A stretch of 64,000 nucleotides of DNA from an uncultured Rhodothermales bacterium (GCA_964608315.1 CAZSNF010000008.1:517-64516); one strand, 5' to 3'. Positions 1 to 64,000 are shown, numbered from the stretch's first letter. Notes: generated from the letters alone by a model not told the origin. Numbers and translations: made by a program.

Positions 1-507
1 CGCATCCTGAATAATATGGCTAGCCTGGGTGCCGAACATGAGATGCGGGTCGCGCAGCACCTTGCCGTCGAGCATCACCCCCGACCCCACGCCGGTTCCC
101 AGCGTAATCGAAACGACCCACTTGCGGCCCTGCGCCAACCCGTAGCGGGCTTCCGCAAGAATGCACAGGCGCCCGTCGTTGTCCGCAATGACCGGGATGC
201 CCGTGGCCTCCATAAGACGCGGCACAATGGGGAACCCCTCCACTTTCAGTTTGCCGGGCAGGAGTACGCTCCCGAATTCCGGATCGACCGCGCCGGGAAA
301 TCCCAGCCCGATCGCCGCGGGCCGCCGCCCAAGGGCTTTTGCAATCCGGTCCGTCTCGTCCGTCATGGCTTTGAGGATACCTTCCGGCGGCAACGAAAAA
401 CCCGAAGGCTGCACGCCCGGCTCCGTGAGTTCGCCAGTGGCCGACACGGCCCCGCTCTTGATGCGGGTCCCCCCGACATCGAACCCTATGACGTATTCCT
501 CAGGCAT
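1..507 (-). CDS. ROK-family sugar kinase/regulator (N-terminal part; C-terminus lies beyond window start)
   Basis: Hand translation of minus strand from ATG at 507-505: MPEEYVIGFDVGGTRIKSGAV...IGLGFPGAVD...IADNDGRLCILAEARYG...ITLGTGVGSGVMLDGK. This gives the DxGGT ATP-binding motif and the ROK layout. Absent from the ORF track because no stop lies inside the window. Overlaps the upstream SIS gene by 8 nt. Confidence 0.7.
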   Translation of the reverse strand, partial: MPEEYVIGFDVGGTRIKSGAVSATGELTEPGVQPSGFSLPPEGILKAMTDETDRIAKALGRRPAAIGLGFPGAVDPEFGSVLLPGKLKVEGFPIVPRLMEATGIPVIADNDGRLCILAEARYGLAQGRKWVVSITLGTGVGSGVMLDGKVLRDPHLMFGTQASHIIQDA

Positions 508-1291
508 GCTCGCCATTGTTTCCGGCGTACATATGGGCAAGGCTCTGGCGGTAGGCCTCGTAGAAACGGTCCAGTTGCTCCTCGGCGCTCACGTTCCCGA
601 CGAACTGATGGCTTGGCAGCACTTCCGGGCGCACGCCTCTGGCGAGAAGCCGCTCCGCCACCTCCACGCGCAGCATGTTGATCAGCATGCCGCCCGTAAC
701 GGTGGACACGGGACCCGTGCGCCACTCCATTCCCTCCAGTTCCAGTACGCAATCTCCCGGAGGACACTGGTTGTCCAGCACGACATCGGCGACGTCCACG
801 AGTTTCTTGCCGGAGGAATGGGCCGCCGGCGACTGCTCGCAGTGCTCCCGGGATACGACGCCGATCACGGGCAAGCCCCGGCGCTGCGCGCCCAGCGCCA
901 TTTCCACGATGAGCGGGCGAATCCCGGACGTGGAAATCACAATGAACGCATCGTGCGGGCCAAACCGGAATCCTTTCAGAATTTCCTCGGCGTAGCCCTC
1001 GTATTTTTCGAGGAAAAGCGGGCCGCGCAGGCCATTGGCCCCCACAATGGAGGCATGGTTCGACACCGCATGCTCCACGAGCGCCACGAACCCCACGAAG
1101 CAGCCCTGCCTCGGGGTCATTTCCTCGCACATCATGCGGGAATGTCCGGCGCCGAACAGAAAGACGAGCCCGCCTTTGGCGATGCGCTCGGCGCACAACC
1201 CGGCGGCCTGTTCGACATGGGGAAGCTGCGTATCCCGCAGACGTTTCAGCAGGTCGATGGTTTTGTCGTAGTAGGCTTGTGCGGCTCCCAT
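500..1291 (-). CDS. SIS (sugar isomerase/phosphosugar-binding) domain protein
   Basis: 263-aa ORF with LVFLFGAGHSRMM and FIVISTSGIRP motifs typical of SIS-fold proteins. Overlap with the downstream ROK gene suggests translational coupling. Confidence 0.6.
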   Translation of the reverse strand: MGAAQAYYDKTIDLLKRLRDTQLPHVEQAAGLCAERIAKGGLVFLFGAGHSRMMCEEMTPRQGCFVGFVALVEHAVSNHASIVGANGLRGPLFLEKYEGYAEEILKGFRFGPHDAFIVISTSGIRPLIVEMALGAQRRGLPVIGVVSREHCEQSPAAHSSGKKLVDVADVVLDNQCPPGDCVLELEGMEWRTGPVSTVTGGMLINMLRVEVAERLLARGVRPEVLPSHQFVGNVSAEEQLDRFYEAYRQSLAHMYAGNNGEHA

Positions 1292-1547
1292 GGGGGCTTG
1301 GGGGGAAGAGAGGACGTCAATTGCGGACGAATGTCGGAAAGGTCAAGACGATTCGCGTTGATGGGGCGAATGGAATGAGCCAAGACAAATAATCTGGCGT
1401 TTTTTGTCGTCGCGAAGCCGTTATGGAGCGACGCGCGCGGCCCAACTGCGCAGAACGTCATAGCGACCGGATCGGGAAACATGCGGACAGGCTTGCAAAC
1501 AGAATGGACGAGCGCGCACGGCCGCAACGCTTATCGCGCGCAGGGCA

Positions 1548-2006
1548 TTATCCCTGGCGCGTCAAGCGAGCTATCGCAGCATAGTCGCAACTTTCGGATG
1601 TCTCTTGCGCCGTATAGGTCATTACGTCGTCCTCGAACGTAATCGACGAGGAATAGGACTCGAGGTCCCCGCATTCCGGATCCGGGTCGTCGTGAACCTG
1701 AACCGTTCCGCCTGCCGTCGGGATAAAGAATCCCGTTTTGCTTATCTCGCCTGTAACGGCCGGAAACGCCTCGCTTACGCCATCCATTATGAGCGAGGCG
1801 GTAATCGTAAGGTCCTCCTCTCTCTGGATCACATTGGCCTGCATCAGAAAATTGACAGATATGTTTGGCGTGTCTGCCTCTGTGATTCGCAGCTCCCCGG
1901 AATACTGCCCGGCCACCGAGGGCAGCCCGGATTCGTCGTTGCTGTCGCATCCAACCAGCAGCAGCGTTGTTAACAAGACGTACGCGACGGTATGCAGCTT
2001 GCGCAT
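1548..2006 (-). CDS. small hypothetical lipoprotein
   Basis: 152-aa ORF. N-terminal signal peptide with lipobox (LLLVGC). No recognisable domain. Confidence 0.5.
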   Translation of the reverse strand: MRKLHTVAYVLLTTLLLVGCDSNDESGLPSVAGQYSGELRITEADTPNISVNFLMQANVIQREEDLTITASLIMDGVSEAFPAVTGEISKTGFFIPTAGGTVQVHDDPDPECGDLESYSSSITFEDDVMTYTAQETSESCDYAAIARLTRQG

Positions 2007-2413
2007 TTTGAGATAACCAATTCGGTGAGCAGGGTAAGTTGAGACAAAAATTTAAACCGCAACGCCGCAACCTTGTTCCGTTTGGACCGCCCCGGCGAGA
2101 AGCCGCATAAAGGCGTACGGGTTATCGAGAGCCGGGAAATCGTACGGTAAAATACTGATTCTTTGCGCGAATCTCGTTATTTTGAGGTTGGGCTCCCTGC
2201 CGCAGGCGCCGGCTGCGGGAAATCGGCTGGAATCCCGAAGGGGGGCCGTTTTGCGGCGGCCTTCTCGTCCTGTACGATTAGCGGACGGTCGCCGCCGCGC
2301 AGGAGCAAACACGCAATGGAGGCAAGGCAATGAAGCGAAAAATGCGGATGCCCAATTTGTTTTCAAGGACTATACCTCGATACAGAGCGCCCGCTAACGG
2401 CGTCGCCAGACAA

Positions 2414-3295
2414 ATGCGGACCGTCGATTTGTTTGCGGGAGCCGGGGGGCTCAGCCTGGGATTTCAGCGAGCGGGCTTCGATGTCGTAGCGGCGTACGAC
2501 AAGTGGGGGCCTGCCCTGACGTGTTACGAGGAAAACTTCGACCATCCTGTCTTCTCCGTCGATCTCTCCGACATAGAGGCAGCCGTGGACCATGTCTCGC
2601 AGTACGCCCCCGAAGTTGTGACAGGCGGCCCGCCGTGCCAGGATTTTTCAAGCGCCGGGAAACGAACCGAGGGAAGCCGGGCCAGCTTGACGGAAAACTT
2701 TGCGATCATCGCCACCCGCTGCAAGCCCCAGGTCATTGTAATGGAAAATGTGACGCGGACAAGGGGAAGCGCGGCCTATGCGCGGGCAAAAAACGTTCTG
2801 AAAAATGGCGGATACCATGTTACCGAGGCGGTTCTGGACGCAAGTCTGTGCGGGTGCCCGCAATTAAGGAAGCGGTTCTTTTCTGTCTCCACGCTGGTTC
2901 CTCCCAACGGATTGCTGGAGGACCTCTTGTACGGCGGCTCCGCCGAACAGCTTACGGTGGCGGAATACATGGGCGACGAACTCGATACGGAGCATTACTA
3001 CCGCCATCCGCGCAATTACTCCCGGAGAGGCATATACTCCATCAATGAACCGAGCGCGACGATTCGGGGCGTGAACCGTCCGATTCCCCCTAATTACCCT
3101 GGACATCCCCTTGATTCCGCCCCAATCTCGGAAGCAAGACCTCTGACAACGTATGAGCGGAGCCGCATTCAGACATTTCCGAAGGATTGGGCGTGGCCGC
3201 GGGCCAAAACAACCGCAGAGCAATTGATCGGCAATGCGGTTCCCGTAGAACTCGGCTCGTTCGTAGCAACCTGCATCCGCGAAGCGGTATTATGA
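2414..3295 (+). CDS. DNA (cytosine-5)-methyltransferase (M1)
   Basis: Motif I DLFAGAGG, motif IV GGPPCQDFS, motif VI ENV, motif VIII QLRKRFF, motif X GNAVPV. ATG at 2414 sits just before motif I (the ORF track begins at 2330). The stop overlaps the next gene's start as ATGA. Confidence 0.9.
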   Translation: MRTVDLFAGAGGLSLGFQRAGFDVVAAYDKWGPALTCYEENFDHPVFSVDLSDIEAAVDHVSQYAPEVVTGGPPCQDFSSAGKRTEGSRASLTENFAIIATRCKPQVIVMENVTRTRGSAAYARAKNVLKNGGYHVTEAVLDASLCGCPQLRKRFFSVSTLVPPNGLLEDLLYGGSAEQLTVAEYMGDELDTEHYYRHPRNYSRRGIYSINEPSATIRGVNRPIPPNYPGHPLDSAPISEARPLTTYERSRIQTFPKDWAWPRAKTTAEQLIGNAVPVELGSFVATCIREAVL

Positions 3296-4371
3296 ATACT
3301 CCAGGCTTGTACGGCATCGAAAATTCGAATCGCGAAGGAGACGACCTGTGGGGCAAGAATCAGTTCAATTCGACCTTTCCAATATCGCTTTGCTGCTATA
3401 TGCGGGACCATGGCGTCCCGCCCGTGTATGTCGCTGTGGATAAAAATGGGGAGATCAGGGCCCGCGACGACGATGGCGTTTCCATGGAAGACGTATTCGG
3501 GACCCCGAAAATCGGCGCGGATATTCGCTTCGAGTTCGAAACCGTATTCGAGCCGCTGAGCGGCTTGCTCCATGACGCATTATCCGGCGTGGACGTGGTG
3601 ACGCGAACCGCCGGCGGCGAATTTTGCAGGCCGCTTGAGGTGAAGCTTACCGTAGTTCCCGATAATACCACTGCGAAGCAGCCTGAAGAAAAATGGTGCT
3701 CGGAGTTGGTCATCCGGCCCATTACGTCTGCGTACGCGGCCATCCAGTTATTCGCCAATCTCTCCGATGCCTGCCGCGCAGAGATTCGGGATATCATTGG
3801 ACCCGTAGCATTCGCCATACAGGACCCCGACAACATCGCCGAAATTCTCCTGAACGCTGACCGGATCGTCCAGGCGATGAACGAAATGATCGCTGCGTGC
3901 ATCGACTTCCAGCAGCCGTATCTGGTGCAGCCGATCTGGAAGACGGTCGGCAAAACAGCAGAATTAGCGAATCCGTGCTTTGACGTCTTCACTTGGTCGA
4001 ATCTCTCCATTCTGAAAATCCCTGTGGATTCCTGGAAAGGAAAGAAAAACAAAGTGACGCGATCGCTCCGGGAGGCTGTTCGACACCTATGGCGCTTCCG
4101 TCAACTGCTCACGGTCGGTAAGATCAACTACAACGAAATCTATCGCGGCATAGCGCTTGGCAACCAGACGGACAAATCTTTTGCGCTGAACGGAACGCGT
4201 ACGATCAAGTACATGGACCATTTCCGTTTAAGGAAACCGCATTTTTCTTCCGATATACTTCCAGCGTTGATCCTGAACGGCGGAGAAAACAGATTGAGCC
4301 CCGAGCGCAGGTTCGACGCAACCGTGTTCTATACATGCAAAGCGTTGTTGCAACGGAATTCGGATGGATGA
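3292..4371 (+). CDS. putative type II restriction endonuclease (R1), PD-ExK-like
   Basis: ATG at 3292 overlaps the M1 stop (ATGA), suggesting translational coupling. Candidate catalytic motif GVDVV...RPLEVKL (D...ExK). The family and recognition site cannot be assigned by eye. Confidence 0.6.
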   Translation: MNTPGLYGIENSNREGDDLWGKNQFNSTFPISLCCYMRDHGVPPVYVAVDKNGEIRARDDDGVSMEDVFGTPKIGADIRFEFETVFEPLSGLLHDALSGVDVVTRTAGGEFCRPLEVKLTVVPDNTTAKQPEEKWCSELVIRPITSAYAAIQLFANLSDACRAEIRDIIGPVAFAIQDPDNIAEILLNADRIVQAMNEMIAACIDFQQPYLVQPIWKTVGKTAELANPCFDVFTWSNLSILKIPVDSWKGKKNKVTRSLREAVRHLWRFRQLLTVGKINYNEIYRGIALGNQTDKSFALNGTRTIKYMDHFRLRKPHFSSDILPALILNGGENRLSPERRFDATVFYTCKALLQRNSDG

Positions 4372-4420
4372 ACTCCGCAGCCGCATTATGCGGGCTGTCA
4401 GAAGTCGCGATGCAAAGCTG
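4364..4420 (+). pseudogene. vsr: vsr 5' remnant (first ~18 codons only)
   Basis: Encodes MDELRSRIMRAVRSRDAK, near-identical to the N-terminus of the intact Vsr at 6391 (MNELRSRIMRAVRSRDTK). It then diverges and terminates. Lies inside the 143-bp direct repeat 4268-4410. Confidence 0.75.
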
Positions 4421-4494
4421 GAACAACGCAATAACGGAAATATCTATGGCGTAAACCGTAAAAATTCTTGACCTTCTCGCCGCCGTCCCGTATC

Positions 4495-5520
4495 ATGGGG
4501 CAACCCAAGCATCACCAGCCCGAATCCGCCATGTCCGCCGGCGCCCGCAAGGAACCCCTCCTGTCCACCTTTGCCGATCTGTTTTGCGGGATCGGGGGCT
4601 TCCACTACGCCGCCGAAGCGTCGGGCTTGCGCTGCGTCTTCGCCTCCGACATCGACAAGGCTGCGCAAGATCAATACGAACATAACTTCGGCATGCGCCC
4701 TGACGGGGACATCACCAAAATCCACATCGAGAACATTCCGAGCCACGACATTCTGTTCGCCGGATTTCCATGCCAGCCGTTCTCTATTATCGGCAAGATG
4801 GAGGCTATGTCGGATAGCCGGGGAACGCTGATTTACGATGTGGTGCGCATCCTGTCAGTCAAATTCCCGAAAGCGTTTGTTCTGGAGAACGTGCGGCAAC
4901 TCGCTACAATCAACAAGGGCAAAACGCTTCGCTTGATTCTGGACGCGCTGGAAGAAATAGGCTACGCCTGCTCCCACAAGATTCTGAATGCGCTCCGCTT
5001 TGGATTGCCGCAAAAGCGCGAGCGCCTGATCATTGTGGGCTTTCGGGACCGAGAAGCCCTGAAAATCTATCAATGGCCGAGAGAACGCAAGGCGTATAAA
5101 CCCCTTTCGGATATTCTGGAAACAGACCCGGACATCCGGCATTTTGCGAGCGAGCGCATCCAGGCCAAACGCAAAGCGGCGCACGCGCCCGCCGTTACTC
5201 CATCCATATGGCATGAGAACAAGGGGGGGAACGTCAGCAGTCATCCGTTTTCATGCGCCCTGCGGGCAGGCGCATCCTACAACTACTTGCTCGTTAACGG
5301 CGTAAGGCGATTGACTCCGCGGGAACTGCTGCGTTTGCAGGGTTTCCCGGAATCGTTCGAGGCGATAGGAACAGATTCGCAGATCAGGAAACAGGTTGGC
5401 AACGCCGTCCCTGTCCCTATGGTCAAAGCTGTCATTAAATCAGTAACTCATGCCGCCAACGCGACTTCGTTCAGGATACCGGAATCCCGAACCATACCCG
5501 CTGAACCAGTTCCCGCCTGA
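4495..5520 (+). CDS. DNA (cytosine-5)-methyltransferase (M2)
   Basis: Motif I DLFCGIGG, motif IV GFPCQPFS, motif VI ENV, motif VIII QKRERLIIVGF, motif X GNAVPV. The ORF track start at 4468 is TTG. The first ATG is 4495 and an alternative ATG is at 4531. Confidence 0.9.
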   Translation: MGQPKHHQPESAMSAGARKEPLLSTFADLFCGIGGFHYAAEASGLRCVFASDIDKAAQDQYEHNFGMRPDGDITKIHIENIPSHDILFAGFPCQPFSIIGKMEAMSDSRGTLIYDVVRILSVKFPKAFVLENVRQLATINKGKTLRLILDALEEIGYACSHKILNALRFGLPQKRERLIIVGFRDREALKIYQWPRERKAYKPLSDILETDPDIRHFASERIQAKRKAAHAPAVTPSIWHENKGGNVSSHPFSCALRAGASYNYLLVNGVRRLTPRELLRLQGFPESFEAIGTDSQIRKQVGNAVPVPMVKAVIKSVTHAANATSFRIPESRTIPAEPVPA

Positions 5521-6190
5521 CGTCGTCGAAAAGATCGCGTATCAGCTGGCGCACCTGCGCGCTATAGGACGCACCGATGTTCGGGGAGGGGAGTTTGAAC
5601 GCGTATTCGCCGATGCTATCGGCGGAAAAGCGCGGGGAAAGCCTCTGGGCGTCGCCGATCTTTATCGTCAAAATTTCGCATGGTCGGTCAAGACGATCAA
5701 GAAGTTTCAGCCACACCAAACGATTGGCAAACAGGTTCGCCTGATCAGCGGTCGCAATAGTCCCGTATACTCAAAAGGCATCGAAAACCCCTTCGATGAT
5801 CTGCAAAAGACCGGAGAAGCCGTTATCGAGGTTTACAATAACCGCATAGCCGAAGCCCACGAAGAGTACGACCATCTACGGTTTCTCGTCCTGATCCGTA
5901 ACTTTCCAGAAATGACGTTCACGCTCTACGAACGCTCATTGCATCCTTTTCCCGCCAACGATTGCCACTGGATCGAGAACAAACGGGGCAATTTCGAGGC
6001 ATACCGGAACAATCAGCATCGCTTTACCTGGCAGCCCCACGGCAGTCAATTCACCATCATCGAAACTGTGCCGAGAGGCGCTCTCCGCTTCCGCATAACA
6101 AAGCGCGTTCCGGTCGTTACCCGCGAAGATATCATGCGTCACATCGGCTGGAATTCCGACTGGGTAGACATCGCTGACGATGGAGTATGA
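5450..6190 (+). CDS. putative type II restriction endonuclease (R2), PD-(D/E)xK-like
   Basis: 246-aa ORF overlapping the 3' end of M2 by 71 nt. Motif GEFERVFADAIGG...GVADL...WSVKTIKK resembles E...D...(S/E)xK nuclease cores. No other recognisable domain. Confidence 0.5.
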   Translation: MPPTRLRSGYRNPEPYPLNQFPPDVVEKIAYQLAHLRAIGRTDVRGGEFERVFADAIGGKARGKPLGVADLYRQNFAWSVKTIKKFQPHQTIGKQVRLISGRNSPVYSKGIENPFDDLQKTGEAVIEVYNNRIAEAHEEYDHLRFLVLIRNFPEMTFTLYERSLHPFPANDCHWIENKRGNFEAYRNNQHRFTWQPHGSQFTIIETVPRGALRFRITKRVPVVTREDIMRHIGWNSDWVDIADDGV

Positions 6191-6398
6191 ACTGACTCCC
6201 GACAACCTGTGCAATAACGGAATCCGCATGATAAGGTACATGAATATCCCCCGCTTGAGAAAGCCGCGCCTTTCCGCCGACATGCTCCCGTCCCTGATCC
6301 TGAACGGCGGAGAAAACAGATTGAGCCCCGAGCGCAGGTTCGACTCAACCGTGTTCTATACATGCAAAGCGTTGTTGCAACGGAATCCGGATGAATGA
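6180..6398 (+). pseudogene. C-terminal fragment of an R1-like endonuclease gene
   Basis: The 72-aa ORF aligns to the last ~60 aa of R1 (IRYMNIPRLRKPRLSADMLPSLILNGGENRLSPERRFDSTVFYTCKALLQRN versus IKYMDHFRLRKPHFSSDILPALILNGGENRLSPERRFDATVFYTCKALLQRN). No upstream body of the gene is present. Confidence 0.75.
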
Positions 6399-6780
6399 AC
6401 TCCGCAGCCGCATTATGCGGGCTGTCAGAAGCCGCGACACCAAGCCGGAGATGACTGTCCGCCGGCTTGTTCATTCCATGGGGTATCGCTACCGGCTGCA
6501 TCGCAAGGACCTGCCCGGAAAACCTGACCTGGTGTTCGGTCCGCGCCGGAAGGTGATCTTCGTGCATGGATGTTTCTGGCACGGTCACGACTGTCCGCGC
6601 GGATCGCGAGAACCGAAAACGAATCGGGAGTACTGGATACCCAAGATTGCGAAGACCCGCGAGCGGGACAAAATCACCATAGAACGCCTTCGGAAAATGG
6701 GCTGGAAGGCGCTGGTAATCTGGGAATGCGAGATCGACCGTTCGTTGCCGGGGAGGATTCGGGCGTTTCTAGAGATGTAG
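6391..6780 (+). CDS. vsr: very short patch repair endonuclease Vsr
   Basis: 129 aa. SRDTKPE, GKPDLVF, IFVHGCFWHGH and ALVIWECE motifs are classic Vsr. Its genetic context is C5-MTases. Confidence 0.92.
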   Translation: MNELRSRIMRAVRSRDTKPEMTVRRLVHSMGYRYRLHRKDLPGKPDLVFGPRRKVIFVHGCFWHGHDCPRGSREPKTNREYWIPKIAKTRERDKITIERLRKMGWKALVIWECEIDRSLPGRIRAFLEM

Positions 6781-6852
6781 ATATTCATCAATTTCAAGAA
6801 GAAATTTGCACATCATGTTTTTGAAAAATTATATACGTAAATAATCAATATT

Positions 6853-8074
6853 TTAGTCTTGAAAATTGGTGATTGCGGTGACAATTTCTTCTACGGTGAT
6901 ATCCTGAAGAGGCTTATCTATTAACGAACCTTGAAAAATCCACTTATCCCAATTTCTCTGTATAAGTGGACGTGCATTTTGAATCATTTTTTCAGGTTCA
7001 GGTTCTATTATTATAAAATTTCGAAAATCAGGTTTTTTATGATACCAATTCGAAATTTCTCCATTTATTCCCTTATCGCCAAAGCTATAACCACAGATAA
7101 TCACAGTGTCGGCTTGATCTAATAACAATCGTAGATGGTAAAACAAATCAAGAAATATATCTCTGCTATAATCATATATTTTATTAAATGTGCCGATCAG
7201 TAACAATGGCCTGCCGCCGTTGAGCGGATCTTGCAGGACGCCATCCTGCGTTTTGGTATGTTCATGATCGCCGTCAAGAGGTATTCCGACTCTTGCATCG
7301 CCCCCATTGACAGGGCTAAATCGGAACCAATCGACGGAGCCGTCTACCTTGAGAAATGGGATACTCTCATTCGAAAGAAAAGATCCGTTCCAATATCTAA
7401 CGCCAGCTTCTGAATCAACAGAAAATCCATCTGAAAGCGGGATGCCTTGATTAGAAAAAAACGTCTCAACGTGCGTGTCATGACAAAGTGTTGCAACACA
7501 CGATACATTAAAATGCATACAGATATATTTAAATATTTCCAAATGATTTACTCTCTGTGGAAGATATGATAATTTGTAGCATATCATATCTGTAAGATAA
7601 TTACGAATTTCATCAAGTATTGAGTATATTTGATTGTTACAAGGTTGTATTTGATATATTTGCGAATAAATATGTGAAATATTCTTTTTTTTCACTGACG
7701 AATGAATGAACTGCCGGATTTTCTATTTCCCATTCATCTGCATATACTTGATCTGCTAAATAGAATATGTCTTCGTAGTTTGCTTGTCTGTTAGACTGCT
7801 TGACTTCTGAATAATATTTTTGTGCTTGTTCATAAAACCATTTCGCCATAAATTTAGAAATAATTACAAAATTGTCATGTTCATGATGTACTCCTTGAAG
7901 TTTCACGGCGAGATTAGGATCAGAAATATATCTATATCTTGTGTCTGTATGTCTATGCACTCCATATCCACATAAAATAGATTGCGTTAAATTTTTCGTA
8001 GAAGGAAACCCAGCCGGCATCGACGATCCTGCCCCTAACAAAATAGCAATCTTGCTGTTTTTTTGCGTATTCAT
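6853..8074 (-). pseudogene. SIR2-like (SIR2_2/ThsA-type) gene split by a frameshift in an A8 run
   Basis: Two overlapping ORFs, 7637-8074 and 6853-7695. The N-part has ILLGAGSSMPAGFPS (GAGxS NAD-binding start). The C-part has VIICGYSFGD (GxSFxD). Removing one A from the A8 run (plus-strand T8 at 7685-7692) fuses them into a protein of about 420 aa. The region is very AT-rich (sampled lines 23-33% G+C). Confidence 0.65.
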
Positions 8075-8195
8075 TGATTCTGCCTTCGGGTTTCTGGAAA
8101 ATGATGATTATCCTTTTTATATGATATATGGAGACGTTTCTCGCATACAGTCCGATAATATTTAAGGGTGGGTGACCATTTCCGTGACACCGTCG

Positions 8196-10151
8196 CTAAT
8201 TATCCATCTCCTCAATACGGCCCAGTAGCGCAATAATGCGTCCTGCCTCCTTGCTCCTTTCGAGGAAATCGTTGTAGGCCCTATACGCGTTCTCAATGAG
8301 TTCCTGGTATGTCAATACTCGAATATTTTTCGTTTCCAACGCTCGTTCTGACTCATCCCGCCTCTTCGGGGTCTCCCAGTCACGAAGGGTTTTTCCCACA
8401 ACGCAGACGGTATCTATGTTAGGGTGCCGCTCACCAGATCCTTCAAGCAATTTCCACAGTGCATTTCTGTAGCGGTCTACTTGTCCCATCAGTTGGGAGG
8501 TGTTCGTACCGACTCCCGCACGCTTCAATTCAACAATCACATGTTTCCCGGCGGTTGTGCGATAGCGAATGTCCACGCGACCGCTTTTCTCTTCCTCGGA
8601 CAGACCTGCATCAACGTCTTGAAATGCTGTACTGACCCGCTGCTCCATGTACTCCGTTGCGGTCGCTCGTTCCCAAGAGGGATCAAGTAGCCACAAGTGA
8701 TCGAATACATGCTCCTGAATTACTCTCTCACGTGCGTTTTCGTCCACCATTTCCTGTAATGCGCGAACGACGCGAATTCGACCTTGGACAATCTGGTAAT
8801 AAAAAGTTGCCTCCAGTTCATCCTGATTGCCGAATACCTTGCCGAATTGTACGATGTTTTCGCCAGTTATCTCATCGAGCGCATCAATATTCTCTTTGGC
8901 TTTCAGTGTCTCAAAGGCGAGAACGCCGTGTTTAAATAATACTGTACGGTCCTCTGGGCGGGCGATCGTCATTTCGTTGATCTTGCCAAAAATGCGCGTC
9001 GCGCGATTCCTGTCGTCAGAGCCGAGACCTTCGAACCACTCCTTGATTGCCGGATTTTCAAGGGCTGCCTTTTTACCGCCCTTGTTTCGAAGTTTCGTCC
9101 ACTCTTGGCGGATGTAGCTCAGCTCACCCACAAGCTCCTTCTTCAGTTGTCGAAATCGCTCGTCGTCTTCGATGAGTGCTTGTCGGCTCGTCGTAGCAAT
9201 ATCCTCTTTGTCGTCTTGATCCAGAGATTCCGCCAGCACTTCGCCGATCACGTATTTCGTGTATATTCCAGCCTCATCCAAGCTCTCAAGGATGTCTTCC
9301 TGCACGAGTTTGCCTCTCGATAGCACAAGAATCCGATTAAGACTCTCGTCGCCATCCTTAAGCTGGCTGGGCATCTTGACTGTGCCGATCCATCCCGAAA
9401 AGCACTTGGCGTTTCGCGGTTCGTTTTCAGAAACGTTTTTGCATTGCCGCAGGCATTGCTCCCCGTATTCCCCGTAATACCAGACAAACTCCAGCATCGG
9501 GTAGTAGTGTCTATCGGTGACTCCAACTTCATCCCCGTTGATATGAACAGCAAAGAAGTGCTCAGAGCCAATCACGCTAAAACGTCGTGCGACTCGGCGA
9601 CGCAGATAGGTCTCGACGTTATCCAGGCGCTTTCGAAGATCGCGTAGCGTGATCTTCGTGCCTTGCTGAATATCAATTTTATCTCTTGGCAAAGGCGCTG
9701 GCTCATAGGTTCCGCCACCGACCTTGCCCTCTATAACGGATCTGATGTCTGGAAGCGACATCGTGAATCCGTTGCTTGTCCCATTCTTGGCGGATTGCAC
9801 TTCAATCGTGTCGGCTATCGAGAAAAGGGAGAGCTTACCGATTCCCTTCCTGCCCATGACGGGGCGATAACGCTGCGGAGTCAGTGCGTCGCGGCCTTCT
9901 CGCCGATTGCGCCCGACCCGCAGATACTTCTTGTTGATGTCGTCGACTGACATACCATGGCCATCGTCGGTAATGACTACTGTCTGATCGCCTTTATCCA
10001 CATTAATGCAAACTGTCTCGGCATCTGCATCCCATGCATTCGCGACCGCCTCCGCAAGGACGGCGGGGATGTTACTGTACAGGTTAATGCCCAGATGGTT
10101 GAGCACATTCAGGTCCAAGGTCATTTGATACTGAGGCTCAGGCATAACCAT
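8196..10151 (-). CDS. GHKL (HATPase_c_3/MORC-like) ATPase fused to C-terminal PD-(D/E)xK nuclease-like domain
   Basis: Bergerat-fold motifs EAVANAWDA (N-box), ITDDGHGM (G1) and GRKGIGKLS (G2). The C-terminus has HLWLLDPSW...GRVDIRYRTTAGKHVIVELKRAG...QVDRY, which resembles a D...ExK core of the Shedu/DUF4263 type. The ATG overlaps the stop of the upstream MTase by 14 nt. Confidence 0.7.
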   Translation of the reverse strand: MVMPEPQYQMTLDLNVLNHLGINLYSNIPAVLAEAVANAWDADAETVCINVDKGDQTVVITDDGHGMSVDDINKKYLRVGRNRREGRDALTPQRYRPVMGRKGIGKLSLFSIADTIEVQSAKNGTSNGFTMSLPDIRSVIEGKVGGGTYEPAPLPRDKIDIQQGTKITLRDLRKRLDNVETYLRRRVARRFSVIGSEHFFAVHINGDEVGVTDRHYYPMLEFVWYYGEYGEQCLRQCKNVSENEPRNAKCFSGWIGTVKMPSQLKDGDESLNRILVLSRGKLVQEDILESLDEAGIYTKYVIGEVLAESLDQDDKEDIATTSRQALIEDDERFRQLKKELVGELSYIRQEWTKLRNKGGKKAALENPAIKEWFEGLGSDDRNRATRIFGKINEMTIARPEDRTVLFKHGVLAFETLKAKENIDALDEITGENIVQFGKVFGNQDELEATFYYQIVQGRIRVVRALQEMVDENARERVIQEHVFDHLWLLDPSWERATATEYMEQRVSTAFQDVDAGLSEEEKSGRVDIRYRTTAGKHVIVELKRAGVGTNTSQLMGQVDRYRNALWKLLEGSGERHPNIDTVCVVGKTLRDWETPKRRDESERALETKNIRVLTYQELIENAYRAYNDFLERSKEAGRIIALLGRIEEMDN

Positions 10152-11226
10152 TCTCCACTAATGTGCGCCGTACGCTCCGTGCAACCGCACATCCGAGAGA
10201 GACAGGAACCGCATTGCCTATCCATCTGGCCGTCGGCGCAATCACGCAACTCTGATCCGGCGGAAGAAATTCGTAGGACATAGGAAATGTTTGCAGGAGG
10301 GCCGCCTCACGCAGAGAAATCGCCCGGTCCTGTTCGGGATGGCCGAACCTGCCGTTGCCGAATCCATTGCACTGGGTGGTGATGGTCGGCGCAGGCGCGT
10401 CCCAAGACATCCGACCGTAGACACTACCGTACCAGCGACCAGTCGCTTCCTTATGGCAATCCGCGATCAACTCGTCGTCCCAATCGCGCCAACTACCTCC
10501 CTCCTTAGCTGCACGAATACGTTTCAAGTTGAGCGAAGAAAGCCCGCTTGCACAATGGATAGGATCATTAGGGTCCCTGCCACCTGCAGGGATGGACGGC
10601 AAGTGTTCAATGGCGTCGCGGACAGTCACTTGATCTGACGGTTTATGGGTCGGCGACACAAGTTCTATCGGGCCAACTCTGGATGCCAGAACCACAAGGC
10701 GTTTGCGGGTCTGGGGTACGCCGTAAGCGGCGCAATCCACTACATTCTCCCACACAGTGTATCCAGAAGTCGTCAGCGTATCAAGAAATTCGCTGTACAC
10801 CTTTCCCTTCTGGAAAGTGCTGAGTCTCGGCACATTTTCCATGGATACAATGTCAGGCCGCACCTCATGAACAAGGCGACCGAACTCTGTAAGCAGGCGC
10901 CATTTCTGGTCCGAACGTTTCCTGCTATAAGTAGAAAACGGTTGACACGGCGCGCAACCAACAAGAATGGATGGCTCGCCAGGGACATACAACTCTTTGA
11001 TAGCGTCCGCATCAATGTCCTTGACACTTTTCGTAATGAACCGGGCGTAATTGTTACGCTCGTACGCATATCGACAGGATGGATCTACATCGACACCCGC
11101 TCGCACATTGAATCCCTCGAGTACGAAACCATGGCTTAATCCTCCAACGCCGCAAAACAGATCGACCACGCTGCCTGCTGTCGACTGTAATGCGGCTCCA
11201 TTATCCTTTGATTCACGCTCGAACAT
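10138..11226 (-). CDS. DNA (cytosine-5)-methyltransferase (M3)
   Basis: Motif I DLFCGVGG, motif IV GCAPCQPFS, motif VI ENV, motif VIII QTRKRLVVLASR, motif X GNAVPV. The ORF track start at 11274 is TTG. The first ATG at 11226 gives MFERESK..., about 20 aa before motif I. Confidence 0.9.
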   Translation of the reverse strand: MFERESKDNGAALQSTAGSVVDLFCGVGGLSHGFVLEGFNVRAGVDVDPSCRYAYERNNYARFITKSVKDIDADAIKELYVPGEPSILVGCAPCQPFSTYSRKRSDQKWRLLTEFGRLVHEVRPDIVSMENVPRLSTFQKGKVYSEFLDTLTTSGYTVWENVVDCAAYGVPQTRKRLVVLASRVGPIELVSPTHKPSDQVTVRDAIEHLPSIPAGGRDPNDPIHCASGLSSLNLKRIRAAKEGGSWRDWDDELIADCHKEATGRWYGSVYGRMSWDAPAPTITTQCNGFGNGRFGHPEQDRAISLREAALLQTFPMSYEFLPPDQSCVIAPTARWIGNAVPVSLGCAVARSVRRTLVENGYA

Positions 11227-11361
11227 TTGACCTGGATTGTTTTTGATCCCCTCCAGAGTATAAAATGGAGCCAAGGCCCAGCGCTACCGCCGAAAGCATC
11301 GCCAGCAGCATGGAAAATACGAAATTCCTCGAACCCAAACCACACCCGCAGCACCCCCCTT

Positions 11362-12732
11362 TCACCCCCTCCCCATCCAGTACGCCTCGATTTCCTCCAG
11401 GCTGCGCCCCTTCGTTTCCGGCAAGACCTTCCAGCCAAGCCAGATGGCCGGGGAACACAGCACGGCAAACAACCAGAAGGTCCCGGCGGGCGACAGCGTA
11501 TCCAGCAGCCACGGCACCGTCTGCCCCACAAGCGCCGTACCGCCCCACAGGGCGAAGGTGGCGACGGACATGGCCCGCCCCCGCACGCGCGTCGGGTACA
11601 TCTCCGCAAGCAGCACCCAGATGACCGGGCCGAACGACGCCGCAAAGCAGGCGATGTAAATCAGAATAAAGACGAGCAGCCACGGGCCTTCCGTCGCGCC
11701 GAACCGGAAAAGCCCCCCGATGACCAGCAGCGAAACGACCAGCCCCGATACGCCCCCGATGAGGAGCGGCCTTCTGCCGAGATCGTCTATTTTCCAGATG
11801 GCGACCAGGGTGAACAGCACATTCACCACGCCGATCACCACCTGGCCGCCCAGCGCGTCGCCCAGCGTGAATCCGGCCTCTTCCAGAATCCTCGGGCCAT
11901 AATAAATAATGGCGTTGATGCCGCTTACCTGCGTCAGAAAACCGAGCGCCACGCCCAGCAGGATCGAAAACCGGATGCCCCGATGCCCCAGAATGCGCTT
12001 CCAGGATTCCGGCTCCTGGGCCAGCGCCGTCTCGATTTCCGCCACCTGACCGGCGGCGGTTTCCGTATCCGCCACCTGCGCCAGAATCTTGCGGGCTTCG
12101 CCGGGGCGTTTCCGGGCCACCAGCCAGCGCGGGCTTTCCGGCACCATCAAAAGCAACGCAAGGAAACACAGCGCAGGCACGGCTTCGCTGCCAAGCATGC
12201 CGCGCCACACCTCGTCTCCGGCGAAAATGCCTTCGGATACGCCGGGCGCGCGACGCAGCAGCCAGGCATTTACGAAATACGACGTCAGAATGCCGACCGT
12301 GATGGCGAGTTGGTACATAGCCACCATGCGCCCTCGTACCCGCGAAGGCGATACTTCGGAGATATACAAGGGGGACAGCATGGAAGCCACCCCGACCCCT
12401 ACGCCGCCGACAAGCCGGTATACGATGAGTATGAAATGCCCGCCGGAATATGCGCATCCGATCGCGGAAAGCAAAAACAGCGCGGCGGACAACATCAGGA
12501 CGCGCTTGCGCCCGAACCGGTCGCTCAGGAAGCCCGCCGCCGAAACGCCCAGAATACACCCTGTCAGCGCCGAACTGACGTACCACCCTTCCATGACCGG
12601 CCCCAACCCGAACTTGTCCTTGACGAACCCGATGGTGCCGGAAATCACCGCCGTATCGTAGCCGAACAGAAACCCGCCGAGCGATGCTATCAGGGCAAGG
12701 CGCCACAAATAGCCGGAAGAACGAGACGTCAT
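11362..12732 (-). CDS. MFS sugar porter (sugar:H+ symporter family)
   Basis: 456 aa with about 12 predicted TM segments. Signatures GRKRVLM, PESPRWL and PETKGRSLEEIE. Confidence 0.88.
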   Translation of the reverse strand: MTSRSSGYLWRLALIASLGGFLFGYDTAVISGTIGFVKDKFGLGPVMEGWYVSSALTGCILGVSAAGFLSDRFGRKRVLMLSAALFLLSAIGCAYSGGHFILIVYRLVGGVGVGVASMLSPLYISEVSPSRVRGRMVAMYQLAITVGILTSYFVNAWLLRRAPGVSEGIFAGDEVWRGMLGSEAVPALCFLALLLMVPESPRWLVARKRPGEARKILAQVADTETAAGQVAEIETALAQEPESWKRILGHRGIRFSILLGVALGFLTQVSGINAIIYYGPRILEEAGFTLGDALGGQVVIGVVNVLFTLVAIWKIDDLGRRPLLIGGVSGLVVSLLVIGGLFRFGATEGPWLLVFILIYIACFAASFGPVIWVLLAEMYPTRVRGRAMSVATFALWGGTALVGQTVPWLLDTLSPAGTFWLFAVLCSPAIWLGWKVLPETKGRSLEEIEAYWMGRG

Positions 12733-12737
12733 GGCGG

Positions 12738-13703
12738 TTACGGCGTTGGGGCCAGGGGCGGCGCAGCGGAGGATACGGAACGCACCGCCTCCAAAAAATG
12801 GCGCAGCACAGGGTCTGGATCGTCCTCAAGCCACGCCACCCTGAGCACAAGACGGGGCGCAGGACTCGCAAGCGGCACGAACCGAACTTCCTCCGCGCCT
12901 GGCCGATTCCGCAGGGAAGCCGGCGCAAACGCCACGCCCAGCCCCGCCGCCGCCATGCCCAGCGCCGCGCCGACCCGGTTCGCCCGCTGCGCAATGCGCG
13001 GCCCGAACCCCGCCTGGCGACACACCGCCACGAGGCCATCGAACAAGGCGGGCTCGAACGCCCGATCCACCAGGATAAACGATTCGTCCGCCAGATCGGC
13101 CAACGCGACTTCGGAAGCGGCGGCGAGCGGATGGCGCGCGGGCAACGCCAGCATCACCTCTTCGCGAGTCACTGCCTCGGACGCAACGTCTTCGGGGAAA
13201 GCGCTGCCGAACGCGGCGGAAATGGTTCGTCGCCGGAGCGCATACGGTTGTTCGTGCGTCCGCATTTCGCGCAGAGTAATCGCAATATGAGGATGGCGCT
13301 CCCGGAACCGGCGCAGGCAACGCGGCAGTACGCCGTACATGGCATACCCCGTAAACCCGATGGCAAGGCGGCCCACCTCGCCCCGAGCAGCCCGCTGCAC
13401 TTCCCGGCGGACCCCCTCCACCTGATCCAGCAGACGGCGGGCTTCCTCCAAAAACGCCGCGCCCGCCCCGGTCAACTCCACCGCATGTCCGCTCCGGTCG
13501 AACAACTCCACGCCCAGTTCTTCCTCGAGCCGCTGGATATGCCGACTCAGCGTAGACTGGGTCAGGGATAGACGGTCGGCAGCCCGGCTGAAGTTCTTTT
13601 CCTCGGCGGCGGCAACGAAAGAAAGGATGTGCTGGGTGTCCACAACCAGACGTAAAAACGCGATCTGTGCAAAAACTGCATAAAGATAGGGGCTATTATG
13701 CAA
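12738..13703 (-). CDS. LysR-family transcriptional regulator
   Basis: N-terminal wHTH: FVAAAEEKNFSRAADRLSLTQSTLSRHIQRLEEELGVELFDR. The start is uncertain. An in-frame GTG at 13643 gives a typical LTTR N-terminus; the ATG at 13703 adds 20 atypical residues. Confidence 0.85.
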   Translation of the reverse strand: MHNSPYLYAVFAQIAFLRLVVDTQHILSFVAAAEEKNFSRAADRLSLTQSTLSRHIQRLEEELGVELFDRSGHAVELTGAGAAFLEEARRLLDQVEGVRREVQRAARGEVGRLAIGFTGYAMYGVLPRCLRRFRERHPHIAITLREMRTHEQPYALRRRTISAAFGSAFPEDVASEAVTREEVMLALPARHPLAAASEVALADLADESFILVDRAFEPALFDGLVAVCRQAGFGPRIAQRANRVGAALGMAAAGLGVAFAPASLRNRPGAEEVRFVPLASPAPRLVLRVAWLEDDPDPVLRHFLEAVRSVSSAAPPLAPTP

Positions 13704-13708
13704 TTATT
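13666..13708. promoter_or_regulatory. two adjacent copies of the TATGCA-N5-TGCA palindrome upstream of the LysR gene (candidate LTTR box)
   Basis: 13666-13685 tgtgcaaaaactgcataaag (reverse complement ctttatgcagtttttgcaca) and a degenerate copy 13689-13708 ttatgcaattattctatagg. Same motif as the four copies at 17111-17265. Fits the loose T-N11-A LTTR pattern. Confidence 0.4.
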
Positions 13709-13774
13709 CTATAGGTCAACATGAGGGTGGAAATTTTTTCCGTTTGGGAACCCGGAACGCCATCGCTTATAATC

Positions 13775-13941
13775 AGGGAACCTCTGATTAATTCCGCAAA
13801 GTTCAGAGGCTGCGAAGGACGCTTCACGTCCGCCATGCCCTGAATCCAGAGCGTTTATCGCTGATTTCAACGACGCAGTCATAACGTCCTGTGCGTGTGA
13901 ACGTGAAGCGCTGATCGAAGTAGATTTAATCAGAGGTTCCT
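13775..13941 (+). repeat. MITE-like nested-palindrome element, copy A (short form lacking the inner hairpin module)
   Basis: Termini agggaacctctgattaattc ... atttaatcagaggttcct. The interior matches copies D and I except for a deletion of about 95 bp. Lies in the divergent LysR/dioxygenase intergenic region. Confidence 0.85.
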
Positions 13942-13990
13942 CAGTATTACGGAGCATCCCGCTCCCGGACAAAACCAATTGGAGGTCGCG

Positions 13991-14803
13991 ATGGATCAGG
14001 ACGATCTGCCCGTCGGGCGAATTCTGAGTCGGAGAGAAGCGCTTCAGCTCTTATCCGGCGGTGGCGGCGCATTCCTCCTCGGCGGCGCCGCGTACGCCTC
14101 GATCGCCGGAACGTCCGCTTCCGCGAATTTCCCGGCCCGAACGGACGGCGCACCGCTGCCCGACTGTATCGTTCGTCCGGAAATGACCGAAGGACCGTAC
14201 TTCACCGACGAACGACTCGAACGATCGGATATCCGGCTCGAACCCTCGACCGGAGAAGTGAAACCCGGACTGCCGCTTGCGCTCACCTTCAACGTATCGC
14301 AGATCCGGGACGGGGCGTGCGCTCCCCTTGCCGGAGCGCTCGCAGACATATGGCAGTGCGACGCGCTGGGCCGCTATTCGGCCTTCAACGACAATGCGTT
14401 TGGCTTCGATACGCGCGGCGAATCATTCCTCAGGGGATATCAGCGAACGGATGAGCACGGCGCCGCTTCTTTTGCAACGATTTATCCCGGCTGGTATCCA
14501 GGCCGGGCGGTCCACATCCATTTCAAGATCCGCACGGAAGATGCGGAAGGGCAGGCGTACGAATTCACGTCGCAACTGTTTTTTGACGAGTCGCTGAACG
14601 ATGTCGTCCATGCCCGCGAGCCCTATGCGGAGCATGGACAACGGAACAGGCTGAATACGAGTGACCGCATCTTCAGCAAGGAACTTCTGCTCGACATCGC
14701 GTCGCAGGACGATGCCTGCAGCGCCACGTTCGGCATCGGTCTTGATCTGACGGATGCTGCGGTCGGCCGTATCGACGGCTTCAGACGTCGGCGGCGTCGT
14801 TAG
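13991..14803 (+). CDS. intradiol ring-cleavage dioxygenase-like protein with Tat signal
   Basis: ggagg SD at 13981 and ATG at 13991. Twin-arginine signal SRREALQLL. TEGPYF, GRYSAF and GRAVHIHFKI motifs are typical of the dioxygenase_C family. Confidence 0.7.
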   Translation: MDQDDLPVGRILSRREALQLLSGGGGAFLLGGAAYASIAGTSASANFPARTDGAPLPDCIVRPEMTEGPYFTDERLERSDIRLEPSTGEVKPGLPLALTFNVSQIRDGACAPLAGALADIWQCDALGRYSAFNDNAFGFDTRGESFLRGYQRTDEHGAASFATIYPGWYPGRAVHIHFKIRTEDAEGQAYEFTSQLFFDESLNDVVHAREPYAEHGQRNRLNTSDRIFSKELLLDIASQDDACSATFGIGLDLTDAAVGRIDGFRRRRRR

Positions 14804-14945
14804 CCGCCGGCGACGGAACGGCGCTTCGCGGTGATCGAGGAGGAACGCGGTGCGTTTGGGACATGATGCCTACCGTCCCGGAAACGATCATCCGATCCTG
14901 GTAGCCCCCGCTTAATGTGCGGGTGGATGCCCTGTGTGTCCGTAT

Positions 14946-15665
14946 TCAGGCAATCTGATCTGCGAGATCCTCGAAATCCCTGGTGACGACATCCACCGAG
15001 GGATCCGGGACAAGGTCCGTCGTTTGGGTTGGCCCGTATTCCCGGGTTCGATAGACGAAGGCAGTGCGGAACCCCACCGCCTGCGCCGCCAGCAGGTCGG
15101 CATTGTGGGCGGCGACCATCATCACCTGTTCCGGCAGGAGACCGAGCAACCGGGCCGCCGTCAGGTAGACCTCCGGGTCGGGCTTGTAACGACGCGCCAG
15201 TTCCGAAGAAAGGATGCAATCCCAGCGCAGGTCGGCTTGCTTCGCCATGTGGGTCAGGAGGGCAACGTTTCCATTGGAGAGGGGGGCTACGAGGTAGCGT
15301 CGGCGCAACCTTTCGATCCCTGCACGGGCGTCCGGCCAGGGATCGAGTCGGCGCCATACGCGGTTCAGATGATCTTTCTCCGCTTCGCCAAGTCCCTCGA
15401 TCCGGAACCGGACCAGCAATTCGTCCAGGATCATCCGATGGAGCGCGTCGATGTTCGACCAGGGCAGTTCGCCCGTGCGGACGCGGTGCATGAACGGCTC
15501 GTATCCGGCCCGCCATGCATGGGCGAATTCCTCCCAGTCCACCGAAAGCGCTTTCTGCTTGCCGAGCGCCCGCCCCTCGCGAATGATGGTGCTTCGCCAG
15601 TCGACGACCGTGCCGAAAACATCGAAGGTCAGCGCTTTTATGGAGGCAATATCCATGGAATGCAC
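14946..15665 (-). CDS. haloacid dehalogenase type II (HAD superfamily)
   Basis: FDVFGTVVDW (DxxGT nucleophile motif), SNGN and KPDPEVY motifs. 239 aa. Confidence 0.8.
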   Translation of the reverse strand: MHSMDIASIKALTFDVFGTVVDWRSTIIREGRALGKQKALSVDWEEFAHAWRAGYEPFMHRVRTGELPWSNIDALHRMILDELLVRFRIEGLGEAEKDHLNRVWRRLDPWPDARAGIERLRRRYLVAPLSNGNVALLTHMAKQADLRWDCILSSELARRYKPDPEVYLTAARLLGLLPEQVMMVAAHNADLLAAQAVGFRTAFVYRTREYGPTQTTDLVPDPSVDVVTRDFEDLADQIA

Positions 15666-15668
15666 GGG

Positions 15669-16538
15669 CTACGGGATACCCGGATCAAATCTGTTTTCCG
15701 CTTGCCGCAGCCAGTGCGCGAGGCCGTGACCGATGGCGCCCATACGGACGACCAGCCCCGGATGGCGCACGTACTGCGTGATCATCGCCCGCGCCGCTTC
15801 CGGCATGTCGATGCGCTCTGAGCGAAGACGCGCAAGGGAGACTCCCTCTGCTTGCGCTCCCGCCAGCAATTGCTGAATTGCGCGCTGGATTGTCCCGTTT
15901 TCCTGAAGCGGCGCGAGACCCGCATGAATGACGGCAAGCAAACCGGGCCAATGGGCAAGGTGTCGCCAGAACGTGGCGAGGCCAGGTTCGTCGGGCGTTG
16001 CCCCGAAGCGATTCAGACGATGAACCAGAGCCCAGGTGTCCGCCGCCATGTCCACTTGCGCAAGCAGCGGGGGCAAGGCAGGCCACGACGGCGCATGAGG
16101 AGAAACCGGATGCTTCGCGGGCCGTCCCCCGGGCGTCGCGACGAGGCCCGTGAGCGCCATCAGGTTCAGCCCGTTCGAGCGGTTATAGGCATCGAGAAGC
16201 GCCTGGATCGCCGAAAGGTCGCCCGCCGTAACGCCCGCGCGGTCCAGTTGGCCGGGAACGAGCGGTTCAGGTACCGGCAGCACGACACGCTCCAGCGCCC
16301 TGCGCAGCGCCGCATCCGGCTGGCCGGACGCATAGAGCGGCTTCGCCGCCGCCCAGACGGCGCGCAATCCCCCCTCCACGCCGGCGAGCGCGCGCCAGAT
16401 CGACGTGACAAGCGGAATCCGCAGGGTCTGGCGAATGTCTGCGAAAATGATGGCGGTTTCGCCCGTCGCCTCGGCCTCTTCAATCGCCGAAACCGGATCG
16501 TAGGGCGCTATTTCCGTATTTACCTGACCGGCGTACAT
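15669..16538 (-). CDS. DehI-like (group I alpha-haloacid dehalogenase family) protein
   Basis: By-eye similarity to DehI as I recall it: FADIRQTLRIPLV (cf. YEDIRLTLRVPWV), LLDAYNRSNGLNLMALTGL (cf. VLYAFNYGNPKYLLLITAL) and HLAHWPGLLAVI (cf. ALANWPKVLQIV). Immediately upstream of the HAD-II dehalogenase. Confidence 0.55.
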   Translation of the reverse strand: MYAGQVNTEIAPYDPVSAIEEAEATGETAIIFADIRQTLRIPLVTSIWRALAGVEGGLRAVWAAAKPLYASGQPDAALRRALERVVLPVPEPLVPGQLDRAGVTAGDLSAIQALLDAYNRSNGLNLMALTGLVATPGGRPAKHPVSPHAPSWPALPPLLAQVDMAADTWALVHRLNRFGATPDEPGLATFWRHLAHWPGLLAVIHAGLAPLQENGTIQRAIQQLLAGAQAEGVSLARLRSERIDMPEAARAMITQYVRHPGLVVRMGAIGHGLAHWLRQAENRFDPGIP

Positions 16539-16545
16539 ACTGTAT

Positions 16546-16670
16546 GATCGAAGTAGGGCCTGTTAACACTATGCAGCGGCGCTCTGGCAAGGAATGACGA
16601 AGCAAAAATAGCGTGGCGACCCCGCATAATGAGGAATGGCACAGCCAGAGCGTCTCTCGCAGCCTCCCGA
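16546..16670 (+). repeat. partial MITE-like element, copy H (inner hairpin module only)
   Basis: gatcgaagtag + gggcctgttaa + ggcgctctggcaaggaatgacgaagca...cataatgaggaatgg...gccagagcg matches the internal module of copies I, E, D and C. No terminal repeats. Confidence 0.7.
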
Positions 16671-16674
16671 TCCC

Positions 16675-17060
16675 CTACAACGAAACCGAGAACGCCAGAT
16701 ACAGGTTTCGTCCCTCGCTGGGCAGATTTCCGAAACTCAGGTGTTCGTGATAGAAGGCGTCGAACAGATTTTCCAGCCCGCCGCGCACCTCCATGCCGGA
16801 AGACGCTTCGACGCTGCCGCGCAGATTCACGACAAAATACCCATCGGTGCCGTCCTCGTCGACCGCGATGCGGGCCACGCGATTCTGCGGCAGAGCCATC
16901 CGGGCCTCGACCTCGCTCCACCAGCGCGCTCTGTCAAGACGCACGCTGAGCGAGCTCGTTAAGGGGGGAATCAGATGCATCGGTTCGCCTGTTTCCAGGT
17001 TCTGCCCTCTGGTCCAGGCGGCCCCGGCGGCGAATTCAAGCCCTTTCGCCAACCGGGCGA
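16675..17060 (-). pseudogene. TonB-dependent receptor, C-terminal fragment only
   Basis: The last ~120 aa (…TDGYFVVNLRGSVEASSGMEVRGGLENLFDAFYHEHLSFGNLPSEGRNLYLAFSVSL) look like the terminal beta-strands of a TBDR. No plug or barrel body lies upstream; a tRNA gene is there instead. Confidence 0.6.
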
Positions 17061-17110
17061 CGCCACAGGAGCGTCGCGCTTCGGCGTACGCGCCAACCGC
17101 CCGCAAAGCA

Positions 17111-17265
17111 TCTATGCAGTTTTTGCATAGAACTGGGGTTTTCCATGCAATTTTTGCATAATCAAATTCAAAAACATCGCGCCCGGACATATTTTCCCGC
17201 ATAAACGCAAATCATCTATGCAATTTTTGCATAAAGAGGGCATGTTCTATGCAATTTTCGCATGA
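17111..17265. repeat. four copies of a 19-20 bp palindrome (T)CTATGCAA-TTT-TTGCATA(A)
   Basis: 17111-17130 tctatgcagtttttgcatag; 17143-17161 ccatgcaatttttgcataa; 17215-17234 tctatgcaatttttgcataa; 17246-17265 ttctatgcaattttcgcatg. They form two pairs spaced about 31 bp, with the pairs 104 bp apart. Confidence 0.85.
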
Positions 17266-17318
17266 AAAGAAAACGCTCCGGTATCGCCGCGTGGGGCGAC
17301 GCCAGAGCGCGTTCCATG

Positions 17319-17392
<74 letters not shown>

Positions 17393-17788
17393 GTATCGCG
17401 GGTACAACGCCATGCCGCTCCGTTTGTTCGCTATGGATTCGCTCTGAATTCCCACCTTCCCTGCAAATTCGACGTCCCTCCAATAGATTCTTGCAATATC
17501 GCCGTTGCGCAAAACGCCAAAAGCAATGACTGTCTTTGAAAAACTGCCCTTGAGACACAACGCTGCCGCTCCTCAAAACGTCTATTGCTGGAAAGCAGGC
17601 AGGAAAAGAGGCCGCCGGGCAATGAAAAAAAAGATTTACACGGCAAACTTGACAGACAGTGGCGAAGGGCGGACATGTTCAATGCACAGATTTCGACAAT
17701 GCCGCGCTCGTCGTATCGCGTACCTTTTATGCAGCCCCGACGCCGCTTCTTGCGCGAAGAGGCGGCGCTGCGGCGCGCGTCCCTCCCT

Positions 17789-18607
17789 TTATTCCGCCGA
17801 GGGCAGCGCGTCTCCCGGATTCAGAAAATAAAAATGGTTCACGGGGCCATGGCCCTGTCCGATCTCCGGGGCGCAACGGATGGCTTCCGTCACATACCGC
17901 TTGGCTCGCGCAACGGACTCCTTAAGCGAAAACCCGCGCGCCAGATTCGCCGCGATGGCGGACGCACAGGTACAGCCCGTGCCGTGCGTATGCTTCGTGG
18001 CGATGCGGGGCGCGCGAAACGCATGCATCCGCTCGCCGTCGTACAGCACGTCCACGGCGTCGTCGCCCGTTTCGTCCACATGCCCGCCCTTGACGAGCAC
18101 GGCCCTCGGCCCCAGGGCATGAATGGCGGCGGCGGCTTCCTCCTGCGCCTCTTCCGAATCCACGTCGAACCCGGCAAGGCGCCGGGCTTCGCGCGCATTG
18201 GGCGTAACCAGCGCGGCAAGCGGCAGAAGCCGTTCGCAAAGCGTTTCCACCGCATCGTCGCACAACAGGGAAAATCCGCCTTTGGAAATCATCACCGGAT
18301 CGACGACCAGAGGAGAAACCCGGCGCGAGCGCAATTTTTCCGTAACGGTTGCAATGACCGCGGCAGAAGACAGCATGCCCGTTTTCGTAGCGCTTACGTC
18401 GAAATCGTCGTATACCGCGTCGATCTGCTTTGCGATCAGGTCGGGCGGAAGTTCGAAAGCATCCAGAACGGCCTGCGTGTTCTGCGCAGTGACCGCCGTG
18501 ACAACGCTCGCGGCGAACACGCCATGGGCCTGCATGGTTTTTATATCGGCCTGAATGCCGGCGCCGCCGCCGGAGTCGCTGCCTGCAATGGTAAGGGCCA
18601 CTTTCAT
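17789..18607 (-). CDS. thiD: hydroxymethylpyrimidine/phosphomethylpyrimidine kinase
   Basis: ALTIAGSDSGGGAGIQADIKT, VVDPVM and HGTGCT motifs. ATGA overlap with the upstream thiE-like gene. Confidence 0.9.
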   Translation of the reverse strand: MKVALTIAGSDSGGGAGIQADIKTMQAHGVFAASVVTAVTAQNTQAVLDAFELPPDLIAKQIDAVYDDFDVSATKTGMLSSAAVIATVTEKLRSRRVSPLVVDPVMISKGGFSLLCDDAVETLCERLLPLAALVTPNAREARRLAGFDVDSEEAQEEAAAAIHALGPRAVLVKGGHVDETGDDAVDVLYDGERMHAFRAPRIATKHTHGTGCTCASAIAANLARGFSLKESVARAKRYVTEAIRCAPEIGQGHGPVNHFYFLNPGDALPSAE

Positions 18608-19440
18608 GAAGCATCTTCGAGATATGCGCGCAGGGCGTTAAGATAGGCGCGGGCCGCTTCTCCGGGGCGGTCGGCCTGCATAATCCCGGACAAAACCGCC
18701 ACGCCGTAGCTTCCCGCCGCAAGACACGGCCCGATGCGTTCGGGGGTAACGCCGCCAAGAGCATATACGGGGAGACGCCCCTGGACATGATGCGCAAAAT
18801 CGCGCAGCGCATCGACGCCTGCGCCGGCATACCCGGGCTTGCCCTGCGGGCTGAAAACAGGACTGAAAAAAAAATATTGAGGGGGATGGGCCTCCCGCTC
18901 CCGGGAATGACTCCCTGTGGCGCGGGGGTTGGTCCCGATGGCGCTACCCGAATCGCGATTTTGACGATCTCCGCCCATTGCGGCCCGAGCCTCTTGCAGA
19001 TTGTGCGCCGATCTGCCGTAAGGCTGCCGGGAGTCGCCCGAAAACCCCGGCGCCGGATCGCGCGTCCCGGCATGATACCCGCACCCCAGGGCTTCGGCCG
19101 CCTCCGGGCGGCCATTTACGGAAAGCAGCATCGACGGAGAAACCTTGCGCAAGCGTTCGACCAGACGGGCAGCGGATTCCCGAAACAACCTGTCGGGCGC
19201 GGCGCGATCCCGCAAGTGCACCCACAGGGTTTGATCGGAAGTTTTTTCAGAAACAGGCCCGGACGCCGCTTCCGCGGCGACGATGATCCGGTCGGCGCAT
19301 TCGGGGTCGGTGAATCCGTCCCCGATCAACAAGAGTCGGGGCAAACGCCATGCGAACGCCGTCCCGCCCGCATCCTGCTTCGACGCCGCTTGTGCGTTAT
19401 CCACCGATGCGTCCCTCCATCGGCGACGAAGCCTGCGCAT
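18604..19440 (-). CDS. thiE: thiamine-phosphate synthase / TenI-family protein (start uncertain)
   Basis: C-terminal [14 protein letters not shown]...[12 protein letters not shown]...GVAVLSGIM matches the ThiE/TenI phosphate-binding region. It carries an unusual ~30-aa hydrophilic insertion ([31 protein letters not shown]) before FSPVF. Sits between thiG and thiD. Confidence 0.6.
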
Positions 19441-20209
19441 AGGTGCGGCGCGGCATGCGCCCGGACCGGAAGGCCAGCCTGCCCGCCTCCACGGCCCGGC
19501 GCATGGCGGCGGCCATCGTCACGGGATGCTGCGCATCGGAGACCGCGGTATTCAGAAGCACCCCGTCGTAGCCCAGTTCCATCGCCCGCGCCGCATCGCT
19601 CGCCGTGCCGATACCGGCGTCCACGATCAGCGGCGTATCCCGGATGAGGTCCCGGATGAGCGACAGATTGTAGGGATTCACCAGTCCCTGCCCGCTGCCT
19701 ATCGGGGAGGCCAGCGGCATGATCGCGGCGCATCCGAGATCGGCCAGTTTACGGCACGCGATCGGATCGTCGTTGGCGTAGGCCATCACGGAAAACCCGT
19801 CGTCCACGAGTTCCTTCGCCGCCCGGAGCAACTGCTCGACATCCGGAAGCAGCGTTTCGTCGTCCCCGATGACCTCCAGTTTGATCAGACGGGTTTCCAG
19901 CGCTTCGCGGGCCAGTTGCGCCACCAGCACCGCCTCCTTCGCCGTATAGCATCCGGCGGTGTTCGGCAGGCAGCGATACGGCTTGAGCAATTCCAGAAAA
20001 CGTTCCCCCGAAGCGTCCCGCAAATTTACGCGCCGGATCGCTACGGTAACGAGTTCCGTCCCGGACGCCTCGAGCGCATCCAGCATCACCCGCGGATTCG
20101 GGTACCGGCTCGTTCCCATGATCAGCCGGGACGACAAGGCCATGTCGCCGATATGCAGCGTATCCGGGCGTCCGTTCGTCGTCATGCTATCCTCCCTGTT
20201 GCGCCGCAA
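19397..20209 (-). CDS. thiG: thiazole synthase
   Basis: [27 protein letters not shown] and [12 protein letters not shown] motifs. 270 aa. Confidence 0.92.
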
Positions 20210-20414
20210 TCACTTCGATCCGGTCGCCAAACCGAACCGCATGGCTGTCCCATGTTCCCTTCGGCGCCACCGTATCGTTCACCGCCACCGCAATGCCCTT
20301 TGCGCGGGTCGGGTCGAACCCCATCTCCCGCATCAGGACGGACACGGTGGCCTGCGCCGGCACGGAATGCGTTTTCCCGTTGATCGACACGTCGATAAGA
20401 GATTCGGAAGACAT
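20187..20414 (-). CDS. thiS: sulfur-carrier protein ThiS
   Basis: 75 aa from the ATG at 20414, ending ...[12 protein letters not shown] (C-terminal GG). Overlaps the thiG start. Confidence 0.8.
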
Positions 20415-20516
20415 GGTCCATCCGCCTGGTTGTGCAGCGCGTTTGTACGGCGGCGCATGCCGCGCGCTGTCTTTGTATATGGCGGCGCATGCCGCGCGCC
20501 GCATTCGGCTTAACCG

Positions 20517-21677
20517 TCACGCAGATACCGCCTCGAAACGTTCCGGTAAAAACGGAGCGATCCATGCAGAGGTTTCTCCAGTCAATACGTACCGGGCCAC
20601 TTCTTCGGAAGCGACCGGAGCAAGCAAGACGCCGTGCCGGTAAAAACCGGTCGCCATGACCACCCCGGGCGCGGAAGAAGGCCCCAGGATGGGCGAATGA
20701 TCCCTGCTCGCCGGACGAAGGCCCGCCCATATGTCGCGCACGGGCAGATCGTCGACGCCCGGCACGATCTTGCGGACCTCCTCCAGCATAGCGTACAGCC
20801 CGCCTGCCGTAACACGGGCGTCGAAGCCCATTTCCTCCATAGTGGCGCCGATCAGTACGCGCCCGCCGGGCTTGGGGGCCGCGTACGTATGCGCGCTACG
20901 CACGACATGCTGCAAGTCGAACGGGGGTTCGACCTGCAATTCGATCATTTGCCCCCGCACCGGACGCACGGGCGGCTGCTGATCCATAGTCAGCCCTTCC
21001 ACGCCATGCGACCAGGCGCCCATGGCGAGCGCCACGCACGATCCCGCGACGCGCTCGCCGTCCTCGGTAACGACCGCAGGCGCCTCGGCGTCGGGTTCGA
21101 CGGCGCACACGGACGTTCCTTCGCGCAGGACGCCCCCGGCTTGCAGAAAAGCAGCCCGCAACGCTTCGACGAGCGCCCGGGCGTCCGCCTCGCTATCCGT
21201 CGGGGAATACATGACCGCCGCCGGGCGAGACGTAATGAACGGTTCTATATCCAGCGCCTCCGCGGTGGAAAGCCACCGGACGTCCAGTCCCTGCGCTTTC
21301 ATGAAATCGTAGCGGCGGCGCAACGCTTCCGCCGCGTCCCGGTCGGGGGCCACGTGCACGGCTCCGTTCGTCCGAAATCCGATCCCTATTCCGCTCGCCT
21401 CTTCCAGCGCCGCCGCAAACGACGGCCACCTGCGCAAACTTTCCCGGTTGAGCCGGTAGAGTTCGGGGTCCTCGAATCCTATTTCCGCGTCCGGCGCCAG
21501 CATGCCCGCCGCCGCCCAGGAGGCCCCCCGCCCGGCCCGATCCCGCTCGAAAAGATGCACGGTCCGCCCGGCGCATAGCAGCCGCCAGCCGAGGGCAAGG
21601 CCCGCCACGCCGCCGCCCGCAATAAGCACGGGCCTTTCAGCGCGGGATGTGGTTGCATGGGATATGGTGCGAGACAT
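20517..21677 (-). CDS. thiO: FAD-dependent glycine oxidase
   Basis: From the ATG at 21677: Rossmann motif VLIAGGGVAGLALGWRL, then DAO-family body. First gene of the thiOSG(E)D cluster. Confidence 0.8.
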   Translation of the reverse strand: MSRTISHATTSRAERPVLIAGGGVAGLALGWRLLCAGRTVHLFERDRAGRGASWAAAGMLAPDAEIGFEDPELYRLNRESLRRWPSFAAALEEASGIGIGFRTNGAVHVAPDRDAAEALRRRYDFMKAQGLDVRWLSTAEALDIEPFITSRPAAVMYSPTDSEADARALVEALRAAFLQAGGVLREGTSVCAVEPDAEAPAVVTEDGERVAGSCVALAMGAWSHGVEGLTMDQQPPVRPVRGQMIELQVEPPFDLQHVVRSAHTYAAPKPGGRVLIGATMEEMGFDARVTAGGLYAMLEEVRKIVPGVDDLPVRDIWAGLRPASRDHSPILGPSSAPGVVMATGFYRHGVLLAPVASEEVARYVLTGETSAWIAPFLPERFEAVSA

Positions 21678-21974
21678 GAAGCGAGGCGGCGCCAAAGCCC
21701 GGTCGGCGGCGAAAGTTTCGGGGCGTATCCTCAGGAAAATTAGGGGGCGGGGAGGCGGTATGCAAGCAGGACGCGACCTGAAATATCGGCCCGGTAACGA
21801 ATCTGCCGCAAACGCTTGACAATAGCCCCCGGGCGGCGTACCATGCCTGCGGAATCCGCTAAACAAGGTAGTTGCACAATCCCTTCGAGAGCCAGCCCGA
21901 AATGCTCGCCTGATTTCTTCGTTCGGTCAATATGTCCCTATGGCGGGCAGGTCTCCAACGAATATGGATAAATA

Positions 21975-22376
21975 ATGCGTGCGCCCAAACGCAAACATCA
22001 CCGTATCCGGACTATCCATGTACGGCCAGGGGTCGATCTAGACAGACTGGCTGAACGTGTCCGGTATGTAGGCAGCCCCGAACACAAGGATTATCCCGGT
22101 TGTGCCGGTCCGCCCGGCTTGCGCAGCGACGCCACGCCCTGCCCTCCCGAAATCAAAGACCCGGCAATGATTTGCGAATGGCTGCGCGCCGCTATTCGTT
22201 GCGGCGCGACAGGCAGCCTCTGGGAGGGGGACTTTCCCCGTTACGTATGGTATTAGCTCGATAACGTAGTTTACGAAGGCCGCCTCGTAAATCGCGGCCT
22301 CGGCGACTACAAGGGACACAAACTCAACGAAAACGAGTGGCCAGAAAATATCGACGCGTTTTATGGCGGAACTTGA
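21975..22376 (+). pseudogene. small conserved-looking ORF interrupted by an in-frame TAG
   Basis: 93-aa ORF (…YVGSPEHKDYPGCAGPPGLRSDATPCPP…EGDFPRYVWY) stops at TAG 22254-22256. The same frame continues sensibly (LDNVVYEGRLVNRGLGDYKGHKLNENEWPENIDAFYGGT) to TGA at 22374-22376. Confidence 0.4.
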
Positions 22377-22486
22377 TTTTCAAATCGACTGGCTGGACGG
22401 AGGAGAGGTGGTTCGGGTTGATTGAACATCGTTTTCGGGCTTTTAAGGGGTAATATTGCGACCTTGTTCCGATCCAACCAACCCAT

Positions 22487-22954
22487 ATGGAGGTATTCCA
22501 TGCCCAAACGCACCCGCAGATGGAGCGCGGTTTCCTTTATCTCGCCGCCGTAATCGACTGGAAGAGCCGCAAGGCGCTTTCTCACCGTATCTCGAACACG
22601 CTCGCGGCGGATTTTTGCGTCGAAGCGCTCGAAGAGGCCATTGGCCGCTATGGCGCGCCCGCTGTTTTCAATACGGACCAGGGCGCGCAGTTCACGTCGG
22701 AGGCGTTCACGGGCGTACTGAAGGCGCACGGCGTGCGCATCTCGATGGACGGCAAGGGCCGCTGGCTGGACAACGCGTACGTGGAGCGCCTGTGGCGCAG
22801 CCTCAAGCAGGAAGAAGTCTACCGGCGGGCGTACGAGACGGTGGCCGAGGCCAAAAAGGGGATCGGCGACTACCTGCGCTACTTCAACGAAGAACGCCCT
22901 CACCAGAGCCTTGACAATCTCACGCCCGATGACGTATATTACAGGATACTCTGA
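22487..22954 (+). mobile_element. IS3-family transposase (OrfB, DDE/rve core) 5'-truncated fragment
   Basis: …YLAAVIDWKSRKALS…NTDQGAQFTSEAF…ISMDGKGRWLDNAYVERLWRSLKQEEVY…FNEERPHQSLDNLTPDDVY. Lacks the N-terminal HTH/OrfA and the first catalytic region. Its last four codons and stop lie inside repeat copy J. Confidence 0.85.
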
Positions 22955-22990
22955 TTAAATTTGCAGCAGATTTAATCAGGGTATCCTTAA
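22943..22990. repeat. minimal MITE-like element, copy J (two termini only)
   Basis: aggatactctgattaaat ttgcagcag atttaatcagggtatccttaa: the two terminal inverted repeats form a hairpin with a 9-nt loop. Confidence 0.75.
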
Positions 22991-23037
22991 AATGGTGCCA
23001 ATTGGCAGCTTGACGATGAAGAGGACGGAAAAATAAT

Positions 23038-25323
23038 ATGCGTACCCCACACACACGCGTAGCCGCCCTGCTTTGCCTGCCACTGCTTGCGGCGCTTTCG
23101 CAGCCGGCCGGGGCGCAGACGATGCCGGTGATCACGATCGAGGCGCCGACGTCTTCGGTGACGGAGGGGGAGAAGGCGGCGTTCAAGTTGACGGCGACGC
23201 CGGCTCCGGCGTCGCACCTGATTGTGAAGATGAAAGTGTTTGAACCCCCGAACGCGAACTTCGTTGGTGAGGTGGACAGGGGTGCTTTCTCAACTCTGAA
23301 TACGGTTATACTTAGCGGCAGGTCGACGGCAACGCGCTACATCCAGATGGCGTCGGACATGGAGGATGAACCGAGCGGTCCGGTGTCGCTGAGGATATAC
23401 GACCCGTCGAAGTTAGACCCCCACCCCGGCTACGTGCTGGGAGCCGCGGACTCCGTGTCCGTGACGGTGCGGGACGACGACCCGACGTCCGTGACAGTCC
23501 ATATCGCAGACGAAACCGCGGACGAGGGCGAGGCACTTTTCACGGATCCGGCGCTTGATCAGGGCCAACTCGCCAAAATCGAAATCACCACAGGGAGAAA
23601 GCTGTACGCTGGAGAGACGCTGACCATTCCCTTCATTTTCGACAAAAACAAAGGTCAGCAGGTAGCATTACTGAATCCTGCTGCTGGCAACCATAGCCTC
23701 AATTCCTCGAACGTGACCTTCACAGGCGACGCCGATGGGGCCCCGGTGAATATCGATATGAGAGTGTGGGTCCCGGAGGACGAGGACGCGGACAACGATA
23801 CGCTGACGGTGAGCCTGGGCGCGGCGACGGCGACGGGGCTGGACGGAGGCGTGAACGTCACCCTTACCTCCATTGGCGATCCTTCTCTTCACCACATTAT
23901 CCTTGTCGACAATGACCCCTATGTCGAGGTCACAGGTGGCGGGTCGGTGACGGAGGGGACGGCGGCGACGTTCACGCTGACGGCGAGCCCGGCGCCTGCG
24001 GCGGACCTGCCGGTGAACCTGAGCGTGGCGGACGCGCCGGGTTCGGATTTCGTAGACGAGGCGAACGAGGGCCTCCAGACGGCGACGATCCCGGCGCACA
24101 TGACGTCGGCGACGCACAGCGTCCCGACGGTGGCGGACAGGACGGACGAGCGGAGCGGACCGGTGGCGATAACGTTGCGAAGCTCCGCGCAGGACCCCGC
24201 GATGGGCGCGGGCTACATAATAAAAGGTGGCTCCGCGTCCGTGGCGGTGTACGACAACGATAGCCCCGCCGAGCCGGATATCACGATCGCGGCCGGGACG
24301 TCTCCAGTGACGGAGGGGACGGCGGCGACGTTCACGTTGACGGCGAGTCCGGCTCCGGCGTCGCCCCTGACGGTGGACCTGAGCGTGTCGGACGCCCCGA
24401 ACGGGGACTTCGTGGCCGCGGCGAACGAGGGCGCCAGGACGGCGACGTTCGCGGCGAACGCGGCGACAACGACGTACAGCGTCCCGACGGTGGCGGACAC
24501 GAACGACGAGCCGAACGGTCCGGTGTCGGTGGAGGTCGTCGACGGCGCGTCTTACGGCGTGGGGAGCCCGTCCAGCGCTCAGGTGACGGTTGAGGACAAC
24601 GACCCGACGCCGCCTGTGACGACGCCCGTTACGCCGCCTGTGACCCCACCCGTTACGCCGCCTGTGACGACGCCCGTTACGCCGCCTGTGACCCCCGCAG
24701 TCAGCCTGTCCGCATCGCCGAACCCGGCGACCGAAGGCGAAACGATCACCGTCGCGGCGACCCTCACGCAGCCGCTCGGCAGCGACGTAACCATACCCCT
24801 TGCGTTCACCGTCGATACGGCGGAAACGGACGACTTCGTCGCGCTTGCCTCCATTGTGATCGAGGCAAATCAGACAAGCAACGCCGGCGCCGTCGCTACG
24901 AACGCGGACAACGACGCAGACGACGAAACGTTCGCCGTCGCGCTTGGCGACCTGCCCGACGGGGTGCAAGCGGGCGCTCCCTCCTCCGTCGAACTGACCA
25001 TTACGGATCTGAGCGTTACAACCTCCGCCGAACGCAACGGCGCGGAAGAAGAGATACCCGAAGCGTTCGCCCTCGAGCAGAACTATCCCAACCCGTTCAA
25101 TTCGTCCACCACTATCAGGTTTTCTCTCGATAAAGCGCAGCACGCACGGCTCGCCGTCTACGACCTGCTCGGTCACGAGATGCGCGTGTTGACGGAGGGC
25201 GCGCGGCCAGCGGGGCGCTACGACGTTCCGTTCGACGCCTCCGACCTCGCCAGCGGCACGTATTTCTACGTCCTGCGTACGGAGGATCGGATCGCCGTCA
25301 AAACCATGTCGCTGCTCAAGTAG
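23038..25323 (+). CDS. secreted repeat protein (Calx-beta-like domains) with T9SS C-terminal sorting domain
   Basis: Signal peptide ending AGAQT. At least three repeats of the type SVTEGTAATFTLTASPAPA...LSV(A/S)DAP..DFV...ATF/IPA...SVPTVAD..DE.(S/N)GPV. (PVTPPVT)n linker. C-terminal QNYPNPFNSSTTIRF...GTYFYVLRT...MSLLK. Confidence 0.8.
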   Translation: MRTPHTRVAALLCLPLLAALSQPAGAQTMPVITIEAPTSSVTEGEKAAFKLTATPAPASHLIVKMKVFEPPNANFVGEVDRGAFSTLNTVILSGRSTATRYIQMASDMEDEPSGPVSLRIYDPSKLDPHPGYVLGAADSVSVTVRDDDPTSVTVHIADETADEGEALFTDPALDQGQLAKIEITTGRKLYAGETLTIPFIFDKNKGQQVALLNPAAGNHSLNSSNVTFTGDADGAPVNIDMRVWVPEDEDADNDTLTVSLGAATATGLDGGVNVTLTSIGDPSLHHIILVDNDPYVEVTGGGSVTEGTAATFTLTASPAPAADLPVNLSVADAPGSDFVDEANEGLQTATIPAHMTSATHSVPTVADRTDERSGPVAITLRSSAQDPAMGAGYIIKGGSASVAVYDNDSPAEPDITIAAGTSPVTEGTAATFTLTASPAPASPLTVDLSVSDAPNGDFVAAANEGARTATFAANAATTTYSVPTVADTNDEPNGPVSVEVVDGASYGVGSPSSAQVTVEDNDPTPPVTTPVTPPVTPPVTPPVTTPVTPPVTPAVSLSASPNPATEGETITVAATLTQPLGSDVTIPLAFTVDTAETDDFVALASIVIEANQTSNAGAVATNADNDADDETFAVALGDLPDGVQAGAPSSVELTITDLSVTTSAERNGAEEEIPEAFALEQNYPNPFNSSTTIRFSLDKAQHARLAVYDLLGHEMRVLTEGARPAGRYDVPFDASDLASGTYFYVLRTEDRIAVKTMSLLK
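24608..24697 (+). repeat. 24-bp coding tandem repeat (about 3.7 copies; TPVTPPVT linker)
   Basis: ccgcctgtgacgacgcccgttacg / ccgcctgtgaccccacccgttacg / ccgcctgtgacgacgcccgttacg / ccgcctgtgacccccgca. Confidence 0.85.
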
Positions 25324-25470
25324 CCGAGATTCCCGCAGTCAGGCGCGACTTCTCGCGAACGACGAGGCCGGCGTCGAGACATCAAAGGCATCCTCCTCCA
25401 TGTCGCCGTCGGCGCCAGAGCCGCCAGCGCGCAATGCGCCTCGAATACAGGACGCCCCGATTAGGGCCTG

Positions 25471-25589
25471 TTAAGGACACTCTGATTAAATCTACTTCGA
25501 TCGGCGCTTCGCGTTGGTGCGTACAGGGTATTGCGATGGCATCGTTGAAATCAAGCGGTAAACGCTGCGGATTCGGGGCATGGCGGACG
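25471..25589 (-). repeat. MITE-like element, copy B (truncated: one arm only, subfamily with GGACACTCTGATTAAAT terminus)
   Basis: 119 bp nearly identical to the first 117 bp of copy C (27812-27928). Similarity stops after catggcggacg. Confidence 0.85.
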
Positions 25590-25782
25590 CGCCACGCCGT
25601 TTTCAAGGTTGATTTCGGCGGGCGTCTACGGTATTTTCCGATAGGTAAAAGCAGTGTCCTGCCTCCAGCGCACTGCCTGGTTCAACGCCGCACAATATCC
25701 TTACCCTTACATGTTTGGATGAACCAGCGCCGATCCAGGCCCCGCCCGTTCGTTTTTGCACGAAAGTCAATAGAAATGCACG

Positions 25783-26718
25783 ATGACGATACCCGCCCAA
25801 GGACTCCTTGACGAAGCAATTCAGGATACTCCTCCCAAAACGGGGCGAATATCCCGTCGCCTGGTCGGAAATGCGGCGCAGGCGCGACGCAAAATGATTG
25901 CCTTCGGATGGTATGGAGGCAAGTACGTACATCTGGATTTCATTCTCCCCCGCCTGCCGGTCGATGCGGAACACTTTTGCGATGTCTACGGCGGCTCGGC
26001 CGCTGTGCTCATCAATCGCGCCCCGGCGCCCGTGGAAACCTATAACGACCTGGATTCGGAGCTTGTCAATTTCTTCTCCGTGCTGCGGGACCAGTACGAA
26101 GAACTTGTCCGGGCCATTGGGCTGACGCCGTTTTCTCGGGAGGAACTCGCCAATGCTTGTCGTTGCGAACCCGGTCTGGCCCCGCTGGAACGAGCGCGAC
26201 GGTTCTACGTCCGCGCACGACAGACGCGCACCGGTTTGGCCCAAAAAAGCAGCGAAGGCCGGTGGGCGCACTGCGTACTAACGTCCCGGGCGGGCATGGC
26301 CGGCGCCGTGTCGCGCTGGCTTGGCGCTGTGGAAGGACTGCCCGAAATTACGCAGCGGTTACAACGCGTACAGATCGAAAACGCCCCGGCGCTGGATGTC
26401 ATTGCGCGGTACGATACGCCCCGTACCCTGTTCTATCTTGACCCTCCGTACGTCCACGATAGCCGAGGCGACACCGCTGCCTACGGCCACGAAATGACCG
26501 ACGACGACCATCGCGAACTTGCTGAGTTGCTGCATCGCATTCAGGGGCGCGCAGTATTGTCCGGATACCGGTCAGCCCTCTACGACGAATTGTTCGCCGA
26601 CTGGCGCCGCGTCGATGCGCCGGAGAAACTATGTAATTCGTCCAAAGGAAAACGGCGGGAGTCGCTGTGGATGAATTTCGAACCGCTGACGGGAGGCGGT
26701 AATGGCGACGCCCGATAG
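25783..26718 (+). CDS. Dam-family (D12 class) N6-adenine DNA methyltransferase
   Basis: FGWYGGK near the N-terminus, catalytic LDPPYV and the SGY tail typical of MethyltransfD12. An alternative ATG at 25894 lies immediately before FGWYGGK. Confidence 0.85.
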   Translation: MTIPAQGLLDEAIQDTPPKTGRISRRLVGNAAQARRKMIAFGWYGGKYVHLDFILPRLPVDAEHFCDVYGGSAAVLINRAPAPVETYNDLDSELVNFFSVLRDQYEELVRAIGLTPFSREELANACRCEPGLAPLERARRFYVRARQTRTGLAQKSSEGRWAHCVLTSRAGMAGAVSRWLGAVEGLPEITQRLQRVQIENAPALDVIARYDTPRTLFYLDPPYVHDSRGDTAAYGHEMTDDDHRELAELLHRIQGRAVLSGYRSALYDELFADWRRVDAPEKLCNSSKGKRRESLWMNFEPLTGGGNGDAR

Positions 26719-27814
26719 AGAGAAAGCGAAACAGTTGTTGGCGCAACTCTGGGATGAAGTTATTCAAAAGGATCAAGCAACCATTGATCCGCCCCCGGAG
26801 ATGGATGAGCAAATTCGCTCGCATGTTCGCGGCCTCATGTCTTCCGAGACCGTGTCGTTCCTGTATTGCTTGCCGACACAGTTGCTTGGCAAACTGACCG
26901 ACCCGGAACTTGATGCGCTTTGTCTGCAACGCGGCGATAACGCACCGTCGCAGTGGGATCCTCGCAGTTTCGCCACCAATGTCGTCGTACCGTGGGTGAG
27001 AGACAACGAGAATGTTCTGGGCACCAGTCCGGATCCTTATGTCAGCAATCCGCTGCGACAACCCCGGATACTTCCCGACCCCCCGAACGTACGACCGAAT
27101 ACGCTACCCTACTGGCGCGCTCTCCACACCGTACTGAGCAGTGTAGAAGAACGCAATGATCCGGCCTACACGCTCGCCGTGTTTCGCGAGGTGCTTTTCG
27201 CCTTCCACGATGAGTTGAAAAGCCAGCAATTCGAGTATCCCATTCTGCCTCGAATCAGCATGGAGCAAATGCGCTATCTCGTTCGCGAACTCCTGGCCAT
27301 CTCTCGTGAAGGGGAACATGCCATGTCGCTAACGGCGGCGTTGCTCCGGGTGCTTGGTCGCCGTTTCGGACTGTGGGACGATGTTTTGCGGCAAACTTCG
27401 ACCACGTCAGACCGTGCAACAGGCATGGTCGGCGATCTCGAGTGTCGTAATAACGGGCAAATCGTCTACGCCGTTGAAGTAAAGGAGCGGCAAGTCACGC
27501 TTTCCGATGTGCGATCATTCGAAAACAAACTCATAAAAGACCATGTAACCGAGGCGCTCATCAATGCCCCGGCACCTAAGGCATCGGAGAGCGAACCGAT
27601 TGAAAACCGAATTCGGCTGATGTGGAGTCGCGGCATCAACTTGTATTTGCTTCCGATCGAAGAACTCGTCTCCGTCACGATGAGCCTGGCAGGAGAAGAA
27701 GGCAGGCTGGAATTTGTCGCCGAAGTAGGCGAACAAATCGACGAGTACGCCCGACCGGCCAGCAGGTTTGCATGGCGGGACTTGCTTAGCGATATTTTGG
27801 ACGGCGTTGCGTAA
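26702..27814 (+). CDS. putative type II restriction endonuclease (PD-ExK)
   Basis: Overlaps the MTase stop by 17 nt. Motif MVGDLECRNNGQIVYAVEVKERQ (D...ExK). The family name cannot be confirmed by eye (possibly SacI-like). The TAA stop lies in the first bases of repeat copy C. Confidence 0.6.
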   Translation: MATPDREKAKQLLAQLWDEVIQKDQATIDPPPEMDEQIRSHVRGLMSSETVSFLYCLPTQLLGKLTDPELDALCLQRGDNAPSQWDPRSFATNVVVPWVRDNENVLGTSPDPYVSNPLRQPRILPDPPNVRPNTLPYWRALHTVLSSVEERNDPAYTLAVFREVLFAFHDELKSQQFEYPILPRISMEQMRYLVRELLAISREGEHAMSLTAALLRVLGRRFGLWDDVLRQTSTTSDRATGMVGDLECRNNGQIVYAVEVKERQVTLSDVRSFENKLIKDHVTEALINAPAPKASESEPIENRIRLMWSRGINLYLLPIEELVSVTMSLAGEEGRLEFVAEVGEQIDEYARPASRFAWRDLLSDILDGVA

Positions 27815-28072
27815 AGGACACTCTGATTAAATCTACTTTGATCGGCGCTTCGCGTTGGTGCGTACAGGGTATTGCGATGGCGTCGTTGAAATCACGGTAA
27901 ACGCTACGGATTCGGGGCATGGCGGACGTGAAGCGCCCTTCGGGAGGCTTGCGAGGGGTCGCTGGCTGTATCATTCCTCATTATGTGGGGCCTGCCACAT
28001 TGCTTCGTCATTCCTTGCCAGCGACCCCTCGCAAGCCTCTGAACTTTGCACATTTAATTCAGAGTATCCTAA
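27812..28072 (-). repeat. MITE-like element, copy C (full length, 261 bp)
   Basis: Termini taaaggacactctgattaaatc ... atttaattcagagtatcctaa. The interior is collinear with copy D. Confidence 0.85.
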
Positions 28073-28244
28073 AAAATGATTTTCCGCAGGCAGGCGAATG
28101 AATCCTGTCCGGCGGCGGTCTAATCGTGAAACGGGACGCGCGTCTGGACAGGCAACGTTCTGATCCGAACAGCGTATCTTTGCCGTCGAGACGATCCCGA
28201 GCGTAGCGTAGCGTACAGAAAACTTTTATGCCGCCCGCAACCGC

Positions 28245-29534
28245 ATGTCCCCCTCGTTCCTGCCTCGATCTGTTTGCGCACTGACCCTGCTGGCGCTTGG
28301 CTGCGGCATGGGATCGGCGAATGCGCTCGCCGCCGCCGGGCCGGGAAGCCGCCATGTTTCGGGTTTCGTCCATGCCGGGAATCCAATCGGCCCGGACGAA
28401 GCGCGCAACGCCGGGGCGCCGCACGCAACCTGCCGGGGGCAAATCAGGCCCGGGCCCACGCATACATACGAGACGCTGCGGCGCAGAGATATTGTAGAAC
28501 AAATCAGTCCCGGACCTGCGCGCACGAACGAAACGGGCGAGGAACTCTACAGAAAGGCCTGCGCAACCTGCCACGGCGCAGACGGCAGGGGCGCTCCCGC
28601 CGCCTTACTGGGGTTCGATGTTCCGCTCCCCGATTTCACCGACTGCAACTTCGCCACCCGCGAACCCGACGCCGACTGGCTTGCAGTGACCCATCAGGGA
28701 GGACCCGTGCGGGGATTCGCCCGGGAGATGCCGTCCTTTGGCGATGCGCTGACGCAGGACGAACTGCAAAAAATACTGGACCACATCCGCACCCTGTGCC
28801 CGGACGACGCATGGCCCAGAGGCGAATTGAATACGCCGCGGCCTCTGGTTACCGAAAAAGCCTTCCCGGAAGACGAAGCGGTATGGACCACCACGATAGA
28901 TATCGACGCCGAGAGCGCTATTATCCATGAGATGCTCTATGAAAAAAGATTGGGCGCGCGGAATCAATTCGAGGTAATCGTACCATTCGGTTTCCAGGAG
29001 CGCAGGCAAGGCGGTCAACTCGGAGACGTCGCGCTCGGTTTGAAACGCGTCATGCTCCAGAGCTTGTCTCATGGCAGCATACTCAGCCTCGGGGGCGAAG
29101 TGATTCTACCCACGGGACACAAAAACAAGGGCACAGGAAAAGGCCTGACGCGCATCGAACCCTTTGCTTCCTTCGGGCAGATACTGCCTGCGGACGCTTT
29201 TCTGCAATTTCAGGGTGGTTTCGATATCCCCCTGAATCGGAATGCAGCAACGGACGAGGCTTTTTTTCGCGGCGTGGCGGGCAAAAGCTTCACGCAGGGA
29301 GACTGGGGGCGCACTTGGTCGCCCATGCTGGAAGTACTCGGAACCCGTTCTCTGGGATCAGAGGGCGTTTTGCATTGGGACATCGTGCCCCAGGCGCAAA
29401 TCTCCCTGAACCGGCGACAGCACGTGATGCTCAACATCGGATTCCGTATCCCTGTAAATCACCACCCCGCCCCGCAATTTATAGTCTATCTGTTGTGGGA
29501 GTGGTTCGACGGGGGCTTTTTCGAGGGCTGGTAA
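28245..29534 (+). CDS. lipoprotein: monoheme cytochrome c domain fused to a C-terminal beta-barrel (MetA/porin-like) domain
   Basis: Lipobox LLALGC. Single CATCH heme motif within a ~100-aa cytochrome c domain with a distal M (EMPSFG). The C-terminal ~270 aa show alternating-hydrophobic beta-strand patterns and end in ...GFFEGW (aromatic terminus). Confidence 0.6.
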   Translation: MSPSFLPRSVCALTLLALGCGMGSANALAAAGPGSRHVSGFVHAGNPIGPDEARNAGAPHATCRGQIRPGPTHTYETLRRRDIVEQISPGPARTNETGEELYRKACATCHGADGRGAPAALLGFDVPLPDFTDCNFATREPDADWLAVTHQGGPVRGFAREMPSFGDALTQDELQKILDHIRTLCPDDAWPRGELNTPRPLVTEKAFPEDEAVWTTTIDIDAESAIIHEMLYEKRLGARNQFEVIVPFGFQERRQGGQLGDVALGLKRVMLQSLSHGSILSLGGEVILPTGHKNKGTGKGLTRIEPFASFGQILPADAFLQFQGGFDIPLNRNAATDEAFFRGVAGKSFTQGDWGRTWSPMLEVLGTRSLGSEGVLHWDIVPQAQISLNRRQHVMLNIGFRIPVNHHPAPQFIVYLLWEWFDGGFFEGW

Positions 29535-29560
29535 CCCATACCTGATCGGGAAATGTACTC

Positions 29561-31219
29561 ATGAGCGGAAAGCTGTTTCTGATAATTCTTATTGCTGCGG
29601 CGGGACTGGCGTTCGCGCATCCGCTCTTCTTCCCTGCGCCCCTCCAGGCGCCGGGAATAGCTTCCGTCCAACCCGACGATCCGCACTTGTTCGCGACCGG
29701 CGCCGCGTGCATAAGTTGTCATAGCAACCTGATCACCCCTTCCGGCGAAGACATCTCGATCGGCGCGGACTGGCGCGCTTCCATGATGGCCAATTCGGCC
29801 CGCGATCCGTACTGGCAGGCCGCAGTACGGCGGGAAACGATGGATCATCCGCAAGCGCAGGCCCTCATTGAGGACGAATGCGCCGCCTGCCATATGCCCA
29901 TGTCCCGCTTTGAAGCAAAGGCCGCGGGCCAACAAGGGCAGGTCTTTCCCCACCTGCCGGTCGGCGAAAATACGCACCGCACCGATGAACTGGCGGCGGA
30001 CGGCGTTTCCTGCACCGTATGTCACCAGATCACCGCCGATAACCTGGGCGCCAGAGAAAGCTTCACGGCCGGGTTCGCGATCGATACGGAGACGCCGATG
30101 GAACAACGCGCCATTTTCGGGCCCTATGAGGTGGACGCCGGCAGGCGGACCGTTATGCATTCCGCATCGGGATTCCGGCAAGTGGAGTCGCGCCATATTC
30201 AAAAATCCGAACTATGCGCGACATGCCATACCCTGTTCACTGAAGCGATCGGGCCCACAGGAGAGATTGCAGGCGAGCTTCCCGAGCAAGTCCCCTATCT
30301 GGAATGGCTGCACAGCGCCTACCCGGAAGAAAAAAGTTGTCAGTCCTGCCACATGCCCGTCGTGGAGGACGCCACGGTCATCTCTTCGGTATTGGGCGAG
30401 GAGCGCACAGGAGTTTCCCGGCACGTATTTCAGGGGGGCAACTTCTTTATGCTCCGCATGCTCAACCGGTACCGGGCCGAACTGGGCGTGGAAGCGCTCC
30501 CGAACGAACTGGACGCCGCGGTCCGGCAAACCGAGCATCATTTACAGACAAACACCGCGCGCATCTCGATAGAAGACGCCGAACGGGCAGACGATGCGTT
30601 GCATGTCGAAGTGCGTCTTGAAAATCTGGCCGGGCATAAACTTCCGACGGGCTATCCCTCGCGCAGAAGCTGGATCCGTTTTACGGTGCGCGACCGGAAC
30701 GGGACCCCCGTTTTCGAATCCGGCGGCGTCCGGTCCACGGGCGAAATCCCGGGAAACGACAACGACGCGGATCCGGCCCGTTACGAACCCCATTACCGGG
30801 AAATCACAAAAAGCGATCAGGTGCAGATCTATGAATCCGTGATGGTCGATACGCAGGATCAGGTGACGACGGGACTGTTGCAAGGGGTGCGGTACGTCAA
30901 GGACAACCGGTTGCTGCCGCGGGGATTCGACAAAGCGACTGCATCCGAGGATATAGCGGTGCATGGTCGGGCAAGGGAGGACGCCGACTTTACCGGAGGA
31001 AGCGACGCCGTACGCTACATCGTTGATGTGAACGAACAGCAAGGACCCTTTACCATCCAGGCCTCGCTCTGGTATCAGCCGATCGGTTACCGGTGGGCTC
31101 ATAACCTGAAGGACTACGATGCGCCCGAAACCAATCGATTCGTCGCATTCTACGATTCCATGTCGGAGATATCGGGCATAGCGCTCGCAACGGTGGAAAT
31201 CGTCGTATCCGGGCCGTGA
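29561..31219 (+). CDS. pentaheme c-type cytochrome
   Basis: Signal peptide. Five CxxCH motifs (CISCH, CAACH, CTVCH, CATCH, CQSCH). 26-nt gap after the cytochrome-porin gene. Confidence 0.8.
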   Translation: MSGKLFLIILIAAAGLAFAHPLFFPAPLQAPGIASVQPDDPHLFATGAACISCHSNLITPSGEDISIGADWRASMMANSARDPYWQAAVRRETMDHPQAQALIEDECAACHMPMSRFEAKAAGQQGQVFPHLPVGENTHRTDELAADGVSCTVCHQITADNLGARESFTAGFAIDTETPMEQRAIFGPYEVDAGRRTVMHSASGFRQVESRHIQKSELCATCHTLFTEAIGPTGEIAGELPEQVPYLEWLHSAYPEEKSCQSCHMPVVEDATVISSVLGEERTGVSRHVFQGGNFFMLRMLNRYRAELGVEALPNELDAAVRQTEHHLQTNTARISIEDAERADDALHVEVRLENLAGHKLPTGYPSRRSWIRFTVRDRNGTPVFESGGVRSTGEIPGNDNDADPARYEPHYREITKSDQVQIYESVMVDTQDQVTTGLLQGVRYVKDNRLLPRGFDKATASEDIAVHGRAREDADFTGGSDAVRYIVDVNEQQGPFTIQASLWYQPIGYRWAHNLKDYDAPETNRFVAFYDSMSEISGIALATVEIVVSGP

Positions 31220-31398
31220 TTACCCGCCCTGTTTCAGCGTCAACGCGCTATCGTTTTATACCGCTTTGTCCCTTCCGGCTCTTTCGCGCATACGCCCCCT
31301 TCTACCTGAAAGTTGCAAAATTTCTATACCACTGTGTATTGGCGAAGCGCAAGACGTCGATAGCGACAGTTCGATCAGACATATTTCGCCGCTTGCCG

Positions 31399-32802
31399 CT
31401 AATCCCGGCGGTTCGCTGACGTAAGACGCTCTTCGGGTTCCAGGACGATCCACTCGTTGTGTGCGAATCGCCGGTATTTCGCGCGCGCAAGGTCAACCCG
31501 TTCGTCAATAAGAGGCCCCCTGTGCCGGTCATTGAGCGTCACGATAGCGCGTGCGTGCACGTTGCGATCTTCCCCTTCCATTTCGAGCTTGTTTCCGAGA
31601 TGGCGAGCGTACTGGATGATCATGTGCGGCCGACCCGCCATCTTTCGCCGTTGCCGTCCGGTCAGGTTGCTTGTCGACAATTCACGCTCGGCGCCTGACT
31701 CGGCGATGGTGAAGAAGCGAATTTCTTCTGCATCCTTATCTCTGAGCTTCATATGCCACGAGAAATAATGCTTCTCCTCCGTCCAGCTTACGTTTCCCGG
31801 AATAGCAAAGTGGAGTAGCGGATAGAAAACCTGCAGGCAAACGAACGCGCACAGAAATACGCCGGTGACGGGTTGAAGCCGGTAACCGCCAAGCGGGCGC
31901 TCGCGAAATGCAAATCTGAATATCCAGCGTTGTCGGGACGCCGTGTTTTCGGCTCGGTCGCCTGCGGCGGGCGCCTGTGCAAGCGTTAATTCCCAGCGTC
32001 GCAACCAACGCGCAAGCGCATCGGCGTCAAGGAAAAGCGCATAGACCGCGACAGCGAGGTAGGGGAATATCCCGATGTCATAGAACCACCAGTTCATGAA
32101 GTTGAAGCCGAGGAGCAACGGAAACGCCATGAGTCGGGTTCGCTTCCAGCATAGCAGAAGTCCGATCGCCAGATCCAACGCCAACCCCATGTAGGCGTAG
32201 AAATAGACGAACCACTCCTGGGTAAACAATGGCCCCAAAAGGAAGTAGTCCGCCCGGTTTTCGAGCCATGCCCGTACGGGTTCGCCAGCCAGCCAGTCCC
32301 CGTTGATCTTTGCGATCCCGGCGTACAGGAAAACAACGACTATCTGAAGCCGGAAGACGAAAACCTGCCAGCGAGGCGCTTGCGACGGCGTCGCCTTTCG
32401 GCGGGCGTCCAGCGAGAAACGCCGATGCGCATCCGTGACCGAGAGTAATAACGCCAGCAGGGAAATCAGGTAATAGTGATTGTTGTACTGCGCCTTGTCA
32501 ATGAGAAACACATACGTATAGAGTACAAAGAACGCGACAGCCGCCAGCCTGTAGCGAAAACCTATGGCGAGCAAAAACGCCGCCGCAAACATGGCGATAA
32601 AAATCGCGTAGATTCCGCTGCCGAACGTGGGCAGGCCGTTGATGAAGCTGAAAAAGAATTCGGTTTCGACATAGTACCGCTCGATTCGTCCGAGCCGCCA
32701 ATAACGCACCACTTCCCATATCATCAGTACGCCGAAGAGGATCCTGAACAGGGCCAGAGGCGCCGCATCGACCGGTTGGGAAAGATGTTTCCGGATGCTC
32801 AT
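31399..32802 (-). CDS. HTTM domain (vitamin-K-dependent gamma-carboxylase-like) membrane protein
   Basis: N-terminal VDAAPLALFRILFGVLMIWEVVRY and multiple TM segments, then a soluble C-terminal domain. 467 aa. Confidence 0.7.
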   Translation of the reverse strand: MSIRKHLSQPVDAAPLALFRILFGVLMIWEVVRYWRLGRIERYYVETEFFFSFINGLPTFGSGIYAIFIAMFAAAFLLAIGFRYRLAAVAFFVLYTYVFLIDKAQYNNHYYLISLLALLLSVTDAHRRFSLDARRKATPSQAPRWQVFVFRLQIVVVFLYAGIAKINGDWLAGEPVRAWLENRADYFLLGPLFTQEWFVYFYAYMGLALDLAIGLLLCWKRTRLMAFPLLLGFNFMNWWFYDIGIFPYLAVAVYALFLDADALARWLRRWELTLAQAPAAGDRAENTASRQRWIFRFAFRERPLGGYRLQPVTGVFLCAFVCLQVFYPLLHFAIPGNVSWTEEKHYFSWHMKLRDKDAEEIRFFTIAESGAERELSTSNLTGRQRRKMAGRPHMIIQYARHLGNKLEMEGEDRNVHARAIVTLNDRHRGPLIDERVDLARAKYRRFAHNEWIVLEPEERLTSANRRD

Positions 32803-32904
32803 TCGCAGGACTTAATATGCAGCGCCCGATTCGGCGCCGTCGCATCGCGCCACGGCGCCTGGCCTGGCGGGAAAATAGGCCCCGCAGAGCGCCGCTGCAT
32901 AGTG

Positions 32905-33166
32905 TTAAGGAACCTCTGATTAATTCTACTTCGATCAGCGCTTCACGTTCACGCGCACAGGACGTTATGACTGCGTCGTTGAAATCAGCGGTAAACGCTC
33001 TGGATTCAGGGCATGGCGGACATGAAGCGCCCTTCGGGAGGCTGCGAGGAACGCGCTGGCTGCGTCATTCCTCATTACGTGGGTCCTGCCACGCTGCTTC
33101 GTCATTCCTTGCCAGAGCGTTCCTCGCAGCCTCTGAACTTTGCAGAATTAATCAGAGGTTCCTTAA
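32905..33166 (-). repeat. MITE-like element, copy D (full length, 262 bp), followed by a solo terminus at 33173-33191
   Basis: ttaaggaacctctgattaattc ... gaattaatcagaggttccttaa. Inner stem gaggctgcgaggaacgcgctggc / gccagagcgttcctcgcagcctc. The solo terminus ctgatcagcgtgtccttta contains the stop codon of the 33189 gene. Confidence 0.9.
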
Positions 33167-33188
33167 CAGACCCTGATCAGCGTGTCCT

Positions 33189-34370
33189 TTACTTGACGAG
33201 CGTCATGGTTCGCGCAACGACCTTATCCGCCGTCTGCAATCTGTAGACGTAAGAGCCGCTCGGCAGATCGCTTGCATCAAGGCGCACCGCATGCCAGCCC
33301 GCAGGCTGTGCGCCGTCAACGAGCAGCGCCACTTCCTGACCAAGCATGTCGTACGCCGCCAGACGCACTTCGCCCGCTTCCGGCAACGCATAACGTATCG
33401 TCGTCTCCGGATTGAAAGGATTCGGATAATTCACCGAAAGCAACACCTCGGTCGGCAACTCCTCGCTCTCGGCGCTCGTTACCGACGGCAGAACGACACT
33501 CAGTTCGGCGGGCGACCCTCCGCCCTGCGCGCTCTTCGCGCACACCTGAAATACATACCCCATGCCGTTCGCCAGGCCCGCCACCGTGTAACTGTGAGTA
33601 TTCGCCTCACCGGGGCCGCTCTGCGGAATGTCCGTGTAGCTACCGAAAACGCCGCCTTGTTCTTTCTTCCGGTAGGCATAGCCGGTAACCTCCGATTCGC
33701 TGCCAGACGGAGCCTGCCAGAACAGCGTCACCCGGGCGTCGCCAACAGTAGCGCCCAGGTATTGCGGCGCACCCAATATCGCATTCGACGAAACGTTATC
33801 TCCATCGTCATCGTCATCGTCCCCGTCTCCGTCGTCGTCATCGTCCCCGTCGTCATCGTCGTCCCCGTCGTCATCGTCGTCCCCGTCTCCGTCGTCGTCA
33901 TCGTCCCCGTCGTCATCGTCGTCCCCGTCGTCATCGTCGTCCCCGTCTCCGTCGTCGTCATCGTCCCCGTCCCCGTCCCCGTCGTCGTCATCGTCCCCGT
34001 CCCCGTCGTCGTCATCGTCCCCGTCTCCGTCATCGTCCCCGTCCCCGTCGTCGTCATCGTCCCAGGGCGCCGCAACGCCCGCCATCGCAATGAACTCCGG
34101 CCCGGCGGGGGAATCTGACGCCGCAATGCCTTCCGTATTCGCGGCGGACCAGGATTTTGCTTCTTTCGACGTCTGTGCGTACGCCAGCGCCGCCGCCAGC
34201 GCGGACAAGGCCAACAAAAACGCCGCCGTCTGAAGAACGCAGGCGACCGAAGAACGAGCAAAGCCCGCCAGGCCTTTCCTGAAAAGCAGCGACAAATCGG
34301 ACGGATCAGAAACTACGGAAGACATCCGTGCCCCCTGAGGATTTTCCCTCGGCTTATCGTCGGATGACAT
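33189..34370 (-). CDS. secreted protein with ~100-aa Asp/Gly tract, FN3-like domain and T9SS C-terminal sorting domain
   Basis: Signal/TM segment AAFLLALSALAAALAYAQT. (D4-6 G D G)n tract. LFWQAPSG...VTGYAYR (FN3-like). C-terminal VNYPNPFNPETTIRY...GSYVYRLQT...MTLVK. Start taken at ATG 34370; alternative at 34325. Confidence 0.75.
   Translation of the reverse strand: MSSDDKPRENPQGARMSSVVSDPSDLSLLFRKGLAGFARSSVACVLQTAAFLLALSALAAALAYAQTSKEAKSWSAANTEGIAASDSPAGPEFIAMAGVAAPWDDDDDGDGDDDGDGDDDDDGDGDDDDDGDGDGDDDDDGDGDDDDDGDDDDDGDDDDDGDGDDDDDGDDDDDGDDDDDGDGDDDDDDGDNVSSNAILGAPQYLGATVGDARVTLFWQAPSGSESEVTGYAYRKKEQGGVFGSYTDIPQSGPGEANTHSYTVAGLANGMGYVFQVCAKSAQGGGSPAELSVVLPSVTSAESEELPTEVLLSVNYPNPFNPETTIRYALPEAGEVRLAAYDMLGQEVALLVDGAQPAGWHAVRLDASDLPSGSYVYRLQTADKVVARTMTLVK
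33790..34065 (-). repeat. coding tandem repeat (Asp/Gly tract) including a perfect 60-bp duplication
   Basis: 33841-33900 is identical to 33901-33960, and the last 20 bp of the unit also precede it at 33821-33840. The whole tract is built from gtcgtcatcgtccccgtc-type units. Confidence 0.9.
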
Positions 34371-34464
34371 AACAGCCTCTTGTTTGATGTTGCCTGCTCG
34401 GAACGAAAATATGGTCACGATACTAAATACAAAAAAAAAACGTCTTGTCAAAAAATTGTTGCGA

Positions 34465-34717
34465 TTAAGAATGTCCTGGTTAATTCTGCAAGGTTCAAAG
34501 GCGGCGAGGGGCGCTCTGGCAAGGAATGACGAAGCAATGCGGCAGGCGAGGAATGACGCCGATAGCGCGTTCTTCGCAGCCTTCCGAAGGGCGCTTCGCG
34601 TCCGGCAGGTCCCGAATACGCAGCGCTGGCCGCTGATTTCAACGACGCCGTCATAACGTCACTGTGCGTACGAACGCGACGCGCTGATCGAAGTAGAATT
34701 GATGAGCGGTTCCTTAA
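34465..34717 (+). repeat. MITE-like element, copy E (degenerate termini)
   Basis: ttaagaatgtcctggttaattctgcaagg ... gatcgaagtagaattgatgagcggttccttaa. The interior is collinear with copy I. Confidence 0.75.
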
Positions 34718-34948
34718 AATCAGAACATGCCGCGGGCAGGCGCAGTATACGCTCTGGCGGGCGCCTTGGTCCGAACGCCCAACGAGGAATACGATGTTTT
34801 TGCCCTCTGCGCCGCGAGGACCCGGTCGCGTTTAGAAACTTGTGCCTGTTCGCCGGAACGCGCTGCGCAGAAACCATGCACCGCCGAAAACAAAGTCCGC
34901 GCGTGGCCTCCGAACAACGCCTGTTCAGAAACCCTGACGGACCCACTC

Positions 34949-35392
34949 ATGCCGCACCGCCCCGTTATCCTGTTCGACGGCGATTGCAACTTCTGCAACG
35001 CGACCGTTCGCTGGATCGTAAAGCGAGACAAGCGCAAGACGCTCCGCTTCGCGCGGCTCCAGTCTCCCGCGGCCCGCCGCATCGTCGCTTTCGCCGACCC
35101 CGAAATCGATTTTGAAGCGCTTCCCGACAGTATGGCTTTCGTGGAGGAAGACGTCGTTTACACATCTTCCTCCGCCGCCCTTCGCGTCGCCCGATATCTG
35201 CGCTTTCCCTGGCCGGTCCTTGTCGTTGCGCTGGCTATCCCGCGATTCCTGCGGGATTCCGTCTATCGTTTTATCGCCCGCAACCGCTATCGCTGGTTTG
35301 GAGCAAGCGCCGCGTGTCCGACGCCTCCGCCGGATTTTGCTTCCCGCCTCTTCGAAACAGAGGGAGATCTTGATCAAAACCGCTTCGCTTGA
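34949..35392 (+). CDS. DCC-family thiol-disulfide oxidoreductase (DUF393)
   Basis: From the ATG at 34949: MPHRPVILFDGDCNFCNATVRWIV (DxxCxxC motif). The upstream part of the tracked ORF overlaps repeat E and looks non-coding. The TGA stop lies in a solo element terminus (35389-35403, ttgaggatactctga). Confidence 0.75.
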   Translation: MPHRPVILFDGDCNFCNATVRWIVKRDKRKTLRFARLQSPAARRIVAFADPEIDFEALPDSMAFVEEDVVYTSSSAALRVARYLRFPWPVLVVALAIPRFLRDSVYRFIARNRYRWFGASAACPTPPPDFASRLFETEGDLDQNRFA

Positions 35393-35413
35393 GGATACTC
35401 TGACCAGGGCCTG

Positions 35414-35625
35414 TTAAGGATACTCTGATTAAATGTGCAAAGTTCAGAGGCTGCGAGAGGCGCTCTGGCGCAGGACAAAACGGGTCTTTGGTGCGCCTTT
35501 GAGCGAAACATCGGGCCCCGAAATATCCCGCCAGCCCATAGCCTGCGCACCCTTATGTATTCGCTCAAAGGCGCACCAAAGACCGCTCCCCCTGAGATTT
35601 GCGGACTTAATCGGAGTGTCCTTAA
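35414..35625 (+). repeat. MITE-like element, copy F (alternative internal module, 25-bp perfect stem)
   Basis: ttaaggatactctgattaaat ... cttaatcggagtgtccttaa. Inner stem ggtctttggtgcgcctttgagcgaa / ttcgctcaaaggcgcaccaaagacc. Contains the feoB stop codon (35622-35624). Confidence 0.85.
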
Positions 35626-38012
35626 TGCAGCCCCAGCATCAGCCCGCCCTGATACACAAGGAGCGAACACAAATATCCAAGCCCGGTCATGTACAGCCAC
35701 ATGACGACCGGCCAGCGCCATGTGTTCGTTTCGCGGCGGGCAATGGCCAGCGTACTCATGCATTGCAGCGCAAACACGAAGAACACCAACAGGCTCACCG
35801 CCACCAGCGGCGTAAAAACGGGACGTCCGTCGGGATACCGGTCCGCCTTGAGTTGATCGCGCAAGACGAGACTGGTCTCGTCGGCATCGCCAACGCTGTA
35901 AAGCGTGGCCAGGGTGCTCACAATCACTTCCCGCGCCGCAAACGCCGCGATAATGCCCGCTGTAATCTTCCAGTCGAAGCCAAGGGGCTGCATGACGGGT
36001 TCGAGCGCGCGCCCGAACCGCCCGATGAAACTGTGGCGAATCCGGTAACTGGCTTCGGCGTCGGCCAGCAACGCCGAATCGGCCTCGTACTCCTGCTCGG
36101 CCCGATGCAACGCTTCAGCAATGGCCACCTGTTCGGGACGCTGCATGCGCAAGGCATCCAGAGCCGGTCCATCCTCGGGATCGGCTGAAAAAAAACGCAT
36201 CGCCTCCGCTACGAGAGGCCGGGCCAGCACAGCAGCAATGTCGGCGCCTTCCTGCGCAGCGACGCGATCATATGCGCCCTGGCGCTGCGTTTCAATGGCC
36301 GTTCGTCGCTCCAGCAAGTCCGGGCCAGGCGGCGTGTCGGGATAACTGGCCAAAAACCAGAGTACGATGCTGAGCGCAAAGATGATCTTCCCGGCGCGAT
36401 ACGCGAACACTTTGGACCGCCCGATCATTCGCCAGAACAAATAGCGCACCTTCGGCCTCCTGTACGGGGGCAATTCCATGGCGAAAAAAGAAGCCGCCCC
36501 CTTGAACACGTATCGTTTCAGAATCCACGCCGCCGCGAACGCCGTCAGGGTCCCGATGAGATACATCGCGAACATCGTCAATCCCTGGTAGCCGAAGACC
36601 CCGAACAGTTTATCCGGCGGAATAAACGCGGCGATGAACAGGGCATACACCGGCAGGCGCGCCGAGCAACTCATCAGCGGAGCCACCATGATCGTGATGA
36701 TCCTGTCACGCTCGTTGTCGAGCGTCCGGGCCGCCATGATGCCGGGAATGGCGCAAGCAAAACTGCTCAAAAGCGGCACCACCGAACCTCCGCTGAGCCC
36801 TGCCCTGCTCATCAGCCGATCCATGATGAATGCGGTGCGAGCCATATAGCCGGTGTCCTCCATCAACCCGATAAAGAAAAACAGCAACAAAATCTGCGGC
36901 AGGAAAATAAGTACGTTGCCTACCCCTGTAATCGCTCCTTCGACCAGCAGGTCCGTCAGAACGCCGGCGGGAAGCGTACTGCGCGCCAGCGTACCGAGGC
37001 CAGCCACGGCGGCCTCGATCAAATCCATAGCTGGAATGGCCCAGGAAAAGACCGCCTGAAAAACAACCGTCAGGACGGCAAGAAAGATCGGAATCCCGAA
37101 AATGCGGTGGGTCAGCACGGCGTCGAATCGGTCCGACCAGGTCCGGCCCGAAGAAACCTTGCGGCGGGACGTCGCCTGCGCGACGATGGGACCGAGCCAG
37201 GCGTAGCGACCCGTCATTTCCGCCTGCAAATACGGGGCCTTGCGCGCCTCCAGCGCCTCCCGGGCCGCCACCGCCGCGGCATGAAACGCCGGGGCCCGCA
37301 TCGCCCAGCGCGCCAGGGCTTGCTCATGGGCAAGGACATGCAATACCTCGCTGAAACGATGCGCCTCCGGCAGATCGGGAGCATCCTCGGCAAGCGCGTC
37401 GCATAACGGCTCCACTTGCGCGGCCACAACGGGCGCCAACGACCAGCGGCGCGCCGGAGCAGGCGAAGGCGCATCGAACATAGCGCGGCGCAAGGCGTCG
37501 AGGCCTTCCTTCCGAATCGCCGCCATCGGCACGACCGGCAGGCCCAGCGCAGCGGCAAGCGCATCCGCATCGATCGCCAGGTCGCTCTCCCGCACCGAAT
37601 CCATCATATTCAGCGCCACAACCACCGGAAGCCCGAGGTCTATCACCTGTGAAACCAGATACAGGTTGCGCTCCAGGTTCGTAGCGTCCACCACGCAAAC
37701 CGTCAGGTCGGGCGGCGCTTCGCCCTTGATGCGCCCGGTGAGCATATCGTAGGCGATCTGCTCGTCCAGCGATCGGGGGTTAAGACTGTAGGTCCCCGGC
37801 AAATCCACGACTTCGACCTGTTCGGCCCCGATAAGCCGCCCGCTCTTGCGTTCGACGGTGACGCCGGGATAATTCGCAACTTTCTGATGGCGCCCCGTCA
37901 GCAGATTGAATACGGTCGTCTTCCCTACGTTGGGATTGCCGATCAGGGCAACCCGACGCAAGGCAGGCGGGGTATTCGTCAACGAGGACCCGGACTCATG
38001 CGCGCTCGACAC
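35622..38012 (-). CDS. feoB: ferrous iron transporter FeoB
   Basis: G-domain GNPNVGKTTVFN, DLPGTYS and NMMD, followed by a polytopic membrane domain. GTG start at 38012 overlaps the feoA stop. Confidence 0.92.
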   Translation of the reverse strand: MSSAHESGSSLTNTPPALRRVALIGNPNVGKTTVFNLLTGRHQKVANYPGVTVERKSGRLIGAEQVEVVDLPGTYSLNPRSLDEQIAYDMLTGRIKGEAPPDLTVCVVDATNLERNLYLVSQVIDLGLPVVVALNMMDSVRESDLAIDADALAAALGLPVVPMAAIRKEGLDALRRAMFDAPSPAPARRWSLAPVVAAQVEPLCDALAEDAPDLPEAHRFSEVLHVLAHEQALARWAMRAPAFHAAAVAAREALEARKAPYLQAEMTGRYAWLGPIVAQATSRRKVSSGRTWSDRFDAVLTHRIFGIPIFLAVLTVVFQAVFSWAIPAMDLIEAAVAGLGTLARSTLPAGVLTDLLVEGAITGVGNVLIFLPQILLLFFFIGLMEDTGYMARTAFIMDRLMSRAGLSGGSVVPLLSSFACAIPGIMAARTLDNERDRIITIMVAPLMSCSARLPVYALFIAAFIPPDKLFGVFGYQGLTMFAMYLIGTLTAFAAAWILKRYVFKGAASFFAMELPPYRRPKVRYLFWRMIGRSKVFAYRAGKIIFALSIVLWFLASYPDTPPGPDLLERRTAIETQRQGAYDRVAAQEGADIAAVLARPLVAEAMRFFSADPEDGPALDALRMQRPEQVAIAEALHRAEQEYEADSALLADAEASYRIRHSFIGRFGRALEPVMQPLGFDWKITAGIIAAFAAREVIVSTLATLYSVGDADETSLVLRDQLKADRYPDGRPVFTPLVAVSLLVFFVFALQCMSTLAIARRETNTWRWPVVMWLYMTGLGYLCSLLVYQGGLMLGLH

Positions 38013-38217
38013 GGATCATCGCGGCTTCGTGCTTGCGAATCGAGAGGTGATATCCGCGCACTTTCAAATCAATGGGGTCGCCCAGAGGAGCATATCGCAC
38101 CACCTCGACGGGCGTACCGGACAACAGGCCCATCTCCAGCAAACGACCGGGCGGAGCAGGGCCTGCAAAGCCGGTAACGATCCCGCACTCGCCGGGTTCG
38201 AGTTCTTTCAGCGTCAT
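37996..38217 (-). CDS. feoA: FeoA-domain protein
   Basis: From ATG 38217: MTLKELEPGECGIVTGF...RLLEMGLLSGTPVEVV...GDPIDLKVRGYHLSIR. ATGA overlap with the upstream FeoA-like gene. Confidence 0.85.
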   Translation of the reverse strand: MTLKELEPGECGIVTGFAGPAPPGRLLEMGLLSGTPVEVVRYAPLGDPIDLKVRGYHLSIRKHEAAMIRVERA

Positions 38218-38441
38218 AACGCGATAGCCGGACTGCCGAAAATGCACATGGCCAGTTCGCGCCGAAGGCCGATGCGACTATCGGAAACGCGAACGATCAG
38301 TTTGTCGGAGTTTTGCAGGATAGCCACCTGCGTACCTTCGCGCAGGCCAAGTTCGCGCATACGCTGCGCCGTGGCCGGTTCAAGGCCCAAAAAGGCCAGC
38401 TTGACGTCAATGCCGTGGCCAAAACTGGTGAGGGGCGCCAT
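38214..38441 (-). CDS. second FeoA-like small protein
   Basis: From ATG 38441: …RMRELGLREGTQVAILQNSDKLIVRVSDSRIGLRRELA. SH3-like FeoA pattern. Confidence 0.65.
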   Translation of the reverse strand: MAPLTSFGHGIDVKLAFLGLEPATAQRMRELGLREGTQVAILQNSDKLIVRVSDSRIGLRRELAMCIFGSPAIAL

Positions 38442-38743
38442 AATTGCCTTTCCGTGAAGATACAGAACCTCTTGAGAACGCCGCCAATTTAGACTTAATA
38501 CAAATAAATAGTGCAACAATTCTTTTTTTCATAAAATTTTCATTATTCATTGTGACAAGCGCCTTCGCCAAACGGGCTCCTGGCCCGGAAAACTCCAGAA
38601 ACAGCAAACGCCGCAAAACCGCCGCGCCAACGCGACTTTAAAAAATAAGGAACAAAAATTGACGGATTAAATTTTTAAGGATACGGAATCAGGGCGCCGC
38701 GCAGGAGCAACGGAGGCCTGGCTGCGAGGAGCGCGCTGGCTGA

Positions 38744-41386
38744 TCAATTCAGGAAATTGTAATTCAGTTTGATCAGAAACGCATTCTCCGGGAAAGCCTT
38801 GAAGGTGTCGCCGAATTGACCGCCTGTCGAGCGGGCGTACGGGGAAGCCGCGTCAGGAGCAAGCGGATTCAGCGTGTCTTCCGCATTCCGCCCATGCGTC
38901 CAGACGACGAACAGTGCAGAGCCGGGGCGGTATTCCCAGCGCAGCACAAGGTTGGAGTGCAAACTGCTGAACGTAAATTCGTCCCGCTTGGGATACGCGT
39001 CGAAATCAAGCAGCGTGTCCCTGTCCCGATGCAGCTGGAAATGGTCGTAGCGGCCCCGCGCAGCGAAAATCTGGCTGTAAAGTTGCACAGATAACCTGGG
39101 CGTCAGGGTAAACGTACCGCGCAGGGTAATGTCCGTCGAGCGCGTATCCCGCGCGCCGAACATGGACACGTAATACTGGTCCGGCGCAGTCGGCTCGACG
39201 CCGGAAAGCAAAGCCTCCAGCGTACCCTTGTCGTCAAACGCCCTGAAGTCCGCCGCGTCCAGATCGTCCGGATGAGCCGCGTCCTCCCCAATGCGCCAGC
39301 CGGACCCGGCGCGCCAAAAGGTTTCGTTTGCGGACCAGGCCAGCACGTCGCGCTCCCATGCGCCCTCTATTTCGCTCGACAGCGACAACCGGTTGCTTAC
39401 ATTCCATTGCCCTTCCAGGCTCAGTTCGGTTTCGCTGCCCCCGTTGCCGTAAAACGTAACGTCTACGCCCGGCCCGATTCGCCAGTCGCGCCGTTCGTCG
39501 GTTTCGACCTGCGCCTGCGCGGTGAAGCTGCCCGGCGGAGACCAGGGCAACTGACCCCGCGTTTCGTACAAATCGTACCCGCCGAACGGATTTTCGGATT
39601 CGAAACCCAATCTAATGGCCTGGAAACCGCGGAAAGTCCAGCGGGACCCGAGGTCGAATCGCTGTCCGAGGTCCAGTCCTTCCCGGTAGGAAAATTCCTG
39701 CACGAAGAAAAGCCGCGCGCCGCCCCGCAAAAAAGGACCAAAAGGTCTTCCGCCTCGCACACTGTACGTTCCCGACGACAGAAACGCAATGAAATTGTTC
39801 TGACGCAGCTGGCCCGTATCGTTCGGGTTAAAGCCATCGCTGAATACGTCCAGCCCGGCGAATCCGTTCAGGGCGCCTTGCCGTTTGCGGAGCCATAGTT
39901 TGCTGGCGAACCCGGTCTCTCCCGCAATATCCGCCTCCACCTCGTTTCTGTTCGCTACTGCAAGAAATCCCTCGACCCCGTATCGGTTCTGAAGAAACCG
40001 CAGGTCCCAATCCATGCCCGCCGTCAGGCTGCGCAAGCGAAGTCCGTCCTCCCCGGCGTCAACCCCCTCGAACAGGGTTGCAATGCCGCCCGCAGACGAC
40101 CAGGACCCGATTTGCTGGGTAACTCGTCCGACGCCATACCCTCGCGAAGGACTGAAATCGGATCCCGTGGCGGCGCCCAACACGCCAAAGGAAAGCCCCG
40201 ATCCGGTGCGCCCGGAAAGCTTCGCGGCGCCGATAATGGGGGCGTCCGCCCCAATGCGGCGCGTGTACAAGAGCCGTCCGGGACCCACGGAAAAATCGTA
40301 GATATTGATGCCCTCTACGAAGAAGGGTCGGCGTTCCTGAAAAAAGGTTTCGAACGCCGTCAGGTTCAACACCGCCGGATCTGCCTCGACCTGGCCGAAA
40401 TCCGGATTGATCGTCCCATCCAGCGTAACGTTCGTGCCAAGACCGATCTTCAGGTCCCCGCCCACATCGAAGGTGCGGCTGCTTGCCCGTTTTCCGGCGA
40501 CTTCCTCTCTTTCGAGGGTGTTCACCCCGGTGACGGTATACGGTATGATTTGCACATTGCGGCGAGGCTTCACATTCCGAATGCCTTCGAGGCGGCCGAA
40601 CTGGGCCACCAGGTTGGTGCGTTGTATGCGAGGCACATGAGGCCACTCCGATTGTTCGCCGAGCCGGGGGATCCTGCGCGTAAAGTGAATGCCCCATGTC
40701 TGCGCGGGCGCTTCCGAAAAACGCAACATGCTGTACGGAATGCGCATCTCCGCGGACCACCCCGCTTGCGTAGCGCGCACGTCCGAATACCATACGGCGT
40801 CCCAGGAAGGATCCATGCCCCGGGGCGCATTGCTGTTGCCTCCGCCTCCGCCGCCTCCCGGCCCGCCGCCTCCGCCCCCGGTAGTCCCGCCCCCCGTCTG
40901 GAGCGCATCGAACTGCACTCCAGCGGCGTTCACGCCAAAGACATAGGCGGTGCGCCGGTCGAAATAAGCATCCACGGCCACCAGAAACCAGTCCGCCCGA
41001 TTGAAATCGTCCCGCCGCCCGAGCGCCTTTTCTATCGCGCCCGGCTCCTCGTCATGGAGCAACGCCCCGACGTAGAGATAATTCGCGCCGTACAAAACGC
41101 GCACTTCCGTTTCCTGGGACGCCGGCGCGCCGTCCACCGGTTCGTATTGCCTGAAACCGGATATCGGCGCCGCCCTCTGCCAAACGGCTTCGTCCAGCAA
41201 CCCGTCGAGCGCAATCTCTTCTTCGACGAACAGGGCCTGCATCACGCCCTCGTTATCCAGCTCTATCGGAGAGGACGGCGCACTCGTCTGGGCCGTGCCC
41301 CGGAGGGCAGGCGGCAGGATGCATACGGCGAACACCGCCGCAACGAATGCCGAAACACGCGGAAAAATCAGTACATCGCGTTGCAT
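38744..41386 (-). CDS. DUF5916/CBM9-like outer-membrane protein (paralog 1)
   Basis: Signal peptide. N-terminal DE.VW..A..ISGF.Q.EP..G.PASQETEVRVLYG...LYVG and AYVFGVNAAGVQFDA. Ends in aromatic-rich beta-strands (…FLIKLNYNFLN). Contains a poly-Gly insertion, GGGTTGGGGGGPGGGGGGGNS. Confidence 0.6.
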   Translation of the reverse strand: MQRDVLIFPRVSAFVAAVFAVCILPPALRGTAQTSAPSSPIELDNEGVMQALFVEEEIALDGLLDEAVWQRAAPISGFRQYEPVDGAPASQETEVRVLYGANYLYVGALLHDEEPGAIEKALGRRDDFNRADWFLVAVDAYFDRRTAYVFGVNAAGVQFDALQTGGGTTGGGGGGPGGGGGGGNSNAPRGMDPSWDAVWYSDVRATQAGWSAEMRIPYSMLRFSEAPAQTWGIHFTRRIPRLGEQSEWPHVPRIQRTNLVAQFGRLEGIRNVKPRRNVQIIPYTVTGVNTLEREEVAGKRASSRTFDVGGDLKIGLGTNVTLDGTINPDFGQVEADPAVLNLTAFETFFQERRPFFVEGINIYDFSVGPGRLLYTRRIGADAPIIGAAKLSGRTGSGLSFGVLGAATGSDFSPSRGYGVGRVTQQIGSWSSAGGIATLFEGVDAGEDGLRLRSLTAGMDWDLRFLQNRYGVEGFLAVANRNEVEADIAGETGFASKLWLRKRQGALNGFAGLDVFSDGFNPNDTGQLRQNNFIAFLSSGTYSVRGGRPFGPFLRGGARLFFVQEFSYREGLDLGQRFDLGSRWTFRGFQAIRLGFESENPFGGYDLYETRGQLPWSPPGSFTAQAQVETDERRDWRIGPGVDVTFYGNGGSETELSLEGQWNVSNRLSLSSEIEGAWERDVLAWSANETFWRAGSGWRIGEDAAHPDDLDAADFRAFDDKGTLEALLSGVEPTAPDQYYVSMFGARDTRSTDITLRGTFTLTPRLSVQLYSQIFAARGRYDHFQLHRDRDTLLDFDAYPKRDEFTFSSLHSNLVLRWEYRPGSALFVVWTHGRNAEDTLNPLAPDAASPYARSTGGQFGDTFKAFPENAFLIKLNYNFLN

Positions 41387-41554
41387 GGAGACCACAGTTT
41401 GAACGAAAAATTATCTGAATATACCCGTTCGATGCGCAACCTCCCTGGAAAAATCTAAGGCAAACGCAAAATACGCAAGAGTTAGACCCGGAACACCTGT
41501 TCCGCATTCCATGAGTGACATAAGATACATATCCAGCTGCGTTTACGTTATATC

Positions 41555-41813
41555 TTACAGGAACCTCTGATTAATTCTGCAAAGTTCAGAGGCTGCGAGG
41601 GACGCGCTGGCAAGGAATGACGAAGCAATGCGGCAGGCCCCGCATAATGAGGAATGACGCGGCCAGCGCGTTCCTCTCGGTCTCCCGAAGGGCGCTTCGC
41701 GTCCGCCACGCCCGAATCCGTAGCGTTTACCGCTGATTGCAACGACATCATCACAATGTCCTGTACGCACGAACGCGAAGCGCTGATCGAAGTAGAATTA
41801 ATCAGAGGTTCCT
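41555..41813 (+). repeat. MITE-like element, copy I (full length, 259 bp)
   Basis: ttacaggaacctctgattaattctgcaaagttcagagg ... gatcgaagtagaattaatcagaggttcct. Lies in the divergent intergenic region between the two DUF5916 paralogs. Confidence 0.9.
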
Positions 41814-41874
41814 ATATTGTATTTTTCTGGTTTGCATCTGAATCTCCCTGTCTCTCCGATCCTTTCCGGCTACC

Positions 41875-44211
41875 ATGCACTTCAGGATGCGCTATGCAAG
41901 CCGTGCAGCGCTTGCGCCCCTCTTCTTTTTTCTGGCCTTGTCCCTTGCGCCTCCCGCCGCGGCGCAGCAAACGGGACAGGCCAGGCAACCCGGCGCCTAC
42001 GTCGCCGACGCCGCCGGGCCGGTTGCGACTTCCGCCCTGCGCGCGGTGAAAAGCGACAGCGACGCCCTGCCCGCCCTCGACGGCGACATACTGGGCGACC
42101 CCGCCTGGACGGCCATCGATCCGGCGACCGGATTCGTCCAGGTCACCCCGAACGAGGGCGAACCTGCTTCCGAAAAAACCGAGGTCCGCATCCAGTACAC
42201 CGCGCAAACCCTGTACGTAGGGGTCGTATGCCACGACAGCGAACCGGCGCAAATCATCGTATCGGACAGCCGCCGGGATGCGGACCCCCGGGAGGCCGAC
42301 AGTTTCAGTCTGATTCTGGACACGTACCGGGACCGGCAAAACGGATTCATTTTCGGGACGAACGCCGCTGGCGTGGAATACGATGCGCAGGTAACGAACG
42401 AGGGCCAGAACAGCGGCCGGTTCTCGCAGGGACCGCGCAACCAGAGCGGCTCGGGCGGCGGACTGAACGTCAACTGGGACGGCGCCTGGACCGTCCACAC
42501 GGAAACGGGCGCGTACGGATGGAGCGCCGAGTTCGCCATTCCCTTGCGCACATTGCGTTTCGCAACGGGCGAAAACCAGTCGTGGGGCGTCAACTTCGAG
42601 CGGCGCATCCGGCGGCGGAACGAAACCGCCTACTGGGCTCCCCTTCCCCGGCAATACACCCTCACGCGGGTTTCGCTGGCCGGAACGCTGGAGGGACTGG
42701 ATATCCAGGCGCCGCGCAACCTGCAAGTCATGCCGTACGCACTGGGGCAGGGCGCGCGCACAACCATGTCCACGCCAGTGCAAACCACCTCGAAAGCCAC
42801 AAGCCCCGAAGGGGATTTGGGCGTTGACCTGAAGTACAGTTTGACCCCCAGCATGACGCTCGACGTAACGTACAACACCGATTTCGCGCAAGTCGAGGTA
42901 GACGAACAGCAAATCAATCTGGACCGCTTCAATCTCTTCTTTCCCGAAAAACGTCCCTTCTTCCTTGAAAACGCCGGGGTGTTTTCGGTGGGCGCGCCAG
43001 GGCAGGTCGATCTGTTCTTCAGCCGGCGCATCGGGATTGGCGCAAACGGCGTGGCTGTGCCTATTCTCGGAGGCGCGCGCGTTTCGGGTTCGGCGGGCGA
43101 TTACCGGATCGGGGCGCTCAACATGCAAACCCGGCAACTGGGCGGAGAGGATATTCCCGGCAATAATTTCAGCGTGGCGCGGGTCAAACGCGAGTTCCCG
43201 AACCGCACCTTTGCGGGCGTACTGTTCACGAACCGGCAGGGTGTCGGCGATCTCGCGGAAGCAGACCGTTACAACCGCGTATTCGCCCTGGACGGCCAGC
43301 TGGGCGTCGGACAGTACGGCTTTATATCGGGCTTCGGGGCGTTGTCGGCGACGCCGGGCATGTCGGGAAATAATTATGCGTACCAGGCGACCGCCAACTA
43401 CAATTCCGAGGCCTGGCTGCTGAACGCAGGGTATGCCGAGGTAGCCGACAACTTCAATCCGGAACTCGGTTTTATGCAGCGGACGTCCGCCTACCGGTAT
43501 TTCAACGGTCTTGTTTTTTACCGCTACCGCCCCGATTTCCTCCGGTTTCACGAACTGCGTCCCCATGTCAGCTACTACGGGTACCGGGGGCTGGACGGAT
43601 TGTACGAAACAGGCTTTCTCCACATCGACAACCATTGGGAATGGGAAAACGGCTGGGAAATTCACACAGGCATAAACTTCACCACTGAAGGCGTCCGGAA
43701 CGCTTTTGAAATCAGCAAGGGCGTACGGGTGCCCGAAGGGTCGTACCATCACCGGGAAGCCATGATCGTCGGCATTACGGACGAGAGCCTGCCGCTCAGT
43801 CTGAGCACCCGGGTTATTGCAGGCGGATTTTTCGGGGGAGATCGGGTTACGATCCTGTCCACCATCCGGGGGCGGGTCGGCGAGGCGTTCAACACAGAAA
43901 TCGGCCTGACGCAAAACTGGGTAAACCTGCCCGGCGGCGATTTTACGGCGAATCTGGTGCGGACACGACTCTCCTATTCCTTCACGCCGAGAATGTACCT
44001 GCAAACGTTGCTTCAGTACAACAGTTCAGCTGAACTCTGGTCGATGAACCTGCGCTTCGGATGGCTGCAATCGGCGGGCACGGGGCTGTTCATTGTCTTC
44101 AACCATACGTCCGACTATGACCTGGACCGGGGATTCGGCGCCTTCGAACCAGAGTTCACAGACCAGGTATTCATTATCAAGTACTCGCGGCTCCTGAACG
44201 TGCTGCGGTAG
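41875..44211 (+). CDS. DUF5916/CBM9-like outer-membrane protein (paralog 2)
   Basis: Signal peptide ending AAAQQ. GDPAW..I.PATGFVQ..P.EGEPASEKTEVRIQYT...LYVG and GFIFGTNAAGVEYDAQ are collinear with paralog 1. Confidence 0.6.
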   Translation: MHFRMRYASRAALAPLFFFLALSLAPPAAAQQTGQARQPGAYVADAAGPVATSALRAVKSDSDALPALDGDILGDPAWTAIDPATGFVQVTPNEGEPASEKTEVRIQYTAQTLYVGVVCHDSEPAQIIVSDSRRDADPREADSFSLILDTYRDRQNGFIFGTNAAGVEYDAQVTNEGQNSGRFSQGPRNQSGSGGGLNVNWDGAWTVHTETGAYGWSAEFAIPLRTLRFATGENQSWGVNFERRIRRRNETAYWAPLPRQYTLTRVSLAGTLEGLDIQAPRNLQVMPYALGQGARTTMSTPVQTTSKATSPEGDLGVDLKYSLTPSMTLDVTYNTDFAQVEVDEQQINLDRFNLFFPEKRPFFLENAGVFSVGAPGQVDLFFSRRIGIGANGVAVPILGGARVSGSAGDYRIGALNMQTRQLGGEDIPGNNFSVARVKREFPNRTFAGVLFTNRQGVGDLAEADRYNRVFALDGQLGVGQYGFISGFGALSATPGMSGNNYAYQATANYNSEAWLLNAGYAEVADNFNPELGFMQRTSAYRYFNGLVFYRYRPDFLRFHELRPHVSYYGYRGLDGLYETGFLHIDNHWEWENGWEIHTGINFTTEGVRNAFEISKGVRVPEGSYHHREAMIVGITDESLPLSLSTRVIAGGFFGGDRVTILSTIRGRVGEAFNTEIGLTQNWVNLPGGDFTANLVRTRLSYSFTPRMYLQTLLQYNSSAELWSMNLRFGWLQSAGTGLFIVFNHTSDYDLDRGFGAFEPEFTDQVFIIKYSRLLNVLR

Positions 44212-44243
44212 GTAAATCCACGCAAATCCGGGCAACAAAAAAA

Positions 44244-44280
44244 GCCGGGGGCTTTCCCCTGGAACGCCCCCGGCCTGTTT
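44244..44280. terminator. intrinsic terminator-like hairpin between convergent genes
   Basis: gccgggggc tttcccctggaac gcccccggc, flanked by an A-run (5') and ctgttt (3'). Confidence 0.6.
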
Positions 44281-44301
44281 AACGGTGGAACTAACGAAAC
44301 G

Positions 44302-45840
44302 CTATTTGTCCCACCAGATCCGCGTGGTGAGTTCGTCCGGACCCTGACGGGACACCGCGGCGGAATAATTCTCCGGATTCGCTACGGCTTCCGCCTGGCG
44401 GTAGTTCAAGCGCCGGGGAATGGCGCCTCCGGTCCTGTTGCCCGGATAATTAACGGGCGTCAGTTCAGGATAACCCGTGCGGCGCCAGTTGGCGTACCCC
44501 TCATACTCATTCAACAGCGTCGCCGCCCATATCTGCTCGTTGATCTGCTGCATGGCCGTGGCCGAACTGTACGGATTGGCGTCCAGATACGCATCGATAG
44601 CGTCGCTGGATATGGCCGCACCGGGGTCGTACATGGCCAGATATTCCATGGCCGCCCGTACGCCGTTCGCGTAATGGGTTGCCGGATCTCCCCCGTGCCA
44701 GCCCCGAACCGCCGCCTCGGCCTTGAGTAATTCCACCTCGGCGTAGGTCATAAAGAACATGGGGTCGTCCCGCCCTGTAATCATGGGGTTCGGACGCATG
44801 TACACGTTCATGCCGCACAAAGCGTCGTCAGCGGCGCCGTCGGGGCAGGCAATCCAGCTGGGGTCGTTCTCTATGCCGTGATCCGGATCCGCTCCGCCCG
44901 TGGTCTTGCCATTGGGCAGGCCCACCGGATCAGCGCCTGCCACAGGAATCATTCCGTACACTGCAAGGCGCGGATCTTCATGCGCCACCATCCAGTCCAC
45001 GAAGAATTTGCTCATGCGGGGGTTGCTGTCTGCGGTGAAAACCTGGCCGTTCCCGTTCTGCCACCCCGACGGATCGTTATGCGGCACGTAGGCGATGTCG
45101 TCGTTGCCTTCCATGGTTCCGCCCAAAATAGCCTGGTTTGCCCAGTTCTGCGCGGCGGCGGGGTCAACCTTCACCAACCGCATCCCCAGCCGAAGCATGA
45201 GCGAATTGGCCAACTTGCGCCATTGCTCCACGTCCCCCTGATACATGAGGTCGCCATTCCCGTACGTCGGCCTGGACGGATCAAGCCCCGAGGCGGCCGC
45301 CGCCAACTTCGCCAGCATGTCGGCGTATATTTCGCTCTGGGAATCGTACTTCGGCTGCGTAATGCCTTCGATAAAGCCCCTGCCCGCCTCGGAGTACGGA
45401 ACGTCGCCGTACAGATCCGTCAGCCGGTGGTACATGATCACCCGCATGATCTGGGCGATGTGATGCATATTGGACTGTTCGGCGTCTTCGCCGGTCTGCA
45501 GCAGCAAATCCTCTATGTTCCTGGCGATGTTGGGATAATACCGGTCCCACATCGCTGCGGAGTAGGAGGAATTGTAGAAATACTTGTCCCCCGACCAGTA
45601 GCCCGGCAAGGCAGCGAAATGCTGAATCATTGTCGAACTGTAGATCAGGTTCGTCCGCCAGTTTTCGTAGCGCTGACCGCTGATCTGCACCTGGATGTTC
45701 GTCAGTTTGAAATTCGGATCGATCTGATCGGCTTGCGTCGGGTTCACGTTCATCTCCTCGAACCCGCTATCGCACGAGGACAGAACCAGCAGGCACGAAA
45801 TCAGCAAGAAACCCGGAATAAACTTCTGAAGGTAGGTCAT
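44302..45840 (-). CDS. SusD/RagB-family nutrient-binding outer-membrane lipoprotein
   Basis: From ATG 45840: signal and lipobox LVLSSC. TPR-like SusD body. Immediately downstream of the SusC-like receptor gene. Confidence 0.8.
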   Translation of the reverse strand: MTYLQKFIPGFLLISCLLVLSSCDSGFEEMNVNPTQADQIDPNFKLTNIQVQISGQRYENWRTNLIYSSTMIQHFAALPGYWSGDKYFYNSSYSAAMWDRYYPNIARNIEDLLLQTGEDAEQSNMHHIAQIMRVIMYHRLTDLYGDVPYSEAGRGFIEGITQPKYDSQSEIYADMLAKLAAAASGLDPSRPTYGNGDLMYQGDVEQWRKLANSLMLRLGMRLVKVDPAAAQNWANQAILGGTMEGNDDIAYVPHNDPSGWQNGNGQVFTADSNPRMSKFFVDWMVAHEDPRLAVYGMIPVAGADPVGLPNGKTTGGADPDHGIENDPSWIACPDGAADDALCGMNVYMRPNPMITGRDDPMFFMTYAEVELLKAEAAVRGWHGGDPATHYANGVRAAMEYLAMYDPGAAISSDAIDAYLDANPYSSATAMQQINEQIWAATLLNEYEGYANWRRTGYPELTPVNYPGNRTGGAIPRRLNYRQAEAVANPENYSAAVSRQGPDELTTRIWWDK

Positions 45841-45892
45841 GAATCGATATAGGTTTAGCGTGACAGGATAGCCTGGATACAGCCTCACGTTG

Positions 45893-48800
45893 TTACATTC
45901 TCACATTGACGTTAAAGCCAATGCTGCGCGTCTGCGGGACGCCGGAATGCTCCAGCCCAATGCCTTGCTGCGTGTTGTTGAAAATGGACTCCGGATCAAG
46001 GTTGTCCACATTGCTGTAAAGCAGCCACAGATTGCGGGCCACCAGCGAGATCGAAGCGAATTTGACCGGCGTATTGACAAGCAGGCGCGCAGGCAAGCGA
46101 TAGCTCAGGCTCAGCTCGCGCAATTTGACGAAGCTGGCGTCGTATACGAATTCCTCGCCGATGGTGCCGCCGCCAATGTGGCTCCAGTAGGTTTGGGCTT
46201 CCGTCTGCACGGCGTTCGGGTTGCCGTCTTCGTCCACGCCTTCGCCCACAACGCCGCCTTCGCGGCCCTCAAGCGTGTTCTTGTGCAGGCCGTTCGCGTA
46301 ACCGGCGCTATTGGTGACCGAGAAAATTTCGCCCCCGAAGCGCATGTCGAACAACACGCCAAGCCGCCATCCTTTATAGCGCAACGTATTGCTGACGCCT
46401 CCGAGGAAGTTGGGCGTGCCATTGCCGAGTACGCATATGCCGGGCGTTCGCATGGGCAACCCGTCGGCATCGTGCACGATGGCGCCCGTGGCGTTGCAGA
46501 AATCGTCCACGTTTTCTCCGGTGACGGGATCAATCATCTTGGGCACGTTCTGGCGCAGGTACTTGCGGCCCTTGATGGAGCCGTACGGCTCGCCCACGTC
46601 CGCCGTCACGAAATTGCCTCTGTGGCGACTTTCTGCAAGCACGAGCGACGTCTGCCCTTCGACCAGTTGCACCACCTCGTTGATGTTGCGCGAAAGGTTC
46701 ACGTCCATATCCCAGCGCCAGTCCGCCGTGCGATACGGCGTCGTGCTGACCAGCAACTCCACGCCGCTGTTCTTGATTTCGCCGGCGTTGATGACCTGGC
46801 TTCCGAAACCGGAAGCGCTCGATATGGTCGTCGAAAGAATCTGGTCGGTCGCGGTCTCGGTGTAATACGTAAAGTCCAGCCCGAAACGGTTGTCGACGAA
46901 GCGAATGTCGAAACCGCCCTCGATGCCGACGGTGGAAGAAGGCTTCAAGCTGGCCAGCGGAATCTGACCCTGGGCCACGCCGCCGCGCGGTTGCCCGAGG
47001 TGGCTTCCCTGCAGGTTGTAGGTCAACGCCAGCTGGTACGGATTGGTGTCGCCGCCGACTTCCGCCCAGGAGGCCCTCAGCTTGCCGAAACTGATCCAGT
47101 CCGGCATATTCAGCGCATCCGAAAACACGAAACTGACGCCGACGGACGGATAGAAGTACGAATTGTTGTCTATGGGCAACGTGCTGGACCAGTCGTTGCG
47201 GGCCGTCCCCGTCAGGAAGAGATAATCGCTATAGGACAGTTCTGCCGATCCGTACAGCGAATTGATCTGCTTCTCGTTGAAGCCATACCCGTGGGAGCGC
47301 GTGTTCTGGTTGGTTACCGTTTCCAGCCCCGGCACATTGAATCCGCCGCCTCCGCTCAGGGTCAGGTTCTCCCGGCTCCGGTACAGAATGTTGCCGCCCG
47401 CTGTCGCCACCAGGCCAAAGTTTCCGGGAAGGGAACGGTCGATATTGAACAGAAAATCGGTGTTGATTTCCGTGATGCGGAATTCCTGCTCGTTTTGACC
47501 GCCCAGCGGGCTGAACTCCGTGCCCCATGGCGTGATACTCGTGCGTCGCGTCGCGTAGGTATCGCCGCCAAAACGGCCCGTCAACGAAATCCAGTCCGCA
47601 AATTTGTAGCTCAGGGAAGCAAAACCAATGATCCGGCGATCTTCGTCCGACGAAGTGAACTGATGCGCCGCCCAGTAGGGGTTTTGCTGGAACGTGTTGC
47701 CGAACAGCCCGCGATGCAGTTCGCTGCCGTCCACATCCGTTCCAGGGTCCGTGCACGCTTCGTCTTCGGGCGGGCACTCCATGGTGGTTACGTCCACGTT
47801 CGGCGCCAGCTGATACACGGAATAATTCGCATTGCCCGGCGAGTCGCTCAACCGGGGGCGGTTTTTGACATACTCGCGCACGAAGTTGAGCTTCGCGTCC
47901 GCGCTCAGGCGAGAACCGAATTGGGACCCGCCGCGCAGGGTAAACGAAGTGCGGGACAACCCCGAATTGGGACTAACCCCTTCGTTCTGCAAATGCGAAA
48001 AGCCCATGCGCAGCGAACTCGTCTCGGTTGCCGTCGAAAGCGCCAGGCTGTTGGTGGTCGTGAGACCCGTGTTGTAAAAGTTGTCGATGGCGTTGGGCGC
48101 CTGACCGTACGACTGCATCGTGCCGTCCCAGCTGACCACGCCGGAGCCGTCCAGCCGCGCTCCCCAGGCCTGGTCCACCGAGCTCAGCGCATCGTCCACA
48201 GAAGTCGGTTTTTCGCCCCGCGTCCCCTGGCCATATTCGTTCTGCCAGTCCGTATTGACCAGCACCGACTCGAACGTGGTGTTGCTGGAAAACTCTACGC
48301 CGAGGCCAAGGCCGGGCGTTGCGCGCTTGGTCGTGATCAGAACGACCCCGTTCTTGGCGCGCGTACCGTACAGCGCAGCGGCGGAAGGTCCCTTGAGCAC
48401 CGATATGTTCTCGATGTCGTCCGGATTGATGGAGCCGATGCCGTCGCCGCCGTCCGATCCGCCCCACATCCCGGCGGAACCGAGCGTGGAATTGTCGATG
48501 GGAACGCCGTCCACCACATACAGCGGCTGGCTGTCTTCGCCCAGAGACGACGCGCCCCGGATAATCACCCGGCTCGATCCCGCGGGACCGGTGGCGGGCT
48601 TGGTGACCTGTACGCCGGCCACTTTCCCGGCCAGTGCGTTCGCCACGTTGTTTTCCCGCACTTCGCGCAGGTCCTCGCCGGAAATTTCGCTCACGGAATA
48701 CCCGAGCGCGCGCTGCTGTCGCTCGATGCCGAAGGCGGTAACCACCACTTCTTCAAGCAATTCGACGTCCTCTACGAGCCGCACCGTCAGTTCGGCTTGC

Positions 48801-49096
48801 CCGTTCACAGGGACCGTTTGCGTAACATAGCCCACAAAGGAAAAGACCAGCGAGGCGTTCGCATTGGACACGGTTATCTCGAACGTGCCGTCCACATCGC
48901 TGACGACGCCGTTCAGCGTACCGTCTTCAAGGATGTTCACGCCGGGAAGCGGCGCGTCGTCCTCGTCGGCAACCACGACGCCGTTCACGGTGAGGACCTG
49001 CGCATTCGCCACGCGAAGGCCTGAAAGCAAAAGCCCCGCGGATAGCAAAACGCAGAGGGCGGTACAGGTTCGAAAAGCGCCAGTTACCGTTTTCAT
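45893..49096 (-). CDS. SusC-like TonB-dependent receptor
   Basis: From ATG 49096: signal peptide, CarboxypepD_reg-like domain (VNGVVVADEDDAPLPGVNI...GTFEI), plug (DIENISVLKGPSAAALYGTRAKNGVVLITTK), a large barrel and a terminal aromatic (…GFNVNVRM). Confidence 0.9.
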   Translation of the reverse strand: MKTVTGAFRTCTALCVLLSAGLLLSGLRVANAQVLTVNGVVVADEDDAPLPGVNILEDGTLNGVVSDVDGTFEITVSNANASLVFSFVGYVTQTVPVNGQAELTVRLVEDVELLEEVVVTAFGIERQQRALGYSVSEISGEDLREVRENNVANALAGKVAGVQVTKPATGPAGSSRVIIRGASSLGEDSQPLYVVDGVPIDNSTLGSAGMWGGSDGGDGIGSINPDDIENISVLKGPSAAALYGTRAKNGVVLITTKRATPGLGLGVEFSSNTTFESVLVNTDWQNEYGQGTRGEKPTSVDDALSSVDQAWGARLDGSGVVSWDGTMQSYGQAPNAIDNFYNTGLTTTNSLALSTATETSSLRMGFSHLQNEGVSPNSGLSRTSFTLRGGSQFGSRLSADAKLNFVREYVKNRPRLSDSPGNANYSVYQLAPNVDVTTMECPPEDEACTDPGTDVDGSELHRGLFGNTFQQNPYWAAHQFTSSDEDRRIIGFASLSYKFADWISLTGRFGGDTYATRRTSITPWGTEFSPLGGQNEQEFRITEINTDFLFNIDRSLPGNFGLVATAGGNILYRSRENLTLSGGGGFNVPGLETVTNQNTRSHGYGFNEKQINSLYGSAELSYSDYLFLTGTARNDWSSTLPIDNNSYFYPSVGVSFVFSDALNMPDWISFGKLRASWAEVGGDTNPYQLALTYNLQGSHLGQPRGGVAQGQIPLASLKPSSTVGIEGGFDIRFVDNRFGLDFTYYTETATDQILSTTISSASGFGSQVINAGEIKNSGVELLVSTTPYRTADWRWDMDVNLSRNINEVVQLVEGQTSLVLAESRHRGNFVTADVGEPYGSIKGRKYLRQNVPKMIDPVTGENVDDFCNATGAIVHDADGLPMRTPGICVLGNGTPNFLGGVSNTLRYKGWRLGVLFDMRFGGEIFSVTNSAGYANGLHKNTLEGREGGVVGEGVDEDGNPNAVQTEAQTYWSHIGGGTIGEEFVYDASFVKLRELSLSYRLPARLLVNTPVKFASISLVARNLWLLYSNVDNLDPESIFNNTQQGIGLEHSGVPQTRSIGFNVNVRM

Positions 49097-49411
49097 GGCA
49101 ATCAGGTAAGGTATGACCAGATGGTTTAAGGAAAGGAGACAACGCGCAGAAGAAGGGGGGGGGGCGTTGCCTGTACTGCGTATCAGCATGGTATGAACAA
49201 AAGTATGCATAGTCAAGGGCAGGTGTTCCCCGAAAATATTTTTTCCTATTATAATTAACCCGAACCCGGCCCGGAACGCTCAATGTGCATAGTCGAAAAT
49301 TTCATACATTCTTAAAAAGTTAAGTGTGTATGTGCATTTGCCTTAAAAAATAAATTATCTATTGTCGTATGGCTCTCTCGCGGCGCAGCGAGGCCAAAAC
49401 CCGAAAATATT

Positions 49412-49659
49412 TTAAGGAACCTCTGATTAATTCTGCAAAGTTCAGAGGCTGCGAAGGGGGGTACTGGTGCAGGATGGAACGGGTCTGTGGCGCGCCTTTT
49501 CACGAAACATAAGGGTGCGCAGACAAGGGGCTGGCAGCGGTATCCGGGGCCCGATGTTTCGTTCAAAGGCGCAACCACAGACCCTCCTTTACCGTTTTGC
49601 CTTAATTATTCATAGTATCCATAGAAACGTATCGCGAGATGTAATCAGAATATCCTTCA
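49412..49659 (+). repeat. MITE-like element, copy G (same module as F but with the central loop inverted)
   Basis: ttaaggaacctctgattaattctgcaaagttcagaggctgcga ... degenerate terminus cttaattattcatagtatcc, plus a second terminus-like motif taatcagaatatccttca (49642-49659) that contains the stop codon of the 49657 gene. Confidence 0.75.
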
Positions 49660-52600
49660 TTCCGGGCTGGCGTCCGCGGGCGCGAACGCCAGCAACGCTG
49701 CGTCGTTCTGCGCAACCACCACAAGGGGACCCGTTGCGGTGGCGACGCGAACCATGCCGCGCACTGCCCCGGGCGCCAGAAAACCGCTCCGGGAAGCAGG
49801 AACGCTCTCATAAGTCATCCCGCCGCGATTCAGCAACAGCCACCCCCGCCCCCCATTATAACGACCCCATTGCGCCCGCGTATCGAAAGCATTTCCCGCG
49901 AGAAGGATATCCGTCTGTCCATCGCCGTCCGCATCCTCTAAGAGGATAGCATGCACCGGAGCGAACTGCGCTCCGAGAGGCAATTCCCGAACCCGGAACC
50001 GGCCTTCTCCGGCGTTCTCGAAAACGCTGCTTGAAAATCGGAACGCCTCCAGCCTGACTGCGGGCGCCGCCTCGGAAAAAACATCGTCCAGCGTGGCGCG
50101 GGCGTACGAGGCGTAATCCGGAAATTGCCGGGCAAGCAATGGAATCTCCTCCAGCAATTCGTCTCGCCAGGGGACAGGACGCCTTTGCGCGCCAATGTAG
50201 TATCCCATAACGAATTCGGAGCGCCCGTCGGCGCCGAAATCCGCGGCGTACACCGCGGCGGGCTTGTCCGGCCCGGCCTGCATCTGCGCATTCAAACCCC
50301 GGTTGCCGGCGACCAGGTCGATATCGCCGTCGCCGTCCAGATCCTGCGCATGCAGGACATTCCACCAGCCTTCCGTACCGGCGAAACCTGTTTCGGAAGC
50401 GGGAATCTCCGCCCATTCCCCGGTATACCGGAAAGCCCGGATCGGCATCCATTCTCCCGCCAGAACCAGTTCGGCGCGACGATCTCCATCCATGTCCGTC
50501 CACAGCGCATCGGTCACCATCCCCGGCGCCCGCAACGCCTCCGGCGTGACGTCCGCGAACGTTCCGCCCGTATTCTCCAGCACGTAACTGCGCGGAGCCA
50601 GCGGGTAGCGGCCCGGAAGCACCCGCCCGCCCACGAACAGATCCATATCCCCATCTCCGTCGAAATCGCGCGCCGCCGCCGCGCCGCCGCTGCTGTGCAG
50701 GGCGGGCAGGGCCTCAGCGGCATGGGAATACAATCCGGCGCCGTCGTTGACGTAGAGACGGTCCTGATACGCCGACATATCCTCCGCTTCGAACGATCCG
50801 CCGCTAACCACATACAGATCCTGGTCGCCGTCGCCGTCCGCATCCATAAACAATGCGTCTGTATCCTCATAGCCGCCATGCGCCTCGAAAGCCGCGCCGG
50901 GACCCCGGTAAAACGATCCGTCGGGGCGCTGCAAAAAGAGCGCCCCTGCCTGGCCCCTCGCCCCGCCGACGAATACATCCTCCAGCCCGTCCCCATTCGC
51001 ATCTCCCGCTGTCAGCGCAGGCCCCTGCCGGGACAACATATGCGGAAGCAGACGCTCCCGCTCGAAATCGACGAACGGATTTTCGATATGCACGAACCGC
51101 AACCCCCGGGCCTCCGCTTGCTCCGCAAAAAACGGCGACGCCCGAAGCGCTGCGCCTTCCTGTTCGTCCGGCGCTTCGACATCGGCGTCCCGGCGATGCA
51201 GCGCGAGCGCCTGGTTCGTCGGAACGCCCTGCATCCGCTGGCGCGCCCCGTCCGGCCAGATCACCTCGAGATCGACCTGCTCCAGGTCGCCCAGGCCGAA
51301 AAAAAGCGCCGGCTCCACGGACGACAAATACCCCCGCACCGGGTTCATTTCCCGGTAGAACCGCTGTCCGCCCCCCGTTGCCTCGACCGCAGCGCCGATC
51401 CCGAACCGGTTGCCTTCCGGTCCTTCGAGGCGAACCTTCAGGTAATGTCCCGCAGCAAGGCGGTCCGCATCGTTCCGATAGACAAAGGCTTCCGCATTGA
51501 TGTTGTTGACCGCCAGATCAAGGTCCCCGTCGTCGTCCAGATCGGCGTACGCCGCGCCGTTCGACAAGGAAGCCTCGCCCATCCCCCAGTCCCGCGTCTT
51601 GTTCGCAAAGGCGATTCCCGACTCGTTTCTGTATATGTAATTCGGGATGGGCGTGGAAGGCATCTGCCGGACCATGTCCAGCGAGGACAAGGCTTCTCCC
51701 CGGGCGCTGGCCTCCTTGTGCGCATTCACCAGCGTATGCCGGAGAAAATCGAGATTCGTGTAGTCGCGCATATAGCCATTCGTGACGAAGAGGTCGTTGC
51801 GACCGTCGAGATCGAAATCGGCCAGCAGCGCCGCCCAGCTCCAGTCGGTATTCGAAACGCCTGCAATTTGCCCGATCTCCGCAAAAGTCCCGTCTCCCCG
51901 GTTCAGGTGCAGCATATTGCGCATATACTGCTCGTGAAACCCCTTATTCCGAAAGTCTTCGTAAAACACATGGTCTTCCGGCCCCTGCAACGCCTTCTGC
52001 CGGAAATGATCTTCGGCGATCATATCGAGCGTCGCGATATCGGGCCAGGCGTCGTTGTTTATATCGGCGACGTCGGCCCCCATGGACGAGTAGGACGTAT
52101 GCGTCAGCATATCGCGCACGGATTCGGTAAAGGTCCCGTCCCCGTTGTTCACGTACAGGTAATCGTCCTCGATATAGTCGTTGGCAACATAGAGGTCGGG
52201 CCAGCCGTCCCGGTTCACGTCGCCAACGACGGCGCTGAGTCCGAAGCCAAGGGGGTTGCCGATGACGCCCGCCGCTTCGCTCGCGTCCGTAAAAAACCCG
52301 CCGTCGTTCCGGTACAGTTTGTCGCCTGCCAGGGAGTCGCGAGCGCTTCGCATATACTCCACGTCGAACCGGCTCAAACGCCGGATCGAATGATTCAGCA
52401 GATACAAATCCAGGTCGCCGTCCCGGTCGTAATCGAACAGGGCCGCGTGGTTCGAATACGCGGGATCGTCCAGACCGTATTCCGCCGCCCGTTCGGTAAA
52501 GGTCCCGTTCCCGTTGTTGACGTACAAGGCGTTCCGGCGGCGATCCGTGCTCACCCGGCCCGATTTGCACACATAAATGTCCAGATGGCCATCCCCGTTG

Positions 52601-52986
52601 ACGTCCCCCATCGTCACGCCGGTCGTCCAGCCGGATTCGCTCGCAAGACCTGCCTGCTCCGTGACGTCTTCGAACGCCAGCCCGCCCCGGTTGAGATACA
52701 GACGGTCCTGATCGATGTTGGCCGTGAAATACAGATCGGGCAGGCCATCGCCGTTCACATCGCCGGCGGCCACGCCCCCTCCGTTATAGAAGTATTCGTA
52801 CTCCAGCACATTAAACCCTTCCCGCTCTTCGATCCTGTTCGCGAAGGCAATCCCCGTCTCGGCGGCGGACAATCGCGTAAAGAGCGGCGAGGCGGCGCCT
52901 TCGCTTGCGGAATCGCTTCCGCCGCACGCGCCGAGCAGAAACGCCGCCAGCGCAAGAAACAGGAAAGGCAGGACGATGCGCTTCAT
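49657..52986 (-). CDS. FG-GAP/VCBS-repeat + ASPIC/UnbV (CRTAC1-like) lipoprotein
   Basis: From ATG 52986: lipobox LLGACGG. Many repeats of the type GD(V/A)NGDG.(P/L)D(L/I)(Y/F)V.N. 1109 aa. Confidence 0.8.
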   Translation of the reverse strand: MKRIVLPFLFLALAAFLLGACGGSDSASEGAASPLFTRLSAAETGIAFANRIEEREGFNVLEYEYFYNGGGVAAGDVNGDGLPDLYFTANIDQDRLYLNRGGLAFEDVTEQAGLASESGWTTGVTMGDVNGDGHLDIYVCKSGRVSTDRRRNALYVNNGNGTFTERAAEYGLDDPAYSNHAALFDYDRDGDLDLYLLNHSIRRLSRFDVEYMRSARDSLAGDKLYRNDGGFFTDASEAAGVIGNPLGFGLSAVVGDVNRDGWPDLYVANDYIEDDYLYVNNGDGTFTESVRDMLTHTSYSSMGADVADINNDAWPDIATLDMIAEDHFRQKALQGPEDHVFYEDFRNKGFHEQYMRNMLHLNRGDGTFAEIGQIAGVSNTDWSWAALLADFDLDGRNDLFVTNGYMRDYTNLDFLRHTLVNAHKEASARGEALSSLDMVRQMPSTPIPNYIYRNESGIAFANKTRDWGMGEASLSNGAAYADLDDDGDLDLAVNNINAEAFVYRNDADRLAAGHYLKVRLEGPEGNRFGIGAAVEATGGGQRFYREMNPVRGYLSSVEPALFFGLGDLEQVDLEVIWPDGARQRMQGVPTNQALALHRRDADVEAPDEQEGAALRASPFFAEQAEARGLRFVHIENPFVDFERERLLPHMLSRQGPALTAGDANGDGLEDVFVGGARGQAGALFLQRPDGSFYRGPGAAFEAHGGYEDTDALFMDADGDGDQDLYVVSGGSFEAEDMSAYQDRLYVNDGAGLYSHAAEALPALHSSGGAAAARDFDGDGDMDLFVGGRVLPGRYPLAPRSYVLENTGGTFADVTPEALRAPGMVTDALWTDMDGDRRAELVLAGEWMPIRAFRYTGEWAEIPASETGFAGTEGWWNVLHAQDLDGDGDIDLVAGNRGLNAQMQAGPDKPAAVYAADFGADGRSEFVMGYYIGAQRRPVPWRDELLEEIPLLARQFPDYASYARATLDDVFSEAAPAVRLEAFRFSSSVFENAGEGRFRVRELPLGAQFAPVHAILLEDADGDGQTDILLAGNAFDTRAQWGRYNGGRGWLLLNRGGMTYESVPASRSGFLAPGAVRGMVRVATATGPLVVVAQNDAALLAFAPADASPE

Positions 52987-53222
52987 GCGGCGCAAAGACG
53001 TTAGAGAACAGATGGCGATCAGCGAAGCTTTACCAGAGTATCCTGAACGTACTGCGACGCATCCGGTTGCACTGCAAGATACGGCGCGGCGGCCTCTGCG
53101 AGCAAGCCAATGCGCTGGCAATTCACAGAATGCGTACGCAAAATTTGCGTATATTGAATATGATTTTGGCTTTGCCAGAAACCACTCCGATTTTCCGTTA
53201 ATCCTTCGTTTTTTACCTTGTC

Positions 53223-54302
53223 ATGAGTGATGTCCTGATTTCCCGCACCGCCGACTTGCTTGACGACGAAGCCGGGTATTTGCTCGACCACGAATGCGGC
53301 ACGATCCCGAAAGAGCATTTGTATCTGCCGGGACCCGACTTCGTGGATCGCGTATGGATCGGTTCGGACCGCAAGCCGCGGGTGCTGGGCTCCATGCAGC
53401 AACTTTTCAACACGGGACGGCTCGGCGGCACGGGGTACTTGTCGATCCTGCCGGTAGATCAGGGCATCGAGCACGGCGCCGGAGCCTCGTTCGCTAAAAA
53501 TCCGGCCTGTTTCGATCCCCGGAACATTGTCGAACTGGCTATCGAGGGCGGATGCAATGCAGTGGCTTCCACGTTCGGCGTCCTCGGAGCCGTGGCGCGG
53601 CAATACGCGCACAAGATTCCCTTCATCCTGAAATTCAACCACAACGAACTGCTCACCTACCCGAACACGTACGATCAGATTCTCTTCGCGAAGATCGAGG
53701 ATGCGTACGAAATGGGCTGCGTGGGCGTGGGCGCCACCGTGTACTTCGGGTCGGCGGATTCCGACCGGCAAATACAGGAAGTCTCGGAAGCCTTCTCGGC
53801 GGCCCATGAACTTGGCATGACCACGATTCTGTGGTGTTACGTCCGGAATTCCGCCTTCAACCAGAACGGCGTGAACCACGAATCCAGCGCCGACCTGACG
53901 GGACAGGCCAACCACCTTGGCGTAACTATCGAAGCCGATATCATCAAGCAGAAGCAGCCGGAGCAGAACGGCGGCCTGAAGGCGATGAATATGGGGGCCT
54001 CGAGTTACGGCAAACTGGACGAGCGCATGTTCACCGAACTGGCGAGCGATCACCCCATCGACCTGACGCGGTACCAGGTGGCCAACTGCTACATGGGGCG
54101 ATGCGGCCTGATCAATTCCGGCGGCGGATCGGGGAAAAACGACTTGCAGCAAGCGGTGCGAACGGCAGTGATCAACAAGCGCGCCGGGGGCATGGGACTG
54201 ATTTCCGGACGCAAGGCCTTTCAGAAGCCCTTGCAGGAAGGCGTCGAGATTCTGAACGCCATCCAGGACGTATATCTCGACGACGACGTGACCATCGCAT
54301 AG
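53223..54302 (+). CDS. fbaB: class I fructose-bisphosphate aldolase (FbaB/DhnA type)
   Basis: [29 protein letters not shown] (Schiff-base lysine region) and SGGG tail. 359 aa. Confidence 0.85.
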
Positions 54303-54352
54303 GTCGCCCGGAAACCGCAGCCCGTTCGCCAACCTGTCCGCTGTTACGCCCT

Positions 54353-57300
54353 ATGACCAGGCGCTCTGACGCTTCGACCCGGCCCCGATCAGGAAGGGCG
54401 CGGGTTGTTTTTGCAATAATTTTGCTGACCGCATGCCTTGGGGCGTGCGGCGGCCCGGACCTCCCGGAACCGGATTCCGAAACGTATCGCGAAACAGTTT
54501 CGGCGTTCTATACGGGTCTGGCGGCCATTGAATCGGGGATCGACCGGCAAGGCGAGGAAAATTTGCGTCGGGTAACGGAACTGGCGCCGGGAGAACCCTC
54601 GGCATGGGTTAATCTGGGGTTGCTCGCCATGCGACGGAACGACTATGCGCTGGCCTCGGAATATCTGACGGAAGCGGAAATCCTTGCGCCGGAAAACAGC
54701 ACGATCCGCCTGCTGCTCGGCCTGTTCGAGAAGAGCCAGGGCAACGTTGCGGAAACGACCCGGCGCTTGCAGGAGTCCGCGGCGCTGGATTCGACGAATG
54801 CGAAGGCGTTGTATGCGCTGGCCGAGCACCTCGCAGAAACCGGACGCGACTCCGAATCCGCGGGGCTGCTCGACGCCCTGTTGCAAGCGCATCCGGACAA
54901 TGGAGCCGCCCTCGTCCGGCGCGCCGGGGCGGCGGCGCGTTCCGGCGACGGCGAAACGTTGCGAAATACCCTGACGCATATCGAAACCTTGTCCGCGTCC
55001 TGGCCGGAAGAAGCTCTTGAGCAACTGACTGCCGCCGTCGCCGCCGTCGCCGATCCGGACGCGCTCGACTTTGCGACGGCCACGACCCACATTGCTTTTT
55101 TGCGGAACGTGCTGCTGCGGGTTTCCGCGTACCGACAGGATCTGCGGGCCATCCAGACGCCCGCCGAACAGGTCGGCGACTTGATGACGGGCTTTCTGCG
55201 ATTGCCCGAACCGCCCCCCGCCATCGCGCCCCGCGACGAACAGTTGACGTTCACTCCGCAACCGCTGAACGCCGAGGACAACCTTTGGCGCAGCGCGGCG
55301 GTGTTTTCTCCGGCGGGCGGCGATGCGGTCAGCGCCAACGAAGGCGACGAGGCAGCGAACGCCCCGGGCGTCGCGCTGGCGCTTGCAAACGAGGACGGCG
55401 TACATCTCCCGAACGGGCAAATACTCGAATGGCCCGGCGGCGACGGGCGAGAACCGCAGGGCGTAGCCGGCCTCGATTACGACTACGACTTTACGATGGA
55501 CCTTGCGCTGGTCGGCGCGGGCGGCTTGCGCATGTTCCGGCAGGACAGCACGGGAGCCTTTGCGGAAACCACCTCGCAACTCGGACTGCCCGGAGAGATT
55601 CTGACCGCTTCGCTTGCGAATGTATGGGCCGCGGACCTTGATCTGGAGGGCGACGTGGACCTGGTGGCGGCCCGCATCGAAGGCGCCCCCCTCGCCCTCC
55701 GAAACAACGGCGACGGAACGTTCGCGCCGATTGACCTTTTCGATGACGTCGAAGCGTTGCGGGGCTTTGCCTGGGGGGATTTCGACGCAGACGGAGACCC
55801 GGACGCTGCGCTCGTGGACGCAAGCGGAACGTTGCATCTTTTCGCCAACCGCCGCAGCGGACTTTTCGAACGACAGACTGCGGGGGAAACAGGGCGCATC
55901 CTCGCCGTCCGGCCAGCAGACCTGAACGGCGACGCTACGGTCGATCTGGCGGCGCTGCAAGGGGACGGAACGATTCTGCGGCTTTCCACCGACGACGAAG
56001 ACGCGAGCGCCGTATGGTCTTCGGAAGAAATCGCCCGCTGGGAAGGGCTGCCCGCGGACATAGCCCCCGGCGACGCGCGGCTCTTCGTCGCAGACCTGGA
56101 CAACAACGGCGGGCTGGACCTGGCGGCGGCCACGCCTGCGGGCGCCCGCCTCTGGCTGCGGGACGCGGACGAAGCGCATTCGGGCGGCGTTCTGCATCCG
56201 ACGGAACACGCCTTCTCCGAACATATCTTCGCCATCGCCGACCTGACCGCCAACGGACGGCTTGATCTGATCGGATTTTCCGAAACGGGCGCGCCGGTCC
56301 GGCTGGAAAACGAAGGGAGCATGCCCTACCACTGGAAACAGATGCATCTGCGCGCCGCCGAAGCGGTGGGCGACCAGCGCATCAATTCGTTCGGCATCGG
56401 GGGCGAGGTGGAAATCCGGGCCGGTTTATCCTTCCAGAAACAGGTGATCGAAGGACCGATCGTGCATTTCGGACTGGGTACGCACGCCGTGGCGGACATA
56501 GCCCGCATCGTGTGGCCCAACGGCAGCGTGCAGGCCGAGTTCGATCTGCTCTCCGGGGAAGTCGTGCTGGCGCAGCAGCGACTCAAGGGGTCATGCCCAT
56601 GGCTCTTTGCATGGAACGGGGAGCGCATCGACTTCGTCACCGACTTCATCTGGCGTTCGCCGCTGGGCCTCAAGATCAACGCCCAGGAAACGGCGGGGGT
56701 AATGACCACCGAGGACTGGGTCAAAATACGCGGCGATCAGTTGGCGCCCCGCCCCGGCGAGAACGGCGCGCCCCCCTGGTACGACGTGCGTATCACGGCG
56801 GAACTGTGGGAAACGCATTTCTTCGATCATGTTTCGCTTCTGGTCGTCGATCATCCCGACGATACCGAAATCTACGTGGACGAGCGGTTCGCCTTCCCTC
56901 CCCCTGAAATGAAGGTGCACGTAACCGCAAAACCCCATCCGATCGCGCAGGCATGGGACGATCTGGGCCAGGACGTAACCGATCTTCTTGCGGAAGAAGA
57001 CGGACGGTATCTCGCCACCTTCGGACACGGACAGTACCAGGGCGTCACGCGGGATCACTACGTGGAACTGACGCTGGAAAACATTCCGGACGATGCCCGA
57101 AACGGCCCGTTATGGCTTGTGGCTTCCGGCTGGGTTTATCCCACGGATAGCTCGATCAACATGGCGCTCGGACAAGGATCGCATGTCCCCCCGCAGGGAC
57201 TGCGCCTGGACGTCTCCGACGGCCGGGGCGGCTGGCGAACCATCCACCCCAACCTCGGCTTTCCCGCCGGCAAGACGAAAACAGTGCTCATAGACCTCTC

Positions 57301-57934
57301 GGACGTTTTTTCGGGGGGGCATGAAACCGACGCGCCGAATACTCCCGACCGTATGCGCCTGCGCCTGCATACGAATCTGGAAATTTTCTGGGACGCCTTT
57401 GCCTGGGCCGTCGGTCGGCCCGACGCCGAGACAATAACCCGGCGCCTGGCGCCCGATGCGGCGGACCTGCGCTACCGGGGCTTTTCGGAAACATACGAAG
57501 CGGACGCCTTCTCGCCGGAACTGCCCGTCTACGACGAATTGGCTGCAACAAGCCAGGTCTGGCGCGATCTCGTCGGCTATCACACGCGGTTCGGCGACGT
57601 GCGCGAACTGCTCGAAACCGTGGACGACCGGTACGTAATCATGAATGCGGCCGACGAAATGGCTTTCCGGTTCGAAGCCCCGCCGCCTCCGCCGGAAGGA
57701 TGGACACGCGATTTCGTACTCATCGGGGACGGATGGGTGAAGGACGGCGACTACAACACGGGCTTCTCCAAAACCGTGCTGCCGCTCCCCTCCCATGACG
57801 ACGCGGCCTACGCCACGCCTCCGGGACGGCTCGAAGACGATCCGGTGTACCGCCGTTTCCCGGACGACTGGGCAAACTATCACACCCGGTACGTCACGCC
57901 GGAACGCTTCCACGAAGCGATGCGAGTGGAGTAA
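54353..57934 (+). CDS. TPR + FG-GAP + ASPIC/UnbV (CRTAC1-like) lipoprotein
   Basis: In-frame ATG at 54353 gives the lipoprotein signal VVFAIILLTACLGACGG. The tracked start at 53831 would overlap fbaB by 470 nt. N-terminal TPR-like helices, then FG-GAP-like repeats (DLDLEGDVDLV, GDFDADGDPD, DLNGDATVDL, DLDNNGGLDL) and a UnbV-like C-terminal region. Confidence 0.75.
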   Translation: MTRRSDASTRPRSGRARVVFAIILLTACLGACGGPDLPEPDSETYRETVSAFYTGLAAIESGIDRQGEENLRRVTELAPGEPSAWVNLGLLAMRRNDYALASEYLTEAEILAPENSTIRLLLGLFEKSQGNVAETTRRLQESAALDSTNAKALYALAEHLAETGRDSESAGLLDALLQAHPDNGAALVRRAGAAARSGDGETLRNTLTHIETLSASWPEEALEQLTAAVAAVADPDALDFATATTHIAFLRNVLLRVSAYRQDLRAIQTPAEQVGDLMTGFLRLPEPPPAIAPRDEQLTFTPQPLNAEDNLWRSAAVFSPAGGDAVSANEGDEAANAPGVALALANEDGVHLPNGQILEWPGGDGREPQGVAGLDYDYDFTMDLALVGAGGLRMFRQDSTGAFAETTSQLGLPGEILTASLANVWAADLDLEGDVDLVAARIEGAPLALRNNGDGTFAPIDLFDDVEALRGFAWGDFDADGDPDAALVDASGTLHLFANRRSGLFERQTAGETGRILAVRPADLNGDATVDLAALQGDGTILRLSTDDEDASAVWSSEEIARWEGLPADIAPGDARLFVADLDNNGGLDLAAATPAGARLWLRDADEAHSGGVLHPTEHAFSEHIFAIADLTANGRLDLIGFSETGAPVRLENEGSMPYHWKQMHLRAAEAVGDQRINSFGIGGEVEIRAGLSFQKQVIEGPIVHFGLGTHAVADIARIVWPNGSVQAEFDLLSGEVVLAQQRLKGSCPWLFAWNGERIDFVTDFIWRSPLGLKINAQETAGVMTTEDWVKIRGDQLAPRPGENGAPPWYDVRITAELWETHFFDHVSLLVVDHPDDTEIYVDERFAFPPPEMKVHVTAKPHPIAQAWDDLGQDVTDLLAEEDGRYLATFGHGQYQGVTRDHYVELTLENIPDDARNGPLWLVASGWVYPTDSSINMALGQGSHVPPQGLRLDVSDGRGGWRTIHPNLGFPAGKTKTVLIDLSDVFSGGHETDAPNTPDRMRLRLHTNLEIFWDAFAWAVGRPDAETITRRLAPDAADLRYRGFSETYEADAFSPELPVYDELAATSQVWRDLVGYHTRFGDVRELLETVDDRYVIMNAADEMAFRFEAPPPPPEGWTRDFVLIGDGWVKDGDYNTGFSKTVLPLPSHDDAAYATPPGRLEDDPVYRRFPDDWANYHTRYVTPERFHEAMRVE

Positions 57935-58021
57935 ATCGGACTGTCGGATAAATACTTAGGGCCTGTTTCCTCGCGTCGCGCTGTCTTGACGACCTGCGCC
58001 GCAATCTGTATTTTAGGCCGC

Positions 58022-59224
58022 ATGAAACCGCTACGCCCGCTTGCCGCCGCGCTTCTGCTCGGAGCACTGCTTTTCCCGATACGGCGCGGATCTGCCCAGG
58101 CGCAGGATCCGCCCCGCTTTTTCCTTGAGGACGGGGACGCTGTCGTGCTGGCGGGAGACGCCCTCGTCGAAAACGCCCAGCATTTCGGTTATATCGAGGC
58201 GGCGCTCACGGTGCGCCGGTCCGGCCTGACCTTCCGCAACATCGGCTGGAGCGGCGACACGGTATTCGGGGAAGCGCGCGAGCACTACACCCATCCTCCC
58301 ACGGGATTCGAGCACCTTGTGGAGCAACTGACCTCTCCGAAACCCGCGGTGGCCGTGCTGGCGTACGGAGGCGGGCTGGCCTTCGAAAACGACGACGCCC
58401 TGTCCGAAGCGGTCGACGGGTATCATGCGCTCCTTGATACGCTGGCTGCGCGGGACATCCGCTGCGTACTCGTCTCTCCCGTCCCGCAGGACGAACGCAC
58501 TTCGCCCAACCCGAACGCAGCGGCGCTGAACGAACGGCTTGCCGCCGTACGGGACGCCATCAAAGAGGTAGCTGCCGTGCGCGGGTGCGGCTGGGCGGAT
58601 GTATTCGACGCCATGGCGGAGGAATACGAACAGGCGGCGCAGCAAGGCGAAACCCTCGCCGAACACGGAATTCGCCTGAACGAAGCCGGGTACCGGGCGC
58701 TGGCCCGCCGCCTCGTCGAAACGATGGAGCCGCTTCCGCCCGACCTTTCCGTCGATGTGTCCGTGGATGCGGATTCCGGAACCATCTCTGGCGGCGCGCG
58801 CCGCGAAGACGCCGAACAGGAACCCGGCGTCTACAGAATGATTCCGAATCGATTGCCCTATCCCCACGAAACGCGGCAGGTGACGATTACCGGATTGCCG
58901 AGAGGAACGTACCGCCTCGCCGCAGGAGGCCAGACGCTGGCCGCGGGTTCCGCCCGCGCATGGCGGGAAGGCCTTGCCATCCGCCCTCCCGCAGAAACCG
59001 AACAACTAACCGCCCTGCGCCGCGCCATCGTGGGCAAGAATCGGCTGTACTTCCGCCAGTACCGCCCGCAGAACGAAACTTACCTGGTGGGATTTCGGCA
59101 GTACGAACAAGGACAAAACGCCCCGGAACTCACCGAACTGGACCCCATCATTCACGAAAAGGAAAACGAGATCGGCCGGTTGCGTATGGGACGCCCGCTC
59201 GTTTTCACGCTGACCCGCGAGTAA
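58022..59224 (+). CDS. secreted SGNH/GDSL-like hydrolase-fold protein
   Basis: From ATG 58022: signal peptide, then VVLAGDALVE (block I-like) and NIGWSGDTV (block II-like). The C-terminal ~200 aa are unassigned. Confidence 0.45.
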   Translation: MKPLRPLAAALLLGALLFPIRRGSAQAQDPPRFFLEDGDAVVLAGDALVENAQHFGYIEAALTVRRSGLTFRNIGWSGDTVFGEAREHYTHPPTGFEHLVEQLTSPKPAVAVLAYGGGLAFENDDALSEAVDGYHALLDTLAARDIRCVLVSPVPQDERTSPNPNAAALNERLAAVRDAIKEVAAVRGCGWADVFDAMAEEYEQAAQQGETLAEHGIRLNEAGYRALARRLVETMEPLPPDLSVDVSVDADSGTISGGARREDAEQEPGVYRMIPNRLPYPHETRQVTITGLPRGTYRLAAGGQTLAAGSARAWREGLAIRPPAETEQLTALRRAIVGKNRLYFRQYRPQNETYLVGFRQYEQGQNAPELTELDPIIHEKENEIGRLRMGRPLVFTLTRE

Positions 59225-59225
59225 C

Positions 59226-62200
59226 ATGCGACGATTTCTTCTGGCCATAGCCAGCCTTGCGATCGTTCCCCCGCTGGCTGCGCAGTCCAGCCTGACCAAT
59301 ATCCCGGACCCCGATCCGATGGCCCAGATGGCGGCGCTGCACATAGCGGAAGGCTTCGAAATCAACCTTTTCGCCGCCGATCCCATGATCGATCCGCCTA
59401 TCCAGATGGCGTGGGACGAACAGGGGCGCTTGTTCGTGGCGACCAGCGCATCCTATCCGCAGCCCGTCGCGGGACAAGCAGCCAACGACAAGATATTCAT
59501 GCTGGAGGATACGGACGGCGACGGGTCGGCGGATCGCTCCATCCTGTTCGCCGACAGTTTGCTGACGCCCACGGGCGTACTGCCCGGCGACGACGGCGTA
59601 TACGTGGCCAATTCCACGGAAATCCTGCACCTGCGGGACACGAACGGGGATGGACGGGCCGACCGGCGGCGCGTGGTCCTTTCGGGATTCGGCGCAGACG
59701 ACACCCACCATATCATCCACCGCTTTTTGTGGGGTCCCGACGGCCTTTTTTATCTGAATCAGTCCGTTTATATCTACAGCCATATCGAAACCCCCTGGGG
59801 GGTGCGGCGACTCAAACAGGGCGGAATCTGGCAATTCGAACCCTCCACCCTGAAACTGAACGTGCTGGCGCGCGGCATGTGGAACTCGTGGGGATACGAT
59901 TTCGACCAGTGGGGACAATCGTTCGCCACGGACGGAGCAGGCGGAGAGGGCGTGTATTTCATTTTTCCCCAGGCGGCTTATACGCCCGCCTACGGAGCCG
60001 CCCGGACGCTCGCGGGCCTGAATCCGCAGCATCCCAAATATGCAGGGCTGGCGTTTCTTTCCGGCAGGCATTTTCCCGACTCCCTGAGCGGGCAACTCAT
60101 CACCAGCGACTTTCGGGCGAACCGGGTCAAACGATTTGCGCTCGCCGAGGACGGCAGCGGCTTTTCGTCCGAGGAACAGGAGGATTTGATCTGGACGGAT
60201 CATGTGGCGTTCCGACCCGTGGATTTGAATGTGGGACCGGACGGCGCACTGTATCTGGCCGACTGGTACAACCCGATCATCCAGCATGGCGAAGTGGATT
60301 TTCGCGATCCGCGCAGGGATCACCGGCATGGACGGATCTGGCGCATTACTGCTGCGGGACGGCCGCTCGCGAAGCCGCCGGACCTGCGCGACGCCTCGAC
60401 AGAAGATTTGCTTGCGGCCCTTCGCTTGCCGGAAGCCTGGACGCGACGACAGGCCAAGCGTCTTCTCAGGGAACGCGGCGCGGAGGCAGTCGAGCCGGCG
60501 CTGGAGGCAGCAGTGGCCCGCCTGGATCGGAATGCGCCGGACGCCGCCCACGCATTGCTCCAGATGCTCTGGACATACCAGGCCATCGGGCGAATGAACG
60601 CGGACGTGCTCCGCGAAACGCTTGGGCTGCAAGATCATCGGGCGCGCGCCGCCGCCGTCCGCGTACTGGGACATTTTCCGGACCTGCTTCCCGACACGGA
60701 TACGTTGCTGGCCGCGTTGATCAACGACGAACACCCCCGCGTACGCAGGGAGGCCGTGCATGTGCTGGGCGAACGGGGCGCGGTGGCCGGCGCCGAAGCC
60801 GGGGCCAACGCTGCGAACGCAGCGTTGCGGGCGCTCGACCGTCCGATGGACGATTTTCTGGATTACGCATTGTGGCGCGCCATCCGGCAGCTGGAGCCGC
60901 ACTGGAGGCCGCGTTTCGAGCAGGACAGCACGTTCCTCGGCGAAAATATCCGGCATATAATTTTTGCCTTGCAGGCGGCGGAAGCGCCTGAAGCGGCGGC
61001 CCGCCTCGCAGCGCATTACACCCGGGGCAATATCCCCGACGAGCAGACGGCCAACGTACTGGAATCCCTTGCGGAACGCGGAGACGTCAGGGCCATGGAA
61101 GCGCTCCTGAACCTTGCAGTGCAGAACGAAACGCGGGGAGAAAACGGCGCGCTCGAACATCTCGACGCCTTGCTGACCGCCGCGGAAGACGAGGACCGCC
61201 GTCCCGCCGACGCTACCGACCGACTGCGAACGCTGCTCGAACGCGAGGACCCGGAAATCCGGGCGCGGGCGGCCCGCCTCGCCGGATACTGGGGCGAAAC
61301 GGCCTTGCGAACCGCCCTGACGGACCTCGTGGAAAAAGCAGACGAATCCTTGCAGGAAGCCGGGCTCGAAGGACTTGCCGCGCTTGGGGACAGCGCCAGT
61401 TTCGCCGCCCTGAAGGCGATTGTGGAAGATGCGGACCGCGCAGATCGTACAGATCGTCCGGTGGCGTTTCGGCTGGAAGCGGCCCGGCTCCTGCCCGCCG
61501 TCGATATAAAGCAAGCCGCGCCGGTCGCCCTTGCTTTTTTACAGGACTTGCAGGGCGTGGCGGACGATACGGACCCCTGGCCGCTTTTCAATGCCTTCCT
61601 CATGCAGGACGGCGGGCGGGACGTGCTGACAGACGCCTTGCGCGAGCACGGCGTCCCGGAAGCATTCGCGCAAAAAGGCCTGGATCGGATACGCGGACGC
61701 AACCGCAGTTACGAACCGCTTCGGGATGCGTTTCGGGCTTCGGGCGCGGTCTCCGAGGCGCCTCGCGTCGATCCGGACATGGACGGCTGGGCGTTGCAAC
61801 GCCTCCATTACGACGTGAAAGGAACGGGAGACCCTGCCCGCGGCGAAACGCTCTACGGACGGCTGCAATGCGGCAGTTGCCATGTGATTGGCGGGGCGGG
61901 CGGACTCGCAGGACCGGACTTGTCGACGATCGGGGTCACGGCCCCCATAGATTATCTTACGGAATCCCTGCTGAAACCCGAGCAGGCCGTCAAGGACGGG
62001 TATACCCTGATTCGCATCGTGCATACGGACGGCGGCATTGCGACGGGAAACCTCATGGGCGAAACGGAGACGGAAGTGCTGGTGCGGAACGCGGCGGGCA
62101 GCGTGGAGCGCATTCCCAAAAGCCGCATCCGGACGCGGGAAATCGTTCCGGGATCGCTCATGCCGGCGGGCCTCACCGCCTCGCTCGACCGAAAAGAGTT

Positions 62201-62717
62201 CGTGGACCTGGTGGCTTTTTTGTCCGCGCTGGGCGAAGAAGGACCGTATCGCGCACCCGCCTCGGCGGATGGGGAACAAACGGTGCGGAGATGGCGCGTA
62301 TGGCGACCATCCGACCCCGTGGTTGAGGAAATCCGGCGGGCAGGTCCCGTATTCGCTGTTACCGGAGAAGGCGTGGCCTGGGCGCCCATGCACAGTACGG
62401 TGGCGGGGGATTTGCCGCTTGCAGAACTGCCCGAAGCCGCCGGATACAGCATGGCGTACTTCGAAGTGGACGTCGAAACGCCCGCCCCGGTCATCCTGAC
62501 TGTGGAGCTGCCCGGCGGCGCGGGGGAAGGCGTCTCGGCCTGGGTGGACGGACAGCCCGCGCCCCTCGTCGAAGGGCGGATCGAATTCGCTGGCGAGGCA
62601 GGGCGGCAGCGGGTTATGCTGGCCGTGGATCGGGCGTTGCACAAAGAGGGCGCACTGCGGGCGAAACTGCCTGACGGAGCAAAAAACACGGGGGTTTCCG
62701 TTGCAAGGGAATGGTGA
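59226..62717 (+). CDS. PVC-type heme-binding CxxCH protein (beta-propeller dehydrogenase-like domain + HEAT repeats + cytochrome c domain)
   Basis: Signal peptide. N-terminal FAADPMI..PIQMAWDEQGRLFV and DTDGDG.AD motifs. Central HEAT-like repeats (RVRREAVHVLG…). C-terminal CGSCHVIGG...GPDLS cytochrome c motif. Confidence 0.7.
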   Translation: MRRFLLAIASLAIVPPLAAQSSLTNIPDPDPMAQMAALHIAEGFEINLFAADPMIDPPIQMAWDEQGRLFVATSASYPQPVAGQAANDKIFMLEDTDGDGSADRSILFADSLLTPTGVLPGDDGVYVANSTEILHLRDTNGDGRADRRRVVLSGFGADDTHHIIHRFLWGPDGLFYLNQSVYIYSHIETPWGVRRLKQGGIWQFEPSTLKLNVLARGMWNSWGYDFDQWGQSFATDGAGGEGVYFIFPQAAYTPAYGAARTLAGLNPQHPKYAGLAFLSGRHFPDSLSGQLITSDFRANRVKRFALAEDGSGFSSEEQEDLIWTDHVAFRPVDLNVGPDGALYLADWYNPIIQHGEVDFRDPRRDHRHGRIWRITAAGRPLAKPPDLRDASTEDLLAALRLPEAWTRRQAKRLLRERGAEAVEPALEAAVARLDRNAPDAAHALLQMLWTYQAIGRMNADVLRETLGLQDHRARAAAVRVLGHFPDLLPDTDTLLAALINDEHPRVRREAVHVLGERGAVAGAEAGANAANAALRALDRPMDDFLDYALWRAIRQLEPHWRPRFEQDSTFLGENIRHIIFALQAAEAPEAAARLAAHYTRGNIPDEQTANVLESLAERGDVRAMEALLNLAVQNETRGENGALEHLDALLTAAEDEDRRPADATDRLRTLLEREDPEIRARAARLAGYWGETALRTALTDLVEKADESLQEAGLEGLAALGDSASFAALKAIVEDADRADRTDRPVAFRLEAARLLPAVDIKQAAPVALAFLQDLQGVADDTDPWPLFNAFLMQDGGRDVLTDALREHGVPEAFAQKGLDRIRGRNRSYEPLRDAFRASGAVSEAPRVDPDMDGWALQRLHYDVKGTGDPARGETLYGRLQCGSCHVIGGAGGLAGPDLSTIGVTAPIDYLTESLLKPEQAVKDGYTLIRIVHTDGGIATGNLMGETETEVLVRNAAGSVERIPKSRIRTREIVPGSLMPAGLTASLDRKEFVDLVAFLSALGEEGPYRAPASADGEQTVRRWRVWRPSDPVVEEIRRAGPVFAVTGEGVAWAPMHSTVAGDLPLAELPEAAGYSMAYFEVDVETPAPVILTVELPGGAGEGVSAWVDGQPAPLVEGRIEFAGEAGRQRVMLAVDRALHKEGALRAKLPDGAKNTGVSVAREW

Positions 62718-62848
62718 GGCGCGGCCGCGCAGTTTGCCTCATGATCCCGCGCCGCGCCGCGCCGCGCCCGCCCGCACCGCGCCCGCCAACGCCGAACGCC
62801 TGCATGGTACGCCCAATTTCCCCCGGGGAAATGTCCAGGCGGCAAGCC

Positions 62849-62865
62849 AAATCAGCGTGTCCTTA
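62849..62865. repeat. solo MITE-like terminus
   Basis: aatcagcgtgtccttaa matches the termini at 33173-33191 and 35609-35625. Confidence 0.5.
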
Positions 62866-62872
62866 AAGAAAC

Positions 62873-62911
62873 AAGGCCCTCCCTCTTGCGAGGAAGGGCC
62901 TTTGCTGTTTT
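62873..62911. terminator. bidirectional intrinsic terminator-like hairpin
   Basis: aaggccctccctc ttgc gaggaagggcctt, followed by tgctgtttt on the plus strand and preceded by aaagaaac (T-rich on the minus strand). Lies between convergent genes. Confidence 0.65.
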
Positions 62912-62950
62912 GACCACGAACAATAGCAGGCCCTTTACGGCCAACGCTGC

Positions 62951-64000
62951 TTATTTGACAAGCGTCATATGCCGAACCTGACGGAATTCAGGCGTTTCCA
63001 GCGAGTAGAAATACCCGCCGCTCGCCAGTTGCGCGCCGGACGCCGTACGACCATCCCATTGCACCTGGTGCGTTCCGGGCTGTTGCATCGTCCCGTTCAC
63101 CAGGGTCGTTACGACGCGGCCTAACGCATCGTATACGCGCACGGTGACAACCGTAGCCTCCATAATCTCGTACTCGATGGTCGTGGAGGGATTGAACGGA
63201 TTCGGATAGTTCTGGCGCAATACGAACTGTTCGGGAAGCTCGAACGGCTCGTCTTCCGCGCTGGTCGATTCGCTGCGCATGAATTTCTGGCACGAGGGAG
63301 CAGCCTGGTTGAACTGGCATACATAGGCCGTCATCCCGTCCGGGGAAAAGGCGATGCCTCTGGGCCGACCTTCTCCCACGGAGGCGGCGGGGTCCTTCGT
63401 CGTATTCCACTTGATGCTGTCGAGCGCTACAGGAATCATATCCACGGCAAGATCATCAATATCGAACGCGTAATGGGTCTGGATCGACCAGGACGTTGCG
63501 ACCGTGTCGCCGTCTGCGCCTACGTAGGTGTTCGCCGCATCGTTTGCCGAACCGGCTCCCACCCACAGTTGGCCTTTCGAATCGAAGCCAAACGATTCCG
63601 CAGAAACGCCCGGAATCACGACGCCCAGGGAATCGTATTCCGAAAATTCATCGGCGCGTTTGTATTCGATAACCGCCCTGTTCGTATAACCCGCCCAGAA
63701 AATGCGATTTCCGTCCGCCGATACCGCAAAATCCCGCGAAAAACCCGGAGCGGCCTCCACCGCGTTGCCCACGACGGTCAAATCGTCCGGGTTAAGCATG
63801 ATGATGGGTTGCGCAGGACATACGGCGCCTACGAAAACGTTGTTGTCGCTTGCCGCCGCCTCGGCGAGCGAGCAAAAAACCGGAAAGGTGTTTTTGGCAA
63901 GCGCCGCACCGGTCTTGTAATCCAGTTTATACAGCGTTTTCCACTGGGATACAAGGATATTTCCAGCCATGTCCGTCGAAAGGCCGCGTCCGCTTTTGCC
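62951..64000 (-). CDS. beta-propeller-like secreted protein with T9SS C-terminal sorting domain (N-terminus beyond window end)
   Basis: C-terminal QNYPNPFNPSTTIEY...GGYFYSLET...MTLVK. The reading frame stays open upstream of the tracked ATG (63970) to the window edge. Confidence 0.7.
   Translation of the reverse strand, partial: GKSGRGLSTDMAGNILVSQWKTLYKLDYKTGAALAKNTFPVFCSLAEAAASDNNVFVGAVCPAQPIIMLNPDDLTVVGNAVEAAPGFSRDFAVSADGNRIFWAGYTNRAVIEYKRADEFSEYDSLGVVIPGVSAESFGFDSKGQLWVGAGSANDAANTYVGADGDTVATSWSIQTHYAFDIDDLAVDMIPVALDSIKWNTTKDPAASVGEGRPRGIAFSPDGMTAYVCQFNQAAPSCQKFMRSESTSAEDEPFELPEQFVLRQNYPNPFNPSTTIEYEIMEATVVTVRVYDALGRVVTTLVNGTMQQPGTHQVQWDGRTASGAQLASGGYFYSLETPEFRQVRHMTLVK

Follow-up and report, generated by a model that had tools for sequence, protein, structure and literature searches.

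The three co-oriented minus-strand genes at positions 6853-11274 of the window (the whole 64,000-nucleotide stretch of DNA analysed here, from a Rhodothermales-like metagenomic lineage) encode a C5-cytosine DNA methyltransferase, a 651-aa protein and a SIR2-like protein, in this order. With a probability of about 0.88, we read the locus as a conventional HgiDII/BbrUII-family Type II restriction-modification (R-M) operon accompanied by vsr, in which the SIR2-like gene is a separate low-GC insert and, in this copy, a pseudogene. The pair of methyltransferase (M) and restriction enzyme (R) is an already known and named Type II R-M system and not part of an unnamed composite system. As PADLOC expects of Type II R-M, the two neighbouring genes match its MTase_II (PDLC03378, 1.8e-88) and REase_II (PDLC03419, 1e-98) models. 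An earlier note on this DNA held that its reading of a novel defence module would fall if existing tools already classed the locus as ordinary Type II R-M, and this is what PADLOC and the NCBIfam model NF050001 returned.

The methyltransferase and restriction enzyme pair

The gene layout that the earlier note described was confirmed, including the 14-nt overlap between the methyltransferase stop and the start of the 651-aa ORF (8 nt when counted from the second ATG) and the 121-bp gap before the SIR2-like gene. The methyltransferase gene (10138..11274, minus strand) encodes 378 aa when counted from the first TTG; the gene caller placed the start on an identical contig at the ATG at 11226, which gives 362 aa and is likely the true start. 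The gene is complete, as had been claimed; PF00145 is matched at 1.5e-56 over profile positions 2-322 of 324 and the motifs FCGVGG, PCQPFS, ENV, QTRKR and GNAVP can be read in the translation. TIGR00675 (dcm) is matched with 122.6 bits, and we assign the protein as the M subunit in a Type II R-M system of the HgiDII/BbrUII type.

Regarding the 651-aa protein (8196..10151, minus strand; 649 aa from the second ATG), the system had been considered unnamed, which does not hold. The protein matches the NCBIfam equivalog NF050001.1 "BbrUII/HgiDII family restriction enzyme" with 793.8 bits against a curated cutoff of 550, and the match is full-length, with aa 8-643 covering positions 1-656 of the 659 in the profile. 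This model is centred on two enzymes that are on record as Type II restriction endonucleases. The window system thereby resembles R.HgiDII/R.BbrUII with M.HgiDII/M.BbrUII, and here too an m5C methyltransferase adjoins the restriction enzyme. R.HgiDII has been described as a GHKL protein with a second domain (PMC2441816), and the window protein likewise combines a GHKL N-terminus with a second, C-terminal domain. It differs from the prototypes in its host, a Rhodothermales-like metagenomic lineage, and is likened to them via the family HMM. More than 6600 homologues of the enzyme were found. Its catalytic motifs are all invariant, with dN/dS of 0.09-0.11; the value for the methyltransferase against the related locus L010 is 0.10, and purifying selection is strong on M, R and vsr together (0.09-0.14).

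The neighbourhood of the family is conserved. An orthologous C5-methyltransferase (45-88 % identity) lies directly upstream of the restriction enzyme and co-oriented with it in 62 of 80 loci, which come from many phyla of bacteria and archaea. On the other side, the window carries vsr, encoding a very-short-patch repair endonuclease (6391..6780, plus strand; PF03852 at 1.2e-30, TIGR00632 with 156 bits), convergent with the R-M operon. Such genes are the usual companions of m5C R-M systems. Within the family, vsr is found at most 1.6 kb downstream of the restriction enzyme in 18 of 79 loci, and in 14 of these it is convergent.

Domain architecture and published relatives

The restriction enzyme has three parts. 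The first (9192..10151, minus strand; approximately aa 1-320) is a GHKL (Bergerat) ATPase followed by an Hsp90/MORC-like middle domain of the S5 type. The earlier call of a Bergerat ATPase proved correct: PF13589 (HATPase_c_3) is matched at 5.5e-20 with 72.2 bits over aa 30-142, and E34/N38/D41, D62xG64xG66, G100-RKGIG-K106 and G164-T165 are invariant in 38 homologues, the window protein included. In the AF2 model of the full-length enzyme (pLDDT 80), Foldseek matched the N-terminal part to the N-terminal and middle domains of TRAP1/Hsp90 and to MORC2, with E-values around 1e-11 to 1e-10. The second part (8742..9191, minus strand; approximately aa 321-470) is a long helical linker according to the AF2 secondary structure, with helices at 331-363, 378-393, 399-425 and 433-467.

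The third part (8196..8741, minus strand; approximately aa 471-651 and the stop codon) is, judged from motifs and structural modelling, a predicted PD-(D/E)xK nuclease of the Shedu SduA_C/NucS-like type. A Shedu/DUF4263-like C-terminus had been suggested before, and the data agree with it. PD-(D/E)xK motifs I-IV (E, D, ExK, Q), as defined for Shedu, are present, and the residues E475, D527, E541xK543 and Q557..Y561 are invariant or nearly so in the 38 homologues. Pfam profile searches with the full-length enzyme gave no match to PF14082 (SduA_C, formerly DUF4263), and the C-terminal 189 aa scanned alone matched the whole profile at E=7e-4 with 20.2 bits, which is below the 27-bit cutoff. Among 19 family members, 15 matched SduA_C (best 4.4e-5, below threshold) and 15 matched NucS. 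The AF2 model of the domain has an alpha-beta-beta-alpha-beta core (pLDDT 81), and its top Foldseek match is the Bacillus cereus Shedu nuclease (8ti9, E=4.7e-3, probability 0.97), but the TM-score of this match is weak (0.37-0.39) and Foldseek gave no match for the domain at E<=0.001.

The fusion of a GHKL ATPase with a Shedu-type nuclease was not recognised in the earlier note; it is an already published architecture, known under the names paraMORC3 and Shedu type I-D (PMC2292703, 10.1101/2023.08.10.552793, PMC12137116). Iyer, Abhiman and Aravind (2008, PMC2292703) defined paraMORC3 by a GHKL domain, an S5 domain and a RecB-like E-D-ExK nuclease, with DCM and Vsr encoded nearby. The window protein has all of these, the GHKL and S5 domains, the C-terminal E-D-ExK nuclease and the DCM and Vsr neighbours, and shows no difference of substance from paraMORC3. 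A 38 %-identical homologue in the E. coli phage PhiR44_1 is annotated as ParaMORC3 and adjoins Dcm. The paper that defined paraMORC3 makes no link by name to R.HgiDII (PMC2292703).

Shedu type I-D, represented by VcSduA, combines a GHKL ATPase with a DUF4263 nuclease (10.1101/2023.08.10.552793, PMC12137116). It shares the three-part architecture and a related C-terminal domain with the window protein, and the catalytic residues are equivalent: the ATPase glutamate E34 corresponds to E27 of VcSduA and the nuclease lysine K543 to K557, and the VcSduA mutants E27A and K557A lose defence (PMC12137116). One could therefore read the 651-aa protein as a Shedu-type immune nuclease, in which a GHKL clamp senses DNA structure, a DNA end or an infection signal, with the adjacent methylase as a loosely associated or independent partner and without sequence-specific Type IIP action. 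We consider this improbable. The SduA_C matches in 15 of 19 members and the top Foldseek match speak for it, as does the existence of GHKL-Shedu proteins, one of which, VcSduA, has been validated as a single-gene defence without a methylase (PMC12137116). Moreover, 602 Shedu genes were found embedded in R-M systems (Gu et al.), an adjacent orthologous methyltransferase is missing in 16 of the 76 loci with enough upstream sequence, and seven of the 80 restriction enzyme loci have no C5-methyltransferase match within 8 kb. Yet the window protein passes an equivalog model built on two recorded Type II enzymes and, unlike Shedu, matches PF14082 only below the Pfam cutoff. PADLOC SduA models gave no match to the full-length protein at E<=0.01 and, with the C-terminal domain alone, each matched only one of 19 members. 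In contrast to VcSduA, the window protein forms a close pair with its methyltransferase through overlapping genes. A tightly linked, co-evolving methyltransferase is found across phyla, in 62 of 80 loci, as is characteristic of a cognate M-R pair. Against the reading as R-M stand the 16 of 76 loci without the adjacent orthologous methyltransferase; some members of the HgiDII/BbrUII family are not classical R-M enzymes.

Proposed mode of action

In the preferred reading of the locus as a Type II R-M operon, the C5-methyltransferase would methylate the host copies of the recognition site, and the PD-(D/E)xK domain (E475, D527, E541xK543, Q557) would cut unmethylated DNA. The earlier proposal, with methylation as the mark of self and the ATPase-nuclease as the effector, fits this scheme and equals plain restriction-modification. 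The recognition site of the characterised HgiDII and BbrUII enzymes is GTCGAC, the target of the characterised m5C methyltransferase M.HgiDII (PMC5867850), and by extension from these members it may also be the site of the window enzyme. GTCGAC is under-represented (12 observed against approximately 23 expected, ratio 0.51, z about -2.4), but its rank among the 64 palindromic hexamers is only 11th, so that this depletion is not a specific signal.

By analogy with MutL/MORC and the related VcSduA, whose ATPase-dead mutant loses defence, the GHKL ATPase and the Hsp90/MORC-like domain would most likely act as a dimeric, ATP-driven clamp through which the nuclease is loaded or licensed on DNA. In the literature searched, no biochemical evidence was found that HgiDII-type enzymes depend on ATP. 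The overlapping stop and start codons would couple translation of M and R, and Vsr would repair T:G mismatches arising from m5C deamination.

The SIR2-like gene

The SIR2_2-family gene (6853..8074, minus strand) is split over two overlapping ORFs (7637..8074 and 6853..7695) by a +1 frameshift in an A8 run (T8 on the plus strand, 7685..7692), which is present in three independent assemblies. If one A is removed, the two ORFs join into one of 406 aa that is collinear with the intact L010 orthologue of the same length. The family assignment made earlier is sustained: the PADLOC SIR2 and Aga_SIR2 domain models match at approximately 1e-12, and SIR2_2 (PF13289) scores 17-18 bits in the window, below the Pfam cutoff of 24.5, and 27.7 in the L010 orthologue. 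The claim of substituted catalytic positions holds for a His-to-Asp change (K-V-D-G-S, codon 7342..7344), which is unique to the window, but not for TLCHD, which replaces the canonical catalytic Asn motif in the whole family. The window copy is thus doubly inactivated. L010 and L084 retain both the frame and the catalytic His, and L086 carries an independent nonsense mutation.

With SIR2 effectors (ThsA of Thoeris, SIR2-HerA, DSR1/2, pAgo-associated SIR2) the gene shares the SIR2_2-type Rossmann domain and, in its intact relatives, the GAGSS and HGS motifs. It differs in belonging to a family of stand-alone proteins, about 400 aa long, that carry TLCHD at the position of the canonical Asn motif, and in being a pseudogene in the window, which lacks the intact SIR2 domain and the catalytic His expected of Thoeris, SIR2-HerA, DSR and SPARSA. 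At this size, no large DSR-type architecture is present. The earlier note had stated that the usual partners are absent; this is right for ThsB/TIR, HerA and pAgo, none of which occurs in the window or beside five SIR2 homologues examined, but wrong for the restriction enzyme. No SLOG/STALD partner was seen in any locus examined.

The composite defence proposed earlier, in which self would be marked by methylation, sensing and cutting would fall to the ATPase-nuclease, and SIR2 would be a second effector acting through NAD+ depletion, is favoured by the adjacency and common orientation of the three genes, but is very unlikely, being largely refuted by the SIR2 distribution: the linkage expected among homologues holds for the methyltransferase, whereas SIR2 stands beside the restriction enzyme in one of 80 loci. 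Its more distant homologues, at 45-51 % identity, adjoin transposases, RES/SNF2, kinases or MmeI, and never an HgiDII-type R-M system, in the four loci examined. The gene has a GC content of about 0.36, against 0.51 in R, 0.54 in M and about 0.63 in the flanks, and its own AT-rich upstream region, a 121-bp spacer between the restriction enzyme stop and the SIR2 start (8075..8195, minus strand) where the low-GC insert begins. This spacer is partly conserved with L010, and scans for consensus promoters and terminators within it gave nothing above shuffled background. Moreover, SIR2 has been inactivated independently at least twice, in the window and in L086, with M, R and vsr remaining intact.

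Because vsr directly follows R in other loci, where SIR2 sits here, SIR2 is a single-gene low-GC cassette inserted between R and vsr in the ancestor of a narrow Rhodothermales clade. The caveat in the earlier note, that it may be an unrelated decaying neighbour, is borne out. The gene order in L010 is M-R-SIR2-vsr, without any other R-M system, and in L010, L084, L086 and L088 SIR2 likewise adjoins R, behind a spacer of approximately 121-122 bp. SIR2 has stayed beside R across a dS of about 0.7 in at least four related lineages. Its dS is similar to that of R and dN/dS between the two intact copies is about 0.27, which indicates that R and SIR2 were co-inherited and that SIR2 was under some selection, a point in favour of the composite. 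It is possible that in the relatives with SIR2 the neighbourhood of the two genes could bring some functional benefit.

The methylase and the GHKL-nuclease protein

As described in the earlier note, three co-oriented ORFs lie on the minus strand: a C5-methyltransferase (M, 10138..11274), a 651-aa protein (R, 8196..10151) and, after a 121-bp spacer, a SIR2-like gene consisting of two overlapping ORFs (7637..8074 and 6853..7695). The start of R overlaps the stop of M by 14 nt, or by 8 nt if the second ATG of R is used, which is the start chosen by the gene caller on an identical contig. M matches the full PF00145 profile (DNA_methylase, 1.5e-56) and R contains a HATPase_c_3 domain (5.5e-20, aa 30-142) according to Pfam. 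The GC content drops stepwise from about 0.63 in the flanks to 0.54 in M, 0.51 in R and 0.36 in SIR2. Scans of 6700-11600 for promoter and terminator consensus sequences gave nothing exceeding the shuffled background, and an Rfam scan of 1-20000 recovered tRNA-Arg as the sole RNA family.

The three genes had been proposed to form an unnamed composite defence module. R matches over its full length the NCBIfam equivalog NF050001 "BbrUII/HgiDII family restriction enzyme" with 793.8 bits (curated cutoff 550). PADLOC recognised R as REase_II (PDLC03419, 1e-98) and M as MTase_II (PDLC03378, 1.8e-88); existing defence-system models therefore take the pair as ordinary Type II restriction-modification (R-M), an outcome which the earlier note itself had named as refuting, and the idea of an unnamed system has to be abandoned. 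M-R belongs to the known Type II R-M systems, being of the HgiDII/BbrUII type and equivalent to paraMORC3 plus Dcm, and is accompanied by the very-short-patch repair endonuclease gene vsr (6391..6780, plus strand). According to PMC5867850, M.HgiDII is a characterised m5C methyltransferase with the site GTCGAC, and M.BbrUII is homologous to it. The type of M.BbrUII is contested, as it is an N6-adenine methylase in PMC5829577 versus a 5mC methylase homologous to M.HgiDII in PMC5867850.

More than 6600 matches make the R family a large one. The HgiDII-type restriction enzymes are under-annotated in many public records. On 25 plasmids in PLSDB (H1-H15; Rhizobium, Halobaculum, Rubrobacter, Deinococcus, Burkholderia and others) the R homologues are labelled only 'ATP-binding protein', and they often adjoin a gene for 'DNA cytosine methyltransferase'.

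In an alignment of 38 homologues with 51-88% identity, the GHKL motifs of R are invariant (E34/N38/D41, D62xG64xG66, G100-RKGIG-K106 and G164-T165). The same holds for the C-terminal residues E475, D527, (E541)xK543 and Q557..Y561, of which E475/D527/(E541)xK543/Q557 form the E-D-ExK-Q pattern of RecB/NucS/Shedu-type PD-(D/E)xK nucleases. The AlphaFold2 model of full-length R (pLDDT 80) was matched by Foldseek to the N-terminal and middle domains of Hsp90/TRAP1 and to MORC2 over about 430 residues (E ~1e-11 to 1e-10). Because this Foldseek search returned GHKL and middle-domain matches only, the C-terminal 189 aa were modelled separately. The second model (pLDDT 81) has an alpha-beta-beta-alpha-beta core. 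In the PDB it comes closest to the Shedu nuclease of B. cereus (8ti9; E=4.7e-3, probability 0.97, TM 0.37-0.39), followed by further PD-(D/E)xK nucleases; nothing in the PDB reached E<=0.001. Sequence searches of the PDB recovered only Hsp90-type N-domains for full R and no match for the C-terminal profile. Searched alone, the C-terminal 189 aa cover the whole Pfam SduA_C profile (PF14082, formerly DUF4263) with 20.2 bits and E=7e-4, under the gathering score. SduA_C was matched in the C-termini of 15 of 19 relatives (best 4.4e-5, likewise sub-gathering-score) and NucS was also matched in 15 of the 19. The reading of the C-terminus as a Shedu/DUF4263-type nuclease was thus right in kind, given the SduA_C and NucS profile matches and the motifs, which carry more weight than the weaker structural match. 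The 2008 classification of restriction endonucleases gave R.HgiDII's C-terminal domain as 'unassigned to any fold'; it is seen here to be an SduA_C/NucS-like PD-(D/E)xK nuclease.

The fusion of a GHKL ATPase to a Shedu-like nuclease is an architecture already in the literature. Iyer, Abhiman and Aravind (PMC2292703) described paraMORC3 as a GHKL and S5 module with a RecB-like E-D-ExK nuclease at the C-terminus, found in R-M operons adjoining DNA cytosine methylase and Vsr genes. Gu et al. (10.1101/2023.08.10.552793) listed GHKL-type N-terminal domains among "type 1D" Shedu, and Adams et al. (PMC12137116) equate paraMORC3 with Shedu type I-D. Their VcSduA (GHKL plus DUF4263) defends against phages, and its ATPase (E27A) and nuclease (K557A) mutants are dead. 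The P2-like Escherichia phage PhiR44_1 (PV340563.1, 6021-9069) encodes a 38%-identical homologue of R, annotated "ParaMORC3", which is convergent with an adjacent "Dcm protein" gene at a site between portal gpQ and replication gpA. HgiDII-type R-M is therefore also carried by temperate phages.

Conserved neighbourhood and the R-M hot spot

We took 80 loci of the R family from one-genome-per-species contigs, with Pseudomonadota, Acidobacteriota, Chloroflexota, Poribacteria, Actinomycetota, Bacillota and archaea represented, and searched these loci with the proteins of the window. An orthologous, co-oriented C5-MTase (40-88% identity) ends no more than 200 bp upstream of R in 62 of the 80 (62/76 among those with enough upstream sequence). 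The vsr gene lies within 1.6 kb downstream of R in 18 of 79 loci, 14 of them with convergent orientation as in the window. SIR2 stands beside R in a single locus of the 80 (L010, a Rhodothermales MAG with a restriction enzyme 83% identical to that of the window). M and R, in many cases joined by vsr, thus make up the conserved unit; SIR2 does not belong to it, and the proposal of one module including SIR2 is not borne out.

Six HgiDII-type GHKL-nuclease paralogues, 46-47% identical to R, were found in one 3.2-Mb assembly, OY282369.1 ('uncultured Cenarchaeum sp.'; L051, L052, L053, L059, L071 and L080). An orthologous C5-MTase immediately upstream is lacking in all six; four have no C5-MTase match within 8 kb, and for L051 and L053 one lies at a distance of 2-5 kb. 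Possible explanations are a mobile-element expansion or Shedu-like members that have no methylase.

The interval between the MFS sugar-transporter and SIS-domain genes is an R-M accretion hot spot. It spans about 1400-11270 in the window, 6878-12110 in L010 and the whole contig of L084, a sponge-metagenome contig. L010 carries M-R-SIR2-vsr only, L084 has a HindVP R-M pair in addition and the window also a third R-M cassette. The second pair consists, on the plus strand, of a C5-MTase (2330..3295; PF00145 1.1e-53) overlapping a gene for a HindVP-family restriction endonuclease (3187..4371; PF09519 8.6e-86, PADLOC REase_II 1.7e-81). The third cassette contains another plus-strand C5-MTase (4468..5520; PF00145 3e-84) and, overlapping it, a 246-aa ORF (5450..6190, plus strand), a candidate orphan restriction enzyme with no match in Pfam, NCBIfam or PADLOC. 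This cassette (4189-6449) is bounded by two copies of a direct repeat of 234 nt (4189-4422 and 6216-6449, 84% identical), in which the 3′ end of the HindVP endonuclease gene and the beginning of vsr are duplicated. A HindVP C-terminal remnant is left as a 72-aa ORF (6180..6398, plus strand). The cassette looks like an insertion, because in L084, where it is absent, the HindVP endonuclease gene runs directly into vsr. No integrase or tRNA borders the hot spot, the nearest tRNA being tRNA-Arg at 17318-17392.

The SIR2-like gene

The SIR2-like gene is a passenger acquired separately and now dead. Its base composition is indeed very different (GC 0.36), and its match to Pfam SIR2_2 is sub-threshold only. 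The frameshift stated in the earlier note was confirmed against the intact orthologues in L010 (406 aa, likewise of low GC) and L084 (403 aa): an extra base lies in an A8 run (7685..7692), and once a single A is deleted the ORF is again collinear, at 406 aa. Across 3.7-4.7 kb, A8 run included, the window is matched with 100% identity by three independent Logan assemblies, so the frameshift is no single-contig assembly artefact. The second lesion, a His-to-Asp change (codon 7342..7344) in the near-invariant K-x-H-G-S motif, is unique to the window. Of the catalytic substitutions noted before, this one stands; T-L-C-H-D (7477-7491), which replaces the catalytic Asn motif of canonical SIR2/ThsA-type domains, is not decay because it is invariant across the whole family.

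In L084 the order is M-R-SIR2 followed, on the opposite strand and convergent with SIR2, by vsr, the HindVP-type endonuclease gene and its MTase gene. A further relative (L086, metagenome ERZ23491381, 3346-4566) has an independent in-frame stop in SIR2 (…HGSVN*FRF…) with M and R intact. SIR2 has been lost at least twice in this clade. Pairwise dN/dS among the window, L010 and L084 was 0.10 for M (window versus L010 only), 0.09-0.11 for R, 0.09-0.14 for vsr and 0.24-0.27 for SIR2, with similar dS, and SIR2 was therefore co-inherited with the R-M genes in the clade under weaker constraint.

The gene belongs to a stand-alone SIR2_2 family of about 400 aa with at least 360 members (362 matches), in which GAGSS and TLCHD are invariant and HGS near-invariant. 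The settings of homologues at 45-51% identity are unrelated: transposases adjoin one, an island also holding RES/HEPN and SNF2 genes contains another, and others are found with kinase and FHA genes or with an MmeI-type enzyme. None of five neighbourhoods showed a conserved partner gene, and no ThsB, HerA or pAgo partner was seen in any neighbourhood examined. The caution that SIR2 might be an unrelated decaying neighbour was well placed. We consider it unlikely that the family is a one-gene NAD-consuming defence, co-inherited behind HgiDII-type R-M as a back-up layer in this Rhodothermales clade, with the copies in the window and one relative since dead.

Proposed mechanism and meaning

For the R-M core, membership in the family, intact catalytic motifs, close linkage of M and R and purifying selection are shown. 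Judging from the family, M would methylate its recognition site, probably GTCGAC, R would cut unmethylated copies and Vsr would repair the mismatches arising from m5C deamination. By analogy with MutL/MORC and VcSduA, the GHKL and middle module probably dimerises when it binds ATP, giving a clamp that controls the nuclease. The window contains 12 GTCGAC sites where ~23 are expected, a deficit of about two-fold; ten other palindromic hexamers are more depleted and the avoidance is not distinctive.

The result matters mainly as a correction. Judged by sequence alone the locus seems exotic, with a MORC-like ATPase fused to a Shedu-like nuclease and a methylase and a sirtuin as neighbours, but it is textbook Type II R-M; its family was cloned in 1991, and NCBI's annotation models name it today. 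Some interest remains in two points, the stand-alone SIR2 family, which is uncharacterised, and the fold link between R.HgiDII and Shedu-type nucleases. The fold assignment joins HgiDII-type restriction enzymes, paraMORC3 and GHKL-type Shedu (VcSduA) in one lineage, and comparison of its methylase-linked and methylase-free members could show how the GHKL clamp controls the nuclease.
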